Translations under genes and position numbers: made by a program | Part shown: in pieces, positions 1 through 64,000 of the stretch | Layout: every line of letters starts with the position of its first letter | Position numbering within the stretch: position 1 is the stretch's first letter | The notes under the pieces: model-generated | What the model saw: the letters and a program-made list of their open reading frames with translations, nothing else | Told to the model about the DNA's origin: nothing | The model's database searches: none | NCBI GenBank assembly: GCA_964545165.1 | Contig: CAZJEQ010000005.1 | Location: forward strand, 7,072-71,071 | DNA length: 64,000 nucleotides | Reading direction: 5' to 3' | Origin: an uncultured Candidatus Saccharibacteria bacterium | GTDB taxonomy: Bacteria; Patescibacteriota; Minisyncoccia; Phycocordibacterales; UBA2100

Positions 1-741
1 CAAAAATTCTTTGTCGAAATACTCGGGCTCCTCGCCTTTGGCCATGCGCTCCTCATACGTAGCTGCCTGCCAGTAGCGAGAAGAATCCGGTGTGTGGATC
101 TCATCGATGAGCGTGAGATTGCCTTGCTCGTCCATGCCGAATTCGTATTTCGTATCCACGAGAATGAGCCCGCGCTCGGCAGCGATCTCGGCGCCGCGCT
201 GGTAGAGCGCGAGCGCGGTCTTCTCGACATGATCGATCATCTCGCGAGACATGATGCCTTCATTCACGATCTCCTGCGGAGAGAGCGTCCTGTCGTGCAG
301 ATCCTCCTTGGTCGATGGCGTAAAGACTGGGCGCAGGAGTCGCTGATTTTTCTTGATGCCGTCCTGCAATTTGAAATTCCCGAAGTCGCGCTTGCCACCC
401 TCGTAGAGCGTCCAGAGCGATGTACCCGTAACGCCCGTGATGTAGCCGCGTACGACGGCTTCTACCGGGACCATGGAACACTTCTTGGCGACCGTGACAT
501 TTGGATCCGGTATAGCGATGAGGTGATTGGGCACGATGTCTTTGACCGCATCCATCCAGAATTCGGTGATCTGATTGAGCACCTGCCCCTTCCACGGGAT
601 ATGCGCAATGATGCGATCAAATGATGAGTGACGATCGGTGGTGACGAGAATCAGCTTATTACCCTGATCATAAATATCGCGCACCTTGCCGGTCTTCTTC
701 GGCCCCAGATTTGTAAAATTTGTTTCTTTGAGTATTTCCAT
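1..741 (-). CDS. purC: SAICAR synthetase (phosphoribosylaminoimidazole-succinocarboxamide synthase), 5' part of window; C-terminus runs off left edge
   Basis: Reverse translation from ATG at 739-741 gives MEILKETNFTNLGPKKTGKVRDIYDQGNKLILVTTDRHSSFDRII...; typical PurC. Not in ORF track because there is no in-window stop. Last gene of minus-strand pur operon. Confidence 0.85.
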   Translation of the reverse strand, partial: MEILKETNFTNLGPKKTGKVRDIYDQGNKLILVTTDRHSSFDRIIAHIPWKGQVLNQITEFWMDAVKDIVPNHLIAIPDPNVTVAKKCSMVPVEAVVRGYITGVTGTSLWTLYEGGKRDFGNFKLQDGIKKNQRLLRPVFTPSTKEDLHDRTLSPQEIVNEGIMSREMIDHVEKTALALYQRGAEIAAERGLILVDTKYEFGMDEQGNLTLIDEIHTPDSSRYWQAATYEERMAKGEEPEYFDKEFL

Positions 742-779
742 ATGAATATACCTACATACTTGGGTATGTGAGATTGTCT

Positions 780-1904
780 TTATTCGCCAGGTGGTGGGAG
801 GGTGATGTTTTCCGGCTCAAATATCGTGCAGCGCTCGCCCGCTTCTACAACACCAACTTGCATCAATTCATAGCCGGCAGCTGAGCCGAGTGAGATGACC
901 TGGTCGACATCTGCTGGTGCAACGAAAATATAGTAGCCGACGCCCCAGTTAAAGGTCTTCAAGCAATCCTTGAGGCCGAGGCCGAGCTGCTCGCGGAAAT
1001 ACCGGAAGAGTGGCGGCACTTCTGGCCATGCACTCACACGATACGTCGCCGGGCGTCTATCAAACGCGAGCTTGCCCACGCCATCGCCCGTGCCAGGCAG
1101 GAGCGCATGAATATCGACTTGGTGATCGAGCAAGGTTTCGATGAGCTTTACGTATGAGCGCGTCGGGATCAACGCTTCGGCGCCCAGCGTGTTGCCGTTG
1201 GGCAATTTTGTGAGGAATTTATCAGGAAGCTGGAGCGCATATTTGATCACGAGCGAAATACCATTGGCATGCATGCCACTCGAAGTCACGCCGATAATAG
1301 CGTCGCCTACACCGAGCTTCTTGCCGGTGATGAGCCGATCCGTTGGCGCAATAATGCCCGTCACCGAGCCTGAGAGTGACGGCGCGATTGCGATGGGCGG
1401 CTCGGGCTTTACCAGATACTTGAGCGTTGCCGTCTCACCTGCCGGAAGCGCCATGCCCGCATCCTCACAGATCTGCAAAAATCCTGCGGCGAGATCGCGA
1501 CTGCGTTTCTCATCCATAAACCAATCGCTATTTCCGACATCGATGTGATCGGTGAAGACCACCGGCATCGCGCCTTGCGCGATGAGGTCGTTGACGATCA
1601 TGAGCGCAGTATCAATACCGATTGCGTCGTAGTACGTCTTCCCGGTGCCGTCGTTTTGATACATCCATTCGGCAATCCAGTTTTTATTGCCAAGACCTTC
1701 CTGCGTCTGCGCCCAGATGTGCTTCTCGGTGCCGCGATATTCAAAGACCGCGCCGTGGGAGTGCGTTACGTCCTCGCGAATATACACGCCGCGACGATTC
1801 GGAAACGAAAGTGTCTTTTTGCCCGTCTCGATCATCGCCATCTTAAATGGCTCCATGAGCGAATAGTCGACACCGGCTTTGGCGTATGCGCTTTTCTCAG
1901 TCAT
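780..1904 (-). CDS. purM: phosphoribosylformylglycinamidine cyclo-ligase (AIR synthetase)
   Basis: ORF 780..1940; start trimmed to internal ATG ([14 protein letters not shown]...), overlapping purE stop by 8 nt. AIRS/PurM N- and C-domains recognisable. Confidence 0.9.
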
Positions 1905-2412
1905 GACTGTTGAGATAATCCTCGTAACCCTGCGCTTCAAGCTTATCCGCCTTGGCGAGGACCGTTTCCTCCTGTGCCTCGCGATACGCCATCAATTTCT
2001 CGCGGACTGCCGTGTCTGAAAGCGCGAGGATTTGCGCCGCCAAAAGACCAGCATTTTTTGCGCCATTGATCGCGACGGTGGCGACGGGAATTCCTGGTGG
2101 CATCTGTGCTATGGAGAGGAGCGAGTCAATGCCTTTCATGATCTTCGTCATCACGGGTACGCCGATCACCGGGAGATGTGTGAATGCCGCAGTCATGCCC
2201 GGCAGATGCGCCGCGCCACCTGCACCAGCGATAATGACCTTGATTCCCTTCTCCTCGGCCGCCTTTGCATACTCGACCATTCGATCCGGCGTGCGATGCG
2301 CCGAGACGATCGTCACTTCACTCTCCACTCCGAGCTCTTTGAGCATCGTTTCAGCCTCCTGCATGACAGGAAGATCGCTATCTGATCCCATGATGATGCC
2401 GACAGTTGTCAT
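1897..2412 (-). CDS. purE: N5-carboxyaminoimidazole ribonucleotide mutase
   Basis: 171 aa, [17 protein letters not shown]...[15 protein letters not shown]; classic PurE. Confidence 0.9.
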
Positions 2413-3515
2413 ATTGAAATAAGTGCGCGGGCTTTTTCTGCATTCGCGTGAGCCTCTTCGAGCGTATCCGCAGTGGCAGTCAGGTGGCCCATTTTGCGCT
2501 CCTTGCGCGTCTCCATCTTACCGTAGAAATGTACTTTCACACCCGGGATCGTTTCGGCCGCTTCCATACCTTTCGGCTCGGCCGCGCCATCACGATCACC
2601 CAATATGTTGATCATCACAGCTGCGGGCACTTTCATCGATGGATCTCCCAGCGGCTCACCGGCGACCGCGCGGATATGCTGCTCAAATTGCGAAGCGTGG
2701 CATGCCTCGATCGTGTAGTGACCACTGTTGTGTACGCGAGGCGCGATTTCATTCACGAGGACTTCGCCATCGACGAGAAACATCTCGATCGCAAAAACGC
2801 CCGCACCTTCAAATGAGGCGAGTACTTTCTCGGCGAGGTCATGCGCCTTTTTCGCAACATCTTCGCTGACCGGCGCAGGCGCGAGCGTCATATGACAAAT
2901 GTGATTGCGGTGGATGGTCTCGACGAGCGGAAACACACGAATCTCTCCGGCTGTCGTACGCGCTGCGACGATGGCGAGCTCTTTGTCGAAATGCACGAAG
3001 CCTTCCGCGTATGCAGCAGCACCCTTAATTTTCTGCACGGCATCGTGGAGATCTTCGGATTTCTCGACGAGCGCATTGCCGCGACCATCGAAGCCGCCCG
3101 AGCGGGCCTTCAATATATAGGGATAGCCGAGACCTTCTGCTTCTTCGGGAAGTGCGTAGGGCGCGACGGGGATGCCGTGCGTCTGTAGAAATTGTTTCTG
3201 ATACCACTTGTCTTTGATGATGGAGAGCGTGCTCGGCGTGGGATGCACCGGATAGCCTTCTGCCGCGAGGGATTCGAGCGCACCAGCATTCACTGATTCA
3301 ATTTCAAATGTCAGCACATCGGATTTCTTCGCGAGCGCCGCGATCATCGCCGCGTCTTTGTAGTCACCCGCGATCTGCTCATCGGATACTTGCCCAGCGG
3401 GGCCCTTGGGATCGGGATCGAGCGTAATCACTTTCAACGAGAGCGCATGCGCAGCGTCAGCGAGCATTCTGCCGAGCTGCCCCCCGCCTGCGATGCCGAT
3501 CGTCTTCGCTGTCAT
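2409..3515 (-). CDS. purK: N5-CAIR synthetase (ATP-grasp)
   Basis: 368 aa, [18 protein letters not shown]..., ATP-grasp fold, 4-nt overlap with purE. Confidence 0.85.
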
Positions 3516-3517
3516 GT

Positions 3518-4102
3518 TTATAAACGCGCGAGAATGTAGTCTGCGCGATCAGACACTGGAATCACCGGGACTTTCACGACGTCGTGACCGAGATCGCGAT
3601 ACACCTGTTCGAGCATGTCTTGTACCGCTGCCGCTTCCTCGGGCGTCTCGGCGCGCACATCATCTGGCTCAAACCCGATGAGATCAAGCAAAAACACCTT
3701 ACGATACTTGGACTGCTCAGAAGCCGTACGCAGAAATTCATCTATGGGAGAGTTGAAGAGCTTGTAGTACGCGAGACTATCCGGGACGCCGCGATCAAAG
3801 AAAAAGAGCTCACTCGGTGGCACGGCACGCTCCATAGCCCATTTGCGCTCGACCACCTGTGGGAACCAGCTTTTGTCGATCTTGATATCCGCGAGCGTGC
3901 GGCCACTCGCGAGTAGCTCTTCGATCACAATGCGTGCCGCCTCGGGAAGTACGTTGTAGCCGCGCTTTTCAAATTCCGCGATGAGCGTGGTCTTGCCAGC
4001 GCAGGGGCCGCCCGTGAGCACATACCATGGGGGTGTCGTCTCAAGAGCGCGCGCGGCGGAGTCGGCATTTTCTGCCGGCACGTAGGCTCGTGAATAACTC
4101 AT
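3518..4102 (-). CDS. P-loop NTPase / AAA-domain protein (NadR/Ttd14-like) embedded in pur operon
   Basis: 194 aa with Walker A GGPCAGKTT; between purQ and purK, overlaps purQ stop by 4 nt. Confidence 0.55.
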   Translation of the reverse strand: MSYSRAYVPAENADSAARALETTPPWYVLTGGPCAGKTTLIAEFEKRGYNVLPEAARIVIEELLASGRTLADIKIDKSWFPQVVERKWAMERAVPPSELFFFDRGVPDSLAYYKLFNSPIDEFLRTASEQSKYRKVFLLDLIGFEPDDVRAETPEEAAAVQDMLEQVYRDLGHDVVKVPVIPVSDRADYILARL

Positions 4103-4935
4103 ACGAAGTACTGTACCGCATTTCTAAAGAGCTGGAGGCCAGGACCCTCGCTCGGCAGGTCTTTGCCCTCACGCACATACTGCTCGCGCATGAGCGTCCA
4201 GTGCGGGAGCTGCGTAAAGCGCGTCGCGCGCTCGGGATGCGGCATCAGTCCTAGCACGCGGCCGCCATAACCCGTGACACCGGCGATATCTTCCATCGCC
4301 CCATTGGGATTGGCCGCGAGCCCCAGCGCTTCACACACATCACCTTTTACATACTTCAGTGCGATCGCTCCGTCATCTTTAAGCTGCGCGAGGGTCGCCG
4401 CAGGTGCGTAGTATTTGCCTTCGCCGTGCGCAATCGGCACCGAGAAACGATCGAGACCGGCGAGCCACGGGCTCTCGCCCACCACCTTGAGATCCACCCA
4501 GCGGCAGAGGTAGCGCGCGCGATCATTGGCGACGAGCGCACCCGGGAGCACTTGCGCGGCGGTCACCACCTGGAAACCATTGCAGATCCCTGCCATGAGC
4601 GTGTCGCGGCTGAGGAATTTCTCGAGATGCTCTCCCAGAGAAGAACGCACGCGATTGCCATACGCCTTGCCTGAGCCGGTGTCATCGCCGTAGGAGAAGC
4701 CTCCCGGGAAAATCACGATCTGCGCCTCTTTGAGCACCGCTGGGCGCGCGATCACATCGTTGAGATGGATGATGTCGGCCGAGGCACCCACCTGCTCGAA
4801 AACAGCCTTGGTCTCATCCTCGGTATTGAATCCGTATCCGGAAAATATGATGACGTGTGGCTTTTTCACCCCGTTAGAAATTCGCGTAGATTTTTCAGTG
4901 TTCATATATTTTCGAGGTTTTCTAACGGGGTTCAT
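4099..4935 (-). CDS. purQ: phosphoribosylformylglycinamidine synthase I (glutaminase subunit)
   Basis: ORF 4099..4944 (first codon TTG); first ATG at 4933-4935. KKPHVIIFSGYGFN...GICNGFQ...LMPHPER; class I glutamine amidotransferase. Confidence 0.85.
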   Translation of the reverse strand: MNPVRKPRKYMNTEKSTRISNGVKKPHVIIFSGYGFNTEDETKAVFEQVGASADIIHLNDVIARPAVLKEAQIVIFPGGFSYGDDTGSGKAYGNRVRSSLGEHLEKFLSRDTLMAGICNGFQVVTAAQVLPGALVANDRARYLCRWVDLKVVGESPWLAGLDRFSVPIAHGEGKYYAPAATLAQLKDDGAIALKYVKGDVCEALGLAANPNGAMEDIAGVTGYGGRVLGLMPHPERATRFTQLPHWTLMREQYVREGKDLPSEGPGLQLFRNAVQYFV

Positions 4936-4937
4936 AG

Positions 4938-7880
4938 TTACCAATTTTTGAAAGTGGATCGATAGGACTCCGTAAGCTCATCGACCGGAATGCGAACGGT
5001 GCCGCCAGAGAGTGAGATCGAGAGATCGCCGCTGTCGGAGACGGTGCCGATCTTGGTCAGCGCAACGCCTGTGAAGTGCTTCTCAAACGACTGCGCGGCA
5101 TCCGGGCGCACGGAGACAATCACGCGGCCCTGGCTCTCCGAGAAAAGTACGCTGTCCGCTTGCTTCGCCTTGCCGGGAATCTTCTTGAGCGAGATATCGG
5201 CGCCAAGCTGGCCTGCGATCGCCGCCTTCGAGAGCGCTGCGGCAAGGCCGCCGCGACCCACGGGTGTGGCGGAGACGACGAGCCCTTTGCGCATGGCGCG
5301 CTCGAGCGCACGATATGCACGCGCATTTTTCTTGAGGTCTACCTGCGCAACCTTGTTGCCGACCGAGCCGAGCATCGAGAAATATTCGGATGCACCCAAT
5401 TCATCATGCGTCTCGCCGATCAGGTACACACTGTCGCCCGGCATTTTGAAATCGATGGTCTGTGCATTCGCAGCATCGTCAACGACACCAATGGCAGAGA
5501 TCAGCAGCGTCGGCGGCGCGGCGACGTGAATAGGCGCGCCTTTCGGGGTAAAGCCGCGGAAATCGTTGAACATGCTGTCTTTGCCGGAGATGTAAGGTGT
5601 CCCGTACGCGACCGCGACGTCGTACACTGCCTCGGCGCTCTTTTTTAATTCATACAAACGCTCCGGCGTATTCGACGACGACCAGCAAAAGTTGTCGAGA
5701 ATCGCGAGGTAGTCGAGCGAGGCGCCCGCGCACACTGCATTGCGCACGGCGGTATCGATCGATGCAGCGGCCATATCGTAGGTGTCGATATCCGAGTACC
5801 ACGGCAAGTAACCGTGCGAGAGGACGACGCCCTTCTCGGATGTCGGTACGGGCTGCAGGACGCCCGCATCCACCGTCACGCGCCCGCGACCCTGCAGCGG
5901 CTTCGTGACCGAGGTGCCCTGCACTTCGTGATCGTACTGCTGCGCAATAAAGCTCGTCGATGCGATCGAAGGGCGTGCGAGAAGCTTGAGGATGGATTGA
6001 TCCAACTTGCCTTTGCGCACTGTCGCTTTGGGCTCAGCGTGTTTGTGGGCGTGCCTTTTGCCCTTTTGCTGCTCCACCGGTCGGCCGTCGTGGAGAAAAT
6101 CCATCGAGAGCTCCATGATCTGCTTGCCCTTGTTGCGCACGACGCACTTCTTCGCCGCCGTGAATTCTCCAATCACGGTCGCTTCCACGTCGTGGCGATC
6201 GAAGAGCTTTTTCAATTCCTTCCAATTTTTCTTCGGCACCGCGAGCGTCATGCGCTCTTGTGACTCGGAGATCCAGATCTGCCACGGCGAGAGGCCCGGG
6301 TATTTGAGTGGGACTTTGTCGATGTCCACCACGCAGCCGCCGCACTCCTTGGCCATTTCCGCGACGGAGCAGGAAATACCGCCCGCGCCGTTGTCGGTGA
6401 TGGATGAGTAGAGTGCGCGATCTCGCGCCTCGCGCACGATGGCATCAGAGAGCTTCTTCTGGGTGATCGGGTCGCCGATCTGCACGGCCGTCGCGGGCGA
6501 GCCGGATGAGAGTGATTCGGATGAGAAGGTCGCACCATGGACTCCATCCATACCGACACGGCCGCCGATCACGACCACCAGATCCCCTGCCTTGGCTTTC
6601 TTCTGTGCCAGATTGCGGCCTTTGTTTTTACGCGGGATCAGGCCGACGGTGCCTGCGAAGACGAGCGGCTTGCCACGGTAGCGTGGATCCACCGCGACGA
6701 AGCCAAGTGGTGTCGGGATGCCGCTCTGATTGCCTCCGTGATTGATGCCCTTGACCACGCCCTCGAGAATGCGGCGCGCCGGAAGAAGCGGCTGCGTCAG
6801 CGCCTTGTCGCGGTAGAGCACCGATGTGTCTGCCGGGTCGCCCACGCAAAAGCCGTACACATTGGCAATCGGTCGTGCGCCCATACCGAAGCCGAGCGCA
6901 TCACGATTCACGCCGACGATGCCGGTGATCGAGCCACCGAAGGGATCAAGTGCCGAGGGAGAATTGTGCGTCTCGACCTTGTGGGTCACGAGATACTGAT
7001 CGTCGAAGACGATGCCGCCGGAATTGTCCTTAAATACAGAGACACAGAAATCCTTCTTGCCCTTCTGCTTGCGAATCTTTTCCGTCGCACCCTTGATGTA
7101 CCGCTTGTAGATACCCTCCTTCACCTCATCGAGCGGATCCGCAAAGATCGAGTGCTTGCAGTGCTCCGACCAGGTCTGCGCGAGCGACTCGAGCTCGATG
7201 TCGGTCGGATTTCTCTTGAGCTTCTTGAAATGATCGCGAATCACCTGCATCGAATGCAGCGAAAGTGCGAGCGGTCCACGGCGGGTGCCGTCGGCGTTTG
7301 CAATACCCTGCTTGCCGATCTTGATGAGCTCCTCGTCACTGACGTTGAGATCGACTTCGTCTGCTTTTGGACTCTCGTGCAGATGGACCTGCGGGACGAC
7401 GACTGGAATCGCCTTACCAGCGGCGATGATCGCGGCGCGCTCGATGAGCGGATTGTAGAGCTCGCCCGCGAATTGCTCCGCCTCCTTCCTGCTCACCTTG
7501 CCGTGGAGGAAAAGGACCGTCGAGGTGTACACGTGTGCGCCATCCTTCACCTTCTTGCCGATCGCGCTCTCGAGCATCTCTTTGGCGGTGCGGCCGACAT
7601 TGTCGGTGACGCCCGGGAGGAATCCGATCTCGATCGCATATGCATACCCCTTGGGCGTCGGCACCTTGCCAATCGCATGCTTCTCCATCACGGGATGCGT
7701 GAGACTCTCGGCAAATTTCTTGAGCTGCGGCGCGCTCAGATTGGCATCCGTCGTGTAGACCGAAACGACGGAGATATCGGTAAGACCCGATTTCGGAAAG
7801 CGCGCCTGGAGCGTGCGCAGATAGCTTTTCGCGCGCGCATCCTCGATGGTCGAAACGATCGAGATCCGCTGCGCTGCCAT
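4938..7880 (-). CDS. purL: phosphoribosylformylglycinamidine synthase II with N-terminal PurS-like extension
   Basis: ORF 4938..7907 begins TTG; ATG at 7878-7880 (MAAQRISIV...) has a TATTAT hexamer 6 nt upstream. 980 aa vs ~740 for short PurL; no separate purS in the operon. Confidence 0.85.
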   Translation of the reverse strand: MAAQRISIVSTIEDARAKSYLRTLQARFPKSGLTDISVVSVYTTDANLSAPQLKKFAESLTHPVMEKHAIGKVPTPKGYAYAIEIGFLPGVTDNVGRTAKEMLESAIGKKVKDGAHVYTSTVLFLHGKVSRKEAEQFAGELYNPLIERAAIIAAGKAIPVVVPQVHLHESPKADEVDLNVSDEELIKIGKQGIANADGTRRGPLALSLHSMQVIRDHFKKLKRNPTDIELESLAQTWSEHCKHSIFADPLDEVKEGIYKRYIKGATEKIRKQKGKKDFCVSVFKDNSGGIVFDDQYLVTHKVETHNSPSALDPFGGSITGIVGVNRDALGFGMGARPIANVYGFCVGDPADTSVLYRDKALTQPLLPARRILEGVVKGINHGGNQSGIPTPLGFVAVDPRYRGKPLVFAGTVGLIPRKNKGRNLAQKKAKAGDLVVVIGGRVGMDGVHGATFSSESLSSGSPATAVQIGDPITQKKLSDAIVREARDRALYSSITDNGAGGISCSVAEMAKECGGCVVDIDKVPLKYPGLSPWQIWISESQERMTLAVPKKNWKELKKLFDRHDVEATVIGEFTAAKKCVVRNKGKQIMELSMDFLHDGRPVEQQKGKRHAHKHAEPKATVRKGKLDQSILKLLARPSIASTSFIAQQYDHEVQGTSVTKPLQGRGRVTVDAGVLQPVPTSEKGVVLSHGYLPWYSDIDTYDMAAASIDTAVRNAVCAGASLDYLAILDNFCWSSSNTPERLYELKKSAEAVYDVAVAYGTPYISGKDSMFNDFRGFTPKGAPIHVAAPPTLLISAIGVVDDAANAQTIDFKMPGDSVYLIGETHDELGASEYFSMLGSVGNKVAQVDLKKNARAYRALERAMRKGLVVSATPVGRGGLAAALSKAAIAGQLGADISLKKIPGKAKQADSVLFSESQGRVIVSVRPDAAQSFEKHFTGVALTKIGTVSDSGDLSISLSGGTVRIPVDELTESYRSTFKNW

Positions 7881-7933
7881 GCGGGCATAATAGCGCATTC
7901 GCCCCAAGTGCCAACTCTGCGTATGATGCCCCC

Positions 7934-8938
7934 ATGCAGAAATCGGAAGGACTCATACTGGGCAGGCTCTTGCAAAAGCTGGGCCGCACAATGGGTGCCA
8001 CCGTCGTGATCGAGCCAGAATGGGGCGTGGTCGGGCAGATCACCTTCAAATCAGGCAAGCGCAGCTACTTCCGCTACAACACGCTCGATCTCAATCCCGT
8101 GGGCGCCTCCGACGTTGCCAAAGACAAAGACTACGCAGCATTTTTTATCCGCAAGCTCGGCTTCCCCGCAGTGGAGGGCAAGACATTCTTCCGCGCGGAT
8201 TGGGCGCAGACGCTTGGATCGAAACGTGATATCGATGCCGCCTATCGCTACGCGGCGAAGCTTGGATTCCCCGTGATCGTGAAGCCCAACAGCGGCAGCC
8301 AGGGCACGGGCGTCGCACTCGCACACAACAAGAAAGACTTCTACCGTGCGATGCGCGCGGTATTCAAGAGCGACAAGGTCGCGCTCGTGCAGAGGAAAGT
8401 CAGCGGCACGGATTACCGCATCGTCGTACTCGATAACGAAATTATCTCCGCCTATGAGCGCATTCCGCTCAGCGTGACCGGCGATGGCCGCTCGACCATC
8501 GCACAGCTGCTCAATAAGAAGGCGCGCGGCTTCGTGGCCTCCAGCCGCGATACACAGCTCAACCTCGCGGACCCCCGCATGGGTGAAAAGCTCAAGCAGC
8601 AAAAGCTCTCGATGAAATCGGTCGTGCCAATGGGCGTGCAGATATTCCTCCTCGACAATGCCAATCTCTCAACCGGGGGCGACGCGGTGGATGCGACAGA
8701 GCGCGTACATCCGGAATTCAAAACGATCGCCATTCGCCTCACCCGCGAGATGGGCCTGCGCATCTGCGGCGTCGACCTGATGATCGAAGGCGATATTTCA
8801 CAGAAGCCCGGGAAATACCACGTGCTAGAGATCAACGCCGCCCCCGGACTCGATCACTATGTAAAGGGTGGCAAGGCGCAGGAGAAAATCGTCGAAGATT
8901 TGTACCTCCGCGTACTCAAGAGTTTGGCGCGCCCTTGA
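7934..8938 (+). CDS. ATP-grasp ligase (RimK/cyanophycin-synthetase-like)
   Basis: 334 aa; ...GFPVIVKPNSGSQGTGV...YHVLEINAAPGLDHY; divergent from purL with only 53-nt intergenic. Confidence 0.6.
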   Translation: MQKSEGLILGRLLQKLGRTMGATVVIEPEWGVVGQITFKSGKRSYFRYNTLDLNPVGASDVAKDKDYAAFFIRKLGFPAVEGKTFFRADWAQTLGSKRDIDAAYRYAAKLGFPVIVKPNSGSQGTGVALAHNKKDFYRAMRAVFKSDKVALVQRKVSGTDYRIVVLDNEIISAYERIPLSVTGDGRSTIAQLLNKKARGFVASSRDTQLNLADPRMGEKLKQQKLSMKSVVPMGVQIFLLDNANLSTGGDAVDATERVHPEFKTIAIRLTREMGLRICGVDLMIEGDISQKPGKYHVLEINAAPGLDHYVKGGKAQEKIVEDLYLRVLKSLARP

Positions 8939-10100
8939 GCGCATACGTCACGAAAAGCAGTGAGCAGATACCAAGTGCAACGATGGCAAGTCCATGCACG
9001 ACTCCCAAAAAGAGGAATGCAAGCAGACCGACCATAACAGCAAATAAGCTTCCGAGCGTGCGCGCTATCTCGATGGCTACTGCGGATTCAAGTGGATTAC
9101 CGCGTGTCGCCACATCAGCACCCAAATGAGCATCGAAGCCGACACGAAGAACGCCCTGCGCAATGCCGATAACGAGCAAGAGCATCCCGATAAACGGTGT
9201 AAGCGCTACATACGGCACCGTAAGTAAACCGGCGATAAAGAGAACGCCGCATATATAAAAGACCCATCGGTGAGATTTCTTATCCCACAAAATCCCTGTC
9301 GCATAGAGCAATAATGCAGAGCCAATGAGCGCGATGCTCGTTACGGTGACTGGCGTATTCACGCCCGCATACTGTGCTATCAGAAAAAGCGGAATAACGG
9401 TCGCAAGCGTGTCTGCAACAATGCCGTGCCCGATATTGCCGAATACCGCACGGGTGTTCAGCCGAGAGAACAGACTTCTCAGGGATGGATTAAAGACGAT
9501 GCTTGGCACATTGAGTGCGGGGATGTGCCGGAGCGGCATCAGCGAAAGCAGGAGGAAGACTGTCCCGAATAGAAAGAGATAGGCGAGAGAATCTTCACGA
9601 TTGAGCAGAAGCGCTACGACTCCAGCGATGACGATAGAAACTGCGCGGGCAATTTCGAGAAACGAACTATACAAACCAGGCTTTGCAGTATCACCGATGA
9701 TGGAATACTTGAGCATGTTCGAAAACAGGAAATACATTCCGTTGGCTGAGAAGAAAACGCAGAGCAACGCAACGAAAGGAATCAAGTGCGTGGCAAATGA
9801 ATCTTGAAAGACGAAAAGTGTACAGTTCACTCCCGTAAGAAGCGCCAGTGTAAGTCCTACGACGACGACGCCATTCGTCCGTCGATGGAAAGGTAACAAA
9901 AACAAGAGACTGAGCCATCGCGCTAAAAAGCCGACTCCGTAAGCTAGCGCCAACGCAACAAGCACGATGAGGAAGGAATGTGTGAGTTCATAAAAAAGAT
10001 ACACGCCGAATATGTCGGTAACTCCGAGCCCTATGCGAAAGAGTAGCGAATGCCAAAAGTAGTTCTTCTGTGCGACGGGGAGTGAACGGAACGAATTCAT
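8916..10100 (-). CDS. MFS-type transporter (multi-TM)
   Basis: ORF 8916..10121; start trimmed to ATG 10098-10100 (MNSFRSLPVAQ...), which forms an ATGA overlap with folA stop. About 12 predicted TM helices. Confidence 0.55.
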   Translation of the reverse strand: MNSFRSLPVAQKNYFWHSLLFRIGLGVTDIFGVYLFYELTHSFLIVLVALALAYGVGFLARWLSLLFLLPFHRRTNGVVVVGLTLALLTGVNCTLFVFQDSFATHLIPFVALLCVFFSANGMYFLFSNMLKYSIIGDTAKPGLYSSFLEIARAVSIVIAGVVALLLNREDSLAYLFLFGTVFLLLSLMPLRHIPALNVPSIVFNPSLRSLFSRLNTRAVFGNIGHGIVADTLATVIPLFLIAQYAGVNTPVTVTSIALIGSALLLYATGILWDKKSHRWVFYICGVLFIAGLLTVPYVALTPFIGMLLLVIGIAQGVLRVGFDAHLGADVATRGNPLESAVAIEIARTLGSLFAVMVGLLAFLFLGVVHGLAIVALGICSLLFVTYALKGAPNS

Positions 10101-10597
10101 GCGCGTTCGAGGTCGACCCACGAATATTTCACGCCATCGGATTCGCGATCTTCGCGGAAGACTTCTCGTGTAAATTCGCTTTCAAATGCGGGGAAAAAGG
10201 TGTCGCCCTCCGCTTCAGCATCTATAAATGTCATGCAGAGGCGCGTCGTGAATGGCAGCGCCTGCTCGTAGATCTGCGCGCCGCCGCCGATCGTGATCCA
10301 CTCCTGATCGATCTCTTTTGCCTTCTCTATCGCTTCTTCTACCGATGCAGCGACGATGACACCCTCGTATTTCCAGTCCGCATCACGCGTGACGACAATA
10401 TTCGTACGATTACGCAGCGGCTTGCCTAAGTAGCCGACGATGGATTCAAAGGTCTTCCTACCAAGGATGATTGGGTGGCCTTCGCTCAATTGCTTAAAGC
10501 GTTTCAAATCCTCCGGGATGTGCCACAGGAGTTTGTTTTCTTTTCCCAAAACTCTGCCTTTTCCTATCGCGACTATGGCTGCAATCACCGGTTTCAT
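10097..10597 (-). CDS. folA: dihydrofolate reductase
   Basis: MKPVIAAIVAIGKGRVLGKENKLLWHIPEDLKRFKQLSEGHPIILGRKTFESI...; canonical DHFR. Confidence 0.85.
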   Translation of the reverse strand: MKPVIAAIVAIGKGRVLGKENKLLWHIPEDLKRFKQLSEGHPIILGRKTFESIVGYLGKPLRNRTNIVVTRDADWKYEGVIVAASVEEAIEKAKEIDQEWITIGGGAQIYEQALPFTTRLCMTFIDAEAEGDTFFPAFESEFTREVFREDRESDGVKYSWVDLERA

Positions 10598-10673
10598 GCC
10601 CGAACAATACCACACCCCATTTCCACTGGCCCTGCAATCCCCTCCTACTCTCTGCGGGCTATACTGTCAGTCC

Positions 10674-11348
10674 ATGCAATCCTACGAAGTCGAAATCAAG
10701 GCACTTCTAGGCACTCCCGAGCGAGCGGACGCACTGCGCGCCGCACTCAAAAAAGAAGATCCTGAGATGCAGCTCACCTCGCAGAATAAACAGCTCAATC
10801 ATTATTTCGAAGGCGGCACGATCGAAGTGCTTGCGAATAATCTCGCCCCCCATCTCGACGATGCAAAGCAAGCGCAGCTCGCGGACATCGCGGCGCGCGC
10901 CAAGGGATTCTCGGTGCGCACCCGCGACAAAGACGGCGCAGTACTGATCGTCGTCAAAGCATCAGTCGGCGATGACACGAGCGCGAACGGCGTGTCGCGC
11001 ATCGAATTCGAGGCAGAGATGCCGCTCTCCATCAATCAGCTTGACGAGATCGTGCTCCAGAGTGGCTTTTCCTACCAGGCCAAGTGGTCGCGCGAGCGCG
11101 AGGAGTATCTGGTGAATGGTGTAAATGTCTGCCTCGATAAAAATGCTGGCTATGGCTACCTCGCCGAATTCGAGCGGGTCGTCGATGATCAGGCCAAGGT
11201 CGCTGACGCCGAAAAGGAGCTGCGTGCCTTTATGACCACCGTCGGTGCGGAGGAGCTACCACAGGGTCGGCTCGAGCGGATGTTTGCCTTCTATAATGCC
11301 AATTGGCCGGAATATTACGGCACGGATAAAATATTTAATATCGACTAG
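10674..11348 (+). CDS. CYTH-domain protein (class IV adenylate cyclase / triphosphatase fold)
   Basis: ORF 10440..11348 trimmed to ATG 10674 (MQSYEVEIKALLG...; ExExK motif). GCTATACT hexamer 8 nt upstream of ATG. Confidence 0.6.
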   Translation: MQSYEVEIKALLGTPERADALRAALKKEDPEMQLTSQNKQLNHYFEGGTIEVLANNLAPHLDDAKQAQLADIAARAKGFSVRTRDKDGAVLIVVKASVGDDTSANGVSRIEFEAEMPLSINQLDEIVLQSGFSYQAKWSREREEYLVNGVNVCLDKNAGYGYLAEFERVVDDQAKVADAEKELRAFMTTVGAEELPQGRLERMFAFYNANWPEYYGTDKIFNID

Positions 11349-11350
11349 CT

Positions 11351-11911
11351 ATGTTTCTCTCTGACATCGACATCGAAAAGAATCTCGCCGAAGGGCGCCT
11401 CACGCTCAAGCCCTTTGATGTGAAGCGCCTCCAGCCCGCGAGCTACGACATCTGCCTCGGCAATAAATTCGTCGTCAACGACGAGCACTCGACGCATTTC
11501 ATCGATCCCGCCAAGAAAATCTACGCCAGGACCCGCGAGATCAACCTCAAAGATGGTGAGGAATTCGTGCTCCACCCGGGGATCTCGGTGCTCGGCACGT
11601 CCAAGGAATACTTCGGCTCCGATCACTTCCTCATCCAGGTCGGCGGCAAATCGAGCCTCGCGCGCATCGGCCTCATGATCCACAACACCGCTGGCATCAT
11701 TAATCCTGGCCACTTCCTCAACATCACCTTCGAGATCACGAATCAAAACAACATTCCGATCATTCTGCGCCCCGGTATGGAAATCGCGCAGATCACCTTC
11801 TCGATGATCTCGTCCCCGACCAAGCAGAACTACAAGAAGACCGGCCGCTTCGCCAAGGACAATTGGAAACACTTCGTGCAGGCGAAACCCAAGAAGACCG
11901 CCAAGAAATAA
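11351..11911 (+). CDS. dcd: dCTP deaminase
   Basis: 186 aa, MFLSDIDIEKNLAEGRLTLKPFD...; dUTPase-fold Dcd family. Confidence 0.85.
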   Translation: MFLSDIDIEKNLAEGRLTLKPFDVKRLQPASYDICLGNKFVVNDEHSTHFIDPAKKIYARTREINLKDGEEFVLHPGISVLGTSKEYFGSDHFLIQVGGKSSLARIGLMIHNTAGIINPGHFLNITFEITNQNNIPIILRPGMEIAQITFSMISSPTKQNYKKTGRFAKDNWKHFVQAKPKKTAKK

Positions 11912-11912
11912 T

Positions 11913-12884
11913 ATGGAAAAGCGCCACCCCGAGTATCAATATCTAGACTTACTGCGGGAGACGCTTGAGCGCGGCGATCAGCAGACAGACAAAGACCACG
12001 GCATCAAGACCTACAGCGCCTTTGGTGCACAGATGCGCTTCGATCTCTCTGAGGGCTTCCCGCTCCTCACCACCAAGCGCGTGTATTGGAAGGGCGTCCT
12101 CCATGAGCTGTATTGGTTTATGTCGGGCCAGTCCAACATCAAATACCTCGTCGACAACGATGTGCACATCTGGGATGACTATCCGTACAAGATTTACATG
12201 GAGCGAGCCGAGAAGGGTGAGGAGTCGAAGATGACCAAGGAAGAATTCATTGGCAAGATCAAAGACGATGCGGCATTTGCGGCAGCGCATGGTGAGTTGC
12301 CGCACATCTATGGCGAATCGTGGCGCCGCTGGCCCGCCAATGATGGCCGCGCAGTAGATCAATTGCAGTGGGTAGTGGATGAGCTGAAGCGCGATCCCGA
12401 TGCGCACAACACGCTCGTGACTTCCTGGAATCCCCCGTACCTGTACTCCATGGCACCAGCCAACAAAGGTGCACGCTTCCCGATCTGCCACAACATGTAC
12501 CAGGTCAACATCAAGCGCGACAAAGTCTGCCTCCAGCTCTATCAGCGAAGCGCTGATATGTTCCTCGGCGTCCCCTTCAACATCGCGAGCTATGCGCTAC
12601 TCACGCAGATCCTCGCGCACATTCTGAAGCGCGAGGCGGGAGAATTCATCCACACCTTCGGCGACTACCACATGTACGATACGCACCGCGAGCAGGTCAA
12701 AGAGCAGCTCGCGCGCGAACCGAAAGCATTTCCGAAGATCTCATTCACCCAAGACTTTGATTCGCTCGATGCCTTCCGCCCTGAATTCGTCTCGCTCGAA
12801 GGCTATGAGCCGCATCCGGGGATCAAGGCGGAGCTCGTAGTGGCGGGTGGATTTAGCAAAAACCTTCACGCGGTGAAAGAATAA
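11913..12884 (+). CDS. thyA: thymidylate synthase (ThyA type)
   Basis: 323 aa; ...FPLLTTKRV...LPPCH-like FPICHNMYQ...DMFLGVPFNIASYALL... Confidence 0.9.
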   Translation: MEKRHPEYQYLDLLRETLERGDQQTDKDHGIKTYSAFGAQMRFDLSEGFPLLTTKRVYWKGVLHELYWFMSGQSNIKYLVDNDVHIWDDYPYKIYMERAEKGEESKMTKEEFIGKIKDDAAFAAAHGELPHIYGESWRRWPANDGRAVDQLQWVVDELKRDPDAHNTLVTSWNPPYLYSMAPANKGARFPICHNMYQVNIKRDKVCLQLYQRSADMFLGVPFNIASYALLTQILAHILKREAGEFIHTFGDYHMYDTHREQVKEQLAREPKAFPKISFTQDFDSLDAFRPEFVSLEGYEPHPGIKAELVVAGGFSKNLHAVKE

Positions 12885-12904
12885 TTATTATTTACGGTAG
12901 CGAT

Positions 12905-14176
12905 ATGAAAAATCAGTACCCATTTATCAAAAAGCAGGATAAGCAAGTCTACGCCGCAATCGAGGGCGAGGAGCAGCGCGAGCGCGAAGGGCTCGAGCTC
13001 ATCCCTTCGGAGAATTACGTCTCGCGCGCAGTGCGTGAGGCCAACGCGTCGGTCTTCACCAACAAATATTCCGAAGGCTATCCGGGCCGTCGCTACTACG
13101 GCGGCCAGACCTACACCGACCACGTGGAGAACATCGCACGCGATCGTGCCAAGAAGCTCTTCAAGGCAGGCTTCGCCAACGTGCAGCCGCATGCCGGTGC
13201 ACCGGCGAATGTCGCGATGTACTTCGCGCTGCTTGAGCCGGGCGACACGGTGCTCGGCATGGATCTCTCGCACGGCGGGCACCTCACCCACGGACACCCG
13301 GTCACCTATCTCACCAAGATCTTCAATTTCGTCCGCTATAAGATGAAGAATGCGGACACCGGAGAAATCGACTACGACGAAAAGCGCAAGGTCGCCAAAA
13401 AAGAGCGTCCGAAGATTCTCCTCGGCGGCTACTCAGCGTATCCGCGCGAACTCGACTACAAGATCATGGCAGATATCGCGCACGAAGTCGGCGCGGTCGC
13501 CGTTATGGATGCGGCACACATCGCCGGCATGATAGCGGGCAAGGCAATGAAGAATCCTTTTGACTATGGATTCGATGTGATTACGACGACCACGCATAAG
13601 ACCTTGCGCGGTCCGCGTGGTGGCATGATCCTCACCCGCGAGAATGAGGAGATCGCCAAGAAAATCGACAAGGCCGTCTTCCCCGGCTTCCAGGGGGGAC
13701 CCCTCATGCACAACATCGCAGCGAAGGCAGTGTGCTTCGGCGAGGCACTCAATCCGAAATTCAAGGTCTACGCCAAACAGGTTCTCAAAAATGCGAAGGC
13801 CATGGAAAAGGTCTTTATCAAAAACGACATTCGTCTCTTGACGGGCGGCACCAGCTCACACCTCTTACTCGCTGATGTGTACGGTAGCTTGGGCATGGGT
13901 GGTCGCGAAGCAGAGACGCTCCTCGACGAGGTCGGCATGACACTCAACATGAATTCCATCGCCGATGACACGCGCAAACCCATGGACCCCTCGGGCATCC
14001 GCTTCGGTACCCCGGCGATCACGACCCGCGGCTTCAAGGAAAAGGATTGTGCACGCGTGGCGGAGCTCATGGTAGAGACACTGAAGAACAAGGACGACAA
14101 GAAGAAGCTCAAAGCCGTCCGCGAAGAAATCCGCAAGATGTGCAAGAAACTCCCCGTCCCTAACTCGTTCGTCTAG
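12905..14176 (+). CDS. glyA: serine hydroxymethyltransferase
   Basis: 423 aa; ELIPSENYVSRAV..., TTTTHKTLRGPRGG PLP-lysine region. Confidence 0.9.
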   Translation: MKNQYPFIKKQDKQVYAAIEGEEQREREGLELIPSENYVSRAVREANASVFTNKYSEGYPGRRYYGGQTYTDHVENIARDRAKKLFKAGFANVQPHAGAPANVAMYFALLEPGDTVLGMDLSHGGHLTHGHPVTYLTKIFNFVRYKMKNADTGEIDYDEKRKVAKKERPKILLGGYSAYPRELDYKIMADIAHEVGAVAVMDAAHIAGMIAGKAMKNPFDYGFDVITTTTHKTLRGPRGGMILTRENEEIAKKIDKAVFPGFQGGPLMHNIAAKAVCFGEALNPKFKVYAKQVLKNAKAMEKVFIKNDIRLLTGGTSSHLLLADVYGSLGMGGREAETLLDEVGMTLNMNSIADDTRKPMDPSGIRFGTPAITTRGFKEKDCARVAELMVETLKNKDDKKKLKAVREEIRKMCKKLPVPNSFV

Positions 14177-14226
14177 CTTGCAGCGCAGCAGACTCCTTGG
14201 CATGATTCCTCAAGCGGAAGGAGGAT

Positions 14227-14511
14227 TTGATGTGCGATATCCACTATCTACACGCGGCCAAAGGCCCGGAAGCGATCATTCGTGCATCGTGGCGGTCGCT
14301 TCCTCAGGAGAATGCTGAGTCGTGGGTCATCAACAGCGCACGTGCGGTCATCGAAGACGAGACGTACCGTGTGCCACCTGATGCTTGGCACAATTACATG
14401 GAGGCCAACGTGCGGACAGAGATGCAATTCGCACGCACGTTCGGCAATGGTCCCGACGGTTTCCTCGACCGCGTGCGGTCGATGGCAGCGGCACGCATCG
14501 AGCACGGATAG
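14227..14511 (+). CDS. hypothetical small protein (94 aa)
   Basis: Complete ORF followed by intrinsic terminator; no recognisable domain. Confidence 0.4.
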   Translation: MMCDIHYLHAAKGPEAIIRASWRSLPQENAESWVINSARAVIEDETYRVPPDAWHNYMEANVRTEMQFARTFGNGPDGFLDRVRSMAAARIEHG

Positions 14512-14524
14512 CACAACGAAAGGG

Positions 14525-14550
14525 AGCGGGCTCCTCGCCCGCTCTTTTCA
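14525..14550 (+). terminator. rho-independent terminator
   Basis: GAGCGGGC-tcct-GCCCGCTC hairpin followed by TTTTCA. Confidence 0.6.
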
Positions 14551-14565
14551 CGTTATACTGCCCCG

Positions 14566-15159
14566 ATGCATATTGATCTCGTCCCCATCGTCCAGATGAT
14601 CGGCTACCCGGGCATCTTCACGATCATCTTCTTAGAGAGCGGTGTCTTCTTTGGATTCTTCTTGCCGGGTGCATCGCTTCTCTTCACGGCAGGCATTCTC
14701 GCCTCGCAGGGCTATTTCAATCCCTGGATTCTCATTCCGCTCGTCACCGTGGCCGCAGCGCTTGGCGACAATGTCGGCTATTGGTTTGGAAAAAAATACG
14801 GCATCAAACTCTTCCTGCGCCCTGACTCACGTTTTTTTAAACACGAGCACCTCGAGCGCGCCAAGAATTTCTACGATAAGTACGGCTCGCGCACGGTCCT
14901 CTTCGCCCGATTTATCCCCATCGTCCGCACCTTCGTGCCCATCGTCGCGGGCGTCGTGCATATGAATTACCGCAAATTTGTCTTCTTCAACATCGTCGGA
15001 GCCGTGGCCTGGGCAGGCGGCGTGACCTCGATCGCCTATTTCCTGGGCACCAATGTGCCGGCGGTGCGAGACTATTTCGGCTACATCATCCTCGGCATCA
15101 TCCTTGTCACCTCGGTACCCGTCATGATCGATATCTGGCGCAATCGCCACAATCTTTAA
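14566..15159 (+). CDS. DedA/VTT-family membrane protein
   Basis: 197 aa; ...GYWFGKKYG...ARFIPIVRTFVP...; TATACT hexamer 6 nt upstream of ATG. Confidence 0.8.
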   Translation: MHIDLVPIVQMIGYPGIFTIIFLESGVFFGFFLPGASLLFTAGILASQGYFNPWILIPLVTVAAALGDNVGYWFGKKYGIKLFLRPDSRFFKHEHLERAKNFYDKYGSRTVLFARFIPIVRTFVPIVAGVVHMNYRKFVFFNIVGAVAWAGGVTSIAYFLGTNVPAVRDYFGYIILGIILVTSVPVMIDIWRNRHNL

Positions 15160-15971
15160 GCCCTTTGCTTGAGGAGCTCGAGACCACCATAGAGGCCACC
15201 GATATCTTCGAGCGAGGAGTGCACGATTTCCGGCAGGCGCGGATATTTTCTGTTGAGTTTCTCGATATAAAATGTGATGCGATCTACCGAGATTCCTACC
15301 TCATTCATCATCGAGCCACCGATCACGATGCGTTCGGGCGACCAATGCACGATGGAATTGTAGAGCCCGTACGCCGCGTATTCGGCGAGGGACTCCCACA
15401 CTTCATGATCCTTGCCCAGCTCGCGCGGGTGCACCCCATATTTCTGCTGCACCGCCTTGCCAGAGAGCACGTCGCCGAGATGCATCGCCTGGCCGTCGAT
15501 AAAAATGTACTGCTCGCCTATTTCGCTGCCGTAGACACTGCGCTCGAGCTGGCCGTCGACGATGCGTGCGGCATTCACGCCGGTGGAGATCGTCATGTAC
15601 ACCACGATCGATGCGCCCTTGCCCGCGCCATGCACCGCTTCGCCGAGACCGACAAGCGCGGTGTCATTGATCGCGTGGACCGTGGCATGGAGTGCACCCG
15701 AGAGATCGTCGACGATAGGTCGGCCGTCCCACTCGGGCATATTGGAATCATGGAGCGATTGCTTCTCCGGCACGATCACGCCGGGGAGCCCGAGCGAGAT
15801 GCCGCGTATTTCTTCGCCCCGCGCGAGATCCTTCGCGATCTGCACGATCTTCGCCATGCCGTCTGCGTAATTGACGGGCGTGTCGATCTTGACCGGCTCG
15901 CCAAAGGACTGCAGGTCGGTGCTTGCCGCGACGCGCGTCTTGGTACCACCAATGTCTGTGAGAATGTACAT
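15156..15971 (-). CDS. ROK-family sugar kinase (glucokinase-like)
   Basis: 271 aa, MYILTDIGGTKTRVA..., ROK fold. Confidence 0.75.
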   Translation of the reverse strand: MYILTDIGGTKTRVAASTDLQSFGEPVKIDTPVNYADGMAKIVQIAKDLARGEEIRGISLGLPGVIVPEKQSLHDSNMPEWDGRPIVDDLSGALHATVHAINDTALVGLGEAVHGAGKGASIVVYMTISTGVNAARIVDGQLERSVYGSEIGEQYIFIDGQAMHLGDVLSGKAVQQKYGVHPRELGKDHEVWESLAEYAAYGLYNSIVHWSPERIVIGGSMMNEVGISVDRITFYIEKLNRKYPRLPEIVHSSLEDIGGLYGGLELLKQRA

Positions 15972-15976
15972 ATCGA

Positions 15977-16945
15977 TTAGGCGATGCGGCGTTTGAAATC
16001 CTCGACAACCGGCACGTCCTCGTCGGGCACCCCGTAGTGAGCAGCGAGCGAGAGCGCCAACCAGTCAGCAATCGTGACGGCTCGGAGCGCCTTCTGGAGG
16101 CCCGCACCTTCGAGCTGCACGTGCTCGACGGGCATGCCCTTCTCCTCAAATACCTCGGATGCGGCCTGCATACGCTTTTGAATGCGCGGATGGTCGCTCG
16201 CATCGTGGAGCATGATCACATGCATATTGGCGGAATTGGCACGGGTCGCATCAACGATGTCGAAGCCGCAGAGCTCGTTGTGATTCATCTCAGGGAAAAC
16301 ATTATAGAAGGCAGGCGCTTTACCGGTCTCGTTGATCTTGATCTTCCACATCATCGTCACGATGGTATTCGCTGCGGAGCCGTAGATCACCGGGACTTTG
16401 CCGTAGAGGCGCTCAGCGAGACGCTTACCTTCTGCTTCGAGCGCGAGCGCATCGATGGCAGTGCCCGCCGCACGAATATCCGCAATGAGCTGCTCATCGC
16501 GCAAGAGCGCGGCGATCGAGAGCATGGAGAGGGCCGTCGCGACACGGGGCTGAAGATCGAGGTGCGGGAAAATGACGTGCGGCACCGCGTGCTCGCGAGC
16601 GAAGTCGGCGAGCTTGCCGCCGGTCGTCACCACTGCGACGGGGAGCGCGCGCGCGAGTGCCTCGCGGCCGCTATCGAGCACTTCTTCGGTGTTGCCCGAA
16701 TGAGAGCTCAAGATCACGAGTGCATTGTCGTACATGCTCTGCGGGAGCTTCGGCAGTCCGTAATCGCGATGAATGATGATTTCGGGGTGATTCCCATAAT
16801 CACGCACAATCGTGCCACCCATATGGGACCCGCCCATACCGCAGACGATCACGAATTGGTAGGACCGCAACGCTTCTGGATGTTCGATGGTGGGCTGCCA
16901 CGCGAATTGTTCTTGAAATCGCCCGATTGCATCTCGCATTGCCAT
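15977..16945 (-). CDS. bifunctional phosphoglucose/phosphomannose isomerase (SIS domain, archaeal type)
   Basis: 322 aa; ...VIVCGMGGSHMGG...SHSGNTEE... Confidence 0.75.
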   Translation of the reverse strand: MAMRDAIGRFQEQFAWQPTIEHPEALRSYQFVIVCGMGGSHMGGTIVRDYGNHPEIIIHRDYGLPKLPQSMYDNALVILSSHSGNTEEVLDSGREALARALPVAVVTTGGKLADFAREHAVPHVIFPHLDLQPRVATALSMLSIAALLRDEQLIADIRAAGTAIDALALEAEGKRLAERLYGKVPVIYGSAANTIVTMMWKIKINETGKAPAFYNVFPEMNHNELCGFDIVDATRANSANMHVIMLHDASDHPRIQKRMQAASEVFEEKGMPVEHVQLEGAGLQKALRAVTIADWLALSLAAHYGVPDEDVPVVEDFKRRIA

Positions 16946-16970
16946 ACTGTTGGTAAATTGGATTGTAGCA

Positions 16971-18920
16971 CTACCGGGACAGGGCGCGCACTTTGTCCAA
17001 ATACTTGAACACAGTCAAGACGTACGCGGCATGTGCCCAAGTAAGCGGGGTCGCACCCACCTGCTCGCCTGTCCGCGGATCGAGCTGCTCAGAAAGGGCT
17101 CCCGAGGGCTGGGCATGTTTTTCCACCCAGGTGAAAATGTCGCGGACCCGATCAAGGTCGTGCTCGTGCTCGGCGGTGTCGATGAGGTATTCCGCGTACC
17201 AGAGTGTCGTGATGACCCACGGATTACCCGGCGCACTCTCGGTGATGCGGTAGTAATCATCATTCTGGAAGCGCGCGAGGCCGCCGGACTGTATGCCGTG
17301 CGACAGCGCACGCACGCTTCCCTCCATCGCCCGTGCGATTTTTGGATCTTCTGCCGCGAGGACGTCAAACGAAAACACGCCGTACACGCTCGAAATATCA
17401 ATCGTACGATCATCCGCCGCATCGGTATTGACCATGTTGAGGAAGGCACCAGCTTTCTCATCCCAGAGATGTTCCATGATCGCGGCACGAATAGATTCTG
17501 AGGCCTCGGTGTATTTCGCGGCATGCTCGTCCTTGCCGAGGATTTTGGAGAGCGCCGCCGCAGCGACGAGCGCGCCGAAGACACTGGCACTCGTAAAGGT
17601 CGAAGAGCCGCGCTTACGCTCCCACAGGTCGTACGACGCCTCCGGCAGCCCTGTCGCTGCAACGCGATAGCGTACGAGAAAATTCGCTGCCTTCTCGATC
17701 AGTGGATTAAACATCGCTTCGAGAAATTCGACATTGCGATTGAGCTGGTAGTGGCGGTAAAAGGCCCACACAACGAGCGCCGTCTCGTCTTCCTGGATCG
17801 GGAGTTGGGGCTTGCCATCCTTGATCCAGGGATGCCAGGACGAGCCGAGCGACTGATCCGGCAGGTATTTGTGCATAAAGTAGCCCTCGCTCGTGATGGT
17901 GTCGCGACAGAACTCAAAGAAACGTTCCGCAGCATCGCGATCTCCTGCGCGATCGAGTGCGAGCACACAGTACGCGCCATCGCGCGGCCAGACATAGCTG
18001 TAGGTGTCGAGGCCATACTGGAGCATGTCGCTATCGAGCGACGCGATGATGCCGCCGCCGTGATCCACCGCTGCTTTCACATAGAGCAGGCTCTTTTTGA
18101 AGAGTGCGATCTGCGCAGGCGTGAGGCCCGTGAAATCGCGGTCTGTCGCATTCACCCATGCATTCCAGTAGCTGCGCGTCGTTTTGATCAAATGTTCCGG
18201 CGACTTTTTGACGACGTAGTCATTGAGCGCTTTGGCCTCGGCGATGGAGCTTCCGGCACAGAGCCAGTAGTACGCGACGCGTGATTGATTCGGTGCGTAA
18301 TTACCATAGAGCCCGAGCACTGAATCCGCCGGTCCGTGCTCAATGGGATTCTTACTGAGCATGCCATCGTCGGCATCGCGATGCGAGCCCTCCTTGCCCT
18401 GAAAATTCGCGCGCCCCGTCGCATAATCATCAAACGGTGTGTTGTCGAGCCGCGCACCGATGAGAAAGACGCGGTGCCCCTTGTAATGCATGAGTGCATG
18501 CGACTCGGGGTCGAAATACGCCGTGTCCGAGCCGTGGGATTTGTAGATCTCGAATTGATGCGCGAAATACAGCTTGATGACGCGATTCTGCGCGCGCTTG
18601 TTGGTGATGGACACACGACGCACCAAAACGGGCTTCTCGTTGTAGACGACGTCGGTAAAGCTGAGCTCGATACCGAGATCAGTATTCGACGCCGTGATCT
18701 TGCTTGCGAGCGCCGCATCTTCGCAGCCGACAACGATCTGCCATTTGGCATCTTCGTTGAGCCAGCTCATGACCCCATCGATCCAGACACCGACGCGGTG
18801 CACATAGTGCCCGCGCACATGATCTTCGAGCCCGACATGCGGGTAGTAGATATCACGCACCAGCGCCTTATCGTCCAGCGCGACACACAACTCTCCATTC
18901 GACAAGATGATCGAGCGCAT
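16971..18920 (-). CDS. glycoside hydrolase family 15 (glucoamylase/glucodextranase-like)
   Basis: 649 aa; ...YSYVWPRDGAY..., (alpha/alpha)6 GH15 signatures. Confidence 0.8.
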   Translation of the reverse strand: MRSIILSNGELCVALDDKALVRDIYYPHVGLEDHVRGHYVHRVGVWIDGVMSWLNEDAKWQIVVGCEDAALASKITASNTDLGIELSFTDVVYNEKPVLVRRVSITNKRAQNRVIKLYFAHQFEIYKSHGSDTAYFDPESHALMHYKGHRVFLIGARLDNTPFDDYATGRANFQGKEGSHRDADDGMLSKNPIEHGPADSVLGLYGNYAPNQSRVAYYWLCAGSSIAEAKALNDYVVKKSPEHLIKTTRSYWNAWVNATDRDFTGLTPAQIALFKKSLLYVKAAVDHGGGIIASLDSDMLQYGLDTYSYVWPRDGAYCVLALDRAGDRDAAERFFEFCRDTITSEGYFMHKYLPDQSLGSSWHPWIKDGKPQLPIQEDETALVVWAFYRHYQLNRNVEFLEAMFNPLIEKAANFLVRYRVAATGLPEASYDLWERKRGSSTFTSASVFGALVAAAALSKILGKDEHAAKYTEASESIRAAIMEHLWDEKAGAFLNMVNTDAADDRTIDISSVYGVFSFDVLAAEDPKIARAMEGSVRALSHGIQSGGLARFQNDDYYRITESAPGNPWVITTLWYAEYLIDTAEHEHDLDRVRDIFTWVEKHAQPSGALSEQLDPRTGEQVGATPLTWAHAAYVLTVFKYLDKVRALSR

Positions 18921-18923
18921 AAT

Positions 18924-20117
18924 TTAAGAGCGTTTCTCGAGGCGCAGGCGCAGGTCCGAGAGGGCGTTCATGTACGAGATGTACGCGTCGTACGGACTCT
19001 CGTAGGGCGAGAAGTAGGCGTGCACATCGCCATCTGCAAACCATTTGGTGCACATATAGTAGAAGTGGTCCGAGGTCTGGAGCTTACGCCAATCCTCCAT
19101 GAGCCGCCCATCGTTGACGCGCATAATCTTTTCTTCCAATCCATAGAGCGCTTCAATCGCCGCCTTCTGCATGGGGTTTCCCACCCACGCCGTGAGGTCG
19201 CGATCGGTATCAGCCCAGGTGACGATGTGCGGCATATCAATCTCATCCTTGGCCTCGTAGCTCTGCACAACCTCCGATGGCGTCTTGAAATCCATGCCGC
19301 CATGTTTGGCGAGCTCGTGCGGCAATTGATCGAGGAACGAAAAGATGCCGGTGTCTTCCCACTGGTGCTCACCAAAGGTCTCGTAATCCATAAAAAGATT
19401 CACCGTGTCACCCTCAGCATCTTTGAGCCAGCCACCATATTTCTCCGGCGTGAGCGGCCACTCGGCCCAATCTCGCGAGGAAAAGCGGAATGCCACATCG
19501 TCCGAGAGTCGATAATTTTTGAGGAGCAGCTTCGTGTGCTGCGTGCCGGTCGGCCGATATACGTAATTGGGCGAGCGCCAGCCGAGTACCGGGTCCCACC
19601 CTTCGGCGAGGATGCCGAGATAGCCCTGTCGATCAGCCCACTGTGCGAGATCATTTCGATACGAGAGCTCGGTATTGCGAAAGACATGCGGGCGCACCCC
19701 GAAGAGGCGGCGAATAATATCGCGATGCTTCGAGACCTGCTGATCGAATTCCGTTGGTGAGTAGAAAAATGAGAGCGAGTGGTAGTAGGTCTCACCGAGA
19801 ATCTCGACGCGCCCCGTGTCGACGAGGCGCTTGAAGAGCTCAATTGCCTCGGGCGCGTAGCGCTCCAGCTGCTCGAGTGCGATACCCGAGAATGAGAACG
19901 AGACTTTCATCTCGGGATGCCGCGCGAGCAGATCAAGGAGCAGTCGGGTCGCTGGCAGGTAGGATTTGCGTGCCACCTTTTCGAGAATGCGGCGGTTGTT
20001 GAGATCACTCTCGGAGCGGTCGTTGAAATATTCTGCGTCGGTGCCTATGTCGAATACGCGATACCTCTTTACCCGGTAAGGCTGATGTACTTGAAAATAA
20101 AAACACACCGATTTCAT
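18924..20117 (-). CDS. glycoside hydrolase family 57 (alpha-amylase/4-alpha-glucanotransferase-like)
   Basis: 397 aa, MKSVCFYFQVHQPYR... Confidence 0.8.
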   Translation of the reverse strand: MKSVCFYFQVHQPYRVKRYRVFDIGTDAEYFNDRSESDLNNRRILEKVARKSYLPATRLLLDLLARHPEMKVSFSFSGIALEQLERYAPEAIELFKRLVDTGRVEILGETYYHSLSFFYSPTEFDQQVSKHRDIIRRLFGVRPHVFRNTELSYRNDLAQWADRQGYLGILAEGWDPVLGWRSPNYVYRPTGTQHTKLLLKNYRLSDDVAFRFSSRDWAEWPLTPEKYGGWLKDAEGDTVNLFMDYETFGEHQWEDTGIFSFLDQLPHELAKHGGMDFKTPSEVVQSYEAKDEIDMPHIVTWADTDRDLTAWVGNPMQKAAIEALYGLEEKIMRVNDGRLMEDWRKLQTSDHFYYMCTKWFADGDVHAYFSPYESPYDAYISYMNALSDLRLRLEKRS

Positions 20118-20146
20118 GGCGTAAGAAGTCTCTGTATTTTATCACC

Positions 20147-21355
20147 CTACGCGAGCACTTCGTGCACGATATCGTCGACTTTGTGCGCGGCATCGGCCCA
20201 GGTGAGCTTGTCGGCTTCGGCGCGTGCGTAGCCGCGTATCGTCTCACCGAGCGCCGGATTGCCGACGACGCCGTATATCTTGTTGGCCATCTCGTCGACG
20301 TCCCAGAAGTCGACCTTGAGCGCGTGCTTGACCACTTCGGAGACGCCGGATTGCTTGGACATAATGACCGGCGTACCAAGCTTCATACTCTCGAGTGGTG
20401 TGATGCCAAACGGCTCCGAGACCGACGGCATCACGAAGAGATCCGCTGCCGTATACATATCGTGCCGATCTGCGCCCGTGAGAAACCCCGTAAATATGAC
20501 ATTGCTCGAAATCCCTAATTCTGCCGACATCTCCATCATCTCTCCTTCCATGTCGCCCGAGCCAGAGACAACGAAGAGCACTTTGGGATTTTTCTCGAGG
20601 ACACGCTGTGCAGCGCGGAGAAAGTAATCAGGGCCTTTTTGCAAGGTAAGTCGCCCGAGAAACAGCACGATTTTGTATCCGGCGTCTTTCAAATTGCGCA
20701 TGCGGCGAGAATCAGCACCGAAGGGCACGATGGACTCATCGACACCATTGTGCACGACGCGGATGCGATGCTCGGGGATGCCGTATTTTTCAATAATCAA
20801 CTGCTTGGTCATTTCGGACACCGCAATCACGCAATCAGCTTCTTCCATGCCTTTTTTCTCAATCATATAGACGTGTGGATTGGCATTCTGCGTGCCGCCC
20901 GCACGATCGAATTCTGTCGCGTGCACGTGCACAATGAGCGGCTTCCCACTCACCCGCTTGGCCTCGAGCCCTGCACCAAAGGAGAGCCAGTCGTGTGCAT
21001 AGATCACATCAAACTGCTCGTCGCGTGCGATCTGAGCACCGGCCGCACGATAGCGATCCACCTCTGCCATCAAATTCGGGCCATACACTTGATAGCCTTC
21101 GCGCGCTCGCACATACGCCTTACTCGAGAGGTAGGGCGAGAGCGCCGAATTAAATACAATCGTCTCGACGCCCTCCACACCGGCAAAAATCATACGCGCG
21201 TACGGCGTCGCGAGCGCAACTTTCTTGGGCATCACAAAGATGATCTCAGCGCCGCGCTCGGCGAGACCACGAGAGAGTCCCTGACAGGCTACCCCGAGGC
21301 CGCCAGAATGAAAGGGCGGAAACTCCCATCCGAACATGAGTATGCGGTTAGCCAC
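20147..21355 (-). CDS. GT4-family glycosyltransferase (glycogen synthase-like)
   Basis: 402 aa; ...EFPPFHSGGLGVA...HDW...E..FGITPLE...; heads the GT4-GH57-GH15-PGI-ROK operon. Confidence 0.7.
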   Translation of the reverse strand: MANRILMFGWEFPPFHSGGLGVACQGLSRGLAERGAEIIFVMPKKVALATPYARMIFAGVEGVETIVFNSALSPYLSSKAYVRAREGYQVYGPNLMAEVDRYRAAGAQIARDEQFDVIYAHDWLSFGAGLEAKRVSGKPLIVHVHATEFDRAGGTQNANPHVYMIEKKGMEEADCVIAVSEMTKQLIIEKYGIPEHRIRVVHNGVDESIVPFGADSRRMRNLKDAGYKIVLFLGRLTLQKGPDYFLRAAQRVLEKNPKVLFVVSGSGDMEGEMMEMSAELGISSNVIFTGFLTGADRHDMYTAADLFVMPSVSEPFGITPLESMKLGTPVIMSKQSGVSEVVKHALKVDFWDVDEMANKIYGVVGNPALGETIRGYARAEADKLTWADAAHKVDDIVHEVLA

Positions 21356-21396
21356 GTTGGTGCAATTTTATCACGCACTGTGCTACCCTTTCCTCC

Positions 21397-22152
21397 ATGC
21401 AGTGCCCGCGTGCCGCCATATTCGATCTCGATGACACGCTCGCGGAGAGCTTCCAGCCGCCGAGCGATGAGATGATCGCCCGCCTTCTTCGATTGCTCGA
21501 TCATATGCCGGTCGCCATCCTCTCCGCCGCTGGCTTTCCGCGCATCGAAGCGGATTTTCTTCACAAAATGGCCGTCTCGGCGCGGATTGATGAGTTTTAT
21601 ATTTTCCCGAATAGTTCCGCACAGTGCTTCATGCACGAACACGGCGCCTGGAAAAAAGCGTACGACTCCGTCCTCACCGAGGAAGAGCGCGCTGCGATCA
21701 AAGCAGCCATCACCGAGAGCGTCGCCGAGGTGCAGCTCGAGCTTGATCCGCGCCATGCGCCCATGATCATCGACCGCGATGTCGAGATCGCGTACGCAGC
21801 ACTCGGCCTCTCAGCACCGGAGGCAGACAAGCTCGCATGGGATCCCGACAAGACCAAACGCAAAATGCTCAAAGCCGCACTCGACAAACGACTCCCGAAT
21901 TTCGAAGTCCTGATTGGTGGGAAAACGACCATGGATATCACGCACAAGGGCATCACCAAGGCCTATGGCGTCGAATGGTTTAGCAAAAAGCTCGGCATCC
22001 CGACGAGCGACATGCTCTACGTGGGCGACGCGTTTTATGAGGGCGGCAACGACGCCGTCGTAATCCCCACCGGGGTTGTCACGCGACCGGTTTCAGGCCC
22101 AGAAGAGACTGCCGTGGTGTTGGATGAAGTCCTCGCAGCGTGCAGCGCATAA
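21397..22152 (+). CDS. HAD-superfamily hydrolase (Cof/IIB-like)
   Basis: 251 aa, ...AAIFDLDDTLAES... motif I; ...YVGDAFYEGGND... motif IV. Confidence 0.7.
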   Translation: MQCPRAAIFDLDDTLAESFQPPSDEMIARLLRLLDHMPVAILSAAGFPRIEADFLHKMAVSARIDEFYIFPNSSAQCFMHEHGAWKKAYDSVLTEEERAAIKAAITESVAEVQLELDPRHAPMIIDRDVEIAYAALGLSAPEADKLAWDPDKTKRKMLKAALDKRLPNFEVLIGGKTTMDITHKGITKAYGVEWFSKKLGIPTSDMLYVGDAFYEGGNDAVVIPTGVVTRPVSGPEETAVVLDEVLAACSA

Positions 22153-22157
22153 TGCGA

Positions 22158-23567
22158 CTACTTGGTAGCGGTCCAATACGTATTCCAGACAAATATGCCG
22201 GCTATCGCGAGTGCGAAGAGCCCTGCCAAAATCCACAGATAGTTAGAGGTCACCGACTCAGCAGCACTTGCTGATTGCGTCTCTGGTGCCGGCTGCAGTA
22301 CCGGTGCTTCTGCGATCGGCGCGATTGATGTCTCAGGAGTGGCCGATTTGGGCACCGACGCTTTCACCGGTGTCGGTTGTTCGCGCACAACAGGCTGAAT
22401 CGGAACAACGGTCTCGGGAATGCTCGACTCGACTGGTTCGACTGGAGGCACGACCGGTGCTGGAGCTGGTACGCTCACGCTCGTCATGACGGGCGCGATC
22501 ACGGGCGCGGAAAAATTCTGCACCGGCGGGCCATTGCTTACCGGTGCGCTTGGCGCGGGAGCAGGAGCATTCAAGGTCACATGCACGACAAACGATGTGC
22601 TGGTGGCGTTGAGTGCGGCGTCCTGAGCATTACACGTGACCGTCGTATTGCCGATAGCAAAATTCGTACCCGATAACGGTGAGCAAGAAACCGTCACGAG
22701 CGGATCGACGTTGTCGGTCGCGGTCGGCGTCGTGTATGTCACCGTCATGCCCCCAGCGCTTGTTGATGTCGCGAAAACATCCGCGACGACACTGATGGTC
22801 GGCGCAATGACATCTGCGCAAGTATTGATACAGAAGGTTACGGTGTCGGTGCGCGATTGATTGAAGAGGTCTGTCGCGGTCACGACGAGATTGTGCTGGC
22901 CGTCGGCAAGCGTCGAGGTCGCATACGCATAGCTGATACAGTCTTCTGCAGGTTTGCCATCGAGCACACAGCTGAGCGTGCTCAAGTAATCGTCGCCTGA
23001 GAGCGCGAAATCAAAGCTCGGTGAATCGGTACCGAAGGTATAGGCATGCGCATCTGTGCCAGTCCCGCCGACAAAGACACTGTCAATCGATGGCGCTGGA
23101 TGCGAGGCAAGCACGACCGTATTGAGTGTACCGAGTGCCACCATCGAAAGCGGTGTACCGCCGAATTCAAAGACGCGTTTCTTGAAGATAAACGACGCAC
23201 CATCGGGAAAGCTTGGTTGGCTGATGGCGGTGAGAATATCGGCGATCGCGATATCGGGGACATTAAATTTCGTGCCGATCTCTCCAGCAAGAATGATATG
23301 CGCAACTCCAATTTGGTAATCAGTGCCGCCAAAATTTACATAGGTACGCACCTCTCCGCCAATATTCGCAACATCGTTGCCCACGGCCACATTGAGGCGC
23401 ACGTGCGTGTTGGCATCGGTGATGTAGCCGGAAAACACGGTACCGCCGATGGCGACGGGAGCATCTGCTACTGGTGCGCCCGCATCGCTCGCGAAAACGG
23501 CTGCAGGAGAGCACAGGAGAACGAGTCCGAGGATGACGGCCGCGCCGTTTTTCCTTGTGACTGTCAT
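22158..23567 (-). CDS. secreted, C-terminally membrane-anchored surface protein with HYR domain and Pro-rich stalk
   Basis: ORF 22158..23633 trimmed to ATG 23567 (MTVTRKNGAAVILGLVLLCSPAAVFA signal peptide). HYR-like block TVTYTTPTATDNVDPLVTVSCSPLSGTNFAIGNTTVTCNAQD; PAPAPS linker; C-terminal TM. TATAAT 7 nt upstream of ATG. Confidence 0.65.
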   Translation of the reverse strand: MTVTRKNGAAVILGLVLLCSPAAVFASDAGAPVADAPVAIGGTVFSGYITDANTHVRLNVAVGNDVANIGGEVRTYVNFGGTDYQIGVAHIILAGEIGTKFNVPDIAIADILTAISQPSFPDGASFIFKKRVFEFGGTPLSMVALGTLNTVVLASHPAPSIDSVFVGGTGTDAHAYTFGTDSPSFDFALSGDDYLSTLSCVLDGKPAEDCISYAYATSTLADGQHNLVVTATDLFNQSRTDTVTFCINTCADVIAPTISVVADVFATSTSAGGMTVTYTTPTATDNVDPLVTVSCSPLSGTNFAIGNTTVTCNAQDAALNATSTSFVVHVTLNAPAPAPSAPVSNGPPVQNFSAPVIAPVMTSVSVPAPAPVVPPVEPVESSIPETVVPIQPVVREQPTPVKASVPKSATPETSIAPIAEAPVLQPAPETQSASAAESVTSNYLWILAGLFALAIAGIFVWNTYWTATK

Positions 23568-23674
23568 ATGTACAATTATACCACTCGTTTCTCCTTTGTC
23601 TACGGCCTGTTTCTCTCCCCCAAATCGTCTCAAAGGCCCGAATAGCGCTGCGTACAGCCGCTATACTTATGGCC

Positions 23675-25327
23675 ATGAGCACACTCGCCGAGCGCCTCGC
23701 ACGCGTCGTCAAAGGCGACGTATTGACCGACGCGGACACCCTCAAGAAATACAGCCGCGACACAAGCATTTTCGAGAAGACGCCCGAGGTGGTCGTCTTC
23801 CCCAAGGACACCGATGACGTCGTGGCCGTGGTAAAGCTCGCACACGAAGCGCGCGGTCGCGGAGAAAACACCTCCATCGCACCACGATCTGCCGGCACCG
23901 ATATGACCGGCGGGCCACTCACCGATTCCATCTCACTCGTCTTTACGAAATACATGAATCGCATTCTCAAGATGGAGGATGATGCGGTCACTGCCGAGCC
24001 CGGCATCTATTATCGTGATCTCGAAAAAGAAACACTTAAGCAAACAGGCAAGATATTCCCCTCGTACCCCGCGTCTCGCGAGCTGTGTGCATTTGGCGGC
24101 ATCGTGGCGAATAATTCTGGCGGCGAATTGACGCTCCGCTACGGGAAGACCGATAAGTATGTACGCGAGATGGAGGTGATCCTCTCCGATGGCTCCACGG
24201 CGCACATTCGACCACTCAATCCCGAAGAACTGGCAGACAAACAGCGTGAACAGACGCTCGAAGGACAGATTTATGCCGGCATTCACCGCCTCATCGACGC
24301 CCATGAAGCAGAGATACAAGCCGCAAAACCGAGTGTCACGAAAAATTCTGCCGGCTACGCGCTGTGGGATGTGATCGATCGCGAGAACAAGGTCTTCGAT
24401 CTCGGCAAGCTCATCGTCGGCTCGCAGGGCACGCTCGCCATCGTCACGAGTGCCACGGTCGGCCTGGAGAAATTAAAAGAGCATCGCGCGATGCTCGTGG
24501 TCTTCCTTTCAGATCTCACGATTTTACCGACCATTGTGCATCGGGTCCTCAAGCTGGAGCCAGAATCATTTGAATCGTACGATGATCAGACCTTTAAGCT
24601 CGCCGTGCGCTTCGCGCCACAAATCGTGCGGCATTTCGGTTTTGTACAAATGGTGAAGCTCGCCTTCGCGTTTCTGCCGGAAGCATGGCTCGTCTTGACC
24701 GGTGGCGTCCCGAAGCTCGTGCTTATGGCGGAATTCGCGGAAGACACACAAGAGGAGGCATTGGAAAAAGCGCGCCATGCGCAAGCGGCGCTCAGCGATC
24801 TCCATGTGCGTACAAAGATCGCACGATCTGAGACACAGGCTGCGAAATACTGGACTATTCGTCGCGAAAGTTTCGCGCTCTTGAGAAAAAATCTCAAAGG
24901 TCTCTACGCTGCACCGTTTATCGACGATCTCGTGGTGCATCCCGATGATTATCCGCACTTCCTCCCTGAGCTGGACGCGCTCCTCGCCCACCATCGTTTC
25001 ATCTATACCATTGCCGGACACATCGGCGACGGAAATTTCCACATCATTCCACTCGAGAATATGACCGATCCGAAGGCGCGCGAGGAGATTCTTGAGCTCG
25101 TGCCAAAGGTGTACGCGTTGGTCGCGAAATACAAGGGCTCAATTACGGGCGAGCACAACGACGGCATCATCCGCACTCCCTATCTCCCTATTATGTATGG
25201 CGATACGATGTGCCAGCTCTTTGCCGAGGTCAAACATATCTTCGATCCGCTCGGCGTCCTCAATCCCAGCAAGAAAACAGGCGGTACAATAGAAGACATT
25301 CGTGCGCACATGATTCACCATGTATAA
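23675..25327 (+). CDS. FAD-linked oxidase (PCMH-type FAD-binding; GlcD/D-lactate dehydrogenase-like)
   Basis: ORF from 23669; second ATG 23675 preferred because TATACT lies 7 nt upstream. Carries an FAD-binding PCMH domain. Confidence 0.75.
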   Translation: MSTLAERLARVVKGDVLTDADTLKKYSRDTSIFEKTPEVVVFPKDTDDVVAVVKLAHEARGRGENTSIAPRSAGTDMTGGPLTDSISLVFTKYMNRILKMEDDAVTAEPGIYYRDLEKETLKQTGKIFPSYPASRELCAFGGIVANNSGGELTLRYGKTDKYVREMEVILSDGSTAHIRPLNPEELADKQREQTLEGQIYAGIHRLIDAHEAEIQAAKPSVTKNSAGYALWDVIDRENKVFDLGKLIVGSQGTLAIVTSATVGLEKLKEHRAMLVVFLSDLTILPTIVHRVLKLEPESFESYDDQTFKLAVRFAPQIVRHFGFVQMVKLAFAFLPEAWLVLTGGVPKLVLMAEFAEDTQEEALEKARHAQAALSDLHVRTKIARSETQAAKYWTIRRESFALLRKNLKGLYAAPFIDDLVVHPDDYPHFLPELDALLAHHRFIYTIAGHIGDGNFHIIPLENMTDPKAREEILELVPKVYALVAKYKGSITGEHNDGIIRTPYLPIMYGDTMCQLFAEVKHIFDPLGVLNPSKKTGGTIEDIRAHMIHHV

Positions 25328-26345
25328 ACGCTTCCTCACGCTTGCACTCTCACTCTTGGCACTGCCGACACTCGCCTCGGCACACGAGGTCTACCTGCTC
25401 ACGCAAGAGACGATCGATCAGGCGGTACACACACCTTCACCGAATCCCGTACTTGCGTATTTCGGCAACGAAGGCCATTTCTACTTTTGGGGATTTGTCG
25501 CGATCATTCTCACGCTCACCGTCTTTTTCGCGTCGACCTTCCGCCGCATCGAAGCGTGGACGGTGCCCTTCTTCGCTCTCCTCAAACGTTTTGCGCACCC
25601 GCTCGTGCGCATCACGATCGGTGCGACCCTCGTCGGCTTTGGTGTCAACGCAATTCTTTACGGGCCGGAGGTGCCGCTGAACGCGATATTCGGCATCGCC
25701 GCGCCAATGATGCAGGTGCTCATGATCGCGATCGGTGCGGGCATCGTGATCGGATTCCAAACGCGTCTCTTGAGTGCGTTCGCGCTCGGCATCTATCTCT
25801 ATGCGACGACTGCTTTGGGCTTCTACGCGCTGACCTACCTCCAACACGCGGCTGGGTACCTGTTCCTCATTATTGTCGGCGGTGGACTGTGGACGATAGA
25901 TCACCGCTTTCACCTCGGGTGGCATATCAGGAAACAGCTCGAACATTTTGCACCCTATGCCTTTCCGCTCCTTAGAGTAGGACTCGGTGCAAGTATCATG
26001 TTTGCTGCGTTCTATGCAAAATTCCTGCATTCAAATCTCGCGCTCGATCTGATCTCGCACTATCATCTCGAAACAATCTTCCCGTTCGATCCACTCTTTA
26101 CGGTACTCGGTGCATTTATTATCGAATTTCTCGCGGGACTGATGTTGGTACTCGGCATCGAGATCCGCTGGACGGCACTCTTCTTGCTTGTCTGGCTCAC
26201 GCTCGCACACCTCTATTTCCCGGAGCCGTGGTGGGTGCACATCTCACTCTACGGTCTCGGGCTCGCCATCTTCTGTCACGGCTATGATCGCTTCGCGATT
26301 GAAGGTCGCTTTCTTAAGCACCGAAATATGGAGCCCGTGCTCTGA
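25320..26345 (+). CDS. signal-peptide polytopic membrane protein (DoxX-like, two internal halves)
   Basis: 341 aa, N-terminal MYKRFLTLALSLLALPTLASA, about 8 TM segments. Confidence 0.5.
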   Translation: MYKRFLTLALSLLALPTLASAHEVYLLTQETIDQAVHTPSPNPVLAYFGNEGHFYFWGFVAIILTLTVFFASTFRRIEAWTVPFFALLKRFAHPLVRITIGATLVGFGVNAILYGPEVPLNAIFGIAAPMMQVLMIAIGAGIVIGFQTRLLSAFALGIYLYATTALGFYALTYLQHAAGYLFLIIVGGGLWTIDHRFHLGWHIRKQLEHFAPYAFPLLRVGLGASIMFAAFYAKFLHSNLALDLISHYHLETIFPFDPLFTVLGAFIIEFLAGLMLVLGIEIRWTALFLLVWLTLAHLYFPEPWWVHISLYGLGLAIFCHGYDRFAIEGRFLKHRNMEPVL

Positions 26346-26354
26346 GTGAGCGTA

Positions 26355-26885
26355 TTACTTGCGGCGGACGTACAGCATCAGCGCAATAAGCGCCGCGAAT
26401 AGCGTGGCGGCAGCGAGCGGATACGTGATGTAGTTGAATTCAAAGAGGAATCGCTGAGCGCACGACACCGTGCCGGTAGCGGGGCACGGCAATCCTGAAC
26501 CCGGCAAGACCTGGAGGAGGTGCTGGTATATGGCGATGACGAATCCGATGACAGAGAGCGCGATCGAATAGCATGCGACCGTGCGCTCGCGCTTGATCAA
26601 GGCGACGGCGAAGATGACTACCTGCGGGTAGAGCATCGCCCGCTGCCACCAGCAGAGCGGGCAGGGATCAATACCGAGTATCGCCGAGTAATAGACGGTC
26701 AGTGCACTTCCTACGATAGCGAGTACGAGTCCTATGGCAATGCCATACGACTGTATGGCACGAGCACATTCCTCACCGCCCGCGAAGCGACGACGCAGGA
26801 AAAATGCAAAGAAGAGGCCGACTGTGATGAGCTGGAGCGCGAGCGTGCCAAGACCCACGAGCGTGTTGGCAGCCGCAAGCGTCAT
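26355..26885 (-). CDS. disulfide bond formation protein B (BdbC type)
   Basis: 176 aa with CPLCWWQR motif and four TM helices. Confidence 0.7.
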   Translation of the reverse strand: MTLAAANTLVGLGTLALQLITVGLFFAFFLRRRFAGGEECARAIQSYGIAIGLVLAIVGSALTVYYSAILGIDPCPLCWWQRAMLYPQVVIFAVALIKRERTVACYSIALSVIGFVIAIYQHLLQVLPGSGLPCPATGTVSCAQRFLFEFNYITYPLAAATLFAALIALMLYVRRK

Positions 26886-26888
26886 AGC

Positions 26889-27266
26889 TTATTGCGTGAG
26901 TGGGCACCCGCTTGCCGTGGCAAGCTGTGCGGCGGTCAACTCACCCGTGAGGCGCGAGCCATCCGCAAAGATCCAGGTCGGGTAGTTCGTGATTTGTTTG
27001 TCGATGCATACCTGCAGCTGACCCTTTCCGTCTGGGGTCGAACATTCCACATACGGCAACGCTGAGACGGCACTCCCGAACATGCGCTTGGTCGCCTGGC
27101 AGTGCGGGCACCAGAACGCGCCATAGAAAGTGGCGCCTTTATCCTTGAGGCACTGTGCGAGCGGAAGCAGATTGCTCGGCTTGGCAGCCATATACATGGC
27201 ACCGAACATGGCGATGGCAAAGATTGCCGCCGCAAGAATGAGCCATATTTTCCCTCCCATTTTCAT
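26889..27266 (-). CDS. membrane-anchored thioredoxin-like protein (DsbA/BdbD-like partner)
   Basis: 125 aa; N-terminal TM; WCPHC active site; second Cys pair. Confidence 0.65.
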   Translation of the reverse strand: MKMGGKIWLILAAAIFAIAMFGAMYMAAKPSNLLPLAQCLKDKGATFYGAFWCPHCQATKRMFGSAVSALPYVECSTPDGKGQLQVCIDKQITNYPTWIFADGSRLTGELTAAQLATASGCPLTQ

Positions 27267-27274
27267 GAGAGATA

Positions 27275-27781
27275 GTGTATCATCTCGGTATGTTCAGACG
27301 CAATGAAGACCCCATCGACCACAAATTTCTTCTCCAGGTGGTGCAGCCAGCACTGATCGGCCTTATCGACGGCTCAGTCTCCACGCTTGCACCCATCTTC
27401 GCAGCAGCATATGCCAGCGGCAATCCGCACGTCGTCTTCCTCGTAGGTGCCGCCGCATCCATCGGCGCTGGCATCTCCATGGCATTTGCAGAAGGCCTCT
27501 CTGACACCGGCGAGCATACGGGTCGCGGGCACCCATTTGTGCGTGGTGCAATCGTCGGCGTCGCGACGTTCTTCGGCGGTATTTTGCATAGCCTCCCGTT
27601 TCTCATTGCGGATATGCAGGTCGCGCTCTACCTTGCATACGCGATCGTCGCGGTCGAATTACTCTCGATCGGCTACATCCGCTATCACTACTTCCGCCTA
27701 AGCTTCTGGCTCTCGGTGGCACAGGTCGTCTTTGGCGGAGCACTCGTGCTCGCCGCAGGTATCCTGATAGGTAGCGCCTAA
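27275..27781 (+). CDS. VIT1/CCC1-family membrane protein
   Basis: 168 aa; VIT-family TM pattern. Confidence 0.6.
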   Translation: MYHLGMFRRNEDPIDHKFLLQVVQPALIGLIDGSVSTLAPIFAAAYASGNPHVVFLVGAAASIGAGISMAFAEGLSDTGEHTGRGHPFVRGAIVGVATFFGGILHSLPFLIADMQVALYLAYAIVAVELLSIGYIRYHYFRLSFWLSVAQVVFGGALVLAAGILIGSA

Positions 27782-28212
27782 GCCTTCTTCGGCTTCTTTT
27801 TGGATTGGCAATTGGCTGATCCGCACTGGCAACCGATCGGGCGAATGAATTCGTCGAAGTACTCCTCGTCGTAATCAATGTAGAGCTCCTCCCCCGCCTG
27901 TATGTCGCGGACCGCGTAGATATTTATGTGCTTTGAGCCATCGTCTTCCTCGTCAATTTCCGCCTCGACACTCGGGTCGCACGAGTGATTGATGTACTTG
28001 GCCGTATTGTCGTCGGTATCACCATTGAGGGTGACTTTCTCGTCGAGTTCAAATAGATAGCGGCCCGGGTGATCATCAGCTTCTTCTGCGGTGAGCGGCA
28101 CGCCGGTGTATTCCAAAATAAACGCCCCCTTTTTGATAGCGGTCTTCGCGAAGAGTCCCTTGCCGACACCTTTTTGCAAGGATTCTTTGATATCGAAATC
28201 TGTGCTTTCCAT
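27778..28212 (-). CDS. SET-domain protein (putative protein-lysine methyltransferase)
   Basis: ORF 27778..28248 trimmed to ATG 28212 (MESTDFDIK...). Motifs NHSCDPS, GEELYIDYDEEY and post-SET CQCGSANC. Confidence 0.7.
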   Translation of the reverse strand: MESTDFDIKESLQKGVGKGLFAKTAIKKGAFILEYTGVPLTAEEADDHPGRYLFELDEKVTLNGDTDDNTAKYINHSCDPSVEAEIDEEDDGSKHINIYAVRDIQAGEELYIDYDEEYFDEFIRPIGCQCGSANCQSKKKPKKA

Positions 28213-28240
28213 CGCGTCGCGAGTATAGCATAATACTGCC

Positions 28241-29500
28241 ATGTCCAAGGGTCAGAAAATCTCCACCGAGCCATACAAGGGTGTCCGCGACTTCTATCCA
28301 GAAGATCAATTCATTCAGCGCTACATGTTTGAGCACATGGAGCGTGTGTGCGAACTCTACGGCTACGAGGAATACAATGCCTCCGTCTTAGAGCCCGCAG
28401 AGATGTATCGTGCGAAGTCGTCCGAGGAGATCGTCAACGACCAGACCTACACCTTTACCGATCGAGGAGAGCGCGAAGTGACGCTGCGCCCTGAAATGAC
28501 ACCGACTTTTGCACGCCTTATCGCTGGCAAGGCACGCGAGATCCCGATGCCTGCTCGCTGGTACTCGATTCAGAATTTCTTCCGCTACGAGCGCCCACAG
28601 CGTGGCCGCGTGCGCGAATTCTGGCAGCTCAATGCCGACATCGTGGGCGCACCGGGCGTCGAAGCAGATGCCGAGGTGATCTCGATGGCACACGCGATTA
28701 TGCGCGCACTGGGCGCTGAGGAGCGTGACTTTGAAATCCGCGTCTCTGATCGTCGCATCCTCGATTCGCTGTTTGATGAGGCAGGTGTCGCCGCAGAGAG
28801 CCGCGCAGAGGTTATGCGCTTGCTTGATCGACGCGATAAGCTCGATAATTTCAAAGAGCAACTCGAGGGCCTCGTCGGCAACGACATCGCCGCGACCCTC
28901 ATCGATAAAATCGACACCGTGACCTCATCGGCGTATCTCGAAGAGCTGCGCATCATCCTCGAGCAGCTCGGCGTGCGCAACATGGTTGTGGACACCAAGA
29001 TCACCCGTGGTTTTGATTACTACACCGGCATGGTCTTTGAGGTCTTCGACACGACGCCAGAGAATCGACGCTCGATGTTTGGCGGCGGTCGCTACGACAA
29101 TCTCCTCGGACTCTTTGGTGGCGAGAAAATCCCCGCGGTCGGCTTTGCGATGGGCGACGTGACGGCACGCGATTTTCTCGAGAGCCACAATCTCATGCCG
29201 GAATACGCGCCGGCGACGGAGCTCATGATCTGCATTGTCGAAGAAAGCGCCACGAGCCACGCCATGCGCCTCGCACAGGATTTGCGCCGAGAAGACGTGA
29301 CAGTGGCGGTGAATTTCTCGGGCAAGAAAATCGGCGACCAGATTCGCCAGGCCGACAAAATGAAAGTGCCGTTTGTCATCGCCGTGGGTGCGCAGGAGCG
29401 CGACAGTGGCCGCTACACTATAAAAAATCTCTCCTCGGGACAGGAAATGACGTTGCCTGCAGATCGGATTTCAGAGCACCTTTTCTCCTCACTCGGCTAA
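28241..29500 (+). CDS. hisS: histidyl-tRNA synthetase
   Basis: 419 aa; ...RYERPQRGR...; class II aaRS motifs. CATAAT 6 nt upstream of ATG. Confidence 0.9.
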   Translation: MSKGQKISTEPYKGVRDFYPEDQFIQRYMFEHMERVCELYGYEEYNASVLEPAEMYRAKSSEEIVNDQTYTFTDRGEREVTLRPEMTPTFARLIAGKAREIPMPARWYSIQNFFRYERPQRGRVREFWQLNADIVGAPGVEADAEVISMAHAIMRALGAEERDFEIRVSDRRILDSLFDEAGVAAESRAEVMRLLDRRDKLDNFKEQLEGLVGNDIAATLIDKIDTVTSSAYLEELRIILEQLGVRNMVVDTKITRGFDYYTGMVFEVFDTTPENRRSMFGGGRYDNLLGLFGGEKIPAVGFAMGDVTARDFLESHNLMPEYAPATELMICIVEESATSHAMRLAQDLRREDVTVAVNFSGKKIGDQIRQADKMKVPFVIAVGAQERDSGRYTIKNLSSGQEMTLPADRISEHLFSSLG

Positions 29501-29516
29501 CAAGAGGTAAAAATAC

Positions 29517-30107
29517 GTGCGTGATATACTCGTCACGATGCGCATCGTGACGTTTGATATTGAAACGGCAAATTGGCTCTCCGAAGGCAATGGCATGCAG
29601 GATCTCAACATCGCGATTGCCTGTATTCACGATTCGGAAACGGATGAGTACTCGAGCTATCTCGAGAGCGAACTGCCCAAGCTCTGGCCGATTCTGGAGC
29701 GCACCGATATGCTCATCGGCTACAACTCCAATCACTTTGATATTCCCCTCCTCAACAAATACTACCCAGGTGATCTGACCAAAATAAAGAGCCTTGATCT
29801 GCTCGTTGAGATTAAAAATACCCTCGGCCGCTCGCTGCGTCTCGATGCGGTTGCCGATGGTACGCTCGGGGTGCGCAAAAGCGGCAGCGGCTCGCAATCG
29901 CTCCAGTGGTGGCGTGCCGGCGAAATCGACAAGGTGCGCCAGTACTGCCTTAAAGACGTGGAGATCACCAAGCGCGTCTACGAGCACGCACTGCAAAAAG
30001 GCTTTCTCAAATACAAGGAGCTCGGACGCTCACACGAGATCAAGATAGATACTTCGAAGTGGCTCACACCGGCGAATCAGCCGATGACCTTCTCGCTCGG
30101 TTTCTAA
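29517..30107 (+). CDS. DEDD-family 3'-5' exonuclease (RNase H-like)
   Basis: GTG start with AGAGGT SD 8 nt upstream; ...VTFDIETA... Exo I motif; YCLKDVE. Confidence 0.65.
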   Translation: MRDILVTMRIVTFDIETANWLSEGNGMQDLNIAIACIHDSETDEYSSYLESELPKLWPILERTDMLIGYNSNHFDIPLLNKYYPGDLTKIKSLDLLVEIKNTLGRSLRLDAVADGTLGVRKSGSGSQSLQWWRAGEIDKVRQYCLKDVEITKRVYEHALQKGFLKYKELGRSHEIKIDTSKWLTPANQPMTFSLGF

Positions 30108-30111
30108 CTAC

Positions 30112-30187
30112 TGGTGCCTGGGATCAGATTTGCACTGATGACCCTTCCCTCTTCAGGGGAATGCTCTACTAACTGAGCTACCCAGGC
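30112..30187 (-). tRNA. tRNA-Phe (GAA), CCA encoded
   Basis: Minus-strand sequence GCCTGGGTAGCTCAGTTAGTAGAGCATTCCCCTGAAGAGGGAAGGGTCATCAGTGCAAATCTGATCCCAGGCACCA. 7-bp acceptor, 4-bp D stem, 5-bp anticodon stem with loop CTGAAGA. T-loop reads TGCAAAT, which is non-canonical. Confidence 0.8.
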
Positions 30188-30279
30188 AAGTGAGGGAAAA
30201 TGGGAAGGCTCGCCTTCACATTTTACCCGAGTGCCGCCTAGACACGAATGTACCCAGGCGAACGTCGACAATATAACAC

Positions 30280-30582
30280 CTATTGTGCGGTCGTTGAAGT
30301 TCCGTTGCTGAAGCGCTGACGAAACTGCTCAAAGGCTGCCATCCACTCACCAAGCTGCCCTTCGAGCTCCACTTTCTTGCCGGTCGCGCTGGAGATCGTC
30401 GATTCCATCGACTTTACGATCGGCGAGAGATACACGAAGTACAGCCAGATCGGCACACCGAGCGCGAGCAAGTAGAGCGCGAGCCTGAAGAGCCCGCCCC
30501 AAAAGGCGCGGCGCTGCATCGAGTGCAGCATCTGGTTGTTTTCCTTGACCAAGCGATGAATCTCTCGCAGATCGGGTTCCAT
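30280..30582 (-). CDS. hypothetical small membrane protein (100 aa)
   Basis: One central TM (WGGLFRLALYLLALGVPIWLYFVYL); sits between two tRNAs. Confidence 0.4.
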   Translation of the reverse strand: MEPDLREIHRLVKENNQMLHSMQRRAFWGGLFRLALYLLALGVPIWLYFVYLSPIVKSMESTISSATGKKVELEGQLGEWMAAFEQFRQRFSNGTSTTAQ

Positions 30583-30608
30583 TCAGATCATTTTACCACT
30601 CAAATCAT

Positions 30609-30680
30609 TGCCCTCAGCAAGAATCGAACTCACATCGTTCCCTTAGGACGGGACTGCTCTATCCATTGAGCTATGAGGGC
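30609..30680 (-). tRNA. tRNA-Arg (CCT)
   Basis: GCCCTCATAGCTCAATGGATAGAGCAGTCCCGTCCTAAGGGAACGATGTGAGTTCGATTCTTGCTGAGGGCA. 7-bp acceptor, T-loop TTCGATT, anticodon loop GTCCTAA, one G.A at 27-43, no encoded CCA. Confidence 0.7.
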
Positions 30681-30735
30681 ACCGCAAAGGGCGCGTACGC
30701 ACAGCATACGCGCCCGTGAGGATTATTTCCAACGA

Positions 30736-30975
30736 TTAGAGATCGAGGAGCTGCTTGAGCTTTTCCTCGTCGAAGCCGACGATGAGCTCGTTGTCGACGG
30801 TGATGACCGGGACGCCCATCTGACCGCTCTTCTGGATCATTTCCTGGCGCTTGGCGAGATCAGTCCCGACATTGTGCTCCGTATAGGTCACGTGATTGTC
30901 GGTGAAGAAGTCCTTTGCCGCATGGCAGAAGTGACAGGTCGGCGTCGAATAAATAGTGACAGTGTGTGCAGCCAT
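30736..30975 (-). CDS. glutaredoxin (NrdH/Grx-like)
   Basis: 79 aa, TIYSTPTCHFCHAAK... Confidence 0.8.
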   Translation of the reverse strand: MAAHTVTIYSTPTCHFCHAAKDFFTDNHVTYTEHNVGTDLAKRQEMIQKSGQMGVPVITVDNELIVGFDEEKLKQLLDL

Positions 30976-31007
30976 AAATGGTTCGTTAAATAAGTACGTG
31001 GATTATA

Positions 31008-31595
31008 TCATTTCGCCTCGCGCGCTACTTTGAGCGCCTTTCCCCACCAGAGGAGCTGGTCGACCAGGCCGGTCGCGCGCTCCGCGTACGGGGCAAACAC
31101 CTCGCTCTCGGGAGTGCCCTGGCCGATAGCCATCACGACGTCATACGGCATATGAATGGCGTTTCTAATCGGTGCCATCTGGAGCTCGATCGCGACCTCA
31201 CGGAGCTGCTCCACCGAGCGCGCACCCATCGCGCTACCGTAGCTCACATAGGCAATCGGCTTGTTGTTCCACTCCTGATACACGTAGTCGAAGGCATTTT
31301 TCAAAACAGCTGGGTAGCCGTGATTGTATTCGGGTGCGATCACGATAAAGGCATCGCCATCTTTGATCTTGGCCGTCCAGGCGACGACGGCAGGGTCGGT
31401 GTACGGCTTTGTCTTGTAGCTCGGCGTCTCGACTTCGTCGAACAGCGGTAGTGTGTACTCGCGCAAATCGAGGAGCTCTGCCTCCACATCGGTGCGCTTC
31501 TGAAGCTCAGCGAGGAGCCAGGCACCGGGCTTTTCGCTAAAGCGACCCTCGCGCGTGGAGCCAAGAATAATTTTTACTTTAAAAAGATCAGACAT
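31008..31595 (-). CDS. NAD(P)H-dependent FMN reductase (flavodoxin-like)
   Basis: 195 aa, ...ILGSTREGRFSEK... Confidence 0.7.
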   Translation of the reverse strand: MSDLFKVKIILGSTREGRFSEKPGAWLLAELQKRTDVEAELLDLREYTLPLFDEVETPSYKTKPYTDPAVVAWTAKIKDGDAFIVIAPEYNHGYPAVLKNAFDYVYQEWNNKPIAYVSYGSAMGARSVEQLREVAIELQMAPIRNAIHMPYDVVMAIGQGTPESEVFAPYAERATGLVDQLLWWGKALKVAREAK

Positions 31596-31640
31596 ATTTC
31601 ATGGGGTGAGAAAATAATGCGTTCATGGTACTGCTTCACT

Positions 31641-31656
31641 TTACTTTGTAAAGTAA
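31641..31656. promoter_or_regulatory. candidate operator: 7-bp inverted repeat TTACTTT-gt-AAAGTAA in the divergent FMN-reductase/HxlR promoter region
   Basis: Perfect 7-bp inverted repeat arms 25 nt upstream of the hxlR-family gene start. Confidence 0.35.
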
Positions 31657-31680
31657 CAATCAGTATGATAACGTGTTGTA

Positions 31681-31986
31681 ATGCTACGCACCGCACAGCA
31701 ACGCAAAGAATTGTGCCGCTCCTGCCCTATTGCCAAGGCAGCGGATGTCATTGGCGACCCCTGCTCGCTGCTTGTCCTGCGCGACCTCATTGGCAATCCA
31801 CGCCGTTTCGGTGAGCTCGATGAGTCCCTCGGCATGTCGACCCGCACGCTCACCAAAACACTCCGCCGCCTCGAAGACGCCGGCCTCATCAAGCGCAAAG
31901 CGCTCCAGTATGCGGTCACGCCGAAAGGTGCCGCGCTTGCACCCGTCATCGACGCGATGCGTGCCTACGGAAAGAAGTATCTCTAG
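31681..31986 (+). CDS. HxlR-family winged-helix transcriptional regulator
   Basis: 101 aa, ...CPIAKAADVIGDPCSLLVLRDL... Confidence 0.75.
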   Translation: MLRTAQQRKELCRSCPIAKAADVIGDPCSLLVLRDLIGNPRRFGELDESLGMSTRTLTKTLRRLEDAGLIKRKALQYAVTPKGAALAPVIDAMRAYGKKYL

Positions 31987-31993
31987 AGACGTG

Positions 31994-33412
31994 CTACTTC
32001 CAGTGCACGTTCTTACCGCGAAGACTTTCAAGCAGCAGCTGCGTTACACCACGCGCTATTCGCGGCTTTTCAATATGAGCCGAGCTATGCACCTTCGTCC
32101 ACAGATCAGGTAATAACCTGGCTGCGTATTTCTCGCGCAGCGTCTGATACCACACATGGTCATACAATTCCCAAAACTGCGTACTGCCCCAGTAGGTTTG
32201 GGCATAAAGCATTTTCCGCTCGTGGGTCGATGCAATAAGCGACTCGAGCTTTCGTGTCGCGTCGATCGCATGGATGGCGCGTGGCTTCCCGTAGATCCCG
32301 ATGTTGAGCAGCATGGTCTCTTCTGGTCGATAATGCGATGAGAGCTTTTGAGGAGCTGGTGTGGAGCGTATCGGGCACAACCAGACGGGATAAATACCAA
32401 GCTCCTGCGCGTTGAGCGCGAGAACATCAGGCACATGTGCTCGTGACACGTAAAAATCTTGTATCACAAACTCCTTGCGAAGATTGAGCGCATGGAGGCC
32501 ATCGTAGAGTTTGCGCGTACGTAAAAATGGTGCGAAAAAAAATCTTGTTAGTGCATTGCTGCGCAGATGAAATATGGGAAACAGGTACTCCCCCATCCAA
32601 AACGCTCCTTTGTCATACCGAAATAGATAATCTCGAATCGGTATCACCGCGGTCGCGGACGATGCCATTGCACGCACACGAATGAAGCGATAGTACCAGG
32701 GATCGATGTTTCTCAGGAAGCGTGCGACTATCGCCTGCGGCTCTTCGACGAACGTGCCCGTGATCGTAACGGCCTCATGTGGCCCATAGATGATACCTTC
32801 AAGAAAATCAGCATGGCCTGTTTCTGCCTTCGCGAATAGTTCACTCGCTGCCTGCCCGCCCGACGCATGCACCTGCACTTGGATGCGTACATAGGGCTTC
32901 GCCTCAATGAGACGGAGGCGCATTCTCGTGATGAGCGCGAGTGATCCATAGGAAGTCGCAACACCCCAATACAGATCCGCATACTCATTATCGGGACGAG
33001 CAATGACGATGGTGCCGTCAGCAAGTAGGAGCTCGTATTCGAGCACGCGATCATTAAACTGTCCGTATCTAAATGAAGAGCTCTCAAGTGCGCCGCCCTG
33101 CGCGGCACCACCCGCCGTAATCCCGGGAAACTCGGGCACCACTTCCGGCATGCGCTGGAGAGCGAGTGTTGCATCAAGAAGCACGTCCATGCTCACGCCG
33201 GGTTCGACATCCACGTAATTGCGCTCGGTGTCGATATAGAGCACCTGCGTAAAAGCGGTGAAATCAAGCTTGAGAATTTCTTCTCCCACATCACCCTGCT
33301 CTCGCGTGCTGTTGGTAGCCGAGCGTTGTATGCGGATCGGTAGATTGCGCGCTCGATTCGCCTCAAGCTGCGCCTGCAGGCTCCGTACGCGTGCGACATG
33401 GTCGGTATACAT
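31994..33412 (-). CDS. FAD-binding oxidoreductase (PCMH-type, DIMINUTO/alkyl-DHAP-synthase-like)
   Basis: ORF 31994..33484 trimmed to ATG 33412 (MYTDHVARV...), because the upstream 24 codons overlap tRNA-Gly. Confidence 0.7.
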   Translation of the reverse strand: MYTDHVARVRSLQAQLEANRARNLPIRIQRSATNSTREQGDVGEEILKLDFTAFTQVLYIDTERNYVDVEPGVSMDVLLDATLALQRMPEVVPEFPGITAGGAAQGGALESSSFRYGQFNDRVLEYELLLADGTIVIARPDNEYADLYWGVATSYGSLALITRMRLRLIEAKPYVRIQVQVHASGGQAASELFAKAETGHADFLEGIIYGPHEAVTITGTFVEEPQAIVARFLRNIDPWYYRFIRVRAMASSATAVIPIRDYLFRYDKGAFWMGEYLFPIFHLRSNALTRFFFAPFLRTRKLYDGLHALNLRKEFVIQDFYVSRAHVPDVLALNAQELGIYPVWLCPIRSTPAPQKLSSHYRPEETMLLNIGIYGKPRAIHAIDATRKLESLIASTHERKMLYAQTYWGSTQFWELYDHVWYQTLREKYAARLLPDLWTKVHSSAHIEKPRIARGVTQLLLESLRGKNVHWK

Positions 33413-33424
33413 ACTCTGATCTGT

Positions 33425-33498
33425 TGGTGCGGGATGAGGGAATCGAACCCTCGACCTATGCTTGGGAAGCACATGTTTTACCACTAAACCAATCCCGC
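33425..33498 (-). tRNA. tRNA-Gly (CCC), CCA encoded
   Basis: GCGGGATTGGTTTAGTGGTAAAACATGTGCTTCCCAAGCATAGGTCGAGGGTTCGATTCCCTCATCCCGCACCA; canonical cloverleaf with T-loop TTCGATT. Confidence 0.85.
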
Positions 33499-33568
33499 GT
33501 ACGGCATTAATCTACCACGGCAACCAATAGCGAAGCGAGGCAGGTACATGTGCCTGCCGAGCGAGCCC

Positions 33569-33943
33569 CTACCACCAAATAAAGAGTTTTTTAACTTTCT
33601 GGAAGAAGGTTGAGGTCGCCTGCACAGGCTCCGGCGCCTTGGGCTCGACAATAATAATGAGTCCTTCGCCGTGCTTGCCGACGTCGTATTGCTCGCGGAG
33701 GGCCTCCTCCTGTCCGCGGTCCGTCTTGAGCTTCTCGGTATCAGCGCGCAGACGCTCAGCCTGCATCTCGAGCTCCTGTTGCTCTATTTCGGCATACTCG
33801 CGAAGGGTCTGGGATTCACGCTCCTTCATATAAACCTTCCACACACCCACTGCCGCGAGAATTACGAAGAGCGCGAGGGCAAGGGTGCCCACTCGCTTGA
33901 GGAACAGCCTCACGGGATCGTAGCGGCTGCGGAAATTTGCCAT
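33569..33943 (-). CDS. FtsB/DivIC-like septum-formation protein (TM plus coiled coil)
   Basis: 124 aa; N-terminal TM then a heptad-rich region. Confidence 0.45.
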   Translation of the reverse strand: MANFRSRYDPVRLFLKRVGTLALALFVILAAVGVWKVYMKERESQTLREYAEIEQQELEMQAERLRADTEKLKTDRGQEEALREQYDVGKHGEGLIIIVEPKAPEPVQATSTFFQKVKKLFIWW

Positions 33944-33962
33944 GCGCTTATCGTAGCATTAC

Positions 33963-34100
33963 AATGTGCCCATGAGCTTTCTCTTTCATAAACGCACCAA
34001 AAAGGTCCTCAACATTGTGGGGAGCGCCGTCGCGCTCGTGCTGATTCTCAGCATGGTGGTGTTCTTCGCCCCCGGCCTCGTCAATCTCTTGACCCAGTAG
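33963..34100 (+). CDS. possible 45-aa small membrane protein (below ORF-track size cut-off)
   Basis: MSFLFHKRTKKVLNIVGSAVALVLILSMVVFFAPGLVNLLTQ; single TM. Confidence 0.3.
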   Translation, partial: NVPMSFLFHKRTKKVLNIVGSAVALVLILSMVVFFAPGLVNLLTQ

Positions 34101-34130
34101 CGGGACAATCCCGCCTCCGGTGCGTGCAGA

Positions 34131-35915
34131 CTACGAGTCGCGTATAACCTTCAAAAAGACATCGCCTGGGATGTCGACTTTGCCACGTGCGAGCATCTTC
34201 TTCTTGCCTTTCTTCTGCTTATCGAGCAGCTTGTTTTTGCGAGAGACATCGCCACCGTAGAGGTACCCGGTGACATCTTTGCGCATAGCTGATTTACGGC
34301 GTGAGGCGATTATCTTGCCATCCGCCTTCGCCTGGATCTTGAGCTCAAAAAGCTGCCGCGGCAGGAGCTTCTCCAATTTCTCCACCATCGCTTCGGCCTC
34401 CGTATTCACGCGGCGTTTGGAGACGATGCGCGCAAACGCAGGCACGGGATCTTCCGCCACGAGCACGTCGAGTCGCATCACATCGGCATCTTTCATACCG
34501 GTAAGGGTGTATGAGAGCGAGGCAAAGCCACTCGAGATACTCTTGAGCTTATCGAAAAAGCCACGCATCAATTCTCGGAGCGGCATCTCTGCATGCACCG
34601 CGGTTTTGCCATCCGGCAAGGTCTCACTCTCGCCGACCACCGCTTCGTGATCGTAGAGAATCTGCGCGATACCGCCCAAATATGCAGGCGGCGACATCAC
34701 GACCACATCTGCCCACATCTCTTCGACGCGCTTGGCCTGCCCACTATCCGGGAATTTGGCGGGTGCATACACATCCTCGACCTCGCCATTATTGTGCGTA
34801 ATGCGATACACCGTCGTCGGCATAGTGACCACAAGCTCGAGATTGAATTCTCGCTTCAAGCGTTCAATGATGATCTCCAAGTGCAGCATGCCTAAGAAAC
34901 CGCAACGAAATCCCTTGCCCATAATGCCGGAGGACTCTTCTTCATAGGAAAGCGACGAATCCGAGAGACGCAGACGATCGAGCGACTGCCGCAGGACCGG
35001 CAAATCATCCTGGGATTCAGGATAGACGCTCGCCCAGATGACCGGCGTCGGCTGCTGATACCCGGGCAATTCTGGCGCCGACTGACGCGTGGAGATCACC
35101 GTGTCACCCACGCTCGCGATACCCGGGCGCTTCACGCCGGTGACAATGTAGCCGATTTCTCCTTCAGCGAGCTGCGGTGCAGGCGTCTCATCGGGCATCA
35201 TGAGCCCTACTTCAACCGCGATAAAATCTGCATTCGCGGCAGCGAAGCGGAGTGTATCGCCTTTTTTTATTGATCCTCCAAAGACGCGTGTATAGACGAT
35301 GACGCCGCGATGATCCGAGTAGCCGAAATCGAAGATCAGCGCCTGCGTCGAAGAGCCCGAAGAGACGGGCGGCGGGACGCGACGCACGATTTCATCGAGC
35401 ATGTGGGTGACGCCTTCACCGGTCTTCCCTGATACACGTAGCACATCCGACTCCGGACACCCAAGGAGGAGCGCGAGCTCACTCGTAATATCCGCAACGC
35501 GTGCGGCGGGCGCATCTATTTTAGAAACCGCAGGTACCACCACGAGTCCCAGCTCACGCGCGACGGCAAGCACTGACAGCGTCTGCGCCTCGATACCTTG
35601 TGTGGAATCAACGAGGAGGACTACGCCCTCGACGGCCTTGAGCGCGCGCGATACTTCGTATGAAAAGTCGACGTGGCCTGGCGTGTCGATGAGGTTGATC
35701 ACGTACTCCGTGCCGTCGGTCTTCCAGTGCATACGGACCGGCTGCATTTTGATGGTAATGCCACGCTCGCGCTCGAGATCCATGCGATCGAGCACCTGGT
35801 CCTGCATGTTGCGTTTCTCGATGGTATGCGTCAGCTCAAGCATGCGATCTGCCAACGTCGATTTGCCGTGATCGATGTGCGCGATGATGGAAAAATTCCG
35901 AATGTTTTGAGACAT
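34131..35915 (-). CDS. lepA: elongation factor 4
   Basis: 594 aa, ...NFSIIAHIDHGKSTLADR... Confidence 0.9.
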   Translation of the reverse strand: MSQNIRNFSIIAHIDHGKSTLADRMLELTHTIEKRNMQDQVLDRMDLERERGITIKMQPVRMHWKTDGTEYVINLIDTPGHVDFSYEVSRALKAVEGVVLLVDSTQGIEAQTLSVLAVARELGLVVVPAVSKIDAPAARVADITSELALLLGCPESDVLRVSGKTGEGVTHMLDEIVRRVPPPVSSGSSTQALIFDFGYSDHRGVIVYTRVFGGSIKKGDTLRFAAANADFIAVEVGLMMPDETPAPQLAEGEIGYIVTGVKRPGIASVGDTVISTRQSAPELPGYQQPTPVIWASVYPESQDDLPVLRQSLDRLRLSDSSLSYEEESSGIMGKGFRCGFLGMLHLEIIIERLKREFNLELVVTMPTTVYRITHNNGEVEDVYAPAKFPDSGQAKRVEEMWADVVVMSPPAYLGGIAQILYDHEAVVGESETLPDGKTAVHAEMPLRELMRGFFDKLKSISSGFASLSYTLTGMKDADVMRLDVLVAEDPVPAFARIVSKRRVNTEAEAMVEKLEKLLPRQLFELKIQAKADGKIIASRRKSAMRKDVTGYLYGGDVSRKNKLLDKQKKGKKKMLARGKVDIPGDVFLKVIRDS

Positions 35916-35942
35916 GAAAAGACACTATACCCTAGGCGAGGT

Positions 35943-37676
35943 TTATGCGCTTGTCGTGGTGCCCGGCCCTTCTGCCGAGGTCGTGACGGTGACCTCCGGT
36001 GAGGTTTTCTTGCTCCAGATACGCGCATGAAGCGAGGCGTACGACTCCGCGAATTCGCGACTCCCGAGCAGCCAGTAGGTGAAGCAGATAACCACGATGC
36101 CACAGACTCCTGCGGCAAACCCTTGTACAAAAATCGAGAGTACCGTCGAGAGTACCGTAAACGAGCTCGCAAGCCCCAGGAAAATATACGACGCGAGGCC
36201 GCCTGCTGCCGCGGCGAGTATGCCATCGAGGAGCGCCGAAGCAATTTGGCGCACGAGGCCGCCAAAGCGCCATTCGAAATGGAGCGCGAGGATGAGCGCG
36301 CCGACGATGGCACTCACGGCGTACGCAAATGCCAGCACCAATACATTGCTCCCCGGAATATCGTCGACGCGCAGGAAATGTTCCACCAGCGCGAGGAACT
36401 TTTGATCGCCCAGTGCGAAGAGACCCAGTGCGCAGATGCCGAGCGTCGAGAGCGTGACCGCCACCGAAACGACGAGTGGCACAAAGGTCTTCCCTGCCGC
36501 GTAATACCCACGCACCAAGAGGAGCGTGAGTCCCTGCGCCGCGAGCGCGAAAGCGATCAGCGCGAAGGCCGCAGCGGTGAGGCGCGTATCGTCCCAATTG
36601 AACGCGCCCGTACCGAGAATGACGCGCACGATATGCGCGCGTAAGACGAGGATGAGCGCCGATGCAGGCAGTGACCAGAAGAACACGTAGCGTGCAGCCG
36701 TCGCGACGTGGTGGACGAATTCCTTCGTCTCGCCACGCGCGAGCGCGAGCGCGAGCGTTGGGAACGCTGCCACCGAGTACGATGCGCCGATGACGGCCAG
36801 TGGCACCGCCGCGAGATTGAAGGCAAACATAAATACCGCAATCGATCCCGTCGCGAGGAGGCCCGCAAACGCCGTGAGCCCAAGGAACGTCAATTGATTC
36901 ATTGAGAGTGCAAGCGCACGCGGTACTGAGACACTGGCAGTATGGATAAGTGCACGCGGATCATAGAGGCGCGGTACGCGCCGGAAGAATCCGTCGCTGA
37001 CCAATGAGGGAAGCTGGATCGCGGCGTGAAAAAACGCACCGATGACCACGCCCCATGCAAGTCCCGTGATTCCCCACTGCGGATACAAAACCAGAATACC
37101 GAAAATGATGCCAAGGTTGTACAGAAGCGGCGAAATAGCGTACAGCGCATAACGCTCCCGCACCTGCGTCACACCGGCAAAGATATTCGAGAGGCCAAGC
37201 AAAATCGGCTGGAGCAGGAGCACGCGCGTAAGCGAGATCAGCGTCTCACTCTGCCCCCCGATCATGAGCTGCGGGAAGAGTTTCGCGAGGAGGTACGGCG
37301 CGCATACCGCTGCAATTACCGAGACAACAACCGCAAAAAGAGAGAACCCCACGACGATGGTGTCGATGTACTCTTTTTGTTCGGCACGTGAGCGCCGGGT
37401 AATTTCTGGAATCAGAATATAGACGGAGACGAGCGCTCCGGTCGCGACGAAAATCAGATCCGGTATGCGGAATCCCGCGTAGTAGATATCGAGTGTCGCC
37501 GAGGCGCCGAAGGCATGTGCAAAGAGACGATCGCGCACTAATGCCAGGAGCGATGAGAGGAGCGCCGCAAGCGCCAAAATGGAGGCCGCTGCTTGGAGGC
37601 CGCGCACCTCACTCGAGAGGTAGCGGAGCGCATCGCGTAAACGCAGGCGGGCAAATTCTGTGGTTCGCGTGATCAT
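35943..37676 (-). CDS. murJ: lipid II flippase MurJ/MviN
   Basis: ORF 35943..37886 trimmed to ATG 37676 (MITRTTEFARLRLRDAL...); about 14 TM helices. Confidence 0.8.
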   Translation of the reverse strand: MITRTTEFARLRLRDALRYLSSEVRGLQAAASILALAALLSSLLALVRDRLFAHAFGASATLDIYYAGFRIPDLIFVATGALVSVYILIPEITRRSRAEQKEYIDTIVVGFSLFAVVVSVIAAVCAPYLLAKLFPQLMIGGQSETLISLTRVLLLQPILLGLSNIFAGVTQVRERYALYAISPLLYNLGIIFGILVLYPQWGITGLAWGVVIGAFFHAAIQLPSLVSDGFFRRVPRLYDPRALIHTASVSVPRALALSMNQLTFLGLTAFAGLLATGSIAVFMFAFNLAAVPLAVIGASYSVAAFPTLALALARGETKEFVHHVATAARYVFFWSLPASALILVLRAHIVRVILGTGAFNWDDTRLTAAAFALIAFALAAQGLTLLLVRGYYAAGKTFVPLVVSVAVTLSTLGICALGLFALGDQKFLALVEHFLRVDDIPGSNVLVLAFAYAVSAIVGALILALHFEWRFGGLVRQIASALLDGILAAAAGGLASYIFLGLASSFTVLSTVLSIFVQGFAAGVCGIVVICFTYWLLGSREFAESYASLHARIWSKKTSPEVTVTTSAEGPGTTTSA

Positions 37677-37683
37677 AGACTCT

Positions 37684-39993
37684 TTATTGCGCCGAATGCG
37701 CTTGTGGCGCTTGTCCGTTGAGCACCTCCTGCGAAAGCGGCGTGTCCGCAGCGATGTCACCGATAATCTGATCGACGATGGTCGCACTCTGATCCAGCTG
37801 CTTGAGAGCCTGGAACACGAGGAGCGCATTCTCGTGTTGCCCTGCCTGATAGAGCGTGAGGCCGAGGACATATAGTGCATTAGCAAAACGCGGCTGAATC
37901 ACGAGTGCCTGCTGGAGCGCCGCGGCAGCGTCCGAGTATGTGGTCGCACCGTACGCGATGACACCGAGGTTGTACCAGGCCTCAGCATCTTCGGGCGCAT
38001 ATTTTGCAGCGTTGACGGCGCTCGAGAGCGCTGCATCGTACTTCCCTTGCATCGTATAGATGTGCGAGGCGAGATAGTGCGCCACGGCCAAATTCGGCTT
38101 GAGCTCCACGGCACGCGCGAGCGATTGCAGTGCTGCATCGGGATGCTGGCGGGCCATTTCAAGGCGCGCAAGATTTACATGCGTGATCGGTGACGTGGGA
38201 TTCTCTTTGAGCGCCTGCTCAAAAGCGAGGCGCGCGCTGTCGTATGCGCCGTCCACATCAGAGCCGGCGAGCTGCGTGTACAGCGTCGCGAGCAAGAGCC
38301 AATTCTGATAACTCCCACCATTGATGTTCACCGCGGCGAGTCCGTGCGCAATCGTCTCTTCGAGCGTCGCCTGTAGCAGGGCTCTTGCTCCCTGGTCGTC
38401 GGGATTGGCCGATGCGGCGAGCTGCTCCAGCTGTGCCATACCGAGCTGCACCGCCGAGGCGTGTGCACGATCGCTGTTGGGGTACAGACTGATGGCACGC
38501 TGCACATCTGCCGTCGCCCGCGCGATATCGCCTGACTGGTTGAACACCACGATGCCTTTGTTGACGAGTACCTCCGCCATCGTCACGCGCATGAGCGCGC
38601 CCGCCGAGACCACGAGGACCAGCGCACCAACAATCACTGTGGCAAACACGAGGTGGTGGCGCACGCCGTGAGCGAGCACGATGTGCCGCTCAGCAACGAA
38701 TGTCGGCGCCAAGAGTGCGATGGTGAGACCAGCGCAGATAAACAAGCAGCACGTCACGAGCACACCGGGCACAGAAATCACTTGGAACGCGAAGAAATAG
38801 AGTGTCGCAACTGAGAGCGGCAATGCGATGGCGGCAGCCGCCGTCTCTGTGGATGACACCCAGAGACGCACCGCCGCAATGAGGAACGCAAGCATCCATA
38901 ACAGCCACGCGATGAGGCCGAGTGCGCCCGCGGTGATAAAGGAGGTGGCGAGCGGTGCCACGCCGCCGGTGAATTCAGTATTCCAAAATTCCGTGCCATT
39001 TACATCGGCTGGCTTGTGCAGACCCCATTCACGCGCAAAGGTGTTCGGCCCCGTACCGAGGAGAAGCGGCAGTGGCTTCATGATCGATTGCTGGCTAATA
39101 GCGAAGGTGCCTTGGAGAGACGGTCGCACCTCACTCTGCACGACGCGCATACCTGCAGGTAGCAATGTCGCAAGCGTCACCCCGAAGAAGAGCACTGTCG
39201 CGACGATGAGTACCGAGACGCCGAGAGCGACATGGTGGCCCCACGGCTGCCGATGCCCCTCGCGCGTCCCCCGATAAAACTTCAGTGCCATCAAAAGTAT
39301 GAGTGCGGCGATGGTGAGCACGAGCACATCAAAATAATTACTGATGAGCAAAGATGCGCCAGCAAGCAGCCCGACAATCACCGCAACATACCGCCACAGA
39401 CCCGCCGTGACGGCAGTCTGCAGGAGTGCAATGCTCAGAAATCCGACAGCTCCCGCAAACATGGCGAATTCATGCCACGAACCAAGTAGATTGCCGGTCT
39501 GTCCCGCGAGTACACCACCGAGCGAGAGCGTCGGCACCGCAAAATGGAGGAGCTCCATCGCGAACAAGACGAGCGAGCCCCCCAAGAGCGCACGCAGCGC
39601 CAAGACGACCTTGCCCGGATGCATCGAGAAGACCGCAGCAGAGAGTGCAAAGAGCGAGAAGCCGATACACACAAAGGCGAGCGTATCAGTGTCCACGCCG
39701 CTACCCACCAGCGAGACACTTTTAAATCCAGCGCATGCAGCTGAGATGGCATAGGCGAGCGGCACCAGAATTGCCGCGATGAGTGCACTCGTCCACGGCA
39801 ATTTCACTCCCCCTTCGCGAAAGCGCGCGATGAACCACATGATGCCGGCGACCATGAGCACAAGCGATAGGAGCAATATCTTGGCCTGCACGAGCGTGAC
39901 CCACGAGAGCGGGATGAAGAAAAACGGGAAGAGGCCGATGAGCGTGATCAAGAGGGTGCGAACTTTGTTATCGAGTCCCTCTGACGCTTGCAT
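37684..39993 (-). CDS. O-antigen ligase/polymerase-like (Wzy_C) polytopic membrane protein with C-terminal TPR repeats
   Basis: 769 aa; about 12 TM N-terminal region; C-terminal roughly 250 aa of TPR repeats (AWYNLG...). Confidence 0.6.
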   Translation of the reverse strand: MQASEGLDNKVRTLLITLIGLFPFFFIPLSWVTLVQAKILLLSLVLMVAGIMWFIARFREGGVKLPWTSALIAAILVPLAYAISAACAGFKSVSLVGSGVDTDTLAFVCIGFSLFALSAAVFSMHPGKVVLALRALLGGSLVLFAMELLHFAVPTLSLGGVLAGQTGNLLGSWHEFAMFAGAVGFLSIALLQTAVTAGLWRYVAVIVGLLAGASLLISNYFDVLVLTIAALILLMALKFYRGTREGHRQPWGHHVALGVSVLIVATVLFFGVTLATLLPAGMRVVQSEVRPSLQGTFAISQQSIMKPLPLLLGTGPNTFAREWGLHKPADVNGTEFWNTEFTGGVAPLATSFITAGALGLIAWLLWMLAFLIAAVRLWVSSTETAAAAIALPLSVATLYFFAFQVISVPGVLVTCCLFICAGLTIALLAPTFVAERHIVLAHGVRHHLVFATVIVGALVLVVSAGALMRVTMAEVLVNKGIVVFNQSGDIARATADVQRAISLYPNSDRAHASAVQLGMAQLEQLAASANPDDQGARALLQATLEETIAHGLAAVNINGGSYQNWLLLATLYTQLAGSDVDGAYDSARLAFEQALKENPTSPITHVNLARLEMARQHPDAALQSLARAVELKPNLAVAHYLASHIYTMQGKYDAALSSAVNAAKYAPEDAEAWYNLGVIAYGATTYSDAAAALQQALVIQPRFANALYVLGLTLYQAGQHENALLVFQALKQLDQSATIVDQIIGDIAADTPLSQEVLNGQAPQAHSAQ

Positions 39994-40032
39994 GGGCCGA
40001 TAATATCACACCGCATCGGCGCAAATTATGTG

Positions 40033-40071
40033 ATTAAAAGCAGAAAAGCGAAGCATTTCTGCTTCGCTTTC
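40033..40071 (-). terminator. intrinsic terminator of rnpB
   Basis: On minus strand GCAGAAAGCGAAGCA-GAAA-UGCUUCGCUUUUCUGC followed by UUUUAAU. Confidence 0.7.
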
Positions 40072-40075
40072 TGCC

Positions 40076-40405
40076 TGCATCGATAAGCCGGATTCTGTCG
40101 TGAGCAGTCATGTATCTGGGATGTGTGTTGCCACACACCTCGAGCGACACTTTCGTCAGGTCCAATTGGTTCCCGACGAACACGGTCTTGCACGCGGGTA
40201 GGATTTTTGCCGTTGCACCCTCTGTGTTTCCACAAAGGCTGATCCATACCTTTCGATAGAGGATCCCCTCGCCTCTCGGCTTGGGCGTCTCTGTTCGCAT
40301 CCCTATGCTTGCGCACGACGGGCGTTACCCGCTACCTTGCTGCTTCTCGCGAAGCGCGTGTCCGGACTTTCCTCCCCTTGCGGGGCGACTGCTTAATGCA
40401 GAGAG
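40076..40405 (-). ncRNA. rnpB: RNase P RNA (bacterial type A)
   Basis: On the minus strand GGGGAGGAAAGUCCGGAC (P4 5' half, complement of 40362-40372) and ACAGAAUCCGGCUUAUCG (P4 3' half, complement of 40087-40101). P3 hairpin CCCC-GCAA-GGGG; P1 pairing CUGCAU/AUGCAG. ORF-track entries 40026..40316 and 40034..40300 overlap it and are spurious. Confidence 0.8.
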
Positions 40406-40480
40406 TCATGATACCGGCCCTTGACTAATAGGTCAAGGTATGTTACAATCGCATTTCAACGATCTTTGGAGGCCGGAAAG

Positions 40481-40651
40481 ATGCACATCATTGTTGTTCC
40501 CCTGTTCGGGATGCTGGGCTGCGCGTACCTCTCCCTCGTCGGCAAGATCTACATGACCGCCGATGCCTGGCAAACCATGGGCGTAGCGCTGGTTGGGTTG
40601 GGCTTCCTCGCTCTCGCGAGCGGAGCTACCTGGCTCGAGTACAAGCGCTAA
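40481..40651 (+). CDS. hypothetical small membrane protein (56 aa)
   Basis: ORF 40421..40651 trimmed to ATG 40481, preceded by GGAGG 8 nt upstream; two TM segments. Confidence 0.4.
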   Translation: MHIIVVPLFGMLGCAYLSLVGKIYMTADAWQTMGVALVGLGFLALASGATWLEYKR

Positions 40652-40682
40652 AGCCTGGTCCCGGCAAGGAACGAAAAACCCT

Positions 40683-40718
40683 GGTGGTCAGAGCACCAGG
40701 GTTTTTTCTTTCACCTTT
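40683..40718. terminator. bidirectional intrinsic terminator (A-tract, hairpin, T-tract)
   Basis: AAAAA-CCCTGGTG-gtcagag-CACCAGGG-TTTTTTC, between the small ORF (+) and nrdJ (-). Confidence 0.6.
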
Positions 40719-40722
40719 ACTG

Positions 40723-43089
40723 CTAGACGATCTCGCAGGTGCCGCCAGCGCAGGCGAGCTCTTTCTTGAGCTCAGTCTCGTCGGTGCGTTCGTAGATCAC
40801 CAGCTTCGAGTAGTCCATGGTCGGGAAATTCTCGGCAAGACGATCGTAGGTCTTCTTGTCGATGGTCTCGTATGGTGCCAAGCGATAGACGTGATTCTCG
40901 CGCGGGAGAAATGACAGACCGCCGACGATGTCCCAGTTTTCATACAACCAGGAGACCACCGCCACCCACTCTTCTTCGCCGACAGAGATCGTCGCGGATG
41001 GATTATGCTCCGTCCAATTGAGCTTCACCATTTTCCAGTATTCAAGCTGCTGGATCGCGCTCTGATCGTTCTTGTAGATCGATCCCTGCGGTGCTTTGAC
41101 CGGGAACTCCAAGACATAGGTATTCGCCTCGCCCATCGCTTGACCGACTTCCGGGTGGAGCGGAATGCCCTGATCCTTTACCATCTTGAAGAGCGAGTCG
41201 GTTGCGGAGATGCGAACGCGGCGGATGTAGTACTGCGCGTGGCGCGGGTGCAATCCCGATGAGCAGTCGAAAGTCTGGGAGACGGTGCCGGAAGGCTTCA
41301 CACAGGTGATCGAATTCGACATCGGTACACCGAAGCGCTTCGCGTATGTCTGGTTGGTCTTGATGGCAGCGTCGCGCATCTTGCGCATCACCTTGCCATC
41401 GCGCACCGTAGCGCAATCCCACTGACCCGTGATCGAGACACCAAGGAGGCGCTCCTGCTCGCAATTCTCCGTCCAATCCTTGGAAATGTAATTGAATTTG
41501 GTGAGCGTCGACTGGTAGGTGCCGAGGATGGTCGCGAGCTTGGTCTTCCTCAAGAGGCTCGCCTCGGTGTCATCAGCACGTGCGATGACTTCTGAGAGAT
41601 TGCAGAACTGCTTGGACTGCAAGATGATTTCACCGCACGGGTTGGTTCCTACCTGACCGATGTAGCCCTTGAGCTTCTTTCCGTGCTTTTTCTCGAGGAA
41701 TTTGAAGCGACGCTCGGGCATGGTCTTCTCAAGCGCACCGCGGTTGAAAATACCGCGCTCGCCCGAGCCTGATTTCATCAGTGCCACCCATTCATCCATG
41801 AGCTCGGCATTGGTCGGCTTGGTCTCGTAGACGGCGGAGTTGTTCGCCATCGCACGATGACCGTCGGTGAGGAAGAACTGCCCTTTCTTGGCATCGCGGA
41901 GCTCGAGGTCGTCGAGATCCGAGAGCGAGATCATGGCTGAGCGGCGTACGCCACCGGCGACGACGCATTCACCGATTTTGCAGATGATATCGTGTGCATC
42001 GATGTTGCGCAGGCGTCGGCCCTGGCGTCTCAAAATACGCTCGCGAGCAAACACGAGGAGCGAGCGAAGCGGCTCGGGACCCGAGGCTTTGCCGCCCATC
42101 GTTGCGAGGCGCGATCCTGCCGGACGGATGATCGAGTAGTCGAAATCAATATCCTTACCGGCGTACCAAGTCTTGAGCCCAAGCGTGAGCGCATCGCACC
42201 AGCCCTCCTTGGAATCCGCGATAACGTGCGTCGGCAACTTCTCGCCCATTTGCTTCTGAATCTGTGGGAGCTGTTCGATGTTTTGGCTCTCCACGGCGAA
42301 GCCGACGCCCGTCCCCTGCATCGAGAGGTACATGATCTCAGCGAAGTCTTCGAGCTTCACCGGTGCAGTAAATGAGCAGTTGTAGAAGCAGGTGTTGCAC
42401 TTACGAGCCGGTGCACCGGCAAATTGCATCGCGCGCATCGATGGCATGACCTCCTGCTTGAGGATTCCCTCACGCACTTCGGTGTACTCCTTCTTCGTGA
42501 GCTTGTCGCCGAGATTCTCTTTCATAAATTCGACATAGCGGTCGACTGTCTCTACCCAGGTCTCACGGCGCTGTTCGCTCTCGATCCATCGCGCGTAGGT
42601 GCGGAGGTAGATAAATTCACCGAGTGGATTGTTCTTGAAATATTTCTTGGACTCCTCGGCAAGCTTTTTGACGTGCTCGGGCACCTCGCCCTGCTCGACA
42701 CGGATCTTGGAGCGCTCTTCGCGGTACAAGATGAAGCTCTTGGCGGTGGTCACGTAGTCGGAGAGCATGAGCTGGCGCTCAATCTCGTCCTGGCATCCTT
42801 CAACGGTGGGGAGAAAATTCTTGTAGGTCTTGGCAATGCGCATCATCTCGCCGGCAACCTTGTGTCCGACGACGGTGGCCTCGTCGCGCGATCCTTCATT
42901 GGAAGCATTCATCGCTTTTTCGATGACATGCACGATTTTGTCGAATTCAAACGGGACAATACGGCCGTCACGCTTCTGAATATTCGACAAATACTTCTTA
43001 TAGATACGGTTTGAAGATGCTGATGAGCTTTCTGCCGGGGCTGCTAAAGAGCCCGCCTTTTTGGTGCGAGAACCGGTTGATTGTGCCAT
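40723..43089 (-). CDS. nrdJ: class II (adenosylcobalamin-dependent) ribonucleotide reductase with N-terminal ATP-cone
   Basis: ORF begins TTG at 43095; ATG at 43087-89 (MAQSTGS...). ATP-cone N-terminus; TNPCGEI active-site motif. Confidence 0.9.
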   Translation of the reverse strand: MAQSTGSRTKKAGSLAAPAESSSASSNRIYKKYLSNIQKRDGRIVPFEFDKIVHVIEKAMNASNEGSRDEATVVGHKVAGEMMRIAKTYKNFLPTVEGCQDEIERQLMLSDYVTTAKSFILYREERSKIRVEQGEVPEHVKKLAEESKKYFKNNPLGEFIYLRTYARWIESEQRRETWVETVDRYVEFMKENLGDKLTKKEYTEVREGILKQEVMPSMRAMQFAGAPARKCNTCFYNCSFTAPVKLEDFAEIMYLSMQGTGVGFAVESQNIEQLPQIQKQMGEKLPTHVIADSKEGWCDALTLGLKTWYAGKDIDFDYSIIRPAGSRLATMGGKASGPEPLRSLLVFARERILRRQGRRLRNIDAHDIICKIGECVVAGGVRRSAMISLSDLDDLELRDAKKGQFFLTDGHRAMANNSAVYETKPTNAELMDEWVALMKSGSGERGIFNRGALEKTMPERRFKFLEKKHGKKLKGYIGQVGTNPCGEIILQSKQFCNLSEVIARADDTEASLLRKTKLATILGTYQSTLTKFNYISKDWTENCEQERLLGVSITGQWDCATVRDGKVMRKMRDAAIKTNQTYAKRFGVPMSNSITCVKPSGTVSQTFDCSSGLHPRHAQYYIRRVRISATDSLFKMVKDQGIPLHPEVGQAMGEANTYVLEFPVKAPQGSIYKNDQSAIQQLEYWKMVKLNWTEHNPSATISVGEEEWVAVVSWLYENWDIVGGLSFLPRENHVYRLAPYETIDKKTYDRLAENFPTMDYSKLVIYERTDETELKKELACAGGTCEIV

Positions 43090-43160
43090 GCGCAAGAACT
43101 CTAATTTCTAATGGGAGATTCATTGTACTCCTCCTCGTTCTCGGCGAGGCGAGATGAAAA

Positions 43161-43294
43161 GTGGATAAGTCTTCGTTCGGCGGTACCTCTTTTGCCGTCG
43201 CTGTCTGCGGCTGCTGCCGCAGCGCTCAGTCTCGGCCCCGTCGGGCCTGCGAAGACGGCAAAAGAGGTACCGACCTCACTCCGTTGTGGATAAG
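43161..43294. promoter_or_regulatory. symmetrical structured element upstream of nrdJ: 9-bp direct repeats GTGGATAAG flanking a 19-bp perfect inverted repeat that encloses two nested hairpins
   Basis: GTGGATAAG 43161-69 and 43286-94. Inverted-repeat arms CGGTACCTCTTTTGCCGTC 43181-99 and GACGGCAAAAGAGGTACCG 43255-73. Inner palindromes CTGCGGC-tgct-GCCGCAG and GGCCC-cgtc-GGGCC. Confidence 0.45.
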
Positions 43295-43350
43295 AGGGAT
43301 TCCGACGGCAGATAGCGACGGTAAAACACACATACCGCCGAGCGACGCCT

Positions 43351-43878
43351 CTATAAACTTACCTTCTCACCCGTGGAGAGCGCATGAGCACGTACCCAAT
43401 CAGCAGGAAGCTCCAGTACGTAGCGCGCAGCGCGTGGCGGCACATATGCAAGCGGGTAGCTCTCGGGCGTGGCGCTCTCAACGACGTACACGACAGTGCC
43501 ATCGCTCGCGATCCAGACAATATCTATGGGAAACAACATGTCTTTCATCCAAAAGCCGTACTGCCCTTCTTCATCAAAGACAAAGAGCATGCCTTCATTT
43601 TTGCCGAGACCCGTGCGGCCACTGAGGCCCTGCTCGCGCTCTGCGGGAGTATCGACGATATCTACCCGGATACGCTCGCCTTTGATCAAGACCGTGTGCC
43701 CTGCGGGCGCCTGCTGTTCTGCAGAAGTGGCTGCGGGAGGCGCGACGACGATCGGTCGCGAGATGGGAGAGACTGGCGCATGCGTCGGCGTAACGGCGCT
43801 TATCGCCGCAGCGTAGATGCCACCACCTGCCAACGCAACGATGCCGGCAGCACCAAGGTAGATGAAAATGCGTCGCAT
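43351..43878 (-). CDS. DUF192-like secreted/membrane-anchored protein
   Basis: ORF 43351..43959 trimmed to ATG 43878 (MRRIFIYLGAAGIVALAGG...). Confidence 0.55.
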   Translation of the reverse strand: MRRIFIYLGAAGIVALAGGGIYAAAISAVTPTHAPVSPISRPIVVAPPAATSAEQQAPAGHTVLIKGERIRVDIVDTPAEREQGLSGRTGLGKNEGMLFVFDEEGQYGFWMKDMLFPIDIVWIASDGTVVYVVESATPESYPLAYVPPRAARYVLELPADWVRAHALSTGEKVSL

Positions 43879-43927
43879 TTCGGACTGGCCGAAAAAGTCG
43901 TCGAGCATCAGAGAAGTATACCCTTGA

Positions 43928-44022
43928 GATTCCCAGCAGGGAATCAGGCTACACCCCACGTCGCACTCCTGCAGGAGTGCGACCGGGTGTAACTCTTCAA
44001 ATTCTCTGCTGAGAATTTGAAG
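43928..44022. repeat. composite palindromic repeat cluster (A-like hairpin, inverted B-unit, inverted A-unit), left flank of 3-gene islet
   Basis: GATTCCC-agca-GGGAATC (43928-45). ACACCCCACG-[TCGCACTCCTGCAGGAGTGCGA]-CCGGGTGTAAC (43951-93) is an inverted B unit. TTCAAATTCTC-tgct-GAGAATTTGAA (43997-44022) is an inverted A unit abutting the DUF1761 stop. Confidence 0.65.
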
Positions 44023-44023
44023 G

Positions 44024-44428
44024 TTAAATAAAGAGCAAGATCGCAGCTATCATGAGCGCAACAAACCAGTAGCCCCCGTTGATCGCATAGAGCGTGGCTG
44101 ATCGCCCCTCCCACAACACCTGGCTGAGCAGCACCGGTGCGAAAAAGCCCGCCCACACAAACGCGCCGAAGAAGAGCGCATGCACAACACCGTGTATGTG
44201 CATCAGATCGCCGACATGCCGCATGGCGGCTGCGAGTACCAGCGCTGCGACAAGACTCACCAGTGCAAAGAAAAAGCTCTGTCGCACACCGCGCTCCGCC
44301 ATCTCGGGCGTGATATTGGTGAGGCGCATCCACACGCGGCCAAATACCTTGGCGTGATACCACAGATGGCCGAAGAGAAAAATCGCGAGACCCGCCGCGA
44401 GGGTGGGCATGAACGCGAAGAGAGACAT
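44024..44428 (-). CDS. DUF1761-like small membrane protein
   Basis: ORF 44024..44851 trimmed to ATG 44428 (MSLFAFMPTLAAGLAIFLFGHLWYHAKVFG...); the upstream ORF-track portion overlaps the ATP-grasp gene. Confidence 0.5.
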   Translation of the reverse strand: MSLFAFMPTLAAGLAIFLFGHLWYHAKVFGRVWMRLTNITPEMAERGVRQSFFFALVSLVAALVLAAAMRHVGDLMHIHGVVHALFFGAFVWAGFFAPVLLSQVLWEGRSATLYAINGGYWFVALMIAAILLFI

Positions 44429-44447
44429 GCCAATAATGATAGCACTG

Positions 44448-45644
44448 CTACGCTTCCCGCTTCCACAAATCCCACACGGCCCCAGCGACGTTTGAAGGCT
44501 CACCTTCGAGCGGGGCGTGATGCAGATCGATGTACGGCAGCGAATTCGCTTCGAGTATGCCCCAGCGCTGACCATCGGGATCCTGCTCGGGATGCGGAAT
44601 GATGACATCGAAGCCGACGACGGGAGTCTGGAGGAGTGTGGCAGCGCGCTCAATGTGGGCACGCAGTTTTGGATGGATCGCCTCGGGTATCTCGCGCGTC
44701 CTGCCGCCTTCGAAGCGTCCCGTGCGACGTGAGAGCTCGACGATCGTACCCAACGGGACCACCGAGCTACTCGTATAGCCAGATCGGGCGAGGTAGGCAC
44801 GGTGCTCGTCGTCGAGTACGATTTCAGCCACGCGCGCGGGGCGCGAAGCATTCTTCTGCGCGATGAGCGCTTCTATAGAATGTACGCCATCGCCCTCGAG
44901 ACCCACCTGGAACATCTGCAAGAACCCTGCAAGTCGGCCGTCTACGACGGTCGCGCGCGAGACCGCGCCTTCGAGATGCTCTTCGATGAGCACATCTCGA
45001 CAGAGCTGCTTGGCGAGGTCAAACGCCGGCGTCAGGTGCTCAAGCGAGCGAATATTGGTGGTGGTGTGCCGCGCACGCGAGCCAATACGCGGCTTCACGA
45101 CCAACGGCGCAGCGAGCGTCGCGAATGCGCGCGCTGCATCCTGACGCGTGCGTGCCAGCTCGGCGCGCGAGACCGGAATGCCATGCGACGCAAGGAATTG
45201 TTTGAGGCGGTACTTATCATCAATCCCCGCGTACATATCCGCTGCAAGCGATGCAGGAATGGGGAGGCTCTGAAAATATTCCCATCTCCCATTGATGCGC
45301 GCTCGATAAAATTCGCTCGGGTACGAGAGCATCACGAGCTGTTCCATCTCGATACCGCGTCGCTCAGCCTCCTCCCAAATGACCTGCGAGCGATACGAGC
45401 AGGCCTTTTCCGGGTCATGCGAGGAACGTGCGATGCGCAGGAAATGGGCAGCACCCGCGACACGATTGAGCATCTGATCGACGAGCGCATTCGTCTGTCG
45501 CATCCCTGGCATGTTGCCAAACGAGTGGTCGGCCATAAATGCCTCGAGCGATTGCACCAAGTGTGTGGAGAAATGTGGCACCGGCGTATCGCCACAGGCG
45601 GCGCACGCGCCACGCTTCCCCTTGCTCGGTGCCGTAATTTCCAT
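44448..45644 (-). CDS. ATP-grasp ligase (paralogue of 7934..8938)
   Basis: ORF to 45653; second ATG 45644 preferred because TATAAT lies 7 nt upstream. C-terminal ...WGILEANSLPYIDLHHAPLEGEPSNVAGAVWDLW parallels the ...VLEINAAPGLDHY... region of the other copy. Confidence 0.6.
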   Translation of the reverse strand: MEITAPSKGKRGACAACGDTPVPHFSTHLVQSLEAFMADHSFGNMPGMRQTNALVDQMLNRVAGAAHFLRIARSSHDPEKACSYRSQVIWEEAERRGIEMEQLVMLSYPSEFYRARINGRWEYFQSLPIPASLAADMYAGIDDKYRLKQFLASHGIPVSRAELARTRQDAARAFATLAAPLVVKPRIGSRARHTTTNIRSLEHLTPAFDLAKQLCRDVLIEEHLEGAVSRATVVDGRLAGFLQMFQVGLEGDGVHSIEALIAQKNASRPARVAEIVLDDEHRAYLARSGYTSSSVVPLGTIVELSRRTGRFEGGRTREIPEAIHPKLRAHIERAATLLQTPVVGFDVIIPHPEQDPDGQRWGILEANSLPYIDLHHAPLEGEPSNVAGAVWDLWKREA

Positions 45645-45780
45645 AGGACGCATTATAGAAGAAAGCTCCTCTTTCGAGGAGCCTCCTTTTAGTGACCGCC
45701 GCCCATCATATTGGTTGGGTAGTTAGCAACTATGTATTCAGTATCGCATAGGCCAAGCCCCGCGCGATCACGCATGGGGA

Positions 45781-47154
45781 TTACGCATCGGAGCGCGGAG
45801 GGACGTCGAACATAGACGCAGAGACGTCTTCGCCCACGAGATGGCGGGCAATTTTCCTTCCCCCATAGACCGACGGCAAGATACCGACGCCATTGCAGCC
45901 CAGATTGTAGAGCAAGACGGGATTCTGCGGTTCGGGGCCAATGAGACGCATGCGATTCTTGGTGTAGCCCATAAGCCCATGCCAGGTGAACGCGTAATCG
46001 ATCTTGTGATTGGGCTGCAAGCTATAGACGTGGTGGACGAAGGTGTCGATCTTCTCTGCCATTTCATCGGGATATTCATTCTCGAATGAGTACGGTGTGA
46101 TCTCATCAATATCGACATCGGGGCCACCGATTGAGATCAGATTATGCTCGGTTCCTTTTTCGTATTCATACGGACGGCGCGTCAGATACACGTACGGACT
46201 CTCCCCGCCCGGCGTCGGATCGTTGTAGTAGCTGATCGCAATGGGCAACTTATTCATCTTCTCCAAATATCCCGACATATAGCCCACTTTGCCGGTGATG
46301 AGATGGTGATACTTGGCGTCAATATCGAGCCCACTCTCATTGATAATGTGGATGCTCTCGAAGCCGTTGGTGCACAAGACGACGCGACCTGCCGTGATGA
46401 CATGCGTGTCCGCGTCGAGCAGCGCATGATCTGATTTGAGCACGAGCTTATTGACTGGTGTGTGCTCGTAGAGTGCGAAACGATTCGGATTTTTCTTGAG
46501 AAGAAATGTGACGACTTCTTGGCAAAAAAGCGCACTATTCACACAGCCCTTCTGCGACGAGACGACGGCGATATATTCTTCAGCGCTGGTCTCGAGCATG
46601 CCGAGTAGATCCGCACGCGGGATCACATCATAGAGACCGGCGTACTCTTCGGGGATTTCTTTGGCGATCTGCGACTGGTCGGATATATGGAGCATGGCGA
46701 AGCGGACCCCTGCCTGCCGTTTCGCCTGATTGTTCTCGAGATTCCAGAGAACCTGCTCGAGACTCGTGAGTCCGCCGTGTCCTATAAAACGAGAGAACGG
46801 GATGTCGAGCTCTGCATCGGAATACATCTCATCAAGCAGCTCCCACGCATCATCAACCGCCTTTTGGCCAGCTGCTGCTTTCTCTGCTCCGAATTCCTCC
46901 ACCATGCTCGCGAATCCTCGCTCAAAGTAGCTCACTACCTGCCCCGCGTTGTGCCCGGTCGCGCCATGCGCGAGCCGATGCCGCTCCACGAGCGCCACAC
47001 TCTTATCGGTGTATTTGAGCGTGAAATACGCTGTCGCTACCCCGGCAATACCCGCGCCGATAATCGCCACATCCACTGCGGTGTCTGTCGTGAGGCGCTT
47101 GATTTCGCGCTCCTGATCGAGCTGATGGAGCCAGGGAGAATGATTCTTCCGCAT
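45781..47154 (-). CDS. FAD-dependent oxidoreductase (DAO family; glycine/D-amino-acid-oxidase-like)
   Basis: 457 aa, ...VDVAIIGAGIAGVATAY... dinucleotide-binding motif. Confidence 0.75.
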   Translation of the reverse strand: MRKNHSPWLHQLDQEREIKRLTTDTAVDVAIIGAGIAGVATAYFTLKYTDKSVALVERHRLAHGATGHNAGQVVSYFERGFASMVEEFGAEKAAAGQKAVDDAWELLDEMYSDAELDIPFSRFIGHGGLTSLEQVLWNLENNQAKRQAGVRFAMLHISDQSQIAKEIPEEYAGLYDVIPRADLLGMLETSAEEYIAVVSSQKGCVNSALFCQEVVTFLLKKNPNRFALYEHTPVNKLVLKSDHALLDADTHVITAGRVVLCTNGFESIHIINESGLDIDAKYHHLITGKVGYMSGYLEKMNKLPIAISYYNDPTPGGESPYVYLTRRPYEYEKGTEHNLISIGGPDVDIDEITPYSFENEYPDEMAEKIDTFVHHVYSLQPNHKIDYAFTWHGLMGYTKNRMRLIGPEPQNPVLLYNLGCNGVGILPSVYGGRKIARHLVGEDVSASMFDVPPRSDA

Positions 47155-47161
47155 CGCACAA

Positions 47162-47370
47162 GTATAACCTTCAAATTCTCAGCAGAGAATTTGAAGAGTT
47201 ACACCCGGACATATCTCTGCAGAGATATGACGTGGGGCGTCACCTGAAGATTCTCAGCAGAGAATCTCAAGAGTTATGCCCGGACACATCTCTGGAGGGA
47301 TGTGACGTGGGGTATAACCGAAGAGTTACACCCGGACATATCTCTGCGGAGATATGACGTTGGGCATACC
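47162..47370. repeat. composite palindromic repeat cluster (units A1-B1-A2-B2-B3), right flank of islet
   Basis: A is TTCAAATTCTC-agca-GAGAATTTGAA. B is GTTACACCCGG-[22-nt palindrome centred on CTGCAG, CTGGAG or CTGCGG]-CGTGGGG.... Three B copies have cores ACATATCTCTGCAGAGATATGA, ACACATCTCTGGAGGGATGTGA and ACATATCTCTGCGGAGATATGA. Confidence 0.7.
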
Positions 47371-47413
47371 GCAGTATAGAGCCACGTGAGAAAACGTGAT
47401 TTCACGTCGGCAC

Positions 47414-49471
47414 CTATCGCTGTTTCGGCCCAACACGAACAATTTGCGACTTTTCGGAGTAATTCCCAGCAGAATCATAGACCCGCAGCACCAATTTCTG
47501 ATCGCCCGATTCAAGAAACGGGACGAAGAGCTCGGAACCTATGGGAAGAAATAATCGATTACCGAGGTCAACATAGTAATTTTGCTGAATGCCGCTTCCC
47601 GCATCTTGCGCTTCAAATGCGAAGCGCACCACATCACCTTCCGCGATATGTTCCGAGCTCAAGTGTATTGAAACGATCGCGGGCGGGCTCTGATCTGCCT
47701 GCAAACGATAGTGCGCGACAGGTCCTCCTCCTGCGAGCTGGAGATGAAAGTAGAAAATACCGTCTCCCGGGATAGGCACCGTGACCGCCGGATCCTGCGT
47801 CGTGTGCTCCTTGGAAGGGATGGTCTGCGGCAAGGTGTCGAAGGCGTATGCATACACTGCTCCAGGCTTACCCCGCCACACGAACCGTGCTTTCGATGCA
47901 TTGTACCAACGGCTCTGATTCGGATGGGTCGGAGAGAAAAGTATAAACGACCGGTTGCTTTCAGTGGTCGTAGCCGTAGCCATAAGTAAGGTGGGATCAA
48001 AATTGTCTACTCGATAACTTCCTGCTTGCGCCATACGCAACACATTCGTGCCCAAACCGTCGCTGGCGAGCACGTGTGTATTTTCGTTGTCAAAAGAAAG
48101 CGTAAATGTACCGGTGCGTCGTGGCAAAACGACAACGTCGGCGATCTTATGTGATCCTCGCTCTCCTCCCGATTTGAAGAAAGCGCAGGTCAACTTCGCC
48201 TGGCCGAGAGACGCATCGATCCTACTCTCGATCACATACGAGCAGGTGGAACTCGCCACTTCGAGCGCCTTGACTTCGATCGCTTCCGGGTCAAACGCGA
48301 GCTGCACCTCAACAACATTAATCGGCTCATCCCCCGTATCAACAACGATCGCGAAGCGCTGCTCGAAGCCCATCTCGTAGATCCCGAATTCTGGCTGCAA
48401 TCGGAGGGTGGAATTATAGAGGGGGTAAGGAATTCGATTGAGTTTGAGGTACCCGACATTCTGCAGGTGCAGCGCAAAGAGCGCGAGCACCAGAACGAGG
48501 GAAGATGCAAGCGTGAGTAGCAGGTAGTAGCGCCATGCGCGCTCCTCGCCTCGCATACGCACATGGAATCGAAGGGCGAAGAAAATAAACGTGCATACGG
48601 TCAAGAGTGCTGTCGCGAGATGCAGAATATCCGAAAAATCCGTACGCGGAATAAACACGAGCGCTCCGCCAGGGCTCTGTTCAAGGCCAGGAAAAACAAT
48701 ATTGGTAACAAGGTAGAAGCGACCGTCACTGAACGAGATGGTTTTTCCGGAATTGCCCTCCTGGACCCAATCGGAATGCGAGTGGAAATAAGAATTCACC
48801 AGCGTGCGCGTCTCAGGATCGGAAAAGCTGTCGCCATAGACACCGAATTCACGTGTGTAAAACACGACTTCAACGCCGCGCGGCAGAAAGCTATCTCGGA
48901 AACGAGTAGCGTACGCATCGTCCATCAGGTGATTCGCGAACACCATCCCGATCATCTGATCCTCGTGCATGACACGCCTGCCGGTCGTCATGATGAGCTG
49001 CGTCGGATCAAACCCGGAGATTTCAATACTCTCAACAGTGCCGTGGATATCACCGGCACGGCCGTGCGGCGTTGTGATAAAAGCGTTATTGCCGAGATTA
49101 CCGACGCTCATCGTACGGCTCAAAAGCGTGCCCTCCTTATTGGTGATACCCATAAGCCCGATCTTCCGCACTGCTATTTCGGCCTTGCTGATCTCGATCA
49201 GTTTTTCCGAATCTTGTGCAATGAGATATTTCTGCAGCAGATCGTTTTGGGCAACGGCATCACCTTGCTCCTTGAGGTACGCCATGTCTTCGGCAATTCC
49301 TGCATGAAAAGCATCGGATGATTTGGTCTCGATAGAAGAAACGTACAGTGCCCCACCGATATGGAACGTTACGAAGAGAAACAGGAAAACCCCAAGCGTA
49401 ATGTAGAGCGCCTTCAGGAGGGATTTCCCTCGACGAATGAGATCCGGATCATACCAGGAATGTCGGCTCAT
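47414..49471 (-). CDS. hypothetical membrane protein with large extracytoplasmic domains (685 aa)
   Basis: N-terminal TM, roughly 250-aa domain, TM pair near residues 300-345, C-terminal roughly 340-aa domain; no confident family. Confidence 0.5.
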   Translation of the reverse strand: MSRHSWYDPDLIRRGKSLLKALYITLGVFLFLFVTFHIGGALYVSSIETKSSDAFHAGIAEDMAYLKEQGDAVAQNDLLQKYLIAQDSEKLIEISKAEIAVRKIGLMGITNKEGTLLSRTMSVGNLGNNAFITTPHGRAGDIHGTVESIEISGFDPTQLIMTTGRRVMHEDQMIGMVFANHLMDDAYATRFRDSFLPRGVEVVFYTREFGVYGDSFSDPETRTLVNSYFHSHSDWVQEGNSGKTISFSDGRFYLVTNIVFPGLEQSPGGALVFIPRTDFSDILHLATALLTVCTFIFFALRFHVRMRGEERAWRYYLLLTLASSLVLVLALFALHLQNVGYLKLNRIPYPLYNSTLRLQPEFGIYEMGFEQRFAIVVDTGDEPINVVEVQLAFDPEAIEVKALEVASSTCSYVIESRIDASLGQAKLTCAFFKSGGERGSHKIADVVVLPRRTGTFTLSFDNENTHVLASDGLGTNVLRMAQAGSYRVDNFDPTLLMATATTTESNRSFILFSPTHPNQSRWYNASKARFVWRGKPGAVYAYAFDTLPQTIPSKEHTTQDPAVTVPIPGDGIFYFHLQLAGGGPVAHYRLQADQSPPAIVSIHLSSEHIAEGDVVRFAFEAQDAGSGIQQNYYVDLGNRLFLPIGSELFVPFLESGDQKLVLRVYDSAGNYSEKSQIVRVGPKQR

Positions 49472-50143
49472 AATTTCTTTCGTGCAAGATGCGCATCAGC
49501 ATAAAGAAATGGAGTGCCGACCAAAACCACCAGCGATTTCAAAAGCCACCCCGTCAGAATAGCTTGTACAAGGAGCGGTCCCGGCAGATCAATAAAAGCA
49601 ATGGAAAAGAAAAGGAGACTGTCGATCAGCTGGCTTATGATGTTCGCGCCGTTCGTCCTCAACCACAAGGATTTTCCGTTCGTCTTTTCACGAATCCACA
49701 AGAAAAGGACAATGTTGGCATACTGCGCGAATGCGTAGGCGAGAATGCTCGCAATAATAATGCGCGGTGAGAACGAAAAGAATGTCGTGCCTGCAATATT
49801 TATCGTCTCACTGAGTGCGGAGCCACTGAAATTGACGGCGATCTGAGACATGAGCGTAAAGAAAACGACGAAACTAGCCCCCAATGAAATCGACTGCCAT
49901 GCCGCATTTTTTCCGTAACGCTCAATCAGGAAATGTGTAGCTAGAAATACGCACGCATAAAATATATTTCCGACATTGGTGACGAGTCCAAAAACGGGAA
50001 TGAGCTTCGCGCCAAATATCCCGATAAGTATGAGATTGACGGCAATCGTGCCGAGAAGCCATTCACGCCCCAGCCGAGCAGCGATAAACACAGCGGTGAC
50101 TCCGATGAGTGCCGCGAGTAGAAAAAGTGCTTCGTTGGAAGCC
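49468..50143 (-). CDS. YhhQ/VUT-family (DUF165) queuosine-precursor transporter
   Basis: ORF trimmed to MASNEALFL...; LWLRTNGANIISQLIDSLLFF signature. Confidence 0.65.
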
Positions 50144-50228
50144 ATATACCTCCATGGTAGCAAATCCTGAACGCTTCAATACGTGGTAGCTGTGCAGACC
50201 CCGCTTAGAGGCAAGGCATTATGCGACA

Positions 50229-50819
50229 CTACAATACTCCGCCCGATTCCTTGCACATTTTTCCTCGCTCGCTCGCTTTGAGACCCTCTGGCATTGCGTG
50301 TATCTCAAACACCGCGCTTTCAGCTTTCAGCTCGATGTCGTTGATCTTCGCTATTGAAATAACATATTCGCCGGGCCATACCGATCCCACTTTCCACGCG
50401 AGCTCCTGCGTCTTCAGTTCAATTTTGTTTTCCTTTGCGAGACCGCTTGCGATCGGCCCCACGGCCTCTCTTGTCCCAGCGTCCACAAGGACACTTTCCA
50501 GGGACTGGATCGTTGATGATGATTGTAGAGATATCTGATACGTGCAGCCCCCGTACAAGTCATCGTTTTTCTTGGGATACGCGAACATTACACGCAGGTC
50601 AGTTGATGTGGCTGCGGCTATGCTCTCAGGAGTCGTGGTCGCACCGTCCTCGCCATGTGTTTTGTCGACATGAATTGATGGGGTGTTTGCGATCGCGATA
50701 TACGAGGCGGCAACGTTATCAAGCGCGTCATTGAATTGACTGAGTGAATGGTATCCGAAAAACGCCGTGCCACCCACGAGCAGTAAGACCACCGAAGTAA
50801 TGCGCATCCAACTTTTCAT
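50229..50819 (-). CDS. hypothetical secreted protein (N-terminal signal/anchor)
   Basis: Trimmed to MKSWMRITSVVLLLVGGTAFFG... Confidence 0.45.
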   Translation of the reverse strand: MKSWMRITSVVLLLVGGTAFFGYHSLSQFNDALDNVAASYIAIANTPSIHVDKTHGEDGATTTPESIAAATSTDLRVMFAYPKKNDDLYGGCTYQISLQSSSTIQSLESVLVDAGTREAVGPIASGLAKENKIELKTQELAWKVGSVWPGEYVISIAKINDIELKAESAVFEIHAMPEGLKASERGKMCKESGGVL

Positions 50820-50862
50820 AATCTCAGCCATCACTGGCTATGCGATCGTATCTATTGCTACC

Positions 50863-51015
50863 CTAATCCTTCTTTTCTGCATCCGAGAATACGCCTCTGA
50901 TGCTTTTGATAGCGTCGCCTATGCCGCGAGCAAGTTCTGGGATCTTCTTAGGACCAAAGATCAACAGAAGAATAGCGGTCAGAATAATGATTTCAGTGGC
51001 TCCAAGTCCAAACAT
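50863..51015 (-). CDS. tatA: twin-arginine translocase subunit TatA/E (copy 1, divergent)
   Basis: Not in ORF track (50 aa): MFGLGATEIIILTAILLLIFGPKKIPELARGIGDAIKSIRGVFSDAEKKD. Its start overlaps tatC 3' end by about 23 nt in another frame. Confidence 0.7.
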   Translation of the reverse strand: MFGLGATEIIILTAILLLIFGPKKIPELARGIGDAIKSIRGVFSDAEKKD

Positions 51016-51724
51016 AAGATCTGCTGCTATTGAATAATATTGTCACTTCATACAACAACACAAGCGGGACTGTCATCGCCGCTAATGATAGGACGTCGGT
51101 TGGTGGAAGTAAAGCTGCCAGCAAGGCGAACACGAAATAGGCTATACGCCTCTTATCCCGGAGCGTCTGGGGTGTCATTATCCCCAGGCGCATGAGGAGC
51201 GTGAGCAGCAATGGGAACTCAAAAACAAACCCCAAGAGCGCTGCTGTGACAAATATTTCAGAGAGAAACTGACTGATATTCCAAATGTTGGCGATTCCGA
51301 GACTCACGTTGATGGCAGCAAAGAGCCCGAGCGCATAGTAAAGAATAAAAAATCCATACACAAAGCCGGCGATGAAGAGTGCGATGCTGACCGGAATTGA
51401 CTTCAATAGCCTGACCTTCTCACTGCTCGTGAGTGCCGGCGCAATAAAGACGTAAAAGCTGTAGATGACATACGGCGCCGAGGCGACGATGGCGAGGAAG
51501 AATCCGACATCCATGGCGACGGTCGCAAACTGGAATGGTGAGGTGGTGGCGATAACCACATCTTCAAAATGGACGAAGCTCAGTGCCTTTTTTAAAATGA
51601 TTCCTGCCGAGAGAAACCCGGTGACGAAAACAGAAATAAACAGAACAACGCCCCAATACAGACGATTGCGCAGATCTTCCAAATAGGGAAGAAATTTTTC
51701 CATGTCCATAGAGAAAGATTCCAA
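50993..51724 (-). CDS. tatC: twin-arginine translocase subunit TatC
   Basis: 243 aa, six TM helices, typical TatC topology. Confidence 0.8.
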   Translation of the reverse strand: MESFSMDMEKFLPYLEDLRNRLYWGVVLFISVFVTGFLSAGIILKKALSFVHFEDVVIATTSPFQFATVAMDVGFFLAIVASAPYVIYSFYVFIAPALTSSEKVRLLKSIPVSIALFIAGFVYGFFILYYALGLFAAINVSLGIANIWNISQFLSEIFVTAALLGFVFEFPLLLTLLMRLGIMTPQTLRDKRRIAYFVFALLAALLPPTDVLSLAAMTVPLVLLYEVTILFNSSRSYVWTWSH

Positions 51725-51849
51725 TCGTGTTGCGGATTGGACGAGCGGGTGAGAGACGGTAGCGCTGCGAGGATTCGATACGCGGGAGTCTATTTCCGGT
51801 CGCGCATCACCTGCTCAGCACGTCCGCTCACGAGCGGTGCCTCAATTAT

Positions 51850-52014
51850 TTATTGTGTCCCCGTCTCCTTCTTGTCACCATCTGAAAACCCACTTCTGAT
51901 GTACTTGAGAGAATCGCCAATGGCTCGTGCAAGTTCTGGAATCTTCTTTGCACCGAAGAGCAGAACGAGGATGCCGGCCAAAATGATGAGCTCTCGAGCT
52001 CCTAATCCAAACAT
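51850..52014 (-). CDS. tatA: TatA/E (copy 2)
   Basis: ORF 51850..52056 trimmed to MFGLGARELIILAGILVLLFGAKKIPELARAIGDSLKYIRSGFSDGDKKETGTQ. Confidence 0.75.
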   Translation of the reverse strand: MFGLGARELIILAGILVLLFGAKKIPELARAIGDSLKYIRSGFSDGDKKETGTQ

Positions 52015-52246
52015 ACTTTTGTATTGCGTCCTAAATTTTATAATGACCAACCTCACACCTATACGAGGTTCGTCTTAATTACTGTGTCCCCGTCTCCTTC
52101 TTGTCACCATCTGAAAACCCACTTCTGATGTACTTGAGAGAATCGCCAATGGCTCGTGCAAGTTCTGGAATCTTCTTTGCACCGAAGAGCAGAACGAGGA
52201 TGCCGGCCAAAATGATGAGCTCTCGAGCTCCTAATCCAAACATACG
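51853..52246. repeat. tandem direct duplication (229-nt unit, 164 nt at 100% identity) carrying tatA
   Basis: 51853-52017 and 52082-52246 match base for base; the spacers differ. Confidence 0.85.
52079..52243 (-). CDS. tatA: TatA/E (copy 3, identical protein to copy 2; not in ORF track)
   Basis: Sequence 52083-52246 is identical to 51854-52017 and encodes the same 54-aa TatA; the only coding difference is a synonymous CAA-to-CAG. Confidence 0.7.
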   Translation of the reverse strand: MFGLGARELIILAGILVLLFGAKKIPELARAIGDSLKYIRSGFSDGDKKETGTQ

Positions 52247-52298
52247 ATGTATTGCTTACTGATAAGGTCCTTCATCTATAGTAGCACGGGCAAAATCG

Positions 52299-53183
52299 CT
52301 ACCCTGCCACTCCCGCTGGCTCGGGCTCGGGAGCTATGACGGGCGTTGATGTCGAGGTTGGCTGCGTTTCTGGCTCTGGTTCTGGTTCGGCCTCAGCCTC
52401 TGGCTCTGCTTCTGCTTCCACTACCGGCTCGGGCTCCGGGTCTGGTTCTGGCTCTGCTTCCACTACCGGCTCCGGGTCTGGTTCGGGCTGCGGCTCTACT
52501 TCTGGCTCCGGTTGTGGCTCAGGTTCAGGTTCAGGATCCGGCTCGGGTTCGGGTTCGGGGTCCGGTGTCGGATTTACTACCGTAATACGATGGCGATTGA
52601 GCCATTCTGCCACCGCGGTCACGCCCGCCTGCCACGAGTCATACGTGCGCGTGTTGCCATCGTCATCATTACCCACGTTGCCGGGATTAGTGGTACTTAC
52701 CGCGAGTCCAACCGTACCGATGCGCGAATCTTGTTCCATGATCGCCACCATGAGTCTCGCATCTACGCTATAGGCGAGCGCAGCACTCATCACCATCTCC
52801 CCTGTTACCGGAGAGGTCGGATATTTGCCCCGAATATACGCTTCGGCTTGCTCTGCAGTATCCATCACCCCCATGGCGGCCAATATATTCATTATCTTCT
52901 CCTCATGCAGGGGGTCGGTCGCATACGAAGTAATGTCGTACTGGCCCAGCACAGCGACCGAGCCGTCGGTGATGACCTCGGCAAGCGACGCATCTTTGAC
53001 CGCCGCTGATGCTGACGCGTCAACCAGGAGACTCAGCTTAAAAAGCGTATCTTCCAGGGAGAGAATTTCTTTCTCAGCCGCGACAACGCGCTCCAAATCG
53101 CCACTCATGGTGGCATAATTTTGAGAAAGTTTGAATTCTCTCAACCTGTTATTGAGAAGTTGCACGAGATCTTCTACTCTCAC
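52299..53183 (-). CDS. peptidoglycan hydrolase (glucosaminidase-family domain) with N-terminal coiled coil and C-terminal (Pro-Glu)n low-complexity tail
   Basis: 294 aa. ...[13 protein letters not shown]...NPGNVG...[18 protein letters not shown] parallels the FlgJ/glucosaminidase motif AQAALESGWG...NLFGIK.... C-terminal roughly 100 aa is [13 protein letters not shown]... Confidence 0.55.
52336..52570. repeat. hexanucleotide-periodic (GGNTCN)n microsatellite-like tract encoding the (PE)n tail
   Basis: ggctctggttctggttcggcctcagcctctggctctgcttc... with period 6 over about 230 nt. Confidence 0.6.
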
Positions 53184-53205
53184 GCAAATATTATATCACG
53201 CGCAT

Positions 53206-53661
53206 TTATTTCAAACCCAAAAACTTCGCGACGGTGAGCGTGCGCATGAGCTGATCATGCTCCTCTTCAGACAAACCACTTCCGCTATTCGAAGTCGTTA
53301 CAATCATGCCTGCGGAGTTGTTTGAGCGTACCGATACTTGATTCAGGTTGACTCTATCAGCGATGTTGTTGTTGGCACCGACCAGGTTTACCGCGTACTG
53401 GCCATCCTCAAAGGTGATGGTGTACGGGGGGATGATTGCAACCACACGTGCGAGCGTCAGCCCTCCGAGTGTCACTTCGGTATTGTGAGTGTGAGTATCT
53501 GAAAAGGGCACCCCTTCAACGTTGTCCTCAAGGTCCTTCAACGTCATGCGAAAAGCGTCTACGTCGAGCTCCCTAATTTCAGAGGGACTCGACTGAACAA
53601 GCGTCATGTCCGCCTTCGGGACGCTAATTACTTTGGTCGCCCAATTGATAGTGATGGCCAT
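53206..53661 (-). CDS. hypothetical protein (151 aa) in fibre-protein operon
   Basis: Complete ORF; 1-nt gap to the upstream gene. Confidence 0.45.
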   Translation of the reverse strand: MAITINWATKVISVPKADMTLVQSSPSEIRELDVDAFRMTLKDLEDNVEGVPFSDTHTHNTEVTLGGLTLARVVAIIPPYTITFEDGQYAVNLVGANNNIADRVNLNQVSVRSNNSAGMIVTTSNSGSGLSEEEHDQLMRTLTVAKFLGLK

Positions 53662-53662
53662 A

Positions 53663-56600
53663 CTATTGATCTGCGATCATGAGGACCGTCGTGTCGAGTC
53701 CGGTAGCGGTGATCGTGCCCACGATGGTGCTCGTTTTGTAGTAGGTCGCGGCAGAGCCCTTCCTGATCTTTCCTGTCACTGGTTGCGAGGCAGAATATTC
53801 AAAACTACTGGTTGTCACCTTGCCGTTTGAACCCGTTAAGCCAGACAATATGACTGCAGTGGATGTAACCGTGCCTGTTGCTGGCGTTGCCGGGGACCCA
53901 CTTACGGTGTAATCGTACGCATTTGTCGTGACGTTGGAGATAATATAGGTGCCGTTGTATTCGTCTTGGTTGGCCCCTCGGATAATAATTGTCTGTCCTT
54001 CTGACATGCCGTGCGACGAATGGGCAACGGACGCGGTAGCACCGGAGCGCGTGATCGTTACTGTCGCATTCGCGGGGAGTGGCCCGCCCGTATCTGCTTC
54101 CATCAAGACCCGCGCCCCTTCGATAGCAGCGAGGGTATCGGCATCCTTTGCGGTCACCGTGACGCTGACCGTATCGAGCGGGTACGTCGCTGCTCTATGG
54201 GTGGACGTGGCATTAGTGAGCATATACAGCGAGGTAATGGCCGTGGCGTTCGTCGTCGAGGTCGAGATCTTCACCTTGAGCGGTGTGCCACTTGATGCGG
54301 AAATCGTTTCGTTTGGCAGCTGGTTGAATCGCAATGTGCCGGAGACCGTACCGATGTTCGCGATGGTCACGACGATCGTCGTGCCATTGGTGATGCTTTG
54401 CACCTGTGCGAGCGGTGCAATGTTTGTGCCAAACACATAGTCATTTTGTGCTACCCCCGTGGTACTCGTCATCGTCACGTTCGTCTGACCACTGGTGCCT
54501 CCCCCACCCGCTCGGGGATATGACAAATTCTTAAACGTGGAGCCCCCGTTTACCGAGTAGGTGACGTCGTAGTTGGTAAGTGTACCTCCCGCCATGACCG
54601 CTTCTGCGGCGATAAAGCTGCCGTGCCCTTTGAGATTATAGGGATAGGTAAATGTGACATTGTCATTGACGACCGGCATGTAGAGTCCTCCCGCTGAGGT
54701 AAAGGCTGCGGTGCCGCCCAGTGCGACCTGTGAAGAGGTGTCTGAGGTCGACTCATTCATCTGCAGTGCCACGCGACCATTGATAGGCACAAAGGTGAGC
54801 GTGCCCGACGTCGAGCCGGCATTGAGACAGGTGAATTGAAACGTATTGGCGGTATTCACAGGCGAGGCGACCGCCGTGATCTGGGTGAGCGTCTTGACGC
54901 CAAGGACAATAGCCGCAGCCGAGCTTGTCACGGTCACTAAAATGGTATCGCCGACTCGGAGGCCATGAGCAGTACTGGTGACAGTCGCGACGGTTGTCGC
55001 GCGGGACCAGGAAACACCGGAGATGTTGGCTGGTTGATTTGTCGTATAGGTGTCTAGAAAGTGCGTACCATACGTGGATGTTTGGGCGGTCAGCGCTGGC
55101 GTCGACTGCAAGCCCTTGATCTGCGTATTAAGCATCGGCACCAATTGCACGCCCCACTCCGTGCCCCACACGTCCTCGAGGAGGAGATTCTTCACCGAGT
55201 TGTCACCCGTGGTCATGATGCCCGTGCGAAGATGCGGGGTGTAGCACCGCTGGATCTTGACCGTGTTGGCGGCGCCTCCCGCGACGAAGTTGACCAAGGC
55301 GCCGGCCATGCAGGGATAATAAGAAAGGTTCTGCCCCGTCGTCTGTCCCGCGTTGGTCACCGTCACGGTAAAGGTGTCCGCCGTCGGTGCGGACGCCAGT
55401 GTCCACAAGGTAGCGGTGGTCGTGGTAACGACTTTTGGCGCCACATCAGAGCACATGTTGACGGCGATGATATCGCCGGTCTTGAGGCCGTGGGCAGTTT
55501 TGGTGACCGTTGTAGTTGTCGTTGACCTGGTCCAGGTGGCATCGACGTAGGCACCGCCCATATCCAAGGGAGACGCTGCCGTGCCGAGATTGCGCAGAAT
55601 GATATTGCTGCATCCGGCGATACCAATGTTGAGTACTCCCGAATAGGGCTGACACAGTGTGAGCCCCCCAAAGCTCAGCCCGTCAAATTTCAATGCGTAC
55701 GAAGCGGCAGTTCCTAAATCCCATACATACATGGGCAGTGCCGTACCGGTCGTCGTCGCGGGATTGTCAAAATAGGTGGTGTTGGTGAATGTCATAGTAT
55801 TACACCCCACTATCAGTGCGCGACCGCCGCCCAGAATGGGCGTGACGTACGTGGTCGTCACCACACGCACCAAGCTATAGCTTCCCGTTGTTGCGTTGCC
55901 GGCTTTGACCAGCGACATCGCAAAATCGTTGGTGACCGTCAGCCCCGACACGTCAGTCAGCGATACGACATACGCGCCAGAGCCGGCCTGCGCTGCTCGA
56001 AACCATTTGCAGCCGGAGATGGTGCCGCCGGCGAAACAAAGGCTCATCGTCAGTGCTATTTGGGTGTTGGCTGCTTCTTGACCGACGTTCACATTGCTCC
56101 AGGCAATGGGAGACGCGATTTCAGTGGCAACAAGTGCCGTGAGAATACCCACGTTGGTGAGCGCCAGCGAATACGGCTGGTTAATGTTCATGTACCACCC
56201 GATGCTTGCTTTATCGATATCGATCGCTCCGCCGCCGGTCGTCGCAAACTCGAACCGCGTGGCGAGCGTGGCATTGGGGAGCACATTTGCTGTTCTCGCG
56301 GCCGTCGTGCAATTCGCAAAGAAAATATTCGGTATGCGGATCTTTCTACCGCTTGGGACGATGTACCCACCAGTGGAATTCGTTCCATCATGCCCGAATC
56401 TCAGTACTCCGGCAGTGGAGATCCAACACACCTTACCGCGCACTGCGTCAGTTGCGATACTTGCCGCGAGCGCGGTAAGTGAGCCTGCACAGGGGTAAAA
56501 TTCATAGACGCCGCTCGACGTTGCCGTTTCCACTTCTACACCGGCATGATACTGGAGCATGCCGCTACTCGGTATCTGATAGGTCGTTGCACGATTACCA

Positions 56601-57148
56601 TCCGTCGTTCCGATTTCGAAATAATCCCCGCGCACTTTAAATAAATTGAGGCGGTTGACCGTGCAGGTACCGGCTTCGTCTCCCACTATTTCGAGCCAGC
56701 CAGCCACATCTGCTCCCGTGGCTGAGGCACTGATACCGGTCAGCGCTCCCGAGCTGTACGCCACCGAATTCCACTGTTTGATCTTGATATACCCCGATGC
56801 GGGCATTGATGCGCCGGTCGCGGTGGAGGCAGCGGTCAGCGCAGAATACACCCCGATCAATTTACCGGACGCACTGCCTTTGGTAATGGTCGTATTCCAC
56901 GCGGGCACGGTACCCGATCCGGTGTTATACGGGATCAGTCGCACGAGTGTGGAATTGACTTCCACCGTACCGCCGAGCGTTGCGGAGAGTGTGACCGTCC
57001 CCCACGAGGCGGAGGTGGTCTGGTTCAGACCGACGCGGGTATCTTGGTCTACCGTCAGGTAGCCACCGTTCACATTGTAGGTATCTCCTCCTCCTTTTGA
57101 GGTCAGCTCGTCTATGTTTTGTGCGGTCGTGACCGTAAACGTCGCCAT
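53663..57148 (-). CDS. very large Thr/Ser/Gly/Ala-rich fibre-like (tail-fibre/adhesin-like) protein, 1161 aa
   Basis: No signal peptide. About 20% Thr. C-terminal triplicated roughly 60-aa module around HGLKTGDIIAV, HGLRVGDTILV and HGMSEGQTIIIRGANQDEYNGTYII. TATAAT 6 nt upstream of ATG. Confidence 0.55.
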   Translation of the reverse strand: MATFTVTTAQNIDELTSKGGGDTYNVNGGYLTVDQDTRVGLNQTTSASWGTVTLSATLGGTVEVNSTLVRLIPYNTGSGTVPAWNTTITKGSASGKLIGVYSALTAASTATGASMPASGYIKIKQWNSVAYSSGALTGISASATGADVAGWLEIVGDEAGTCTVNRLNLFKVRGDYFEIGTTDGNRATTYQIPSSGMLQYHAGVEVETATSSGVYEFYPCAGSLTALAASIATDAVRGKVCWISTAGVLRFGHDGTNSTGGYIVPSGRKIRIPNIFFANCTTAARTANVLPNATLATRFEFATTGGGAIDIDKASIGWYMNINQPYSLALTNVGILTALVATEIASPIAWSNVNVGQEAANTQIALTMSLCFAGGTISGCKWFRAAQAGSGAYVVSLTDVSGLTVTNDFAMSLVKAGNATTGSYSLVRVVTTTYVTPILGGGRALIVGCNTMTFTNTTYFDNPATTTGTALPMYVWDLGTAASYALKFDGLSFGGLTLCQPYSGVLNIGIAGCSNIILRNLGTAASPLDMGGAYVDATWTRSTTTTTVTKTAHGLKTGDIIAVNMCSDVAPKVVTTTTATLWTLASAPTADTFTVTVTNAGQTTGQNLSYYPCMAGALVNFVAGGAANTVKIQRCYTPHLRTGIMTTGDNSVKNLLLEDVWGTEWGVQLVPMLNTQIKGLQSTPALTAQTSTYGTHFLDTYTTNQPANISGVSWSRATTVATVTSTAHGLRVGDTILVTVTSSAAAIVLGVKTLTQITAVASPVNTANTFQFTCLNAGSTSGTLTFVPINGRVALQMNESTSDTSSQVALGGTAAFTSAGGLYMPVVNDNVTFTYPYNLKGHGSFIAAEAVMAGGTLTNYDVTYSVNGGSTFKNLSYPRAGGGGTSGQTNVTMTSTTGVAQNDYVFGTNIAPLAQVQSITNGTTIVVTIANIGTVSGTLRFNQLPNETISASSGTPLKVKISTSTTNATAITSLYMLTNATSTHRAATYPLDTVSVTVTAKDADTLAAIEGARVLMEADTGGPLPANATVTITRSGATASVAHSSHGMSEGQTIIIRGANQDEYNGTYIISNVTTNAYDYTVSGSPATPATGTVTSTAVILSGLTGSNGKVTTSSFEYSASQPVTGKIRKGSAATYYKTSTIVGTITATGLDTTVLMIADQ

Positions 57149-57161
57149 GTCACCATTATAA

Positions 57162-57317
57162 TCATTTTATAATGATAATGCGTCCGTCTTGTGTGTCCTG
57201 GCACGTGAGCGAGCCCGCGACCTCTTGATTGCCGTGGACATTGACGTACACAGTACTATCGCCTGGCATCGTGGCCAGCATATTGGAGAGGCTGTTGACG
57301 AGTGCTTGGAGTTTCAT
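57162..57317 (-). CDS. possible 51-aa protein between zinc-ribbon gene and giant fibre gene (not in ORF track)
   Basis: MKLQALVNSLSNMLATMPGDSTVYVNVHGNQEVAGSLTCQDTQDGRIIIIK; starts 8 nt after the zinc-ribbon gene stop. Confidence 0.3.
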   Translation of the reverse strand: MKLQALVNSLSNMLATMPGDSTVYVNVHGNQEVAGSLTCQDTQDGRIIIIK

Positions 57318-57325
57318 TCGTCATT

Positions 57326-57520
57326 TTATTGCTCGCTCGAGCTCTCCTTCCACATTTTGAATGATTCTTTCTGATGCTTCACCGGCACTTTCCGCTCCTT
57401 AGGACTCTCTACCACCACTTCCACATATGGCGTATGACAAAAGGGACATGCGGTGTCCGTCTCGGTGTGCATAAAGTGTTGCCCACACTGCTCATTCGTA
57501 CATTTGACGACCTTATCCAT
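57326..57520 (-). CDS. small zinc-ribbon protein (64 aa)
   Basis: CTNEQC...CPFCH (two CxxC pairs). Confidence 0.5.
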   Translation of the reverse strand: MDKVVKCTNEQCGQHFMHTETDTACPFCHTPYVEVVVESPKERKVPVKHQKESFKMWKESSSEQ

Positions 57521-57540
57521 GGTATTGCATGTTTGAGATA

Positions 57541-59655
57541 CTAAGCATCTGACGTTCTGATGGCGGTCGTCGAACCACCCGATATGCCGAGCGTACCCGT
57601 CGTCTCGAAGGTCTTGATAGGTGACCCCGCGCCGCCGTCGCGAACACGGATGAAAAGGTTTCTGTCTGCGGCGTAGACACCGGTGAATGTAGCAGTCGTC
57701 GCATCGGCAAGCTTGTCTATGTAGCTCAAGAAGACATTGGCGCCATTGGAGGCGTTATTTCCCGAGAAGTCTGTTGAGCTGATGGTAAAGGTCGACGATG
57801 CCCATGCGGAATAGGCATGGCGTGTGTATTGGCCGTCAGCGCGCTTGATTCGGATCGTCCCCGTGTTTGGCGTGTCTGTCGGAATCGAGCCATTGACCAC
57901 CACCGACGTGACCGTGCCCCCCGTGAGCGCACCATTGAGGTTCATCTGTCTCAGATCAATATCTGCTGACACCGAGCCATTGACGGCAGCTGTGGCAGAT
58001 GAGGTGCCGCCCGTGATGGTGGAGTTGTCGGTCGGCACCGAGCCCGTCAACATCTGACCGATAGACATAAAGCCCGTGGTGCCATTGTCGTACAGCTCAG
58101 CGAGGCGCGCGGTGCCGGAGGGCGAGGTAAAGGTAAGCGTTTCGCCAATAGTGAAGGGGCCTCCGGATTCCGCATCATATTGAAAACGGTAGCCCTGGGG
58201 AGCGACGAGCACGCGATCCTCGCCTGAAACGATACCGGAAACCGTAAAGGTGACGAAGTTTGGCGCCTGGTATTGCGTGTTGGTAAGGTCGAAGACCTTG
58301 TCATTTTGACTCAAGTCAGCAGACTCGATGCCCACACCGTACGCACCGATGATAGCTGAACCAGTCGAAGCACCGATAAATGGTGTCGAAACGGTTCTCT
58401 CGGTTACCGTGACGTTTACGAGACAAGTGGCACCGGATGTGCCTCCCGTGATCGTCTGGTTGTCTGTCGGCGCAACCCCGGTGAGGAGCTGGATCCACAT
58501 ACTCGTTGCCGCGTTGACATCGTTTACCGCAAGCATCTGCCCCGTACCGCCTGACCACGAGACTGCTTCATACGCTGAGAAATCAGTCCCACCCTGGCCA
58601 TCGGTAGTGATCTGATGCGTGATACCGCGGAAGAGCTCGCCATTCAATCCGTAGAGGGTGGTCCCCGAGCCATCTCGAGAGATGTACTTCATCCGCTCGT
58701 AGAACTGGTTGATGGTGTAGGTGTCTTTGTTCCACTCTGAGTAGTAGTACTCGTCAGTGGCATCGTTGTTGACGTCGATGCCGTTGTAGCCAGAGGTGGT
58801 GTTGGTGATCGACGTATACGTCGCGATCGTCGTCGCCGAGGTGGTGTTGTTGAGATCCGATGCGGCCGCGAGCGCCACCACGTTGATACCGCGCGTTGTA
58901 CCGTTGACCTTAAATTCGAGGTACGTCCTCCCCCATTCACGAGTGGTGGCGATAAGGCGGCGACCGTCGGTATCAGCGCCACCGGTGCGCACCTTCATCA
59001 TAAAGTTGTGCGAAATACCGTTGGCAGAATCACTGTTGAGCCCGTCTACGATGAAATACGCATCCGAAGCATCCCAATCGTTGTCAGTGCCCCCTTGGAG
59101 GGTCCCCGTGATGGTCGTACCGGTGTTTCCGGTAATCGTGGCGAACGAACCGTCTGTGGTATTCCTGATTCGGTAACCAATCCATTGGTTCGTTGTCCAC
59201 GATTTCGTGCTATCCGTGAGGACCGCGGCATTCGCTGACCCCGTGTGCGTCCCTCCTTCTGAATAGTTCCACCAATCATCTGAGAGCACCGCACCAGCTT
59301 GAATGAATTGCACCGCGGTGCCGATGGGCGCGAGGATCTTGATACCGTCGTAGATAACAGCTCCCGATGACTGGATAATGGAGCCATCGTAAATGTGTTC
59401 GGCTGCGGTGTCGTCAATATTCCATCCGTTTATAAGAGTGACGATGTTATCAGTTGAGCGCTCAGAGGGAGTGGTATCAGTGATGTCGAGCTCATCATTG
59501 CCGGAATATCCCGCATCGTCCGCGAAGTCTTGGATGGCGCGGTGAAATTCGATGACCGTAGCATACGAGGGTGACGCTCCCGTGTGATCATGACCGGTAT
59601 AGCGAATGTTCCCTGTTTGCCTATCGAGTGACCAGTCTGCTGCTACGAATGCCAT
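57541..59655 (-). CDS. large Thr/Gly/Ser/Asn-rich fibre-like protein, 704 aa
   Basis: MAFVAADWSLDRQTGNIRYTGH...; no signal peptide; composition and size resemble phage tail fibres or cell-surface fibres. Confidence 0.55.
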   Translation of the reverse strand: MAFVAADWSLDRQTGNIRYTGHDHTGASPSYATVIEFHRAIQDFADDAGYSGNDELDITDTTPSERSTDNIVTLINGWNIDDTAAEHIYDGSIIQSSGAVIYDGIKILAPIGTAVQFIQAGAVLSDDWWNYSEGGTHTGSANAAVLTDSTKSWTTNQWIGYRIRNTTDGSFATITGNTGTTITGTLQGGTDNDWDASDAYFIVDGLNSDSANGISHNFMMKVRTGGADTDGRRLIATTREWGRTYLEFKVNGTTRGINVVALAAASDLNNTTSATTIATYTSITNTTSGYNGIDVNNDATDEYYYSEWNKDTYTINQFYERMKYISRDGSGTTLYGLNGELFRGITHQITTDGQGGTDFSAYEAVSWSGGTGQMLAVNDVNAATSMWIQLLTGVAPTDNQTITGGTSGATCLVNVTVTERTVSTPFIGASTGSAIIGAYGVGIESADLSQNDKVFDLTNTQYQAPNFVTFTVSGIVSGEDRVLVAPQGYRFQYDAESGGPFTIGETLTFTSPSGTARLAELYDNGTTGFMSIGQMLTGSVPTDNSTITGGTSSATAAVNGSVSADIDLRQMNLNGALTGGTVTSVVVNGSIPTDTPNTGTIRIKRADGQYTRHAYSAWASSTFTISSTDFSGNNASNGANVFLSYIDKLADATTATFTGVYAADRNLFIRVRDGGAGSPIKTFETTGTLGISGGSTTAIRTSDA

Positions 59656-59746
59656 GGAAGTATTTTTGAGAGGATCTTAGAGCTATAGTATACCGAGTAA
59701 ATCTTCATCTTTGCTCTCATGATGTTGATAGTCTATGCACGTACCA

Positions 59747-60658
59747 TCACGAATAGCTCAAAGAGGCGCGATTATCCCAGATCTGATCAAACACTCCCGT
59801 ACCTGCCCATTGGATAACGATGCCAGAGGTGGAGTCGACTTTTTTGATACGCCATGACGCGGCAGATGTAGCTGATCCGATCGCCGCTTCGCCGACATAA
59901 TCGACTGAGCCTACCGTTGCCAGCCGAAGCGAGAATTTGAATCCTCCAAAAGAAATCGTTTGCAGCGTTGTCTCGGTAGACGCTGATGCAGGGAGAGCTG
60001 AGCTCAACACGTCGACCTGCACATGGCGGTCGGCATCGACGAGGCCGCTTTTGGCAACATCTCCCGAGTCACTAAAGCTGCTGGATCCCGCGCCCGGAAG
60101 CGAGGTGACCTTGACTGCCAACGACCCCGAATCAAACGTGAGGTCTGAGGTCTTCAGCAAGGTCGAGAGCGTTTCTTGGGTGGCCGGATTTATTCGGGCA
60201 TTGGAAGCATTTTTGACCCCCACGACACCGGTCGTCGGTGAACTGCCCATGATTAAAGCATCCGCTCCTTTTGGCATGAGCTGTGAGGCAACGAGTCCGG
60301 CACCAGCAATGCCCGCGGCTTTGATAAAGGTCCTTCTATGCGTATCTCCGACCGTTGTTTTGGCGGAGAGGTCCAGCGGTATCGTAGGTTTCTGCTCCTG
60401 CGAAACTGCTGCTACCTGTTCTGTCGTCGACGAGAAATCTGATCCGGCACGCCGTCTTCTCACCAAAGAAAAAGAGTGCGTATTGGGCAAAAACGCGCTT
60501 GCATCATATGCGAGCCCCGCACCAGCGAGTGCGGAAGACACCACTGGAGATTCATCATCAGAAATTGTTGCTGTCGCTGACGCTGTCGCAAACGAAAAAT
60601 CTGACCCGACATGCCGTCTTCGCACCAACGAAAAAGAATGTGTGTTTGGTAACAACAT
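59747..60658 (-). CDS. hypothetical exported protein with duplicated N-terminal leader and an internal twin-arginine-like motif (RRTFIKAAGIAGAG)
   Basis: 303 aa. Residues 1-22 (MLLPNTHSFSLVRRRHVGSDFS) are repeated at residues 55-77. GGAG 15 nt upstream of ATG. Confidence 0.45.
   Translation of the reverse strand: MLLPNTHSFSLVRRRHVGSDFSFATASATATISDDESPVVSSALAGAGLAYDASAFLPNTHSFSLVRRRRAGSDFSSTTEQVAAVSQEQKPTIPLDLSAKTTVGDTHRRTFIKAAGIAGAGLVASQLMPKGADALIMGSSPTTGVVGVKNASNARINPATQETLSTLLKTSDLTFDSGSLAVKVTSLPGAGSSSFSDSGDVAKSGLVDADRHVQVDVLSSALPASASTETTLQTISFGGFKFSLRLATVGSVDYVGEAAIGSATSAASWRIKKVDSTSGIVIQWAGTGVFDQIWDNRASLSYS
60432..60657. repeat. 66-nt direct repeat x2 (about 80% identity, 160-nt spacing) spanning the 5' end of gene 59747..60658
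   Basis: 60432-60497 vs 60592-60657. Confidence 0.6.
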
Positions 60659-60783
60659 TTTTCTATATTTTCACTCCAGTATAGCAAGCGCTTCACTGCA
60701 ACATCACGCATGCTTTCGCGTGAGCGTGGATTGTATGTGCTACACTTTTGTCAATCGGAAATGGCTCACGCAAAGCGTTTTTA

Positions 60784-63700
60784 TGGATAATCGCGCCATC
60801 AAAATCTCAAGCTATTTTTTCTTGGCGCTTTTTGTTTTTTGTTTTTGCGCGACCGATATTGCATATGCCAGTTATCAAAAGATCGCTCCGGGCGATACGG
60901 TCACGTTGGGTGAATTTGTCTTTGACGATAATTTTGTCCCGACCACAACGCCGTGCACTATCGGTATAACCAGCCCTGCGAATGTCGAGGTGGTGCCTTC
61001 GACCACGCCCATGACTGCCAACAGTGACGGCTGGCACTACTATTCCTACACGACCGCCTCCAATGCAGCTTCCGGTGTCTGGCCATCGGTGATGATCTGC
61101 GGATCAACGGCAGCCGGTGACAGGGTTTTGGTGGACAAAAGCTTTATCGTTGATTGGTCGGTGGTCTCGACGAGCACTATTAAAGGAGTGGTGGACGGCA
61201 GCCTGACGGTGGCGACGACATCGCTCTCGGCAGTCATCAACGCCAACACCAACGCCGCCGTACTATCCGCTTCATCAAGCTTGTACGCGACCCTTCCCGC
61301 TACGATCTGGTCGTTCAGCGGTAGGACGCTCACTTCTTTTGGATCGCTCGTGGCTGATACTGCCGCTGCCGTGTGGGCATCCGGCACGCGCTCCCTCACC
61401 ACCTTCGGCTCGCTCGCAACTGAGATCTGGGCAAGCGCGACCCGCACACTTACAGGCGCGGGCTTGGATACCGGCTCACTTGCCACCCTGTCCGACGTGC
61501 AGACAGCCACGAGTAGCTTGGCTTCTGCAATTACGGCAGGTACGAGTGCCGTCAATAGCAATACGAATACACAGGTCTTGAGCGCCTCATCATCACTCGC
61601 TGCAGCGATTACAGCTGGTACAAGTGCTGTTAACAGCAACACGAATGCGCAGCTGCTCGCCGCGTCCACGTCACTCGCGAATTTCATCAACAGCAATAGC
61701 AATGCGACGATTCTTGCGGCATCGACATCACTTGCAGCCTACCTTAGTGCACACACCGACGCGGCGTCAACATCGATTGCCACCTTCGTGAACGCAAACA
61801 CCAACAACACGGTATTAGCCGCCTCGACATCGATCGCTGCGTTTGTGAATGCGAATACCAATGCGCAACTCCTTGCAGCCTCTACGTCGCTTGCCACCTT
61901 CGTGAATGCGAATACCAACAACGCCGTATTCATGGCGTCGACATCCCTGGCTTCTGCCATTACTGCGGGTACGAGTGCGGTGAATACGAATACCAACAGC
62001 ACGGTATTGGCTGCTTCCACATCTCTCGCCACCTTCGTAAATGCGAATACCAATAGCGCGGTGTTGGCAGCATCCACCTCACTCGCCACATCGATTCCGA
62101 TCAATGTATGGAATGCCACGAGCCGCTCGCTCACCACCTTCGGCACACTCGTGAGCGATGTTGCCTCAGCTGTGTGGTCCTCGGGCACGCGCTCCCTCAC
62201 CACCTTCGGATCGCTCGCAACTGAGATCTGGGCAAGCGCGACACGTACGCTCACCGGCGCAGGACTCGATACAGGTTCACTTGCCACTGTCTCTGATGTA
62301 CAAACGGCCACGAGTAGCTTGGCTTCTGCGATTACGGCAGGTACGAGTGCCGTCAATAGCAATACGAATAGCACCGTATTGGCGGCATCCACTTCACTCG
62401 CGAATTTCATCAACAGCAACAGCAATGCGACCATCCTTGCGGCATCTACCTCACTCGCCGCGTACCTCAGCGCTCACACCGACGCGGCGTCCAGCTCGAT
62501 CGCTTCGTTTGTAAATGCAAACACCAACAGCACCGTGTTAGCCGCGTCGACATCGATCGCATCGTTCGTGAACGCTAATACCAATGCGCAAGTCCTGAGC
62601 GCTTCCTCATCTCTCGCTGCAGCTATTACGGCAAGCACGGGCGCGGTGAATACGAATACCAACAGCGCGGTGTTGGCAGCATCTACCTCGCTCGCCACCT
62701 TCGTAAATGCGAATACGAACAATGCAGTGTTGGTGGCTTCCACATCACTCGCTTCAGCGATTACAGCAGGCACGAATGCCGTGAATACGAATACAAATGC
62801 TGCCGTATTGTCGGCTTCATCAAGCTTGTACGCGACCCTTCCCGCTACGATCTGGTCGTTCAGCGGTAGGACGCTCACCTCGTTCGGTACGCTTGTGAGC
62901 GACGTGACTGCTGCAGTGTGGGCCTCGGGCACGCGATCCCTCACCACCTTCGGCTCGCTCGCCACTGAGATCTGGACCAGCGCGACCCGCACACTTACAG
63001 GCGCGGGACTGGATACCGGCTCGCTCGCGACCGTCTCTGATGTGCAAACGGCGACGAGCTCGCTCGCTTCTGCCATCGTGGCCGGAACGAGCGCAGTGAA
63101 CAGCAACACGAATGCGCAGTTGCTCGCCGCGTCCACGTCGCTCGCGACCTTCATCAACAACAATAGCAATGCGACCATCCTTGCAGCATCGTCATCGCTC
63201 GCGGCGTATCTCAGCGCTCACACCGATGCGGCGTCAACATCGATTGCCACCTTCGTGAACGCAAACACCAACAACACGGTATTGGCAGCCTCAACATCGA
63301 TCGCTGCGTTTGTGAATGCGAATACCAACAACACTGTGTTGGCAGCGTCTACGTCACTGGCCTCTGCAATTACCGCCGGAACGAGCGCGGTGAATAGCAA
63401 TACCAATAGCACCGTATTAGCCGCGTCCACATCGCTCGCTTCAGCAGTTGCGGCAGGTACGATTGCAGTGAACAACAATACCAACAGCGCCGTGTTGGCA
63501 GCATCTACGTCGCTTGCCACATCGATCCCGCTCAACGTCTGGAGTGCGACGAGTCGCTCGCTCACCAGCTTCGGCACACTTGTGAACGATGTGGCCACCG
63601 CAGTGTGGTCCTCGGGCACCCGCTCCCTCACCACCTTCGGATCGCTCGCCACTGAGATCTGGACGAGCGCGACACGTACGCTGACGGGTGCAGGGCTCGA

Positions 63701-64000
63701 TACCGGATCGCTCGCCACCTTCTCTGACGTCCAGACCGCCACGAGCTCACTCGCATCAGCCATTACTGCTGGTACGAGCGCGGTGAATACCAACACGAAT
63801 GCACAGGTCTTGAACGCTTCCTCATCTCTCGCTGCAGCAATTACGGCAGGTACGAGTGCCGTCAATAGCAATACGAATGCACAGGTCTTGAGCGCGTCTT
63901 CGTCTCTCGCTTCTGCAATTACCGCCGGAACCAGCGCGGTGAATGCGAATACGGATGCGCAGGTGCTTGCGGCGTCCAGCTCACTCGCCTTTTCGATCCC
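60784..64000 (+). CDS. giant secreted repeat protein (>1072 aa, 3' end beyond window) built from nested 18-aa repeats
   Basis: Uninterrupted plus-strand reading frame from ATG 60784 to the window edge, so absent from the ORF track. Signal peptide MDNRAIKISSYFFLALFVFCFCATDIAYA. 54-nt units of type LAASTSLATFVNANTNNxV. The four minus-strand ORFs at 61046..63871 are its antisense shadows. Confidence 0.7.
61271..64000. repeat. nested coding repeats: 54-nt (18-aa) units inside roughly 0.7-0.8 kb super-repeats (four copies)
   Basis: 63-nt identical blocks at 61271-61333 and 62815-62877. TIWSFSGRTLTSFG / NVWNATSRSLTTFG motif recurs at about 61291, 62093, 62839 and 63531. Confidence 0.8.

Follow-up and report, generated by a model that had tools for sequence, protein, structure and literature searches.

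Gene content of the locus

Three co-directional genes, encoding a FAD-dependent oxidase, an ATP-grasp ligase and a DUF1761 protein, lie on the minus strand of the window, by which we mean the whole 64-kb stretch of DNA that was analysed. The ORF check bore out their coordinates and orientation as given in the first-pass annotation, and profile searches agreed with all three gene identities. The features of the locus and its surroundings are as follows.

45781..47154, minus strand: DAO-family FAD-dependent amine-oxidase-like enzyme, 457 aa (Pfam DAO)
44448..45653, minus strand: stand-alone ATP-grasp ligase, 401 aa (NCBIfam, PDB profile, structure model)
44024..44428, minus strand: DUF1761 small membrane protein, 134 aa (Pfam)
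43351..43908, minus strand: DUF192 protein with an N-terminal membrane anchor, outside the originally annotated interval (Pfam, 4.3e-31)
40723..43095, minus strand: class II (B12-dependent) ribonucleotide reductase, RNR (NCBIfam RTPR, 8e-91)
47163..47372, plus strand: right-hand REP-like array (repeat search, covariance model R1)
43917..44028, minus strand: left-hand REP-like module (repeat search, covariance model R1)
45740..45748, minus strand: P1, extended -10-like box TGCGATACT (sequence, clade alignment)
45689..45709, minus strand: mini-ORF ATGATGGGCGGCGGTCACTAA encoding MMGGGH (ORF family match)
45657..45682, minus strand: intrinsic-terminator-like hairpin with T-run TTTCTTCT (sequence, folding, compensatory changes)
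45652..45657, minus strand: P2, TATAAT, putative leaderless-type promoter box of the ligase (sequence)
7934..8938, plus strand: distant paralogue of the ligase, 334 aa, cyanophycin-synthetase-G-domain-like (NCBIfam)

The spacing between the ATP-grasp and DUF1761 genes, previously put at 20 nt, was measured at 19 nt, or 37 nt with the 128-aa start of P0241. The oxidase passes the gathering score of Pfam DAO (PF01266; 5e-29, 102.4 bits, cut-off 27.9, residues 28-436) and reaches none of the cut-offs (174-633) of the NCBIfam equivalogs for ThiO, pipecolate oxidase, sarcosine oxidase, DadA and MnmC; its NCBIfam amine-oxidase matches score no more than 68 bits and cover just the ~100 FAD-binding residues at the N-terminus. 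Its fold matches are glycine and sarcosine oxidase, obtained with a weak model (pLDDT 60.8). DUF1761 (PF08570) likewise passes its gathering score (1.7e-24, 86.9 bits, cut-off 31), with four hydrophobic segments in the hydropathy profile and conserved residues in the alignment of DUF1761 proteins. It may act as a membrane protein with four transmembrane segments, and DUF192 as a membrane-anchored, extracytoplasmic one.

The ATP-grasp ligase

The ligase gave only weak ATP-grasp matches in Pfam, while the NCBIfam cyanophycin synthetase model was matched at 1.7e-44 over positions 213-469 and the profiles of PDB 7lg5/7txv at 8e-41. The structure model (pLDDT 85) has an ATP-grasp fold, for which Foldseek reported a TM score of 0.65 to CphA1 and a probability of 1.0 to CphA1, GshAB, Ddl and LysX. 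Residues K187, E224, D349, E368 and N370, all of them invariant or almost invariant, align with the CphA1 G domain, and the ligase is a stand-alone homologue of this domain. Its N-terminus carries an invariant C17-x2-C20...P24...H27 motif together with two long helices. Assignment as a complete cyanophycin synthetase was rejected, as the N + G + M architecture is missing and the score of 152 bits is far under the cut-off of 850-877, and so was assignment as a bifunctional GshAB, of which only the C-terminal model positions 435-749 are matched (97 bits, cut-off 425). Cyanophycin synthesis is not inferable for the ligase. By analogy with the cyanophycin-synthetase class, the enzyme would phosphorylate a carboxylate with ATP and then join it to an amine; since the G-domain alignment is accompanied by conservation of the ATP-grasp Lys and the E-x-N metal ligands, the expected chemistry is acyl-phosphate activation of a peptide C-terminal carboxylate. 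The true start of the protein is probably ATG 45644 (Met4 of the long ORF), and the ligases of relatives begin at the equivalent Met. The family was found in at least 259 species-level Patescibacteria genomes.

The gene at 7934..8938 is indeed a paralogue, as proposed, though a remote one (25% identity over 237 aa, E 3e-11), with both proteins being cyanophycin-synthetase-G-domain-like by NCBIfam profiles. Of the neighbours reported for that paralogue, folA is present (DHFR, 2.3e-47), but the presumed MFS transporter at 8916-10121 gave no Pfam match at 1e-3; PurL lies 26 nt away on the other side. The paralogue has neither the N-terminal extension nor room for the short ORF described below.

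A conserved short ORF upstream of the ligase

The real partners of the ligase, overlooked in the first-pass annotation, are an upstream mini-ORF with its terminator, and DUF192. The unannotated ORF of 5-9 codons is present upstream of the ligase in 67 of 79 species loci, as compared to about 1-2% in controls (1/75 reverse complements, 25/1480 random windows and 24/1500 shuffles). Its family consensus is M-x-[LIVF]-G-G-H-stop, most commonly MLGGH, with MMGGGH in the window. Conservation is at the codon level and carries a coding signature: the first two positions of the Gly codons are invariant and the third varies (A31/C22/T5), His is encoded by CAC in 50 and CAT in 8 cases, and Leu is spread over six codons. 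The stop is TAA (49) or TAG (9) and never TGA, which ends 9 of the 37 window genes. The mini-ORF may be translated. It is not preceded by a Shine-Dalgarno sequence, a feature found in just 5 of the 37 window genes.

P1 lies about 30 nt upstream of the mini-ORF and is conserved in the clade alignment, and a TAnAnT box occupies the equivalent place in 58 of the 67 species loci with a mini-ORF. Downstream, the hairpin GCTCCTC-GAAA-GAGGAGC (45682-45665) with its T-run (45664-45657) begins 6 nt past the mini-ORF stop. Of 57 relatives, 51 have a strong hairpin (z < -2) after the mini-ORF, compensatory changes occur in 6/6 aligned pairs, and the start of the terminator falls 0-20 nt past the stop across loci. 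After the terminator, the TATAAT of P2 ends 7 nt before ATG 45644 and is, by its sequence and position, a leaderless-type -10 box for the ligase; TAnnnT-N5-8-start in frame with the ligase occurs at this place in 44/75 loci, against 0 and 4 in the other frames. TATACT boxes also stand 6 nt before the ATG of the oxidase, which appears to have a promoter box of its own, and 6 nt before the ATG of DUF192. With -10 boxes set so close to start codons and Shine-Dalgarno sequences nearly absent, leaderless expression appears to be the rule in this organism. At its core, the locus is a conserved unit running from P1 through a leader of ~40 nt, the gene of 5-9 codons, the intrinsic terminator and the leaderless-type -10 box to the ligase, DUF1761 and DUF192.

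Possible roles of the encoded peptide

As for function, the ligase probably owes its substrate, or the control of it, to the mini-ORF. Our preferred reading is that the peptide itself serves as substrate or primer, by analogy with mccA or bytA, a proposal that we put somewhat short of an even chance. The ORF has features of a minimal precursor-peptide gene, being very short, conserved at the peptide level and located next to a candidate tailoring enzyme. It is at its C-terminus, Gly-Gly-His-COOH, that the peptide is invariant, and this is the end that enzymes of this class activate; the mini-ORF's own terminator would give a surplus of short peptide-coding transcript, as in mccA-mccB. The broader version, in which the gene of 18-27 bp (MLGGH and variants) is protein-coding class-wide in Paceibacteria and the pentapeptide acts as substrate, primer or scaffold whose Gly-Gly-His C-terminus is activated by the ligase, is unlikely as a whole. 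Against our reading, hundreds of species carry the unit in the manner of a single-copy housekeeping locus, and it does not resemble a typical peptide natural-product cluster, as it has neither a protease nor a recognisable exporter. Moreover, the ligase has DUF1761 and DUF192 beside it only among the Kaiserbacteria-like members of its family, Microgenomates-type members have no mini-ORF, and streamlined genomes may keep gene order without a functional link.

Attenuators, too, are classically recognised by a short ORF that runs up against a terminator. The mini-ORF could be a cis-regulatory leader, in which an attenuation or arrest switch senses amino-acid supply or a ligand while the peptide itself is functionless; we regard this as possible and only a little less likely than the substrate role. 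A ribosome on the mini-ORF, or paused at its stop or Gly-Gly-His codons, would cover or free the 5′ arm of the terminator, and this would set the readthrough from P1 into the ligase gene. The short ORF is indeed followed directly by an intrinsic terminator upstream of a gene, with the distance from stop to stem mostly inside the ribosome footprint, and tandem Gly codons and the avoidance of TGA also fit; termination under ribosome control has been described for a comparable ORF (PMC4231749). On the other side, the well-placed -10 box between the terminator and the ligase start in 44/75 loci, as read from the sequence, means that the ligase need not depend on readthrough. Neither a conserved antiterminator pairing nor a consensus structure past the terminator was found in the alignments, which are poor, and the conservation of the peptide over class-level divergence, with variable N-terminal length, would be unusual for a classical attenuator.

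Alternatively, the ligase could be a peptidoglycan-related amino-acid ligase, adding, for instance, a residue to the stem peptide or to a cross-bridge, with DUF1761 and DUF192 working at the membrane and outside it and the mini-ORF incidental or regulatory. Cell-wall genes recur among the neighbours of the family: a divergent Ddl-type ligase directly downstream in ~10 loci, Glucosaminidase in 7 and PG_binding in 2 loci, MurJ within a few kb in the window and in L001, L004 and L006, and the L,D-transpeptidase YkuD adjoining the oxidase-ligase-DUF1761 triad in L091, L095 and L096. However, such adjacency is weak evidence because cell-wall genes make up a large share of these small genomes; other frequent neighbours are S1, UvrC and L20, and the closest enzymes are cyanophycin and glutathione synthetases rather than Mur or Ddl types. 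We consider this role of the ligase quite improbable.

Genomic context and flanking repeats

The three genes had been read as an accessory, recently acquired islet delimited by repeats, with a single amino-acid-metabolite pathway formed by the oxidase, the ligase and DUF1761. The gene order ATP-grasp, DUF1761, DUF192 and class II RNR is shared by many Paceibacteria, and in relatives the synteny reaches RNase P RNA, TPR, MurJ and LepA beyond RNR. Among 80 species loci, DUF1761 was found downstream of the ligase in 14, DUF192 in 14 and RNR in 7, and the ATP-grasp and DUF1761 genes overlap or abut in 14 of these loci and in 7 further contigs. The ligase-DUF1761-DUF192 string, of which DUF192 is the third conserved member, also occurs in L001, L004 and L006. 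RNR, the core gene that anchors the synteny, follows 1-1.5 kb past the ligase string in L011, L013, L014, L016, L024, L026 and L031, and lies at the matching place in L096 with a DNA identity of 81%.

Composition points in the same direction. GC, GC3 and codon distance are.607/.679/.120 for the ligase and.544/.664/.119 for the oxidase, values typical of the window genes (.558±.028/.648±.068/.178±.051). No integrase or transposase ORF was present in 43-49.5 kb according to the ORF list and Pfam, and no tRNA lies closer than the one at 33.4 kb. Synteny with core genes in relatives and an ordinary composition are what the first-pass annotation itself had named as grounds for dropping the islet idea.

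The association of the oxidase with the ligase is not a deep one, and of the one-pathway idea only the link between the ligase and the membrane protein is supported. Homologues of the oxidase across Paceibacteria share 60-87% identity; it is conserved more than the ligase and stands alone elsewhere, in unrelated gene contexts in L092-L094. Within 8 kb of the ligase it was found in 0/80 species loci, and the two genes are adjacent only in the window's clade (L088, L091, L095 and L096); in L091 a methyltransferase gene separates them. The oxidase would be a separately promoted, highly conserved gene that moved beside the ligase in this clade only.

The bracketing of the triad by repeats was confirmed, with inverted arms of 83 nt at 43944-44026 and 47165-47247 that are 83% complementary. 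The unit is an 83-nt two-hairpin module, present in 2.7 tandem copies in the right array, between a 685-aa gene and the oxidase gene, and in 1.4 copies on the left. Covariance model R1 matched 43946-44028 on the left (103 bits) and, on the right, 47163-47245 (100.7 bits), 47313-47372 and an overlapping middle copy, with no further copy found elsewhere in the 64-kb window. Paired cells make up 89.9%, and double changes occur in 10/29 pairs, a level reached in 0/500 shuffles. The inner end of the right array supplies the TATA of the oxidase's TATACT box, and the end of the left module abuts that of DUF192. The left element lies within the conserved string, at the DUF1761/DUF192 junction, where it is also found in L091, L095 and L096. 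As the family occurs in unrelated contexts in metagenome contigs L113, L150, L154 and L172 (histidine kinase, GAPDH and folate genes), we class the flanking repeats as REP-like intergenic elements with two hairpins; they are inverted and belong to a dispersed family, in place of the att-like direct repeats that would mark an insertion.

Although the triad recurs in the four clade relatives, with a repeat module on both flanks in L095 as well, and although synteny is broken upstream of the oxidase, the only variable side, where neighbours differ in each relative, the islet model is very improbable given the absent compositional signal, mobility genes and adjacent tRNA, a left repeat inside a string that runs on into core genes, repeats at unrelated loci, and an oxidase and ligase with separate promoter boxes. 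The islet reading is ordinary and wrong, and these results correct an over-reading of the flanking repeats. We favour instead the joint reading that the interval belongs to the chromosome backbone which a Paceibacteria-class (Patescibacteria/CPR) bacterium has inherited vertically, and that it holds a conserved mini-ORF-ligase unit, with a rough probability of 0.45.

Significance

The ligase family is uncharacterised and belongs to Patescibacteria, which have very few biosynthetic enzymes, so that a conserved ATP-consuming ligase likely matters for their biology; the five-codon gene offers a handle for assigning its function. If translated, the mini-ORF would, at 18 bp, be as small as the smallest gene known, and no such gene is known from this lineage or enzyme context. 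If its peptide is a substrate, the unit would represent a novel type of minimal ribosomal-peptide/ligase system, located in the core gene set of a major uncultured lineage rather than in a sporadic antibiotic cluster. If it is a leader peptide instead, CPR bacteria would have in it one of their first defined cis-regulatory switches.

Comparison with known systems

REP/BIME elements are imperfect palindromes, intergenic, often in tandem and in either orientation, dispersed among loci. The repeats described here share these properties, being intergenic only, in both orientations and present at unrelated loci of related genomes, but each unit spans 83 nt and has two hairpins that differ from each other, there are two sites in 64 kb, no RAYT-type transposase was seen (no transposase ORF in 43-49.5 kb), and the module end contributes to -10-like boxes of adjoining genes. 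Leader-peptide attenuators and arrest peptides include trpL, hisL, tnaC and the cat/erm leaders. They resemble the mini-ORF as short upstream ORFs whose translation can act on a terminator before the regulated gene, while the mini-ORF differs from them in its conserved peptide sequence, in the second promoter box past the terminator and in that no antiterminator hairpin was found.

For the ligase, the best sequence and fold match is the G domain of CphA1/CphA2 (PDB 7lg5, 7txv, 7wac, 7ta5, 8fxi), with which residues ~75-400 align. Those enzymes are ~870 aa long with N and Mur-ligase-like M domains, whereas the ligase has 400 aa, neither of these domains, and its own N-terminal C-x2-C...H motif and helical hairpin. 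The next-best matches, the C-terminal glutathione-synthetase domain of GshAB and N-acetylglutaminylglutamine synthetase, extend a very short peptide by an amino acid at its C-terminus; the ligase lacks a GshA or GNAT partner domain and scores far below the family cut-offs. The ATP-grasp enzyme PGM1 is referred to, in work cited in PMC8939145, as joining a ribosomal peptide.

In the mcc system, the 7-codon mccA is followed by an intrinsic terminator and then mccB, so that promoter, very short ORF (5-9 codons here), spacer terminator and ATP-using enzyme gene come in the same order, and the enzyme alters the C-terminus of the peptide (PMC4231749), as we propose for the ligase. MccB belongs to the adenylating ThiF/E1-type enzymes and not to the ATP-grasps, and the mcc operon is carried on a plasmid, makes an antibiotic and includes genes for export and immunity, in contrast to the chromosomal, core-like unit found here, in which the ligase has its own -10 box. 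The biarylitide gene bytA, of 18 bp, encodes the pentapeptide MxYxH with BytO as partner P450 (PMC13417212). That P450 cross-links aromatic side chains, while MLGGH has no Tyr or Trp, and bytA is found in Actinobacteria and the mini-ORF in Patescibacteria. The likeness lies in an 18-bp gene for five residues ending in His, placed beside a tailoring enzyme and missed by gene callers.

Conserved mini-ORF and terminator preceding the ligase

What is new at this locus is an unannotated gene of five codons, deeply conserved and equipped with its own terminator, which precedes the genes of an uncharacterised ligase family belonging to the lineage's core. DNA-level conservation extends over the ~95 nt that precede the ligase, also in loci with a different upstream gene, and across the family this leader carries an ORF of 5-9 codons that ends in G-x-H-stop (the mini-ORF). 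The conserved unit consists of a -10-like box before the mini-ORF (P1), the mini-ORF, the terminator, a second box before the ligase start (P2) and the ligase, to which DUF1761 and DUF192 are added in the Kaiserbacteria-like clade. The relevant features of the window are as follows.

45781-47154, minus strand: DAO-family FAD oxidoreductase (oxidase), 457 aa, full-length Pfam match at 5e-29
45748-45740, minus strand: P1, -10-like box TGCGATACT
45709-45689, minus strand: mini-ORF ATGATGGGCGGCGGTCACTAA, encoding MMGGGH
45682-45665, minus strand: terminator hairpin, followed by a T-run at 45664-45657
45657-45652, minus strand: P2, TATAAT, followed by 7 nt and the ATG at 45644
44448-45653, minus strand: ATP-grasp ligase, 401 aa, sub-threshold in Pfam, matching the cyanophycin synthetase models over their G domain at 1.7e-44
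44024-44428, minus strand: DUF1761 protein, 134 aa, 1.7e-24
7934-8938, plus strand: second ATP-grasp (paralogue), between PurL and an unassigned 401-aa protein, with DHFR farther out

The mini-ORF is present in 67 of the 79 species loci (one genome per species) having upstream sequence, compared with 1/75 on the opposite strand, 25/1480 in random windows of the same loci and 24/1500 in shuffles. Its commonest forms are MLGGH (22 species), MTGGH (7), MSLGGH and MVGGH. The variation is three-periodic over codon positions, a coding pattern kept across genomes of ~30% to 60% GC. The first Gly codon is GG followed by A (31), C (22) or T (5), the His codon is CAC (50) or CAT (8), and CTC, CTT, CTA, CTG, TTA and TTG are all used for Leu. 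Among the 58 distinct loci of the strict set, 49 mini-ORFs end in TAA and 9 in TAG. None ends in TGA, which closes 9 of the 37 window genes (24%), and RF1 can therefore read every mini-ORF stop. In the Microgenomates-type members of the ligase family both the mini-ORF and the intergenic space are absent. Neither in the window nor in four relatives did the leader match an Rfam family, no description of it was found in the literature, and literature searches with the peptide strings returned nothing relevant.

A GC-rich hairpin, with an A-run on one side and a T-run on the other, begins 0-20 nt after the mini-ORF stop. Of 57 relatives, 51 have it in strong form (z < -2), and compensatory changes occur in 6/6 alignable pairs; RNAalifold gave no consensus over the whole P1 leader. 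P1-like boxes lie ~30-45 nt before the mini-ORF in 58/67 loci. The second box, placed after the terminator and 6-7 nt ahead of the start codon of the ligase, occurs in frame in 44/75 loci (control frames: 0 and 4), and the ATG at 45644 is the Met at which the ligase relatives begin. The oxidase, DUF1761 and DUF192 (43351-43908, minus strand) are preceded by the same box-to-ATG spacing. About half of the window genes (18/37, e.g. 47154, 45644, 44428, 43908, 57148, 53183) have a TAnnnT box that precedes an in-frame start by 6-8 nt, and Shine-Dalgarno-like motifs occur in only 5/37. Leaderless expression is therefore probably usual in the source organism, with mostly leaderless mRNAs.

Upstream of P1, a DnaA-box-like element, TATCC[AC]C, was found in 17/58 loci versus 1% of random windows, in 14 loci at a fixed distance of 71-80 nt before the last six mini-ORF codons. 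Relatives that carry it are L001, L011-L017, L023, L024, L031, L033-L035, L039, L069, L072 and L081. The window version is degenerate (TAATCCCCA, 45775-45783), and DnaA-box-like motifs are not significantly enriched over the whole window (14 vs 8.3±2.8 expected). At 43150-43300 (minus strand), within the 255-nt spacer that separates DUF192 from the class II RNR downstream of it, two such motifs, TTATCCACA (43285-43293) and TTATCCACT (43160-43168), flank a perfect inverted repeat of 18 bp, GGTACCTCTTTTGCCGTC...GACGGCAAAAGAGGTACC; the spacer has no Rfam match.

Ligase family

Full-length ligase homologues of ~400 aa were found in Patescibacteria only (Kaiserbacteria, Paceibacteria, Yonathbacteria, Nomurabacteria), and a scan of one genome per species gave 259 species with a relative. 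In the family alignment, an N-terminal region with invariant C17-x2-C20...P24...H27 is followed by a variable helical stretch and then by a conserved YRSQVIWEEA..RRGI..MEQ block leading into the ATP-grasp core, where K187, E368 and N370 are invariant. Over residues 145-397 the family profile hits CphA1 structures (8e-41), and the AlphaFold model (pLDDT 85) superposes best on the G domains of CphA1/CphA2 (TM 0.65, ~324 columns), with GshAB also among the top fold matches and Ddl, LysX and PsnB well behind. After cyanophycin synthetase, the next-ranking models are N-acetylglutaminylglutamine synthetase and GshAB. As both profile and fold match these G domains best, the protein is a G-domain-like ligase that stands alone. 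Lacking the N and M domains, and scoring 152 bits where the cut-offs are 850-877, it does not qualify as a cyanophycin synthetase. Literature searches on DUF1761, DUF192, cyanophycin or ATP-grasp in Patescibacteria found nothing relevant.

The second ATP-grasp of the window is indeed a paralogue, as first proposed, yet a distant one (25% identity, E 3e-11); of its supposed neighbours, DHFR (folA) lies nearby, beyond the 401-aa protein, while an MFS transporter was not confirmed. In one relative (L022) a second cyanophycin-synthetase-like ATP-grasp stands in tandem with the ligase. A divergent full-length D-Ala-D-Ala-ligase-like gene lies 1-87 nt after the ligase in distant, Nomurabacteria-like loci (L045, L047-L049, L052, L053, L055, L056, L058, L070), where ribosomal protein S1 often precedes the ligase.

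Genomic context and the origin of the locus

The first-pass annotation had proposed an oxidase-ligase-membrane protein pathway on an acquired islet bracketed by repeats. Three co-directional minus-strand genes are present, as are repeats at 43944-44026 and, as an inverted array, at 47165-47368; the gene identities and the ligase-DUF1761 link stood, and the rest of the proposal was not supported. In the 87 loci around ligase homologues examined with HMMs built from window proteins, DUF1761 is directly 3′ of the ligase in 14/80 species loci, plus L001, L004 and L006, and in the gene calls of relatives the two genes share 1-14 nt or lie no more than 16 nt apart. DUF192 comes next in 14 loci and the class II RNR 1-1.5 kb farther in 7, in an order identical to that of the window. 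The shared order continues into core genes: the RNase P RNA, TPR protein, MurJ and LepA downstream in the window have counterparts in L001 (DUF192-MurJ-LepA), in L004 and L006 (TPR-MurJ, with RNase P RNA found in L004) and in L096 (RNR at 81% DNA identity, followed by RNase P RNA). In GC, GC3 and codon-usage distance, the ligase (.607/.679/.120) and oxidase (.544/.664/.119) fall inside the distribution of window genes (.558±.028/.648±.068/.178±.051), and neither mobility genes nor a nearby tRNA were found around the locus. Given the conserved order, the typical composition and the lack of such genes, an acquired islet is not supported; conserved synteny with core genes and unremarkable composition were what the first-pass annotation itself had named as grounds for giving it up.

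DUF1761 has four hydrophobic segments and DUF192 an N-terminal anchor; a word-based search for DUF1761 homologues returned only 9 proteins, none with a domain fusion. DUF192 is full-length in the window, unlike in L091 (7431-7583), L095 (6920-7108) and L096 (4677-4859), where it has shrunk to an ORF of 50-62 aa that keeps the N-terminal membrane anchor alone and is followed by a TraX-family gene.

The oxidase is among the best-conserved proteins of the region (60-87% identity across Paceibacteria), its neighbourhoods elsewhere are unrelated, and in none of the 80 species loci does a homologue lie within 8 kb of the ligase. The oxidase-ligase-DUF1761 order recurs in the window's own clade, in L088 (ligase 85% identical), L091 (63%, with a methyltransferase inserted), L095 and L096 (47-48%), each time with a different gene upstream of the oxidase. 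The oxidase is thus a core gene relocated beside the ligase in one clade. Against named enzymes it matches over the FAD-binding N-terminus and nothing beyond, and no related solved structure was found past that part. Its weak structure model, poor over residues 274-410, resembles glycine and sarcosine oxidases, and these fold matches support the general amine-oxidase class only. With ~130 invariant positions in 15 diverse Paceibacteria, it is a conserved CPR enzyme.

The 83-nt repeat module consists of two hairpins with conserved linkers, and occurs as one copy at 43944-44026 and 2.7 tandem copies at 47165-47368, inverted and 83% complementary over 83 nt, with no additional copies in the 64-kb window. 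Across seven copies, taken from four genomes, pairing reaches 89.9% and 10/29 pairs have changed on both sides, a level unmatched by any shuffle. A covariance model placed the module at the DUF1761-DUF192 junction of L091, L095 and L096, in either orientation, and upstream of the oxidase in L095, with none in ~50 other loci. A metagenome scan with the 17-nt core gave mostly chance matches, the model confirming 4/80 loci; these four contigs carry the module beside a hybrid histidine kinase, GAPDH and folate genes. No Rfam family corresponds to the module, either here or in four relatives; it is a REP-like dispersed intergenic element. It was rejected as an island boundary, its copies being dispersed at unrelated loci, and the left copy delimits nothing, since it is inserted between DUF1761 and DUF192, which abut in other lineages. 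At its outer end (…AAGGTTATA / AAGGGTATA; 47168-47163 / 43925-43915), the module contributes to a TATACT box that stands 5-6 nt ahead of the ATG of the adjoining oxidase / DUF192, an arrangement also seen in L091, L095 and L096, and the element may deliver or preserve a promoter.

Elsewhere in the window, a 685-aa membrane protein (47414-49471) has no Pfam family, only a faint OmpL47-type C-terminal match, and no homologue in any of the relatives' loci fetched. A 171-nt direct repeat occurs three times at 50847-52245, around the TatC gene (50993-51724), with 51846-52016 and 52075-52245 99% identical. Four tandem paralogous ORFs of ~217-234 aa at 61046-63871 are made of internal 57-105-nt repeats, and the one tested had no Pfam match.

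Possible role of the mini-ORF and comparison with known systems

By ATP-grasp chemistry, the ligase would convert a carboxylate into an acyl-phosphate, which an amine would then attack. In the enzymes closest to it, the group acted on is the C-terminal carboxylate of a very short peptide, and the predicted mini-ORF product has an invariant C-terminus behind an N-terminal part variable in length and sequence. Together with the separate promoter, terminator and -10 box, and by analogy with the precedents below, this argues for the mini-ORF peptide as a substrate or primer of the ligase, the single most likely reading, with a probability of roughly 40%. Alternatively, and as the main rival, the mini-ORF could encode a leader or arrest peptide acting as an attenuator, a reading we hold to be only slightly less likely. 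A cell-wall role for the ligase, to which a Ddl-like gene downstream in ~10 loci and glucosaminidase, MurJ and YkuD in its neighbourhoods would point, is a weak alternative, as neighbourhood carries little weight in such small genomes. A metal-binding system combining the GGH peptide, the ligase motif C-x2-C...H and a His-rich loop in DUF1761 was also considered, and DUF1761 was dropped from it because the loop histidines are not conserved.

As regards the peptide as substrate or primer, the ATP-grasps of CPR graspetides (PMC8939145) were rejected as a match, as they form a separate family with long precursors; PGM1, as cited in that paper, is an ATP-grasp that joins a ribosomal peptide. The bytA gene, which in 18 bp codes for MxYxH (PMC13417212), is a precedent for so short a peptide gene. 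The order of mini-ORF, terminator and ligase resembles that of the mcc system, in which mccA, of 7 codons, is followed by an intrinsic terminator and then by mccB (PMC4231749).

Follow-up and report, generated by a model that had tools for sequence, protein, structure and literature searches.

A 64,000-nt stretch from an uncultured Candidatus Saccharibacteria bacterium (GCA_964545165.1 CAZJEQ010000005.1:7072-71071; hereafter the window) carries six tightly packed genes, two of them for large phage-fibre-like proteins, next to genes of the twin-arginine translocation (Tat) system. This raises the question whether the block is part of a prophage or a phage-type module that the cell uses for itself. 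The best explanation is that it makes up the variable core of an envelope locus conserved in Patescibacteria, in which a phage-type cassette is set inside a host-specific frame.

Gene block and selection

Translation of the window recovered all six ORFs of the block on the minus strand (52299-59655), with intergenic gaps of 20, 8, 13, 1, and 22 nt in the order g704, g64, g51, g1161, g151, and g294. Homolog searches returned 4017 homologs for g704 and 1007 for g1161, which excludes chance ORFs for both. Between the window and one syntenic genome, pN was 0.085-0.12 and pS 0.70-0.82 (saturated); with pN so far below pS, the block genes are under purifying selection. The six genes are thus real and intact and do not constitute a stray prophage fragment. 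An inert prophage remnant lying by chance beside the tat genes would fit the phage homology of three of the proteins (see below), but it is hardly credible in view of the intact long ORFs, the pN/pS values, the recurrence of the same frame in many genomes with differing outer flanks, and a Pfam search of the window genes that found no other phage genes.

The sequence-only reading had described the two large proteins as Thr/Ser/Gly-rich, fibre-like, and devoid of signal peptides. The composition agrees (T, S, G, and A together account for 44% of the 704-aa protein and 47% of the 1161-aa protein), and a Kyte-Doolittle scan of the first 60 aa found no N-terminal hydrophobic segment in any of the six block proteins (maximum 19-residue mean ≤1.07). 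The term fibre-like holds in the sense of phage host-recognition proteins, but not in the sense of thin fibres: the predicted structures of both are compact, multi-domain, and all-beta (pTM 0.83-0.84).

A three-gene cassette shared with phages

As judged by homology, g704, g1161, and g151 make up a three-gene cassette that is of phage origin or common to phages. Searches of Pfam, NCBIfam, and PDB sequences gave no significant match for any of the three proteins, and PHROGs gave for g1161 a single short match of unknown function and nothing else. g1161 (53663-57148, minus strand; 1161 aa) is a tailspike-like protein with a predicted beta-helix core and beta-barrel modules. Its AlphaFold (AF2) monomer model (pLDDT 89, pTM 0.84) yielded 19 Foldseek matches in the PDB at E ≤ 1e-3, most of them phage tailspikes or capsule depolymerases and a few beta-helix glycosidases. 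The best match was 4ru4 (E 3.7e-5, probability 1.0, but TM only 0.17/0.28), followed by 7w1c, 4y9v, and HK620; LKA1 gp49 (Pseudomonas phage), the Klebsiella K1 lyase, and AP22 gp54 (Acinetobacter phage) belong with HK620 to the tailspikes and depolymerases that match the beta-helix best. The model therefore predicts a right-handed parallel beta-helix, as in tailspikes, which are usually trimeric. Homologs of g1161 occur in phage virion modules (MW202577, L006, L007, and L045), a 61-aa stretch shares 66% identity with the annotated tail spike of Stappia phage SI01, and PF12195 was found in some homologs. These results bear out the assignment of the large proteins to the phage host-recognition type.

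g1161 differs from known tailspikes in its low TM values, in the lack of a sequence-level family match, in its chromosomal, Tat-linked setting here, and in the placement of its conserved part. Tailspikes keep an N-terminal virion-attachment domain and vary distally, whereas in g1161 the N-terminal and central parts are replaced among loci and the part that presumably attaches the protein is the C-terminal ∼170 aa (aa 994-1161; 53666-54169, minus strand), the sole part kept in every version of the locus and the only one left in L008, L010, and most phage loci. An earlier claim of a triplicated C-terminal module stands in part. Repeat analysis showed a clear relationship between two copies (aa 537-615 and 712-790; z = 17 vs. 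shuffles) and a weaker one to a divergent third (aa 1030-1100; z 2-4), and the three beta-barrel modules are distributed along the C-terminal half instead of being grouped at its end. We propose that g1161 is the predicted specificity-determining, tailspike-like protein of the locus.

The large protein is swapped wholesale even among close relatives. This is unlike a coat protein and weighs against the idea that the cassette and the giant surface protein described below build an S-layer-like envelope layer, from which phages captured the cassette secondarily. The cassette is also widespread, without the frame, in phages of unrelated phyla, and its proteins have no signal peptides, so that we regard such a coat as very unlikely.

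g704 (57541-59655, minus strand; 704 aa), a multi-domain all-beta protein, is the most conserved member of the cassette and probably serves as the hub of the fibre complex. Its identity of 50-80% across genomes with GC contents of 38-64% is not what host-recognition proteins usually show; it may point to a structural role and speaks against the explanation favored here. g151 (53206-53661, minus strand; 151 aa), the third member, has a conserved N-terminal part of ∼120 aa, and in many phages this domain bears a variable C-terminal extension for a total of up to 828 aa (89 homologs extracted from loci, 142-828 aa). It gave no significant PDB match, and PHROGs matches were marginal and limited to 3 of 50 homologs.

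Cassette exchange between phages and chromosomes

Versions of the cassette with 45-80% identity are found in widely differing uncultivated phages and also in prophages of bacteria outside the Patescibacteria, the latter on the complete chromosome of a member of the Thermodesulfobacteriota and on an Acidobacteriota contig of 520 kb; IMG/VR alone contains 274 g704 matches. Its neighbors are tail collar and integrase genes in L006, tail and virion proteins in L031, and Beta_helix, LamG, and Phage_tube_2 genes in L045 (the Thermodesulfobacteriota chromosome), and in the complete phage MW202577 the g1161 homolog closes the structural module. In phage L007 the cassette adjoins portal, protease, HK97 capsid, and tail tube genes; its place within the head module there counts against the fibre reading.

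Frame and cassette have incongruent histories. Compared with the window, L034 is 71% identical in tatC and 71% in g294, but only 53% in g704, and its large protein is non-homologous; L005 is 52-53% identical in tatC, but 88% in g704 and 83% in g1161. Chromosomal copies fall into at least six groups of the g704 tree, interleaved with phage copies. This incongruence indicates that the cassette has been exchanged with phages. Between the chromosomal cassette and those of bona fide phages, identity reaches 81%, and this value, the interleaved tree, and the tailspike-like nature of the variable protein would also be expected if the cell displayed or released the receptor-binding proteins of its own phages, including the depolymerase-like beta-helix, as an anti-phage device: the receptor would be occupied or destroyed, adsorption blocked, and cassette swaps would track the phages currently infecting. 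However, the phages with the cassette are often prophages of Thermodesulfobacteriota or Acidobacteriota, so that the cassette is not specific to the carrier's phages, and no known defence genes were noted nearby (without a PADLOC scan). Receptor masking therefore appears quite unlikely.

The Patescibacteria-type frame

The frame, identified from conserved gene content, consists of g303, g64, g294, two tatA genes, tatC, g201, and a divergent gene for a giant, predicted Sec-exported surface protein. Its genes are conserved only in Patescibacteria-type loci in housekeeping contexts. The nearest relatives of the locus are labelled Saccharibacteria/Saccharimonadales, and the lineages of the chromosomal loci are ones we take to belong to Microgenomatia, Paceibacteria, and Saccharimonadia. 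Among freshwater CPR genomes, Tat was reported only in these three groups (PMC9166423).

To the left of the block, Pfam identified TatA (two copies), TatC, Vut_1, DAO, RNR, MurJ, and LepA, and within about 20 kb it found no genes for phage heads, packaging, or integrase; to the right, up to the window end, there are only g303 and the giant repeat protein. The window takes in 64 kb of the 72-kb contig. The observation that no phage genes lie near the block was thus correct, and so was the direction drawn from it, namely a domesticated phage-derived module or surface-fibre apparatus. A larger prophage extending beyond the window, which had been offered as another option, was rejected: capsid, portal, terminase, tail, and integrase genes are absent from the window flanks and from the syntenic loci L005, L008, L010, and L126, where housekeeping genes flank the locus. 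The tat locus, the Tat-motif protein, and the giant repeat protein had been taken as borders of the block; they are conserved components of the same locus.

Three small or medium-sized genes of the block were found, among the loci examined, only in the Patescibacteria-type chromosomal version. g64 (57326-57520, minus strand; 64 aa) has the four Cys (CxxxxC...CxxC) of the zinc-ribbon protein it had been called, with a weak family match (Pfam E 0.03), and is confined to the chromosomal frame, with homologs in 0 of 80 viral loci. g51 (57162-57317, minus strand; 51 aa) is weakly conserved, with a homolog of 51% identity in L005 and short N-terminal matches in L008, L009, and L010. g294 (52299-53183, minus strand; 294 aa) has no signal peptide; its N-terminal region is coiled-coil-like and is followed by a GH73/lysozyme-like domain (aa 130-197; 52593-52796) and then by a Pro/Glu-rich tail of ∼90 aa (aa 200-294; 52302-52586). 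The tail agrees with the earlier description of a glucosaminidase with a Pro-Glu tail; the enzyme assignment is less firm, with a Pfam Glucosaminidase match (E 5.7e-5, 24.2 bits) below the gathering threshold of PF01832 (30.2 bits; g294 scores of 24.2-25.4 bits), but all 11 of 11 homologs match the family (best E 3.4e-7). The AIMEQDS motif contains the invariant Asp152-Ser153 and a nearly invariant Glu150; when the g294 profile was searched against PDB sequences, its best match, to the MltC catalytic motif, was not significant (E 0.41). The N-terminal 200 aa are conserved at 60-78% and the tail is variable, and homologs contain Ser/Thr/Pro linkers and Ig-like repeats of extracellular type. None of the three genes turned up in the 80 scanned IMG/VR loci or in the other loci examined that have a phage context, and the interpretation of the block as a phage lysis module in the order fibre, chaperone, fibre, lysin is therefore abandoned.

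Downstream lie tatA paralog 1 (52079-52243; Pfam TatA_B_E, E 5.3e-13), tatA paralog 2 (51850-52056; E 9.4e-13), tatC (50993-51724; Pfam TatC, E 3.4e-38), and g201 (50229-50834), all on the minus strand. g201 has an N-terminal membrane segment (hydropathy 1.53 at residue 9), and homologs of 35-50% identity follow tatA/tatC in L005, L016, L018, L027, L034, and L126. A g294 homolog leads to tatC in the window and in these same six loci, that is, in 7 of 7 loci that reach far enough. The very divergent loci L030 (GC 0.40, tatC 33% identical) and L039 keep tatA and tatC together with RR-motif, g704-like, g151-like, and giant-N-like genes.

g303 (59747-60658, minus strand; 303 aa), upstream of the block, is predicted to be a Tat-signal protein. 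Its signal (aa 107-135; 60254-60340) consists of RRTFIK, a weakly hydrophobic, Tat-like h-region (mean hydropathy ∼0.9, counted from the sequence), and ADA-L; it was recognized by NCBIfam TIGR01409 (aa 108-134; 21.5 bits, cut-off 16.7), and Pfam TAT_signal scored 15.9, under the cut-off of 22.7. The combination of [KR]R.[FL][LIVM]K and AxA is present in 119 of 120 homologs, with KR instead of RR in 97 of 119. The signal is not N-terminal: the motif starts at residue 107 in g303 and at a median of 83 (range 18-211) in the family, preceded by one to five translated FLPNxxSFxL repeats. In g303 the repeats, M(L/F)LPNxxSFxLxRR, are at aa 1-22 and 55-77 (60593-60658 and 60428-60496), and the two copies differ mostly by synonymous changes. 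Within the C-terminal part (about aa 190-303; 59750-60091) is a ∼70-115-aa domain that also occurs in phage collagen-like fibres. By HMM, this domain ends the ORF just upstream of g704 in nine phage-context loci (13-116 nt away in eight, 762 nt in the ninth), and 7 of these 9 ORFs have collagen-like GXY repeats.

The giant surface protein (plus strand, 60783-64000 and beyond the window end) is divergent from g303 and begins with a Sec-type signal peptide and a conserved N-domain (aa 29-230; 60867-61472), followed by Ala/Ser/Thr/Asn repeats of 19/26 aa (tandem periods of 57 and 78 nt). The N-domain adjoins a g303 homolog at 55-76% identity in 16 distinct Patescibacteria loci; divergent versions (35-40%) adjoin g303 in L034, L038, and L042, and copies of 25-32% identity follow tatC in L030 and L039.

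Possible export and surface display

That an envelope locus encodes its own Tat machinery suggests that borrowed phage host-recognition proteins are displayed on the cell's own surface. We thus propose that the locus encodes a fibre apparatus of the cell surface, with g303 serving to export or anchor its folded phage-type parts, a reading whose chances we judge to be about evenly balanced. The cassette proteins would fold and assemble in the cytoplasm, as in phage-infected cells, and may then dock on the phage-like C-terminal domain of g303. The TatAC translocase of the locus would move the g303-bound complex across the membrane; Tat is, to our knowledge, the only general pathway that moves folded proteins. 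g294 may open the cell wall locally, the complex would reach the surface, and the beta-helix protein may bind or cut a glycan on a partner cell, in adhesion or host recognition. Repeated cassette swaps with phages would then alter the specificity. If this is true, ultra-small Patescibacteria display phage-derived host-recognition proteins on their own surface.

Two parts of this scheme have precedents. A minimal, substrate-dedicated TatAC operon is known in Bacillus subtilis (phoD-tatAd-tatCd), and a signal-less partner bound to a signal-bearing subunit is exported as a hitchhiker in E. coli HybO/HybC. Here, too, the gene of a Tat-signal protein is accompanied by tatA/tatC of its own, and the proposed co-export follows the hitchhiker principle. 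The signal, however, is preceded by 20-210 residues with repeated FLPNxxSFxL motifs, and the putative cargo is phage-type and far larger. The position at residue 107 and the prevalence of KR speak against the Tat reading, and the cassette proteins sum as monomers to >200 kDa, larger than any established Tat hitchhiker cargo we know of. Adjacency to tat could merely reflect g303 as a Tat substrate, with the other proteins leaving otherwise.

In that case the surface apparatus would be the same and only g303 would use Tat; g704, g1161, and g151 together with g294 would exit by hydrolase-assisted permeabilisation or lysis of a subpopulation and rebind to the wall. [quoted passage not shown] The signal-less, lysozyme-like g294 directly after the cassette and a cargo seemingly too large for known Tat transport favor this route. 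PblA/PblB, however, are encoded in an intact inducible prophage, whereas the locus described here is chromosomal and conserved, has a Tat-signal adaptor and tatAC, and shows no prophage and no recognizable holin-like gene, the lysin-like g294 being its only counterpart of the pair. Moreover, the linkage to tatA/tatC persists in very divergent versions without a recognizable g294. We consider non-Tat export of the cassette a minor possibility.

The proposed Tat-dependent apparatus may also be compared with multi-component phage-derived systems. In the branched receptor-binding-protein systems of Klebsiella phages (PMC13579863), several fibre or spike genes likewise stand in a row, and conserved parts for attachment go together with exchangeable ones for specificity; no sequence relation to the cassette was found. 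Tailocins (R- and F-type pyocins) have tail tube and baseplate genes, with or without a sheath, and are compared here along with other domesticated tail modules; no sheath, tube, baseplate, or tape-measure genes occur in the window or the syntenic loci, where the distal fibre part alone is present. Shared with tailocins are the retention of phage structural genes without head genes and the exchange of specificity genes with phages.

The block is part of a larger chromosomal locus

The six minus-strand ORFs lie where the sequence-only reading had placed them, separated by intergenic gaps of 20, 8, 13, 1, and 22 nt, and encode proteins of 704 aa (g704, 57541-59655), 64 aa (g64), 51 aa (g51), 1161 aa (g1161, 53663-57148), 151 aa (g151, 53206-53661), and 294 aa (g294, 52299-53183). 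The large proteins are Thr/Ser/Gly-rich as described (Thr+Ser+Gly+Ala amount to 44% of g704 and 47% of g1161), and both indeed lack a signal peptide, with no N-terminal hydrophobic segment in either. A module of g1161 had been called triplicated: two copies are clear (aa 537-615 and 712-790; z = 17), but the third (aa 1030-1100) is divergent. The putative (PE)n-tailed glucosaminidase g294 has a Pro/Glu tail of ~90 aa; its Glucosaminidase match is weak and sub-threshold, yet present in 11/11 homologs. It can be called a sub-threshold GH73-like protein only.

The window carries an RNase P RNA (bacterial type A, 40068-40404, minus strand, 129 bits) and three tRNAs, namely tRNA-Phe (30112-30187), tRNA-Arg(CCT) (30608-30681), and tRNA-Gly(CCC) (33425-33498); these are ordinary chromosomal markers, and the window is bacterial chromosome. 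A 496-aa ORF (31994-33484) overlaps tRNA-Gly at its listed start and probably begins further downstream. Genes for LepA, MurJ, ribonucleotide reductase, an oxidoreductase, a Vut_1 transporter, TatC, and two TatA occupy the 20 kb left of the block, and the GC content of the block is in line with that of its surroundings. A promoter scan of the locus gave background level only, and the sites found in a terminator scan were weak and intragenic.

The outer flanks of the chromosomal loci vary among genomes and consist of housekeeping genes; therefore, the conserved unit is the whole locus and not a prophage, and the suggestion that the block belongs to a larger prophage did not hold. The tat locus, the Tat-motif protein, and the giant repeat protein, previously taken as borders, all belong to this same conserved locus. 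A complete prophage was rejected on these flanks and on the membership test, in which a tailocin failed as well. We concluded from these comparisons that the locus, larger than first described, is a conserved putative envelope operon, linked to Tat, whose fibre cassette is exchangeable with phages. A search of the literature on the locus and on Patescibacteria found no description of it.

A cassette shared with phages

Comparison of the window proteins with 127 related loci separated a cassette from a frame. The cassette has three members: g704; a large protein that shares only the C-terminal ∼170 aa with g1161; and g151. In two phage loci (L007 and L116) it is surrounded by terminase, portal-MuF, prohead protease, HK97 capsid, and tail tube genes. 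It is accompanied by a tail-collar fibre gene and an integrase in phage locus L006, and by tail and virion structural proteins in phage locus L031. The cassette was also found on a complete Thermodesulfobacteriota chromosome beside Beta_helix, LamG, and Phage_tube_2 genes (L045), and, together with portal- and protease-like genes, on an Acidobacteriota contig of 520 kb (L040). In IMG/VR, g704 had 274 matches, and the contigs concerned measure 4 to 315 kb. Because the head genes of L007, used as probes, found almost nothing in the other phage loci, the cassette-bearing phages have no common backbone. GC content varies between 38% and 64% across them, yet g704 keeps 45-80% identity. In L007/L116 (8107-13932) the cassette sits between the portal-MuF and prohead protease/HK97 capsid genes, away from the tail genes, a position odd for tail fibres that may hint at a head-associated role. 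A 205-kb JGI contig (L001; 4729-18238) is jumbo-phage-like, encoding LAGLIDADG/GIY-YIG endonucleases and a split RNA polymerase beta/beta'; its g1161 homolog (67% identical) has no g704 or g151 within 10 kb.

No match to g704, g151, or g51 was found in Pfam, NCBIfam, or PDB sequences, nor to g704 and g51 in PHROGs. Homologs of g151 gave marginal PHROG matches in 3 of 50 cases (best E 0.0044), and g1161 gave a single 67-aa match of unknown function. Among 50,697 deposited phage genomes, g704 had zero matches and g1161 two: a hypothetical protein of 854 aa, encoded at the distal end of the structural module in MW202577, a complete phage of 39.6 kb, and a 61-aa stretch of an annotated tail spike (66% identical). 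The families are large, with 1007 homologs of g1161 and 4017 of g704 retrieved in searches; at 50% identity, the g704 family falls into 1190 clusters within a set of 1.84 billion representatives. Phage members of the g151 family frequently carry a variable C-terminal extension, up to a total length of 828 aa. Independently of the chromosomal locus, an unannotated and widespread cassette of phage structural genes is defined by g704, g151, and the C-terminal domain of g1161; of these, the g704 family is absent from cultured-phage databases.

AlphaFold models were confident for g1161 (pLDDT 89, pTM 0.84) and g704 (pLDDT 90.8, pTM 0.83). The best PDB matches of the g1161 model are phage tailspike beta-helix depolymerases (4ru4, E 3.7e-5; 7w1c; 4y9v; HK620), at low TM-scores. 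With this tailspike-like fold and a cassette present in bona fide phages, the phage-derived origin proposed earlier points in the right direction. Compared with known tailspikes, g1161 has the fold and the phage context, but departs from the usual N-terminal anchor rule. The similarity of g704 to the C-terminal region of g1161 (BLASTP E 4e-5 over 138 aa) was not significant in profile-profile comparison (probability 1%), and a paralogous relationship is a lead only. By analogy, the block would work like a domesticated phage host-recognition module.

The frame around the cassette

The frame genes are found in Patescibacteria-type loci; none occurs in the 80 viral loci that were scanned or in the further loci of phage context that were inspected; a phage lysis module was rejected on the absence of g64, g51, and g294 from the 80 viral loci. 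Upstream of the cassette, g303 (59747-60658, minus strand) has a twin-arginine signal above the NCBIfam cut-off that is kept in 119/120 homologs, mostly as KR and followed by AxA. It has the motif of Tat substrates but not its usual position. Its N-terminus (aa 1-77; 60428-60658, minus strand) contains two copies of a ∼12-aa repeat, M(L/F)LPNxxSFxLxRR, which occurs in 1-5 copies in g303 homologs, always upstream of the twin-arginine signal and each followed by a Ser/Thr/Glu-rich spacer. Most of the nucleotide changes that separate the two window copies are synonymous, and the repeats are therefore translated. In at least nine phage-context loci, the ORF immediately preceding g704 also ends in the C-terminal domain of g303 (∼70-115 aa), and seven of these ORFs contain collagen-like Gly-X-Y repeats.

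The chromosomal version holds, inside the cassette, the zinc-ribbon protein g64 and the weakly conserved g51. Downstream, g294 has no signal peptide; its first 200 aa are 60-78% conserved, and the family tails beyond are low-complexity or Ig-like, of extracellular type. In one locus (L016, 15912-17855), a g294 homolog, again without signal peptide, has a tandem-duplicated hydrolase-like domain and then Ig/HYR-like repeats, an architecture that by its sequence looks clearly extracellular. In 7/7 loci extending far enough, g294 is followed by tatC, tatA, and g201, a protein with an N-terminal membrane segment. Two tatA copies are present in the window and in two other chromosomal loci (L005 and L126). 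At 52217-52230 and 51988-52001 (minus strand), the window's tatA paralogs share an identical 24-nt stretch, GAGCTCGAGAGCTCATCATTTTGG, flagged as terminator-like in the scan; the identity probably reflects recent tandem tatA duplication. The giant repeat protein (60783-64000, plus strand), divergent from g303 in orientation, has a signal peptide of Sec type and a conserved N-domain of 200 aa, which adjoins g303 in 16 distinct loci (55-76% identity) and three more (35-40%), and follows tatC in two divergent loci. Minus-strand ORFs at 61046-63871 are antisense artefacts of its repeats.

Selection and probable exchange of the cassette

Comparison with the syntenic locus L005 gave a non-synonymous divergence of 0.085-0.12 from the window, at saturated synonymous sites; therefore, the genes are maintained. 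An inert prophage remnant, the last of four rival explanations, is disfavoured, since selection on the genes and the conserved frame both speak against it.

Identities to the window suggest that frame and cassette have different histories. L005 is only 52-53% identical in tatC and 60-61% in g294, but 88% in g704 and 83% over the full length of g1161. The reverse is seen in L034 (tatC 71%, g294 71%, g704 53%) and L126 (tatC 66%, g294 77%, g704 50%), in both of which the large protein is homologous at the C-terminus only. The g704 of L126 shares 72% identity with that of phage L031, whereas no other chromosomal g704 is more than 51% identical to it. When 103 g704 sequences were ordered by neighbour joining, phage copies were interspersed among the 22 chromosomal ones, which formed at least six groups. 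In close relatives of the window the large proteins are quite different, with 2993 aa in L010 and 882 plus 1899 aa in L008; a Pfam search of these alternative proteins, and of those in L126 and L034, yielded next to nothing. Saturation of synonymous sites in cassette and frame alike defeated a dS-based test for recent transfer from one to the other of the window and L005, and hence the argument for swapping rests on the incongruent identities and the g704 tree. The simplest reading of these would be repeated cassette replacement by recombination with phages inside a vertically inherited frame. In L126 (10824-11078), the g303 and g704 homologs are separated by an 84-aa GIY-YIG (homing-endonuclease-like) ORF, which sits exactly at the frame/cassette boundary and may be a trace of the exchange route.

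A tentative model for surface display

Phage fibre proteins fold and assemble in the cytoplasm, and the general route for moving proteins that are already folded is Tat. The locus supplies a Tat-signal protein with a phage fibre-end domain, its own TatAC, a wall hydrolase-like protein, and surface partners, and this combination led us to propose a Tat-export model, in our view the likeliest mechanism, at about even odds. The cassette proteins would dock on g303, Tat would carry or anchor them outside, and g294 would aid their passage through the wall. The tailspike-like g1161 could then act as the specificity element of a surface fibre apparatus, whose obvious use in an epibiotic bacterium would be recognition of the partner cell. 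In its full form the model holds that, in Patescibacteria, a dedicated TatAC and a Tat-signal adaptor with a phage-fibre domain export whole, cytoplasmically folded phage-type fibre/tailspike complexes as a host-recognition organ, with specificity renewed by cassettes captured from phages, including those of the bacteria they live on; we consider this possible, although rather unlikely. Weak points of the Tat-export model in general are that the Tat motif is internal to g303, that KR is commoner than RR in the family, that the cargo is very large, that g704 is unusually well conserved, and that the cassette lies in the head module of phage L007. The likeliest rival keeps the same surface apparatus, which would leave the cell by hydrolase-assisted release as with PblA/PblB (PMC2920869). 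Receptor-masking defence against phages ranks second and an S-layer-like coat third.

In its full form the model, if true, would mean that proteins are displayed by a new route, and would give the host choice of epibiotic ultra-small bacteria a molecular basis. To our knowledge, only type IV pili and a few adhesins have been implicated so far in how Patescibacteria (CPR) recognize and attach to hosts; the locus is a concrete candidate, in which a swappable phage-type cassette for specificity is coupled with machinery for export. It also suggests a purpose for the Tat system in minimal Patescibacteria genomes, and hints that phages and epibiotic bacteria exchange modules for host recognition.

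Distribution and divergent versions

The locus was found under Saccharibacteria, Paceibacteria-type, and Shapirobacteria lineage labels, which we take to belong to Microgenomatia, Paceibacteria, and Saccharimonadia. Tat in freshwater CPR has been reported only from these three groups (PMC9166423). Strongly divergent versions occur in a Shapirobacteria MAG (L030; GC 0.40, tatC 33% identical) and in L039, both with an RRxFLK membrane protein, g704-like genes, a g151-like gene, tatA, tatC, and a giant-N-like gene. The RRxFLK protein has additional N-terminal membrane segments, and both loci (L030, 2700-14140; L039, 2481-11852) contain two g704-like paralogs and a CxxCxxCC cysteine-rich protein. 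Five contigs labelled 'uncultured Gammaproteobacteria' (L014, L015, L018, L021, and L043) carry g303 and g64 homologs 40-77% identical to those of the window, and L018 additionally carries g294, tatC, and g201 homologs. With a GC content of 0.42-0.45 in the four measured, these are probably mis-binned or mislabelled Patescibacteria contigs.

Follow-up and report, generated by a model that had tools for sequence, protein, structure and literature searches.

A predicted coiled-coil surface fibre of Patescibacteria, probably docked to the membrane by dockerin-cohesin pairing

Cohesin-dockerin anchoring at the cell surface is known from the scaffoldins and anchoring proteins of cellulosomes and from pairs outside cellulosomes, for example Clostridium perfringens GH84C cohesin-FN3 (PDB 2w1n). 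The fibre family reported here shares several features with these systems: its complete members likewise end in a type I dockerin, in which the Ca-binding repeat is present twice, a cohesin-fold domain is found on a membrane-bound partner, and the partner genes are adjacent to the cargo gene. It differs from cellulosomes in that (i) the cargo, where cellulosomes have a glycoside hydrolase or scaffoldin, is a predicted coiled-coil fibre that is non-enzymatic, (ii) the anchors use a C-terminal transmembrane helix instead of SLH domains or sortase, and (iii) the hosts are Patescibacteria, in which the cohesin-like domains encoded downstream are too divergent for Pfam thresholds and the pairing is predicted.

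Three further groups of proteins resemble the fibre. In layout (an N-terminal tip, a long coiled-coil stalk and a C-terminal anchor) it is similar to the trimeric autotransporter adhesins YadA, SadA and UspA1. Non-heptad 15- and 19-aa periodicities are typical of autotransporter stalks, and the fibre has them as well. Its V-N-x-N-T-N motif, in what is a predicted core, resembles the (I/V)-x-x-N-T-x-x N@d motif of these adhesins, in whose coiled coils Asn at heptad position d has been documented to coordinate anions (PMC13580157). The fibre differs in having neither head nor neck domains and no Pfam or PDB sequence match to such proteins; its repeats showed no sequence similarity to the solved autotransporter stalks in the PDB, and no YadA-type beta-barrel anchor was matched in the complete homologs, whose C-termini are dockerins. 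Further, Patescibacteria have no recognised outer membrane, and the fibre trimer is a prediction. The streptococcal M protein and the tetrabrachion of Staphylothermus are long alpha-helical rods projecting from the cell, as the fibre is predicted to be, and repeat number in the fibre family differs between lineages; in contrast to these rods, the anchor of the family would be a dockerin and not LPXTG or an S-layer, the protein is almost uncharged and rich in Ala, Ser, Thr and Asn, and the predicted helix is interrupted by modules built on a W-x4-R-T-L-T motif (RTLT modules). Finally, phage proteins with W-x4-R-T-L-T-S-F-G-T-L (IMG/VR L085, L089 and L090) contain the same 18-22-aa repeat, with up to 60-74% identity over short stretches, following an N-terminal region that by eye resembles an Ig-type beta domain; unlike the fibre family, they lack a signal peptide, arrays of N-x-N-T-N helical units and a dockerin.

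The locus lies at the end of the 64,000-nt stretch of DNA that was analysed (the window), and is best read as a chromosomal gene of the Parcubacteria/Paceibacteria type of Patescibacteria, encoding a Sec-secreted, non-enzymatic surface fibre, with about three-quarters of its length, from the 5' end, inside the window. Housekeeping genes elsewhere in the window (LepA, MurJ, HisRS, RNR and TatC) provide the chromosomal context. The frame opens with an ATG at 60783 and runs on the plus strand to 64000 without a stop (60783..64000, 1072 codons), its C-terminus falling beyond the window end; a second in-frame ATG, at 60735, is an alternative start. An earlier note on this DNA had correctly seen a plus strand open for more than 3.2 kb to the window end, but set the ATG one base too far, at 60784, a start excluded by the 36 stops in its frame. 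That note also called plus the coding strand, a claim upheld by 144 homologs (best E = 9e-147) with a common N-terminal domain and repeats, and dismissed the four antisense ORFs listed here as artefacts. Exactly four are listed (61046-61702, 61739-62434, 62474-63178 and 63218-63871, all on the minus strand), and we agree that they are not genes: none had a meaningful match in Pfam, and in 66 related loci the long plus ORF is kept, whereas the longest antisense ORF has a median of 0.26 of its length. From their coordinates, all four share one antisense frame, in which the third codon positions fall on those of the plus frame. Since wobble is thus common to both strands, third-codon-position signal does not discriminate between them, and we dropped it as proof of the plus strand. 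The fibre ORF is absent from the ORF list because only ORFs ending inside the window are listed. For annotation, the lesson is that the wobble-aligned antisense frame of an Ala/Ser/Thr-rich repeat yields convincing false ORFs.

The predicted protein begins with a Sec-type signal peptide (aa 1-29; 60783..60869, +), read from the sequence as MDNRAIKISSYFFLALFVFCFCATDIAYA followed by SYQK, with predicted cleavage between AYA and SYQK. The mature start, A-x-A followed by (S/A)YQ, is kept in aligned homologs, and the alignment of this junction agrees with the signal peptide that had been proposed. The non-repetitive stretch preceding the repeats, previously given as roughly 160 aa, spans about 130-150 residues and includes a predicted macroglobulin (MG2)-like Ig beta-sandwich (about aa 30-128; 60870..61166, +), identified by AF2, Foldseek and a weak Pfam match. 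When the N-terminal fragments of homologs were aligned, GEFV(F/Y)DD emerged as the most conserved motif of the family, along with two nearly invariant Cys. The AF2 model of the domain was confident (pLDDT about 90), and Foldseek matched it to MG2 of human alpha2-macroglobulin in the PDB (2p9r_B; E = 1.4e-4, TMt 0.65, rmsd 3.9) as well as to bacterial alpha2-macroglobulins. The Pfam MG2 model (PF01835) scored below threshold (18.4 bits versus a 32.8-bit cut-off, E = 0.0028), and this weak match was all that searches of the fibre against Pfam, NCBIfam, PHROGs and PDB sequences returned. As modelled, the domain has the MG-type Ig beta-sandwich fold, but the fold is generic, because phage Ig-like domains score similarly: many Caudovirales proteins, including BppU N-terminal domains, were matched at scores like those of the macroglobulins.

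Beyond this domain lie four super-repeats, as had been noted, with a spacing of 267, 248 and 229 aa (starts at aa 158, 425, 673 and 902). Each consists of a 105-aa "W-x4-R-T/S-L-T" module and helical units. The first module, M1 (aa 158-262; 61254..61568, +), contains three W-x4-R-(T/S)-L-T-x-F-G-x-L units plus GAGLDTGSLATLSDVQ and a flanking helix, while helical unit array 1 (aa 263-424; 61569..62054, +), detected as TRF periods of 57 and 78 nt and as an AF2 helix, has units in the order 26, 19, 34 (= 19+15), 19, 19, 26 and 19 aa, with N-x-N-T-N closing each of them. Repeat analysis delimited M2 (aa 425-529; 62055..62369, +), array 2 (aa 530-672; 62370..62798, +) and array 3 (aa 778-901; 63114..63485, +). 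M3 (aa 673-777; 62799..63113, +) is 93% identical to M1 in amino acids and 82.5% in nucleotides, and M4 (aa 902-1006; 63486..63800, +) is 92% and 83% identical to M2; array 4, of 26-aa units (63801..64000, +), is cut short by the window edge. The super-repeats therefore alternate as ABAB, with M1 and M3 alike, M2 and M4 alike, and about 79% amino acid identity between A and B. The helical unit is 19 aa (57 nt), with variants of 26 aa (78 nt) and 15 aa, all ending in V-N-x-N-T-N; a unit of 18 aa (54 nt) had been claimed, but the consensus string offered for it itself has 19 positions. A spacing of 18 aa was found solely between W-x4-R-x-L-T motifs inside the modules. The fibre protein has 12 W-x4-R-(T/S)-L-T motifs, spaced 22 and 18 aa, and across the family spacings of 18, 20 and 22 aa were counted 175, 108 and 71 times. 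The RTLT repeat itself appears undescribed, because it is absent from Pfam, has no annotated PHROG and has no PDB match (a triple unit gave none at E <= 10).

Structure prediction of the repeats, which the earlier note had recommended, yielded a single continuous helix of 187 residues for the unit array (aa 236-422) at pLDDT 70-86, in a monomer model and with the caveat that low-complexity repeats are readily drawn as helices by AF2; the RTLT modules were modelled with low confidence (pLDDT about 40). The proposal that an 18-residue period equals five straight helical turns falls, because the unit period is not 18 aa; whichever unit length is taken (15, 19, 26 or 34 aa), the helix works out at 3.71-3.80 residues per turn, with a hydrophobic seam of L10, V14, A6, T18, V3 and N17. 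Hydrophobic periodicity alone was rejected as a discriminator between alpha and beta structure, as harmonics near 2.1 and 3.26 residues were as strong as that at 3.76. The harmonic near 2.1 residues is what a beta-solenoid, the other fold that had been suggested, would have in its favour; we consider a solenoid very improbable, given the continuous AF2 helix and units of 15, 19 and 26 aa, which differ by about one and two helical turns and because of which the coils of a solenoid are expected to be irregular. Of the two folds suggested earlier, then, the fibrous rod stands and the solenoid does not: the models support a secreted alpha-helical rod. From the unit lengths and the hydrophobic seam, we infer that the helices, instead of standing alone, may associate in parallel into a homo-oligomeric coiled coil, a trimer being the likeliest state, with ~3.75 residues per turn. 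By analogy with the stalks of trimeric autotransporter adhesins, its core would contain Asn/Thr layers, and the resulting fibre might be roughly 100 nm long or more.

The dockerin query gave no tblastn match in the window, which stops at aa 1072, still within the repeats. Scans of genome and metagenome contigs for an exact 41-mer, and look-ups of the 704-aa and 303-aa neighbour proteins by exact sequence, returned no match from which to extend the contig. In complete relatives, the C-terminus comprises two further domains, one MG2-like and the other again a beta-sandwich, and then a poly-Gly linker leading to a type I dockerin, and by sequence comparison with these relatives the window protein would continue in the same way. 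Pfam Dockerin_1 (PF00404), a duplicated Ca-binding F-hand segment, was matched in the homologs P0001, P0008 and P0009 at 50.4, 26.3 and 34.9 bits (cut-off, 22.9 bits), and 54 of the 66 complete genes of relatives encode a dockerin motif. In each of the 61 loci for which downstream DNA is available, a gene on the same strand follows the fibre gene, and in 56 of them there are two such genes. The encoded proteins have a signal peptide, a cohesin-like N-terminal domain, Ig domains and a C-terminal transmembrane helix; their cohesin matches are weak (Pfam Cohesin, E = 0.015 for one protein; PDB scaffoldin cohesins, E = 0.02-0.04). BLAST similarity links them to a paralog within the window, a predicted membrane protein at 47414..49471 (-), whose C-terminal half comprises a cohesin-fold domain (about 47999-48421) and then two Ig-like domains. 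Its AF2 model (pLDDT 90, pTM 0.81) matched six different cohesins in Foldseek at TMt 0.73-0.77 (4uyp_C, 0.77; 6kgf_C, 0.73; 4ums, 0.73), and its homologs P0141 and P0145 passed Pfam Cohesin (PF00963) at 25.8 and 27.0 bits (cut-off, 24.1 bits). A cohesin fold in the model, or a Pfam match, thus holds for the window paralog and its homologs. From the invariant synteny and the predicted fold, we infer dockerin-cohesin pairing in the fibre loci, in which one or two single-pass membrane proteins, encoded just downstream, would receive the dockerin in their cohesin-like N-terminal domains. The fibre would therefore be held on the cell by its C-terminus, with the Ig domain at the distal tip. Together, dockerin tails and constant cohesin neighbours suggest an undescribed way for Patescibacteria to mount surface fibres.

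On sequence criteria, the window protein can be assigned to an uncharacterised Patescibacteria MG2-RTLT-dockerin fibre family that has no Pfam or NCBIfam model, because it has the GEFV(F/Y)DD motif and the two Cys of the N-domain after a signal peptide, and RTLT repeats. The N-domain is common to 85 of the 120 homologs listed. The family comprises at least 714 clusters at 50% identity (among 1.84 billion representatives), nearly all from Patescibacteria, and 79 loci in GTDB species genomes; the named lineages, all within Patescibacteria, are Parcubacteria, Paceibacteria, Zambryski-, Taylor- and Doudnabacteria, and Sungiibacteriota. Measured from the start of the N-domain, complete relatives are 215-2243 aa long (median 761) and the window protein at least 1048 aa, so that "giant", as it had been called, is an overstatement. 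No description of the family was found in the literature searched on dockerin or cohesin in Patescibacteria, CPR or Parcubacteria.

We favour, as the probable explanation of the whole, a coiled-coil fibre on the cell surface that is held to the membrane through dockerin and cohesin, the mature protein presenting a macroglobulin-like Ig domain and then a rod in which 105-aa W-x4-R-T-L-T modules alternate with helical unit arrays. Speculatively, such a fibre may attach the cell to a host, a partner cell or a substrate, possibly together with the co-clustered Tat-exported proteins. Strong conservation of the tip domain, over at least 79 species, argues against a rapidly evolving, host-specific adhesin and is in keeping with a structural part of the envelope (an S-layer stalk, spacer or sheath element) anchored in the same way and with no role in adhesion. 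The wide range of rod lengths and the adjacency of the fibre gene to the housekeeping export genes TatA/TatC point in the same direction, but S-layer-type domains were looked for and none was found, and the gene is single copy per locus and encodes an Ig-like tip. Although no computed feature separates the envelope reading from adhesion, we regard a purely structural role as rather doubtful.

Upstream of the fibre gene, relatives usually have a twin-arginine (Tat)-signal protein and TatA/TatC, and the window has the same set. The divergent neighbour (59747..60658, -) encodes a Tat-signal protein, RRTFIKAAGIAGAGL, recognised by TIGR01409 (E = 2e-4, above cut-off) and with 62% identity to the protein encoded beside the closest fibre homolog; such a protein adjoins the fibre gene in 37 of the 40 loci with enough upstream DNA. 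The Tat translocase block (50872..52243, -) contains TatC (50993-51724, -; Pfam E = 3e-38) and three TatA-like genes (52100-52243, 51871-52014 and 50872-51015, all -), found by tblastn with TatA. Between these lies a three-gene block (53206..59655, -) encoding proteins of 704 aa (57541-59655), 1161 aa (53663-57148) and 151 aa (53206-53661). Full-length homologs of the 704-aa protein occur on at least 263 IMG/VR contigs, and the block is colinear in 25 of 32 viral loci, one on a contig with a terminase and a minor tail protein. Its viral homologs and colinearity mark this block, divergent to the fibre gene, as a module of phage tail type. In most relatives, its place is taken by a protein of ~800-886 aa, which was considered as a homolog of the 704-aa protein and rejected (hhalign, 0.5% probability; unrelated). 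PDB profile searches with the Tat-signal protein and with the large neighbour returned nothing.

With such neighbours, the fibre gene might itself be a prophage or phage-remnant gene for a virion tail fibre belonging to the adjacent 704/1161/151-aa module. The RTLT repeat, which is also encoded on at least 110 viral contigs in IMG/VR (one beside portal and head genes), fits a fibre-forming repeat, and the match of the N-domain fold to Caudovirales proteins is also compatible with this origin; RTLT segments gave no tblastn match among INPHARED phages with the low-complexity filter on. However, the fibre protein has a signal peptide, its relatives have dockerins, and membrane cohesin-like genes lie downstream in every locus with downstream DNA. 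In addition, the 704-type gene occurs in 11 of 76 family loci while the unrelated 886-type occurs in 38, the 704-type viral loci had no match to the N-domain or the RTLT module, and the window ORFs that were scanned yielded no gene for a terminase, portal or capsid protein. We therefore consider a virion tail fibre very unlikely.

A broader and decidedly tentative proposal joins these observations with the docked surface fibre. The fibre could be one arm of a conserved, undescribed surface apparatus of Parcubacteria/Paceibacteria, some of it assembled from components of phage fibres, in which a Sec-exported coiled-coil fibre with phage-type RTLT repeats docks to dedicated membrane cohesins and the locus has its own TatA/TatC and Tat-signal protein. 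The latter may carry large, signal-less partners across the membrane in folded form (hitchhiking); in the window genome, these would be the phage tail-type proteins. Such a device might serve ultra-small episymbionts in recognising and holding host cells. Most Patescibacteria cannot be grown in culture, and to our knowledge the attachment of those outside Saccharibacteria to other cells is largely unknown. The dockerin fibre, two cohesin-like membrane proteins, Tat translocase components and Tat substrate make up a directly testable gene set, and the family is widespread. If the docking is correct, it would be a non-cellulosomal use of cohesin and dockerin, mounting a structural fibre. The fibre also contributes two undescribed repeats: the 18-22-aa W-x4-R-T-L-T repeat, which phages also have, and the 15/19/26-aa helical unit with its predicted polar core.

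Finally, we considered whether the long ORF or its repeat number could be an artefact of a collapsed or chimeric repeat in the assembly. The contig end falls inside the fibre gene in 10 of 76 related loci, and the window too ends inside it; fibre genes often break assemblies. Within the window, the assembly collapse of which the earlier note warned is unlikely, as no exact repeat exceeds 65 nt, and with copies ~17% different, a frame unbroken across 3.2 kb and the same architecture in dozens of independent assemblies, we think an artefact highly improbable. The 65-nt repeat occurs at 61269 and 62814, 1545 nt apart, in agreement with the 63-nt blocks previously reported as identical 1.5 kb apart, and a 56-nt repeat occurs at 61761 and 63228. 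The strong concerted evolution that such blocks had been taken to indicate is not borne out: super-repeat copies are just ~82% identical in DNA, their differences lie mostly at wobble positions, and their identity is mosaic, ranging from 61 to 100% across 45-nt windows, a pattern consistent with old duplicates kept alike by purifying selection, in which any gene conversion has been no more than patchy.

The plus strand carries an open reading frame of 1072 codons without a stop, running from ATG 60783 to the last base of the window in a frame that extends back to a stop at 59898; ATG 60783 is followed by MDNRAIKISSYFFLALFVFCFCATDIAYASYQK, and translation could alternatively begin at the in-frame ATG 60735. 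The earlier note had correctly described the plus strand as open to the window end, but had placed the start one base off, at ATG 60784, a frame that contains 36 stops. The product is composed of 20% Ala, 17% Ser, 16% Thr and 9% Asn, with charged residues almost absent. Because the ORF listing omits ORFs that leave the window, the fibre gene is missing from it, and the listing gives four minus-strand ORFs over the gene (61046-61702, 61739-62434, 62474-63178 and 63218-63871). Differences between the repeat-module copies concentrate at plus-frame codon position 3 (e.g., 11, 4 and 40 at positions 1, 2 and 3). We rejected this wobble bias as a strand discriminator, since the third codon position is common to the fibre frame and the frame of all four antisense ORFs, whose first bases (61702, 62434, 63178 and 63871) all fall at plus-frame position 2. 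That the plus strand codes is instead argued by its homologs, its folded N-terminal domain (N-domain), the conservation of the locus and the antisense ORFs themselves. The plus product has 144 database homologs (best E = 9e-147), which have the N-domain and the repeats in common, and its ORF is continuous in 66 related loci, where the longest antisense ORF reaches a median 0.26 of its length; a family search found no meaningful match for the antisense products, bearing out the suspicion that they are artefacts. We therefore conclude with very high confidence that the plus-strand gene is genuine and encodes a secreted fibrous protein of what we call the MG2-RTLT-dockerin family.

Unit spacings, measured between recurring N-x-N-(T/S)-(N/D) anchors, were 19, 26 (19 + 7), 34 (19 + 15) and 105 aa, and Tandem Repeats Finder independently returned periods of 57 and 78 nt. 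The helical unit is 19 aa long (consensus STVLAASTSLATFVNANTN), with variants of 26 aa (AQVLSASSSLASAITAGTSAVNSNTN) and 15 aa, rather than the 18 aa first reported from a consensus string that itself has 19 positions. A separate module, RTLT, fills the 105-aa intervals; it holds three W-x4-R-(T/S)-L-T-x-F-G-x-L units at spacings of 22 and 18 aa, followed by GAGLDTGSLATLSDVQTATSSLA. Modules M1 to M4 start at aa 158, 425, 673 and 902; the four super-repeats described previously stand, with spacings of 267, 248 and 229 aa in place of about 230-260 aa. The module order is ABAB: M1 and M3 are 93% identical in amino acids and 82.5% in nucleotides, M2 and M4 92% and 83%, and A-type and B-type modules share ~79% amino acid identity.

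The longest exact DNA repeat, 65 nt at 61269 and 62814 (1545 nt apart), corresponds to the identical blocks 1.5 kb apart that had been noticed from the sequence, and the next is 56 nt. Concerted evolution, which had been read from such blocks, is a poorer description, as the two repeat halves show a mosaic identity of 61% to 100% per 45-nt window that does not fit strong ongoing homogenisation. The module copies look instead like old duplicates maintained by purifying selection, in which gene conversion has been patchy at most. Assembly collapse, also raised before, seems unlikely inside the window, because exact repeats reach only 65 nt. Elsewhere, fibre-type repeats do break assemblies: in 10 of 76 related loci from species-representative genomes (L028, L030, L040, L051, L057, L062, L083 and others) a contig boundary falls inside the fibre gene, and MAG annotations probably under-represent the family and often give truncated versions of it.

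An AF2 run on aa 25-530, using a 20-row alignment of N-terminal fragments, returned a confident beta-sandwich for the N-domain (pLDDT ~90), low confidence for the RTLT modules (pLDDT ~40) and, over the first unit array, a single unbroken helix of 187 residues (aa 236-422, pLDDT 70-86). The N-domain structure matches macroglobulin MG2 (2p9r_B, E = 1.4e-4, TMt 0.65), as well as C3 and bacterial alpha2-macroglobulins, and is about equally close to many uncharacterised Caudovirales proteins and BppU N-terminal domains. As the macroglobulin and phage-protein matches are about equal, we regard it as a generic Ig-type sandwich, predicted to be MG2-like by fold only.

The repeat array had been proposed to form either a fibrous rod or a beta-solenoid, and the AF2 helix favors a helical rod over the solenoid. 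The best argument for a coiled coil comes from the unit lengths: at 15/4 = 3.75, 19/5 = 3.80, 26/7 = 3.71 and 34/9 = 3.78 residues per turn, the values stay so close that unit indels amount to whole helical turns and preserve one periodicity, and whole-turn indels would be odd in a beta-solenoid. Hydrophobic periodicity by itself is ambiguous; at 3.8 residues per turn the seam consists of L10, V14, A6, T18, T2, V3 and N17. The fibre sequence V14-N15-x-N17-T18 resembles the (I/V)-x-x-N-T N@d motif of trimeric autotransporter stalks, where the Asn lies on the axis and coordinates chloride (PMC13580157). A helical coiled-coil rod is likely on the model. Since a helix of this kind, uncharged and with both hydrophobic and polar residues along its seam, cannot be stable by itself, the helical arrays would most likely form a parallel homo-oligomer, probably a trimer. 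With ~646 helical residues and a rise of ~1.5 Å per residue, the visible fibre is estimated to span ~100 nm.

Searches of the window protein against Pfam, NCBIfam, PHROGs and PDB sequences yielded only a sub-threshold MG2 match (aa 36-102), and those homologs that have a source name are hypothetical proteins of Patescibacteria MAGs. An exhaustive HMMER search with aa 25-262 retrieved 714 clusters at E <= 1e-3 and 304 at E <= 1e-10 (clustered at 50% identity). A scan of GTDB species genomes gave 79 loci, including many TPA records with generic labels only; the informative records are from Parcubacteria, Paceibacteria, Zambryski-, Taylor- and Doudnabacteria and Sungiibacteriota. Complete homologs consist, from N to C terminus, of a signal peptide, an N-domain as in the window protein, RTLT modules in variable number, with N-x-N-T-N helical units present in some and absent in others, and then a second MG2-like domain, a further beta-sandwich domain, a poly-Gly linker and a dockerin (Pfam scores of 50.4, 26.3 and 34.9 bits in the homologs P0001, P0008 and P0009; cut-off 22.9). 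The rod is evidently modular. From N-domain start to stop, complete relatives measure 215 to 2243 aa (median 761), and the window copy has at least 1048 aa with its C-terminal part still to come; the label "giant" is an overstatement, as this copy is among the longer family members but not unique in length. The Taylorbacteria homolog P0020 (1256 aa) has another inserted repeat, K-T-K-T-D-T-I-x-W-x-D-(V/I)-T-G, with a period of ~11-13 aa (aa ~290-410 and ~640-760), and an extra domain ahead of the dockerin.

The four relatives read in detail (L001, L003, L004 and L005) have one and the same gene cluster, and a tblastn survey of the 76 GTDB loci with a plus-strand N-domain match put numbers on it. 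In 61 loci the fibre gene is complete and followed by 2.5 kb or more of sequence, and in every one of them a gene for a putative anchor lies downstream on the same strand; its product has a signal peptide, a cohesin-like domain at the N terminus, Ig domains and a TM helix at the C terminus. Two such anchor genes (~290 and ~570 aa) are found in 56 of the 61. By sequence, the case for these N-terminal domains as cohesins is weak but consistent: the L001 protein has a weak Pfam Cohesin match (E = 0.015), and a profile search with the downstream proteins found Ruminococcus scaffoldin cohesins (E = 0.02-0.04). The window encodes a cohesin-fold paralog (47414-49471, minus strand) whose C-terminal half aligns with the downstream anchor proteins. 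In its AF2 model (pLDDT 90, pTM 0.81, 24 homologs in the alignment) the first domain superposes on six different cohesins (TMt 0.73-0.77) plus a cohesin-FN3 pair, and two homologs of the paralog score above the Pfam Cohesin threshold.

Prediction and synteny together suggest a mechanism in which the fibre leaves the cell by Sec and then oligomerises, and its C-terminal dockerin docks into cohesin-like modules on the membrane proteins that neighboring genes encode, which would place the conserved Ig N-domain at the far end of the fibre. Such dockerin-cohesin anchoring is likely, in the case of the window copy by extension from its relatives, as the window stops inside the repeats. In predicted function the fibre would work like cohesin-dockerin-anchored surface proteins. 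With its tip domain, repetitive stalk and C-terminal anchor it also resembles a trimeric autotransporter adhesin or M-protein-like fibril, but having neither a beta-barrel anchor nor a sequence match, it falls outside the autotransporter family. An adhesive role is plausible as a prediction. On the 590-kb L003 contig (GCA_964566795.1), a type IV pilus set (PilM, PilO, PilB, PilT and PilC; 16189-23174) lies 3 kb downstream of the fibre and cohesin genes.

The Sec-dockerin mechanism is the simplest; the co-clustering of Tat components and a Tat substrate lies outside its reach. Upstream sequence of 6.5 kb or more was available for 40 loci; a twin-arginine-signal protein of ~200 aa is encoded there in 37 of them, TatC in 31 and TatA in 29, and these upstream genes are co-directional with the fibre gene in 19 loci and divergent in 18. 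TatA and TatC are tightly linked to the fibre gene family-wide, though the fibre signal is Sec-type. The window has the divergent arrangement, with the Tat-side genes on the minus strand: nearest to the fibre gene is the Tat-signal protein (59747-60658; TIGR01409 above cut-off), followed in order by proteins of 704, 1161, 151 and 294 aa, two TatA, TatC, a third TatA, a 201-aa protein, a Vut_1 transporter and the cohesin-fold protein. TatC (50993-51724) is thus flanked by three TatA-like genes (52100-52243, 51871-52014 and 50872-51015).

The literature searched on dockerin or cohesin in Patescibacteria, CPR or Parcubacteria gave no account of the fibre family or its cluster; one paper mentions an essential dockerin-domain protein in a Saccharibacterium (PMC10633639). 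The family is uncharacterised yet widespread; its proteins contain two previously undescribed types of repeat, and its genes lie in a conserved cluster for anchoring and export. The finding reaches beyond one genome and points to a surface apparatus that is conserved in a bacterial radiation still poorly understood.

The RTLT repeat was also found on at least 110 viral contigs in an IMG/VR scan, with matches confined to the modules and helical units of the query and leaving out the N-domain. These viral proteins (e.g., L085 4566-6104, L089 4572-6170 and L100 3939-5894, among loci L085-L164) are 320-650 aa long, contain 2-8 copies of W-x4-R-T-L-T-S-F-G-T-L-V-x-D and, judged by eye, read as if they start with an Ig-type beta domain; one of them is encoded next to genes for a portal protein, head morphogenesis and an endolysin. 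Pfam has no model of the repeat, the PDB no match and PHROGs no annotated entry, and tblastn with the low-complexity filter on found none in INPHARED phage genomes. Phage proteins with this repeat come from many environments, and L100 also has many W-T-(D/N)-(A/E)-R-A-A-K-L-D-N-L-D-A-x-(I/V)-S-S-R-A repeats.

The minus-strand 704/1161/151-aa block (53206-59655) is colinear with a block found on many IMG/VR viral contigs. Full-length homologs of the 704-aa protein (40-78% identity) occur on at least 263 viral contigs, of 32 viral loci, 25 have the genes in colinear order, and one viral contig with a 704-type block also has a large terminase gene and a gene for a minor tail protein; the block is thus a phage structural module, probably involved in host recognition. 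Like receptor-binding proteins, the 1161-aa protein is conserved only at its C-terminal end (~70-170 aa). The scanned window ORFs include no phage hallmark gene besides this block. The 704 type is present in only 11 of 76 family loci, and a protein of ~800-886 aa sits at the equivalent position in 38 of 76; homology between the two was rejected (hhalign probability 0.5%). Given its signal peptide, the dockerin of its relatives, the invariant cohesin-like anchors and the lack of any N-domain match in the 704-type viral loci, the fibre gene does not appear to be a prophage gene in any simple sense. The window is chromosomal, with LepA, MurJ, HisRS, a B12-type RNR, TatC and three tRNAs.

Several features of the neighborhood are recorded here. 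The Tat-signal protein has a conserved motif N-terminal to its twin-arginine signal, (L)PN-x-x-SF-x-L-(V/I)-R-(R/K), with two copies in the window, three in L001 (8933-9796) and one each in L004 (9367-9960) and L005 (9272-9895). Past a conserved ALIMGS..INPATEE segment its C-terminal domain varies by cluster type; the window type matches a small protein that a few viral contigs encode upstream of their 704-like gene. The 294-aa protein (52299-53183, minus strand) has weak glucosaminidase (lysozyme-like) and tape-measure-protein matches, a long acidic Pro-Glu repeat and homologs in 16 related loci. L001, the locus of the closest homolog, has a 23S_rRNA_IVP-family gene inside the cluster (8484-8861) and an IS200-type Y1 transposase at its edge (764-1429), neither of which was seen in the window; 23S_rRNA_IVP is the four-helix-bundle family that includes DGR Avd proteins. 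Finally, the longest FAD_binding_4 ORF (31994-33484, minus strand) overlaps tRNA-Gly(CCC) (33425-33498) on the same strand; its true start must be further downstream.
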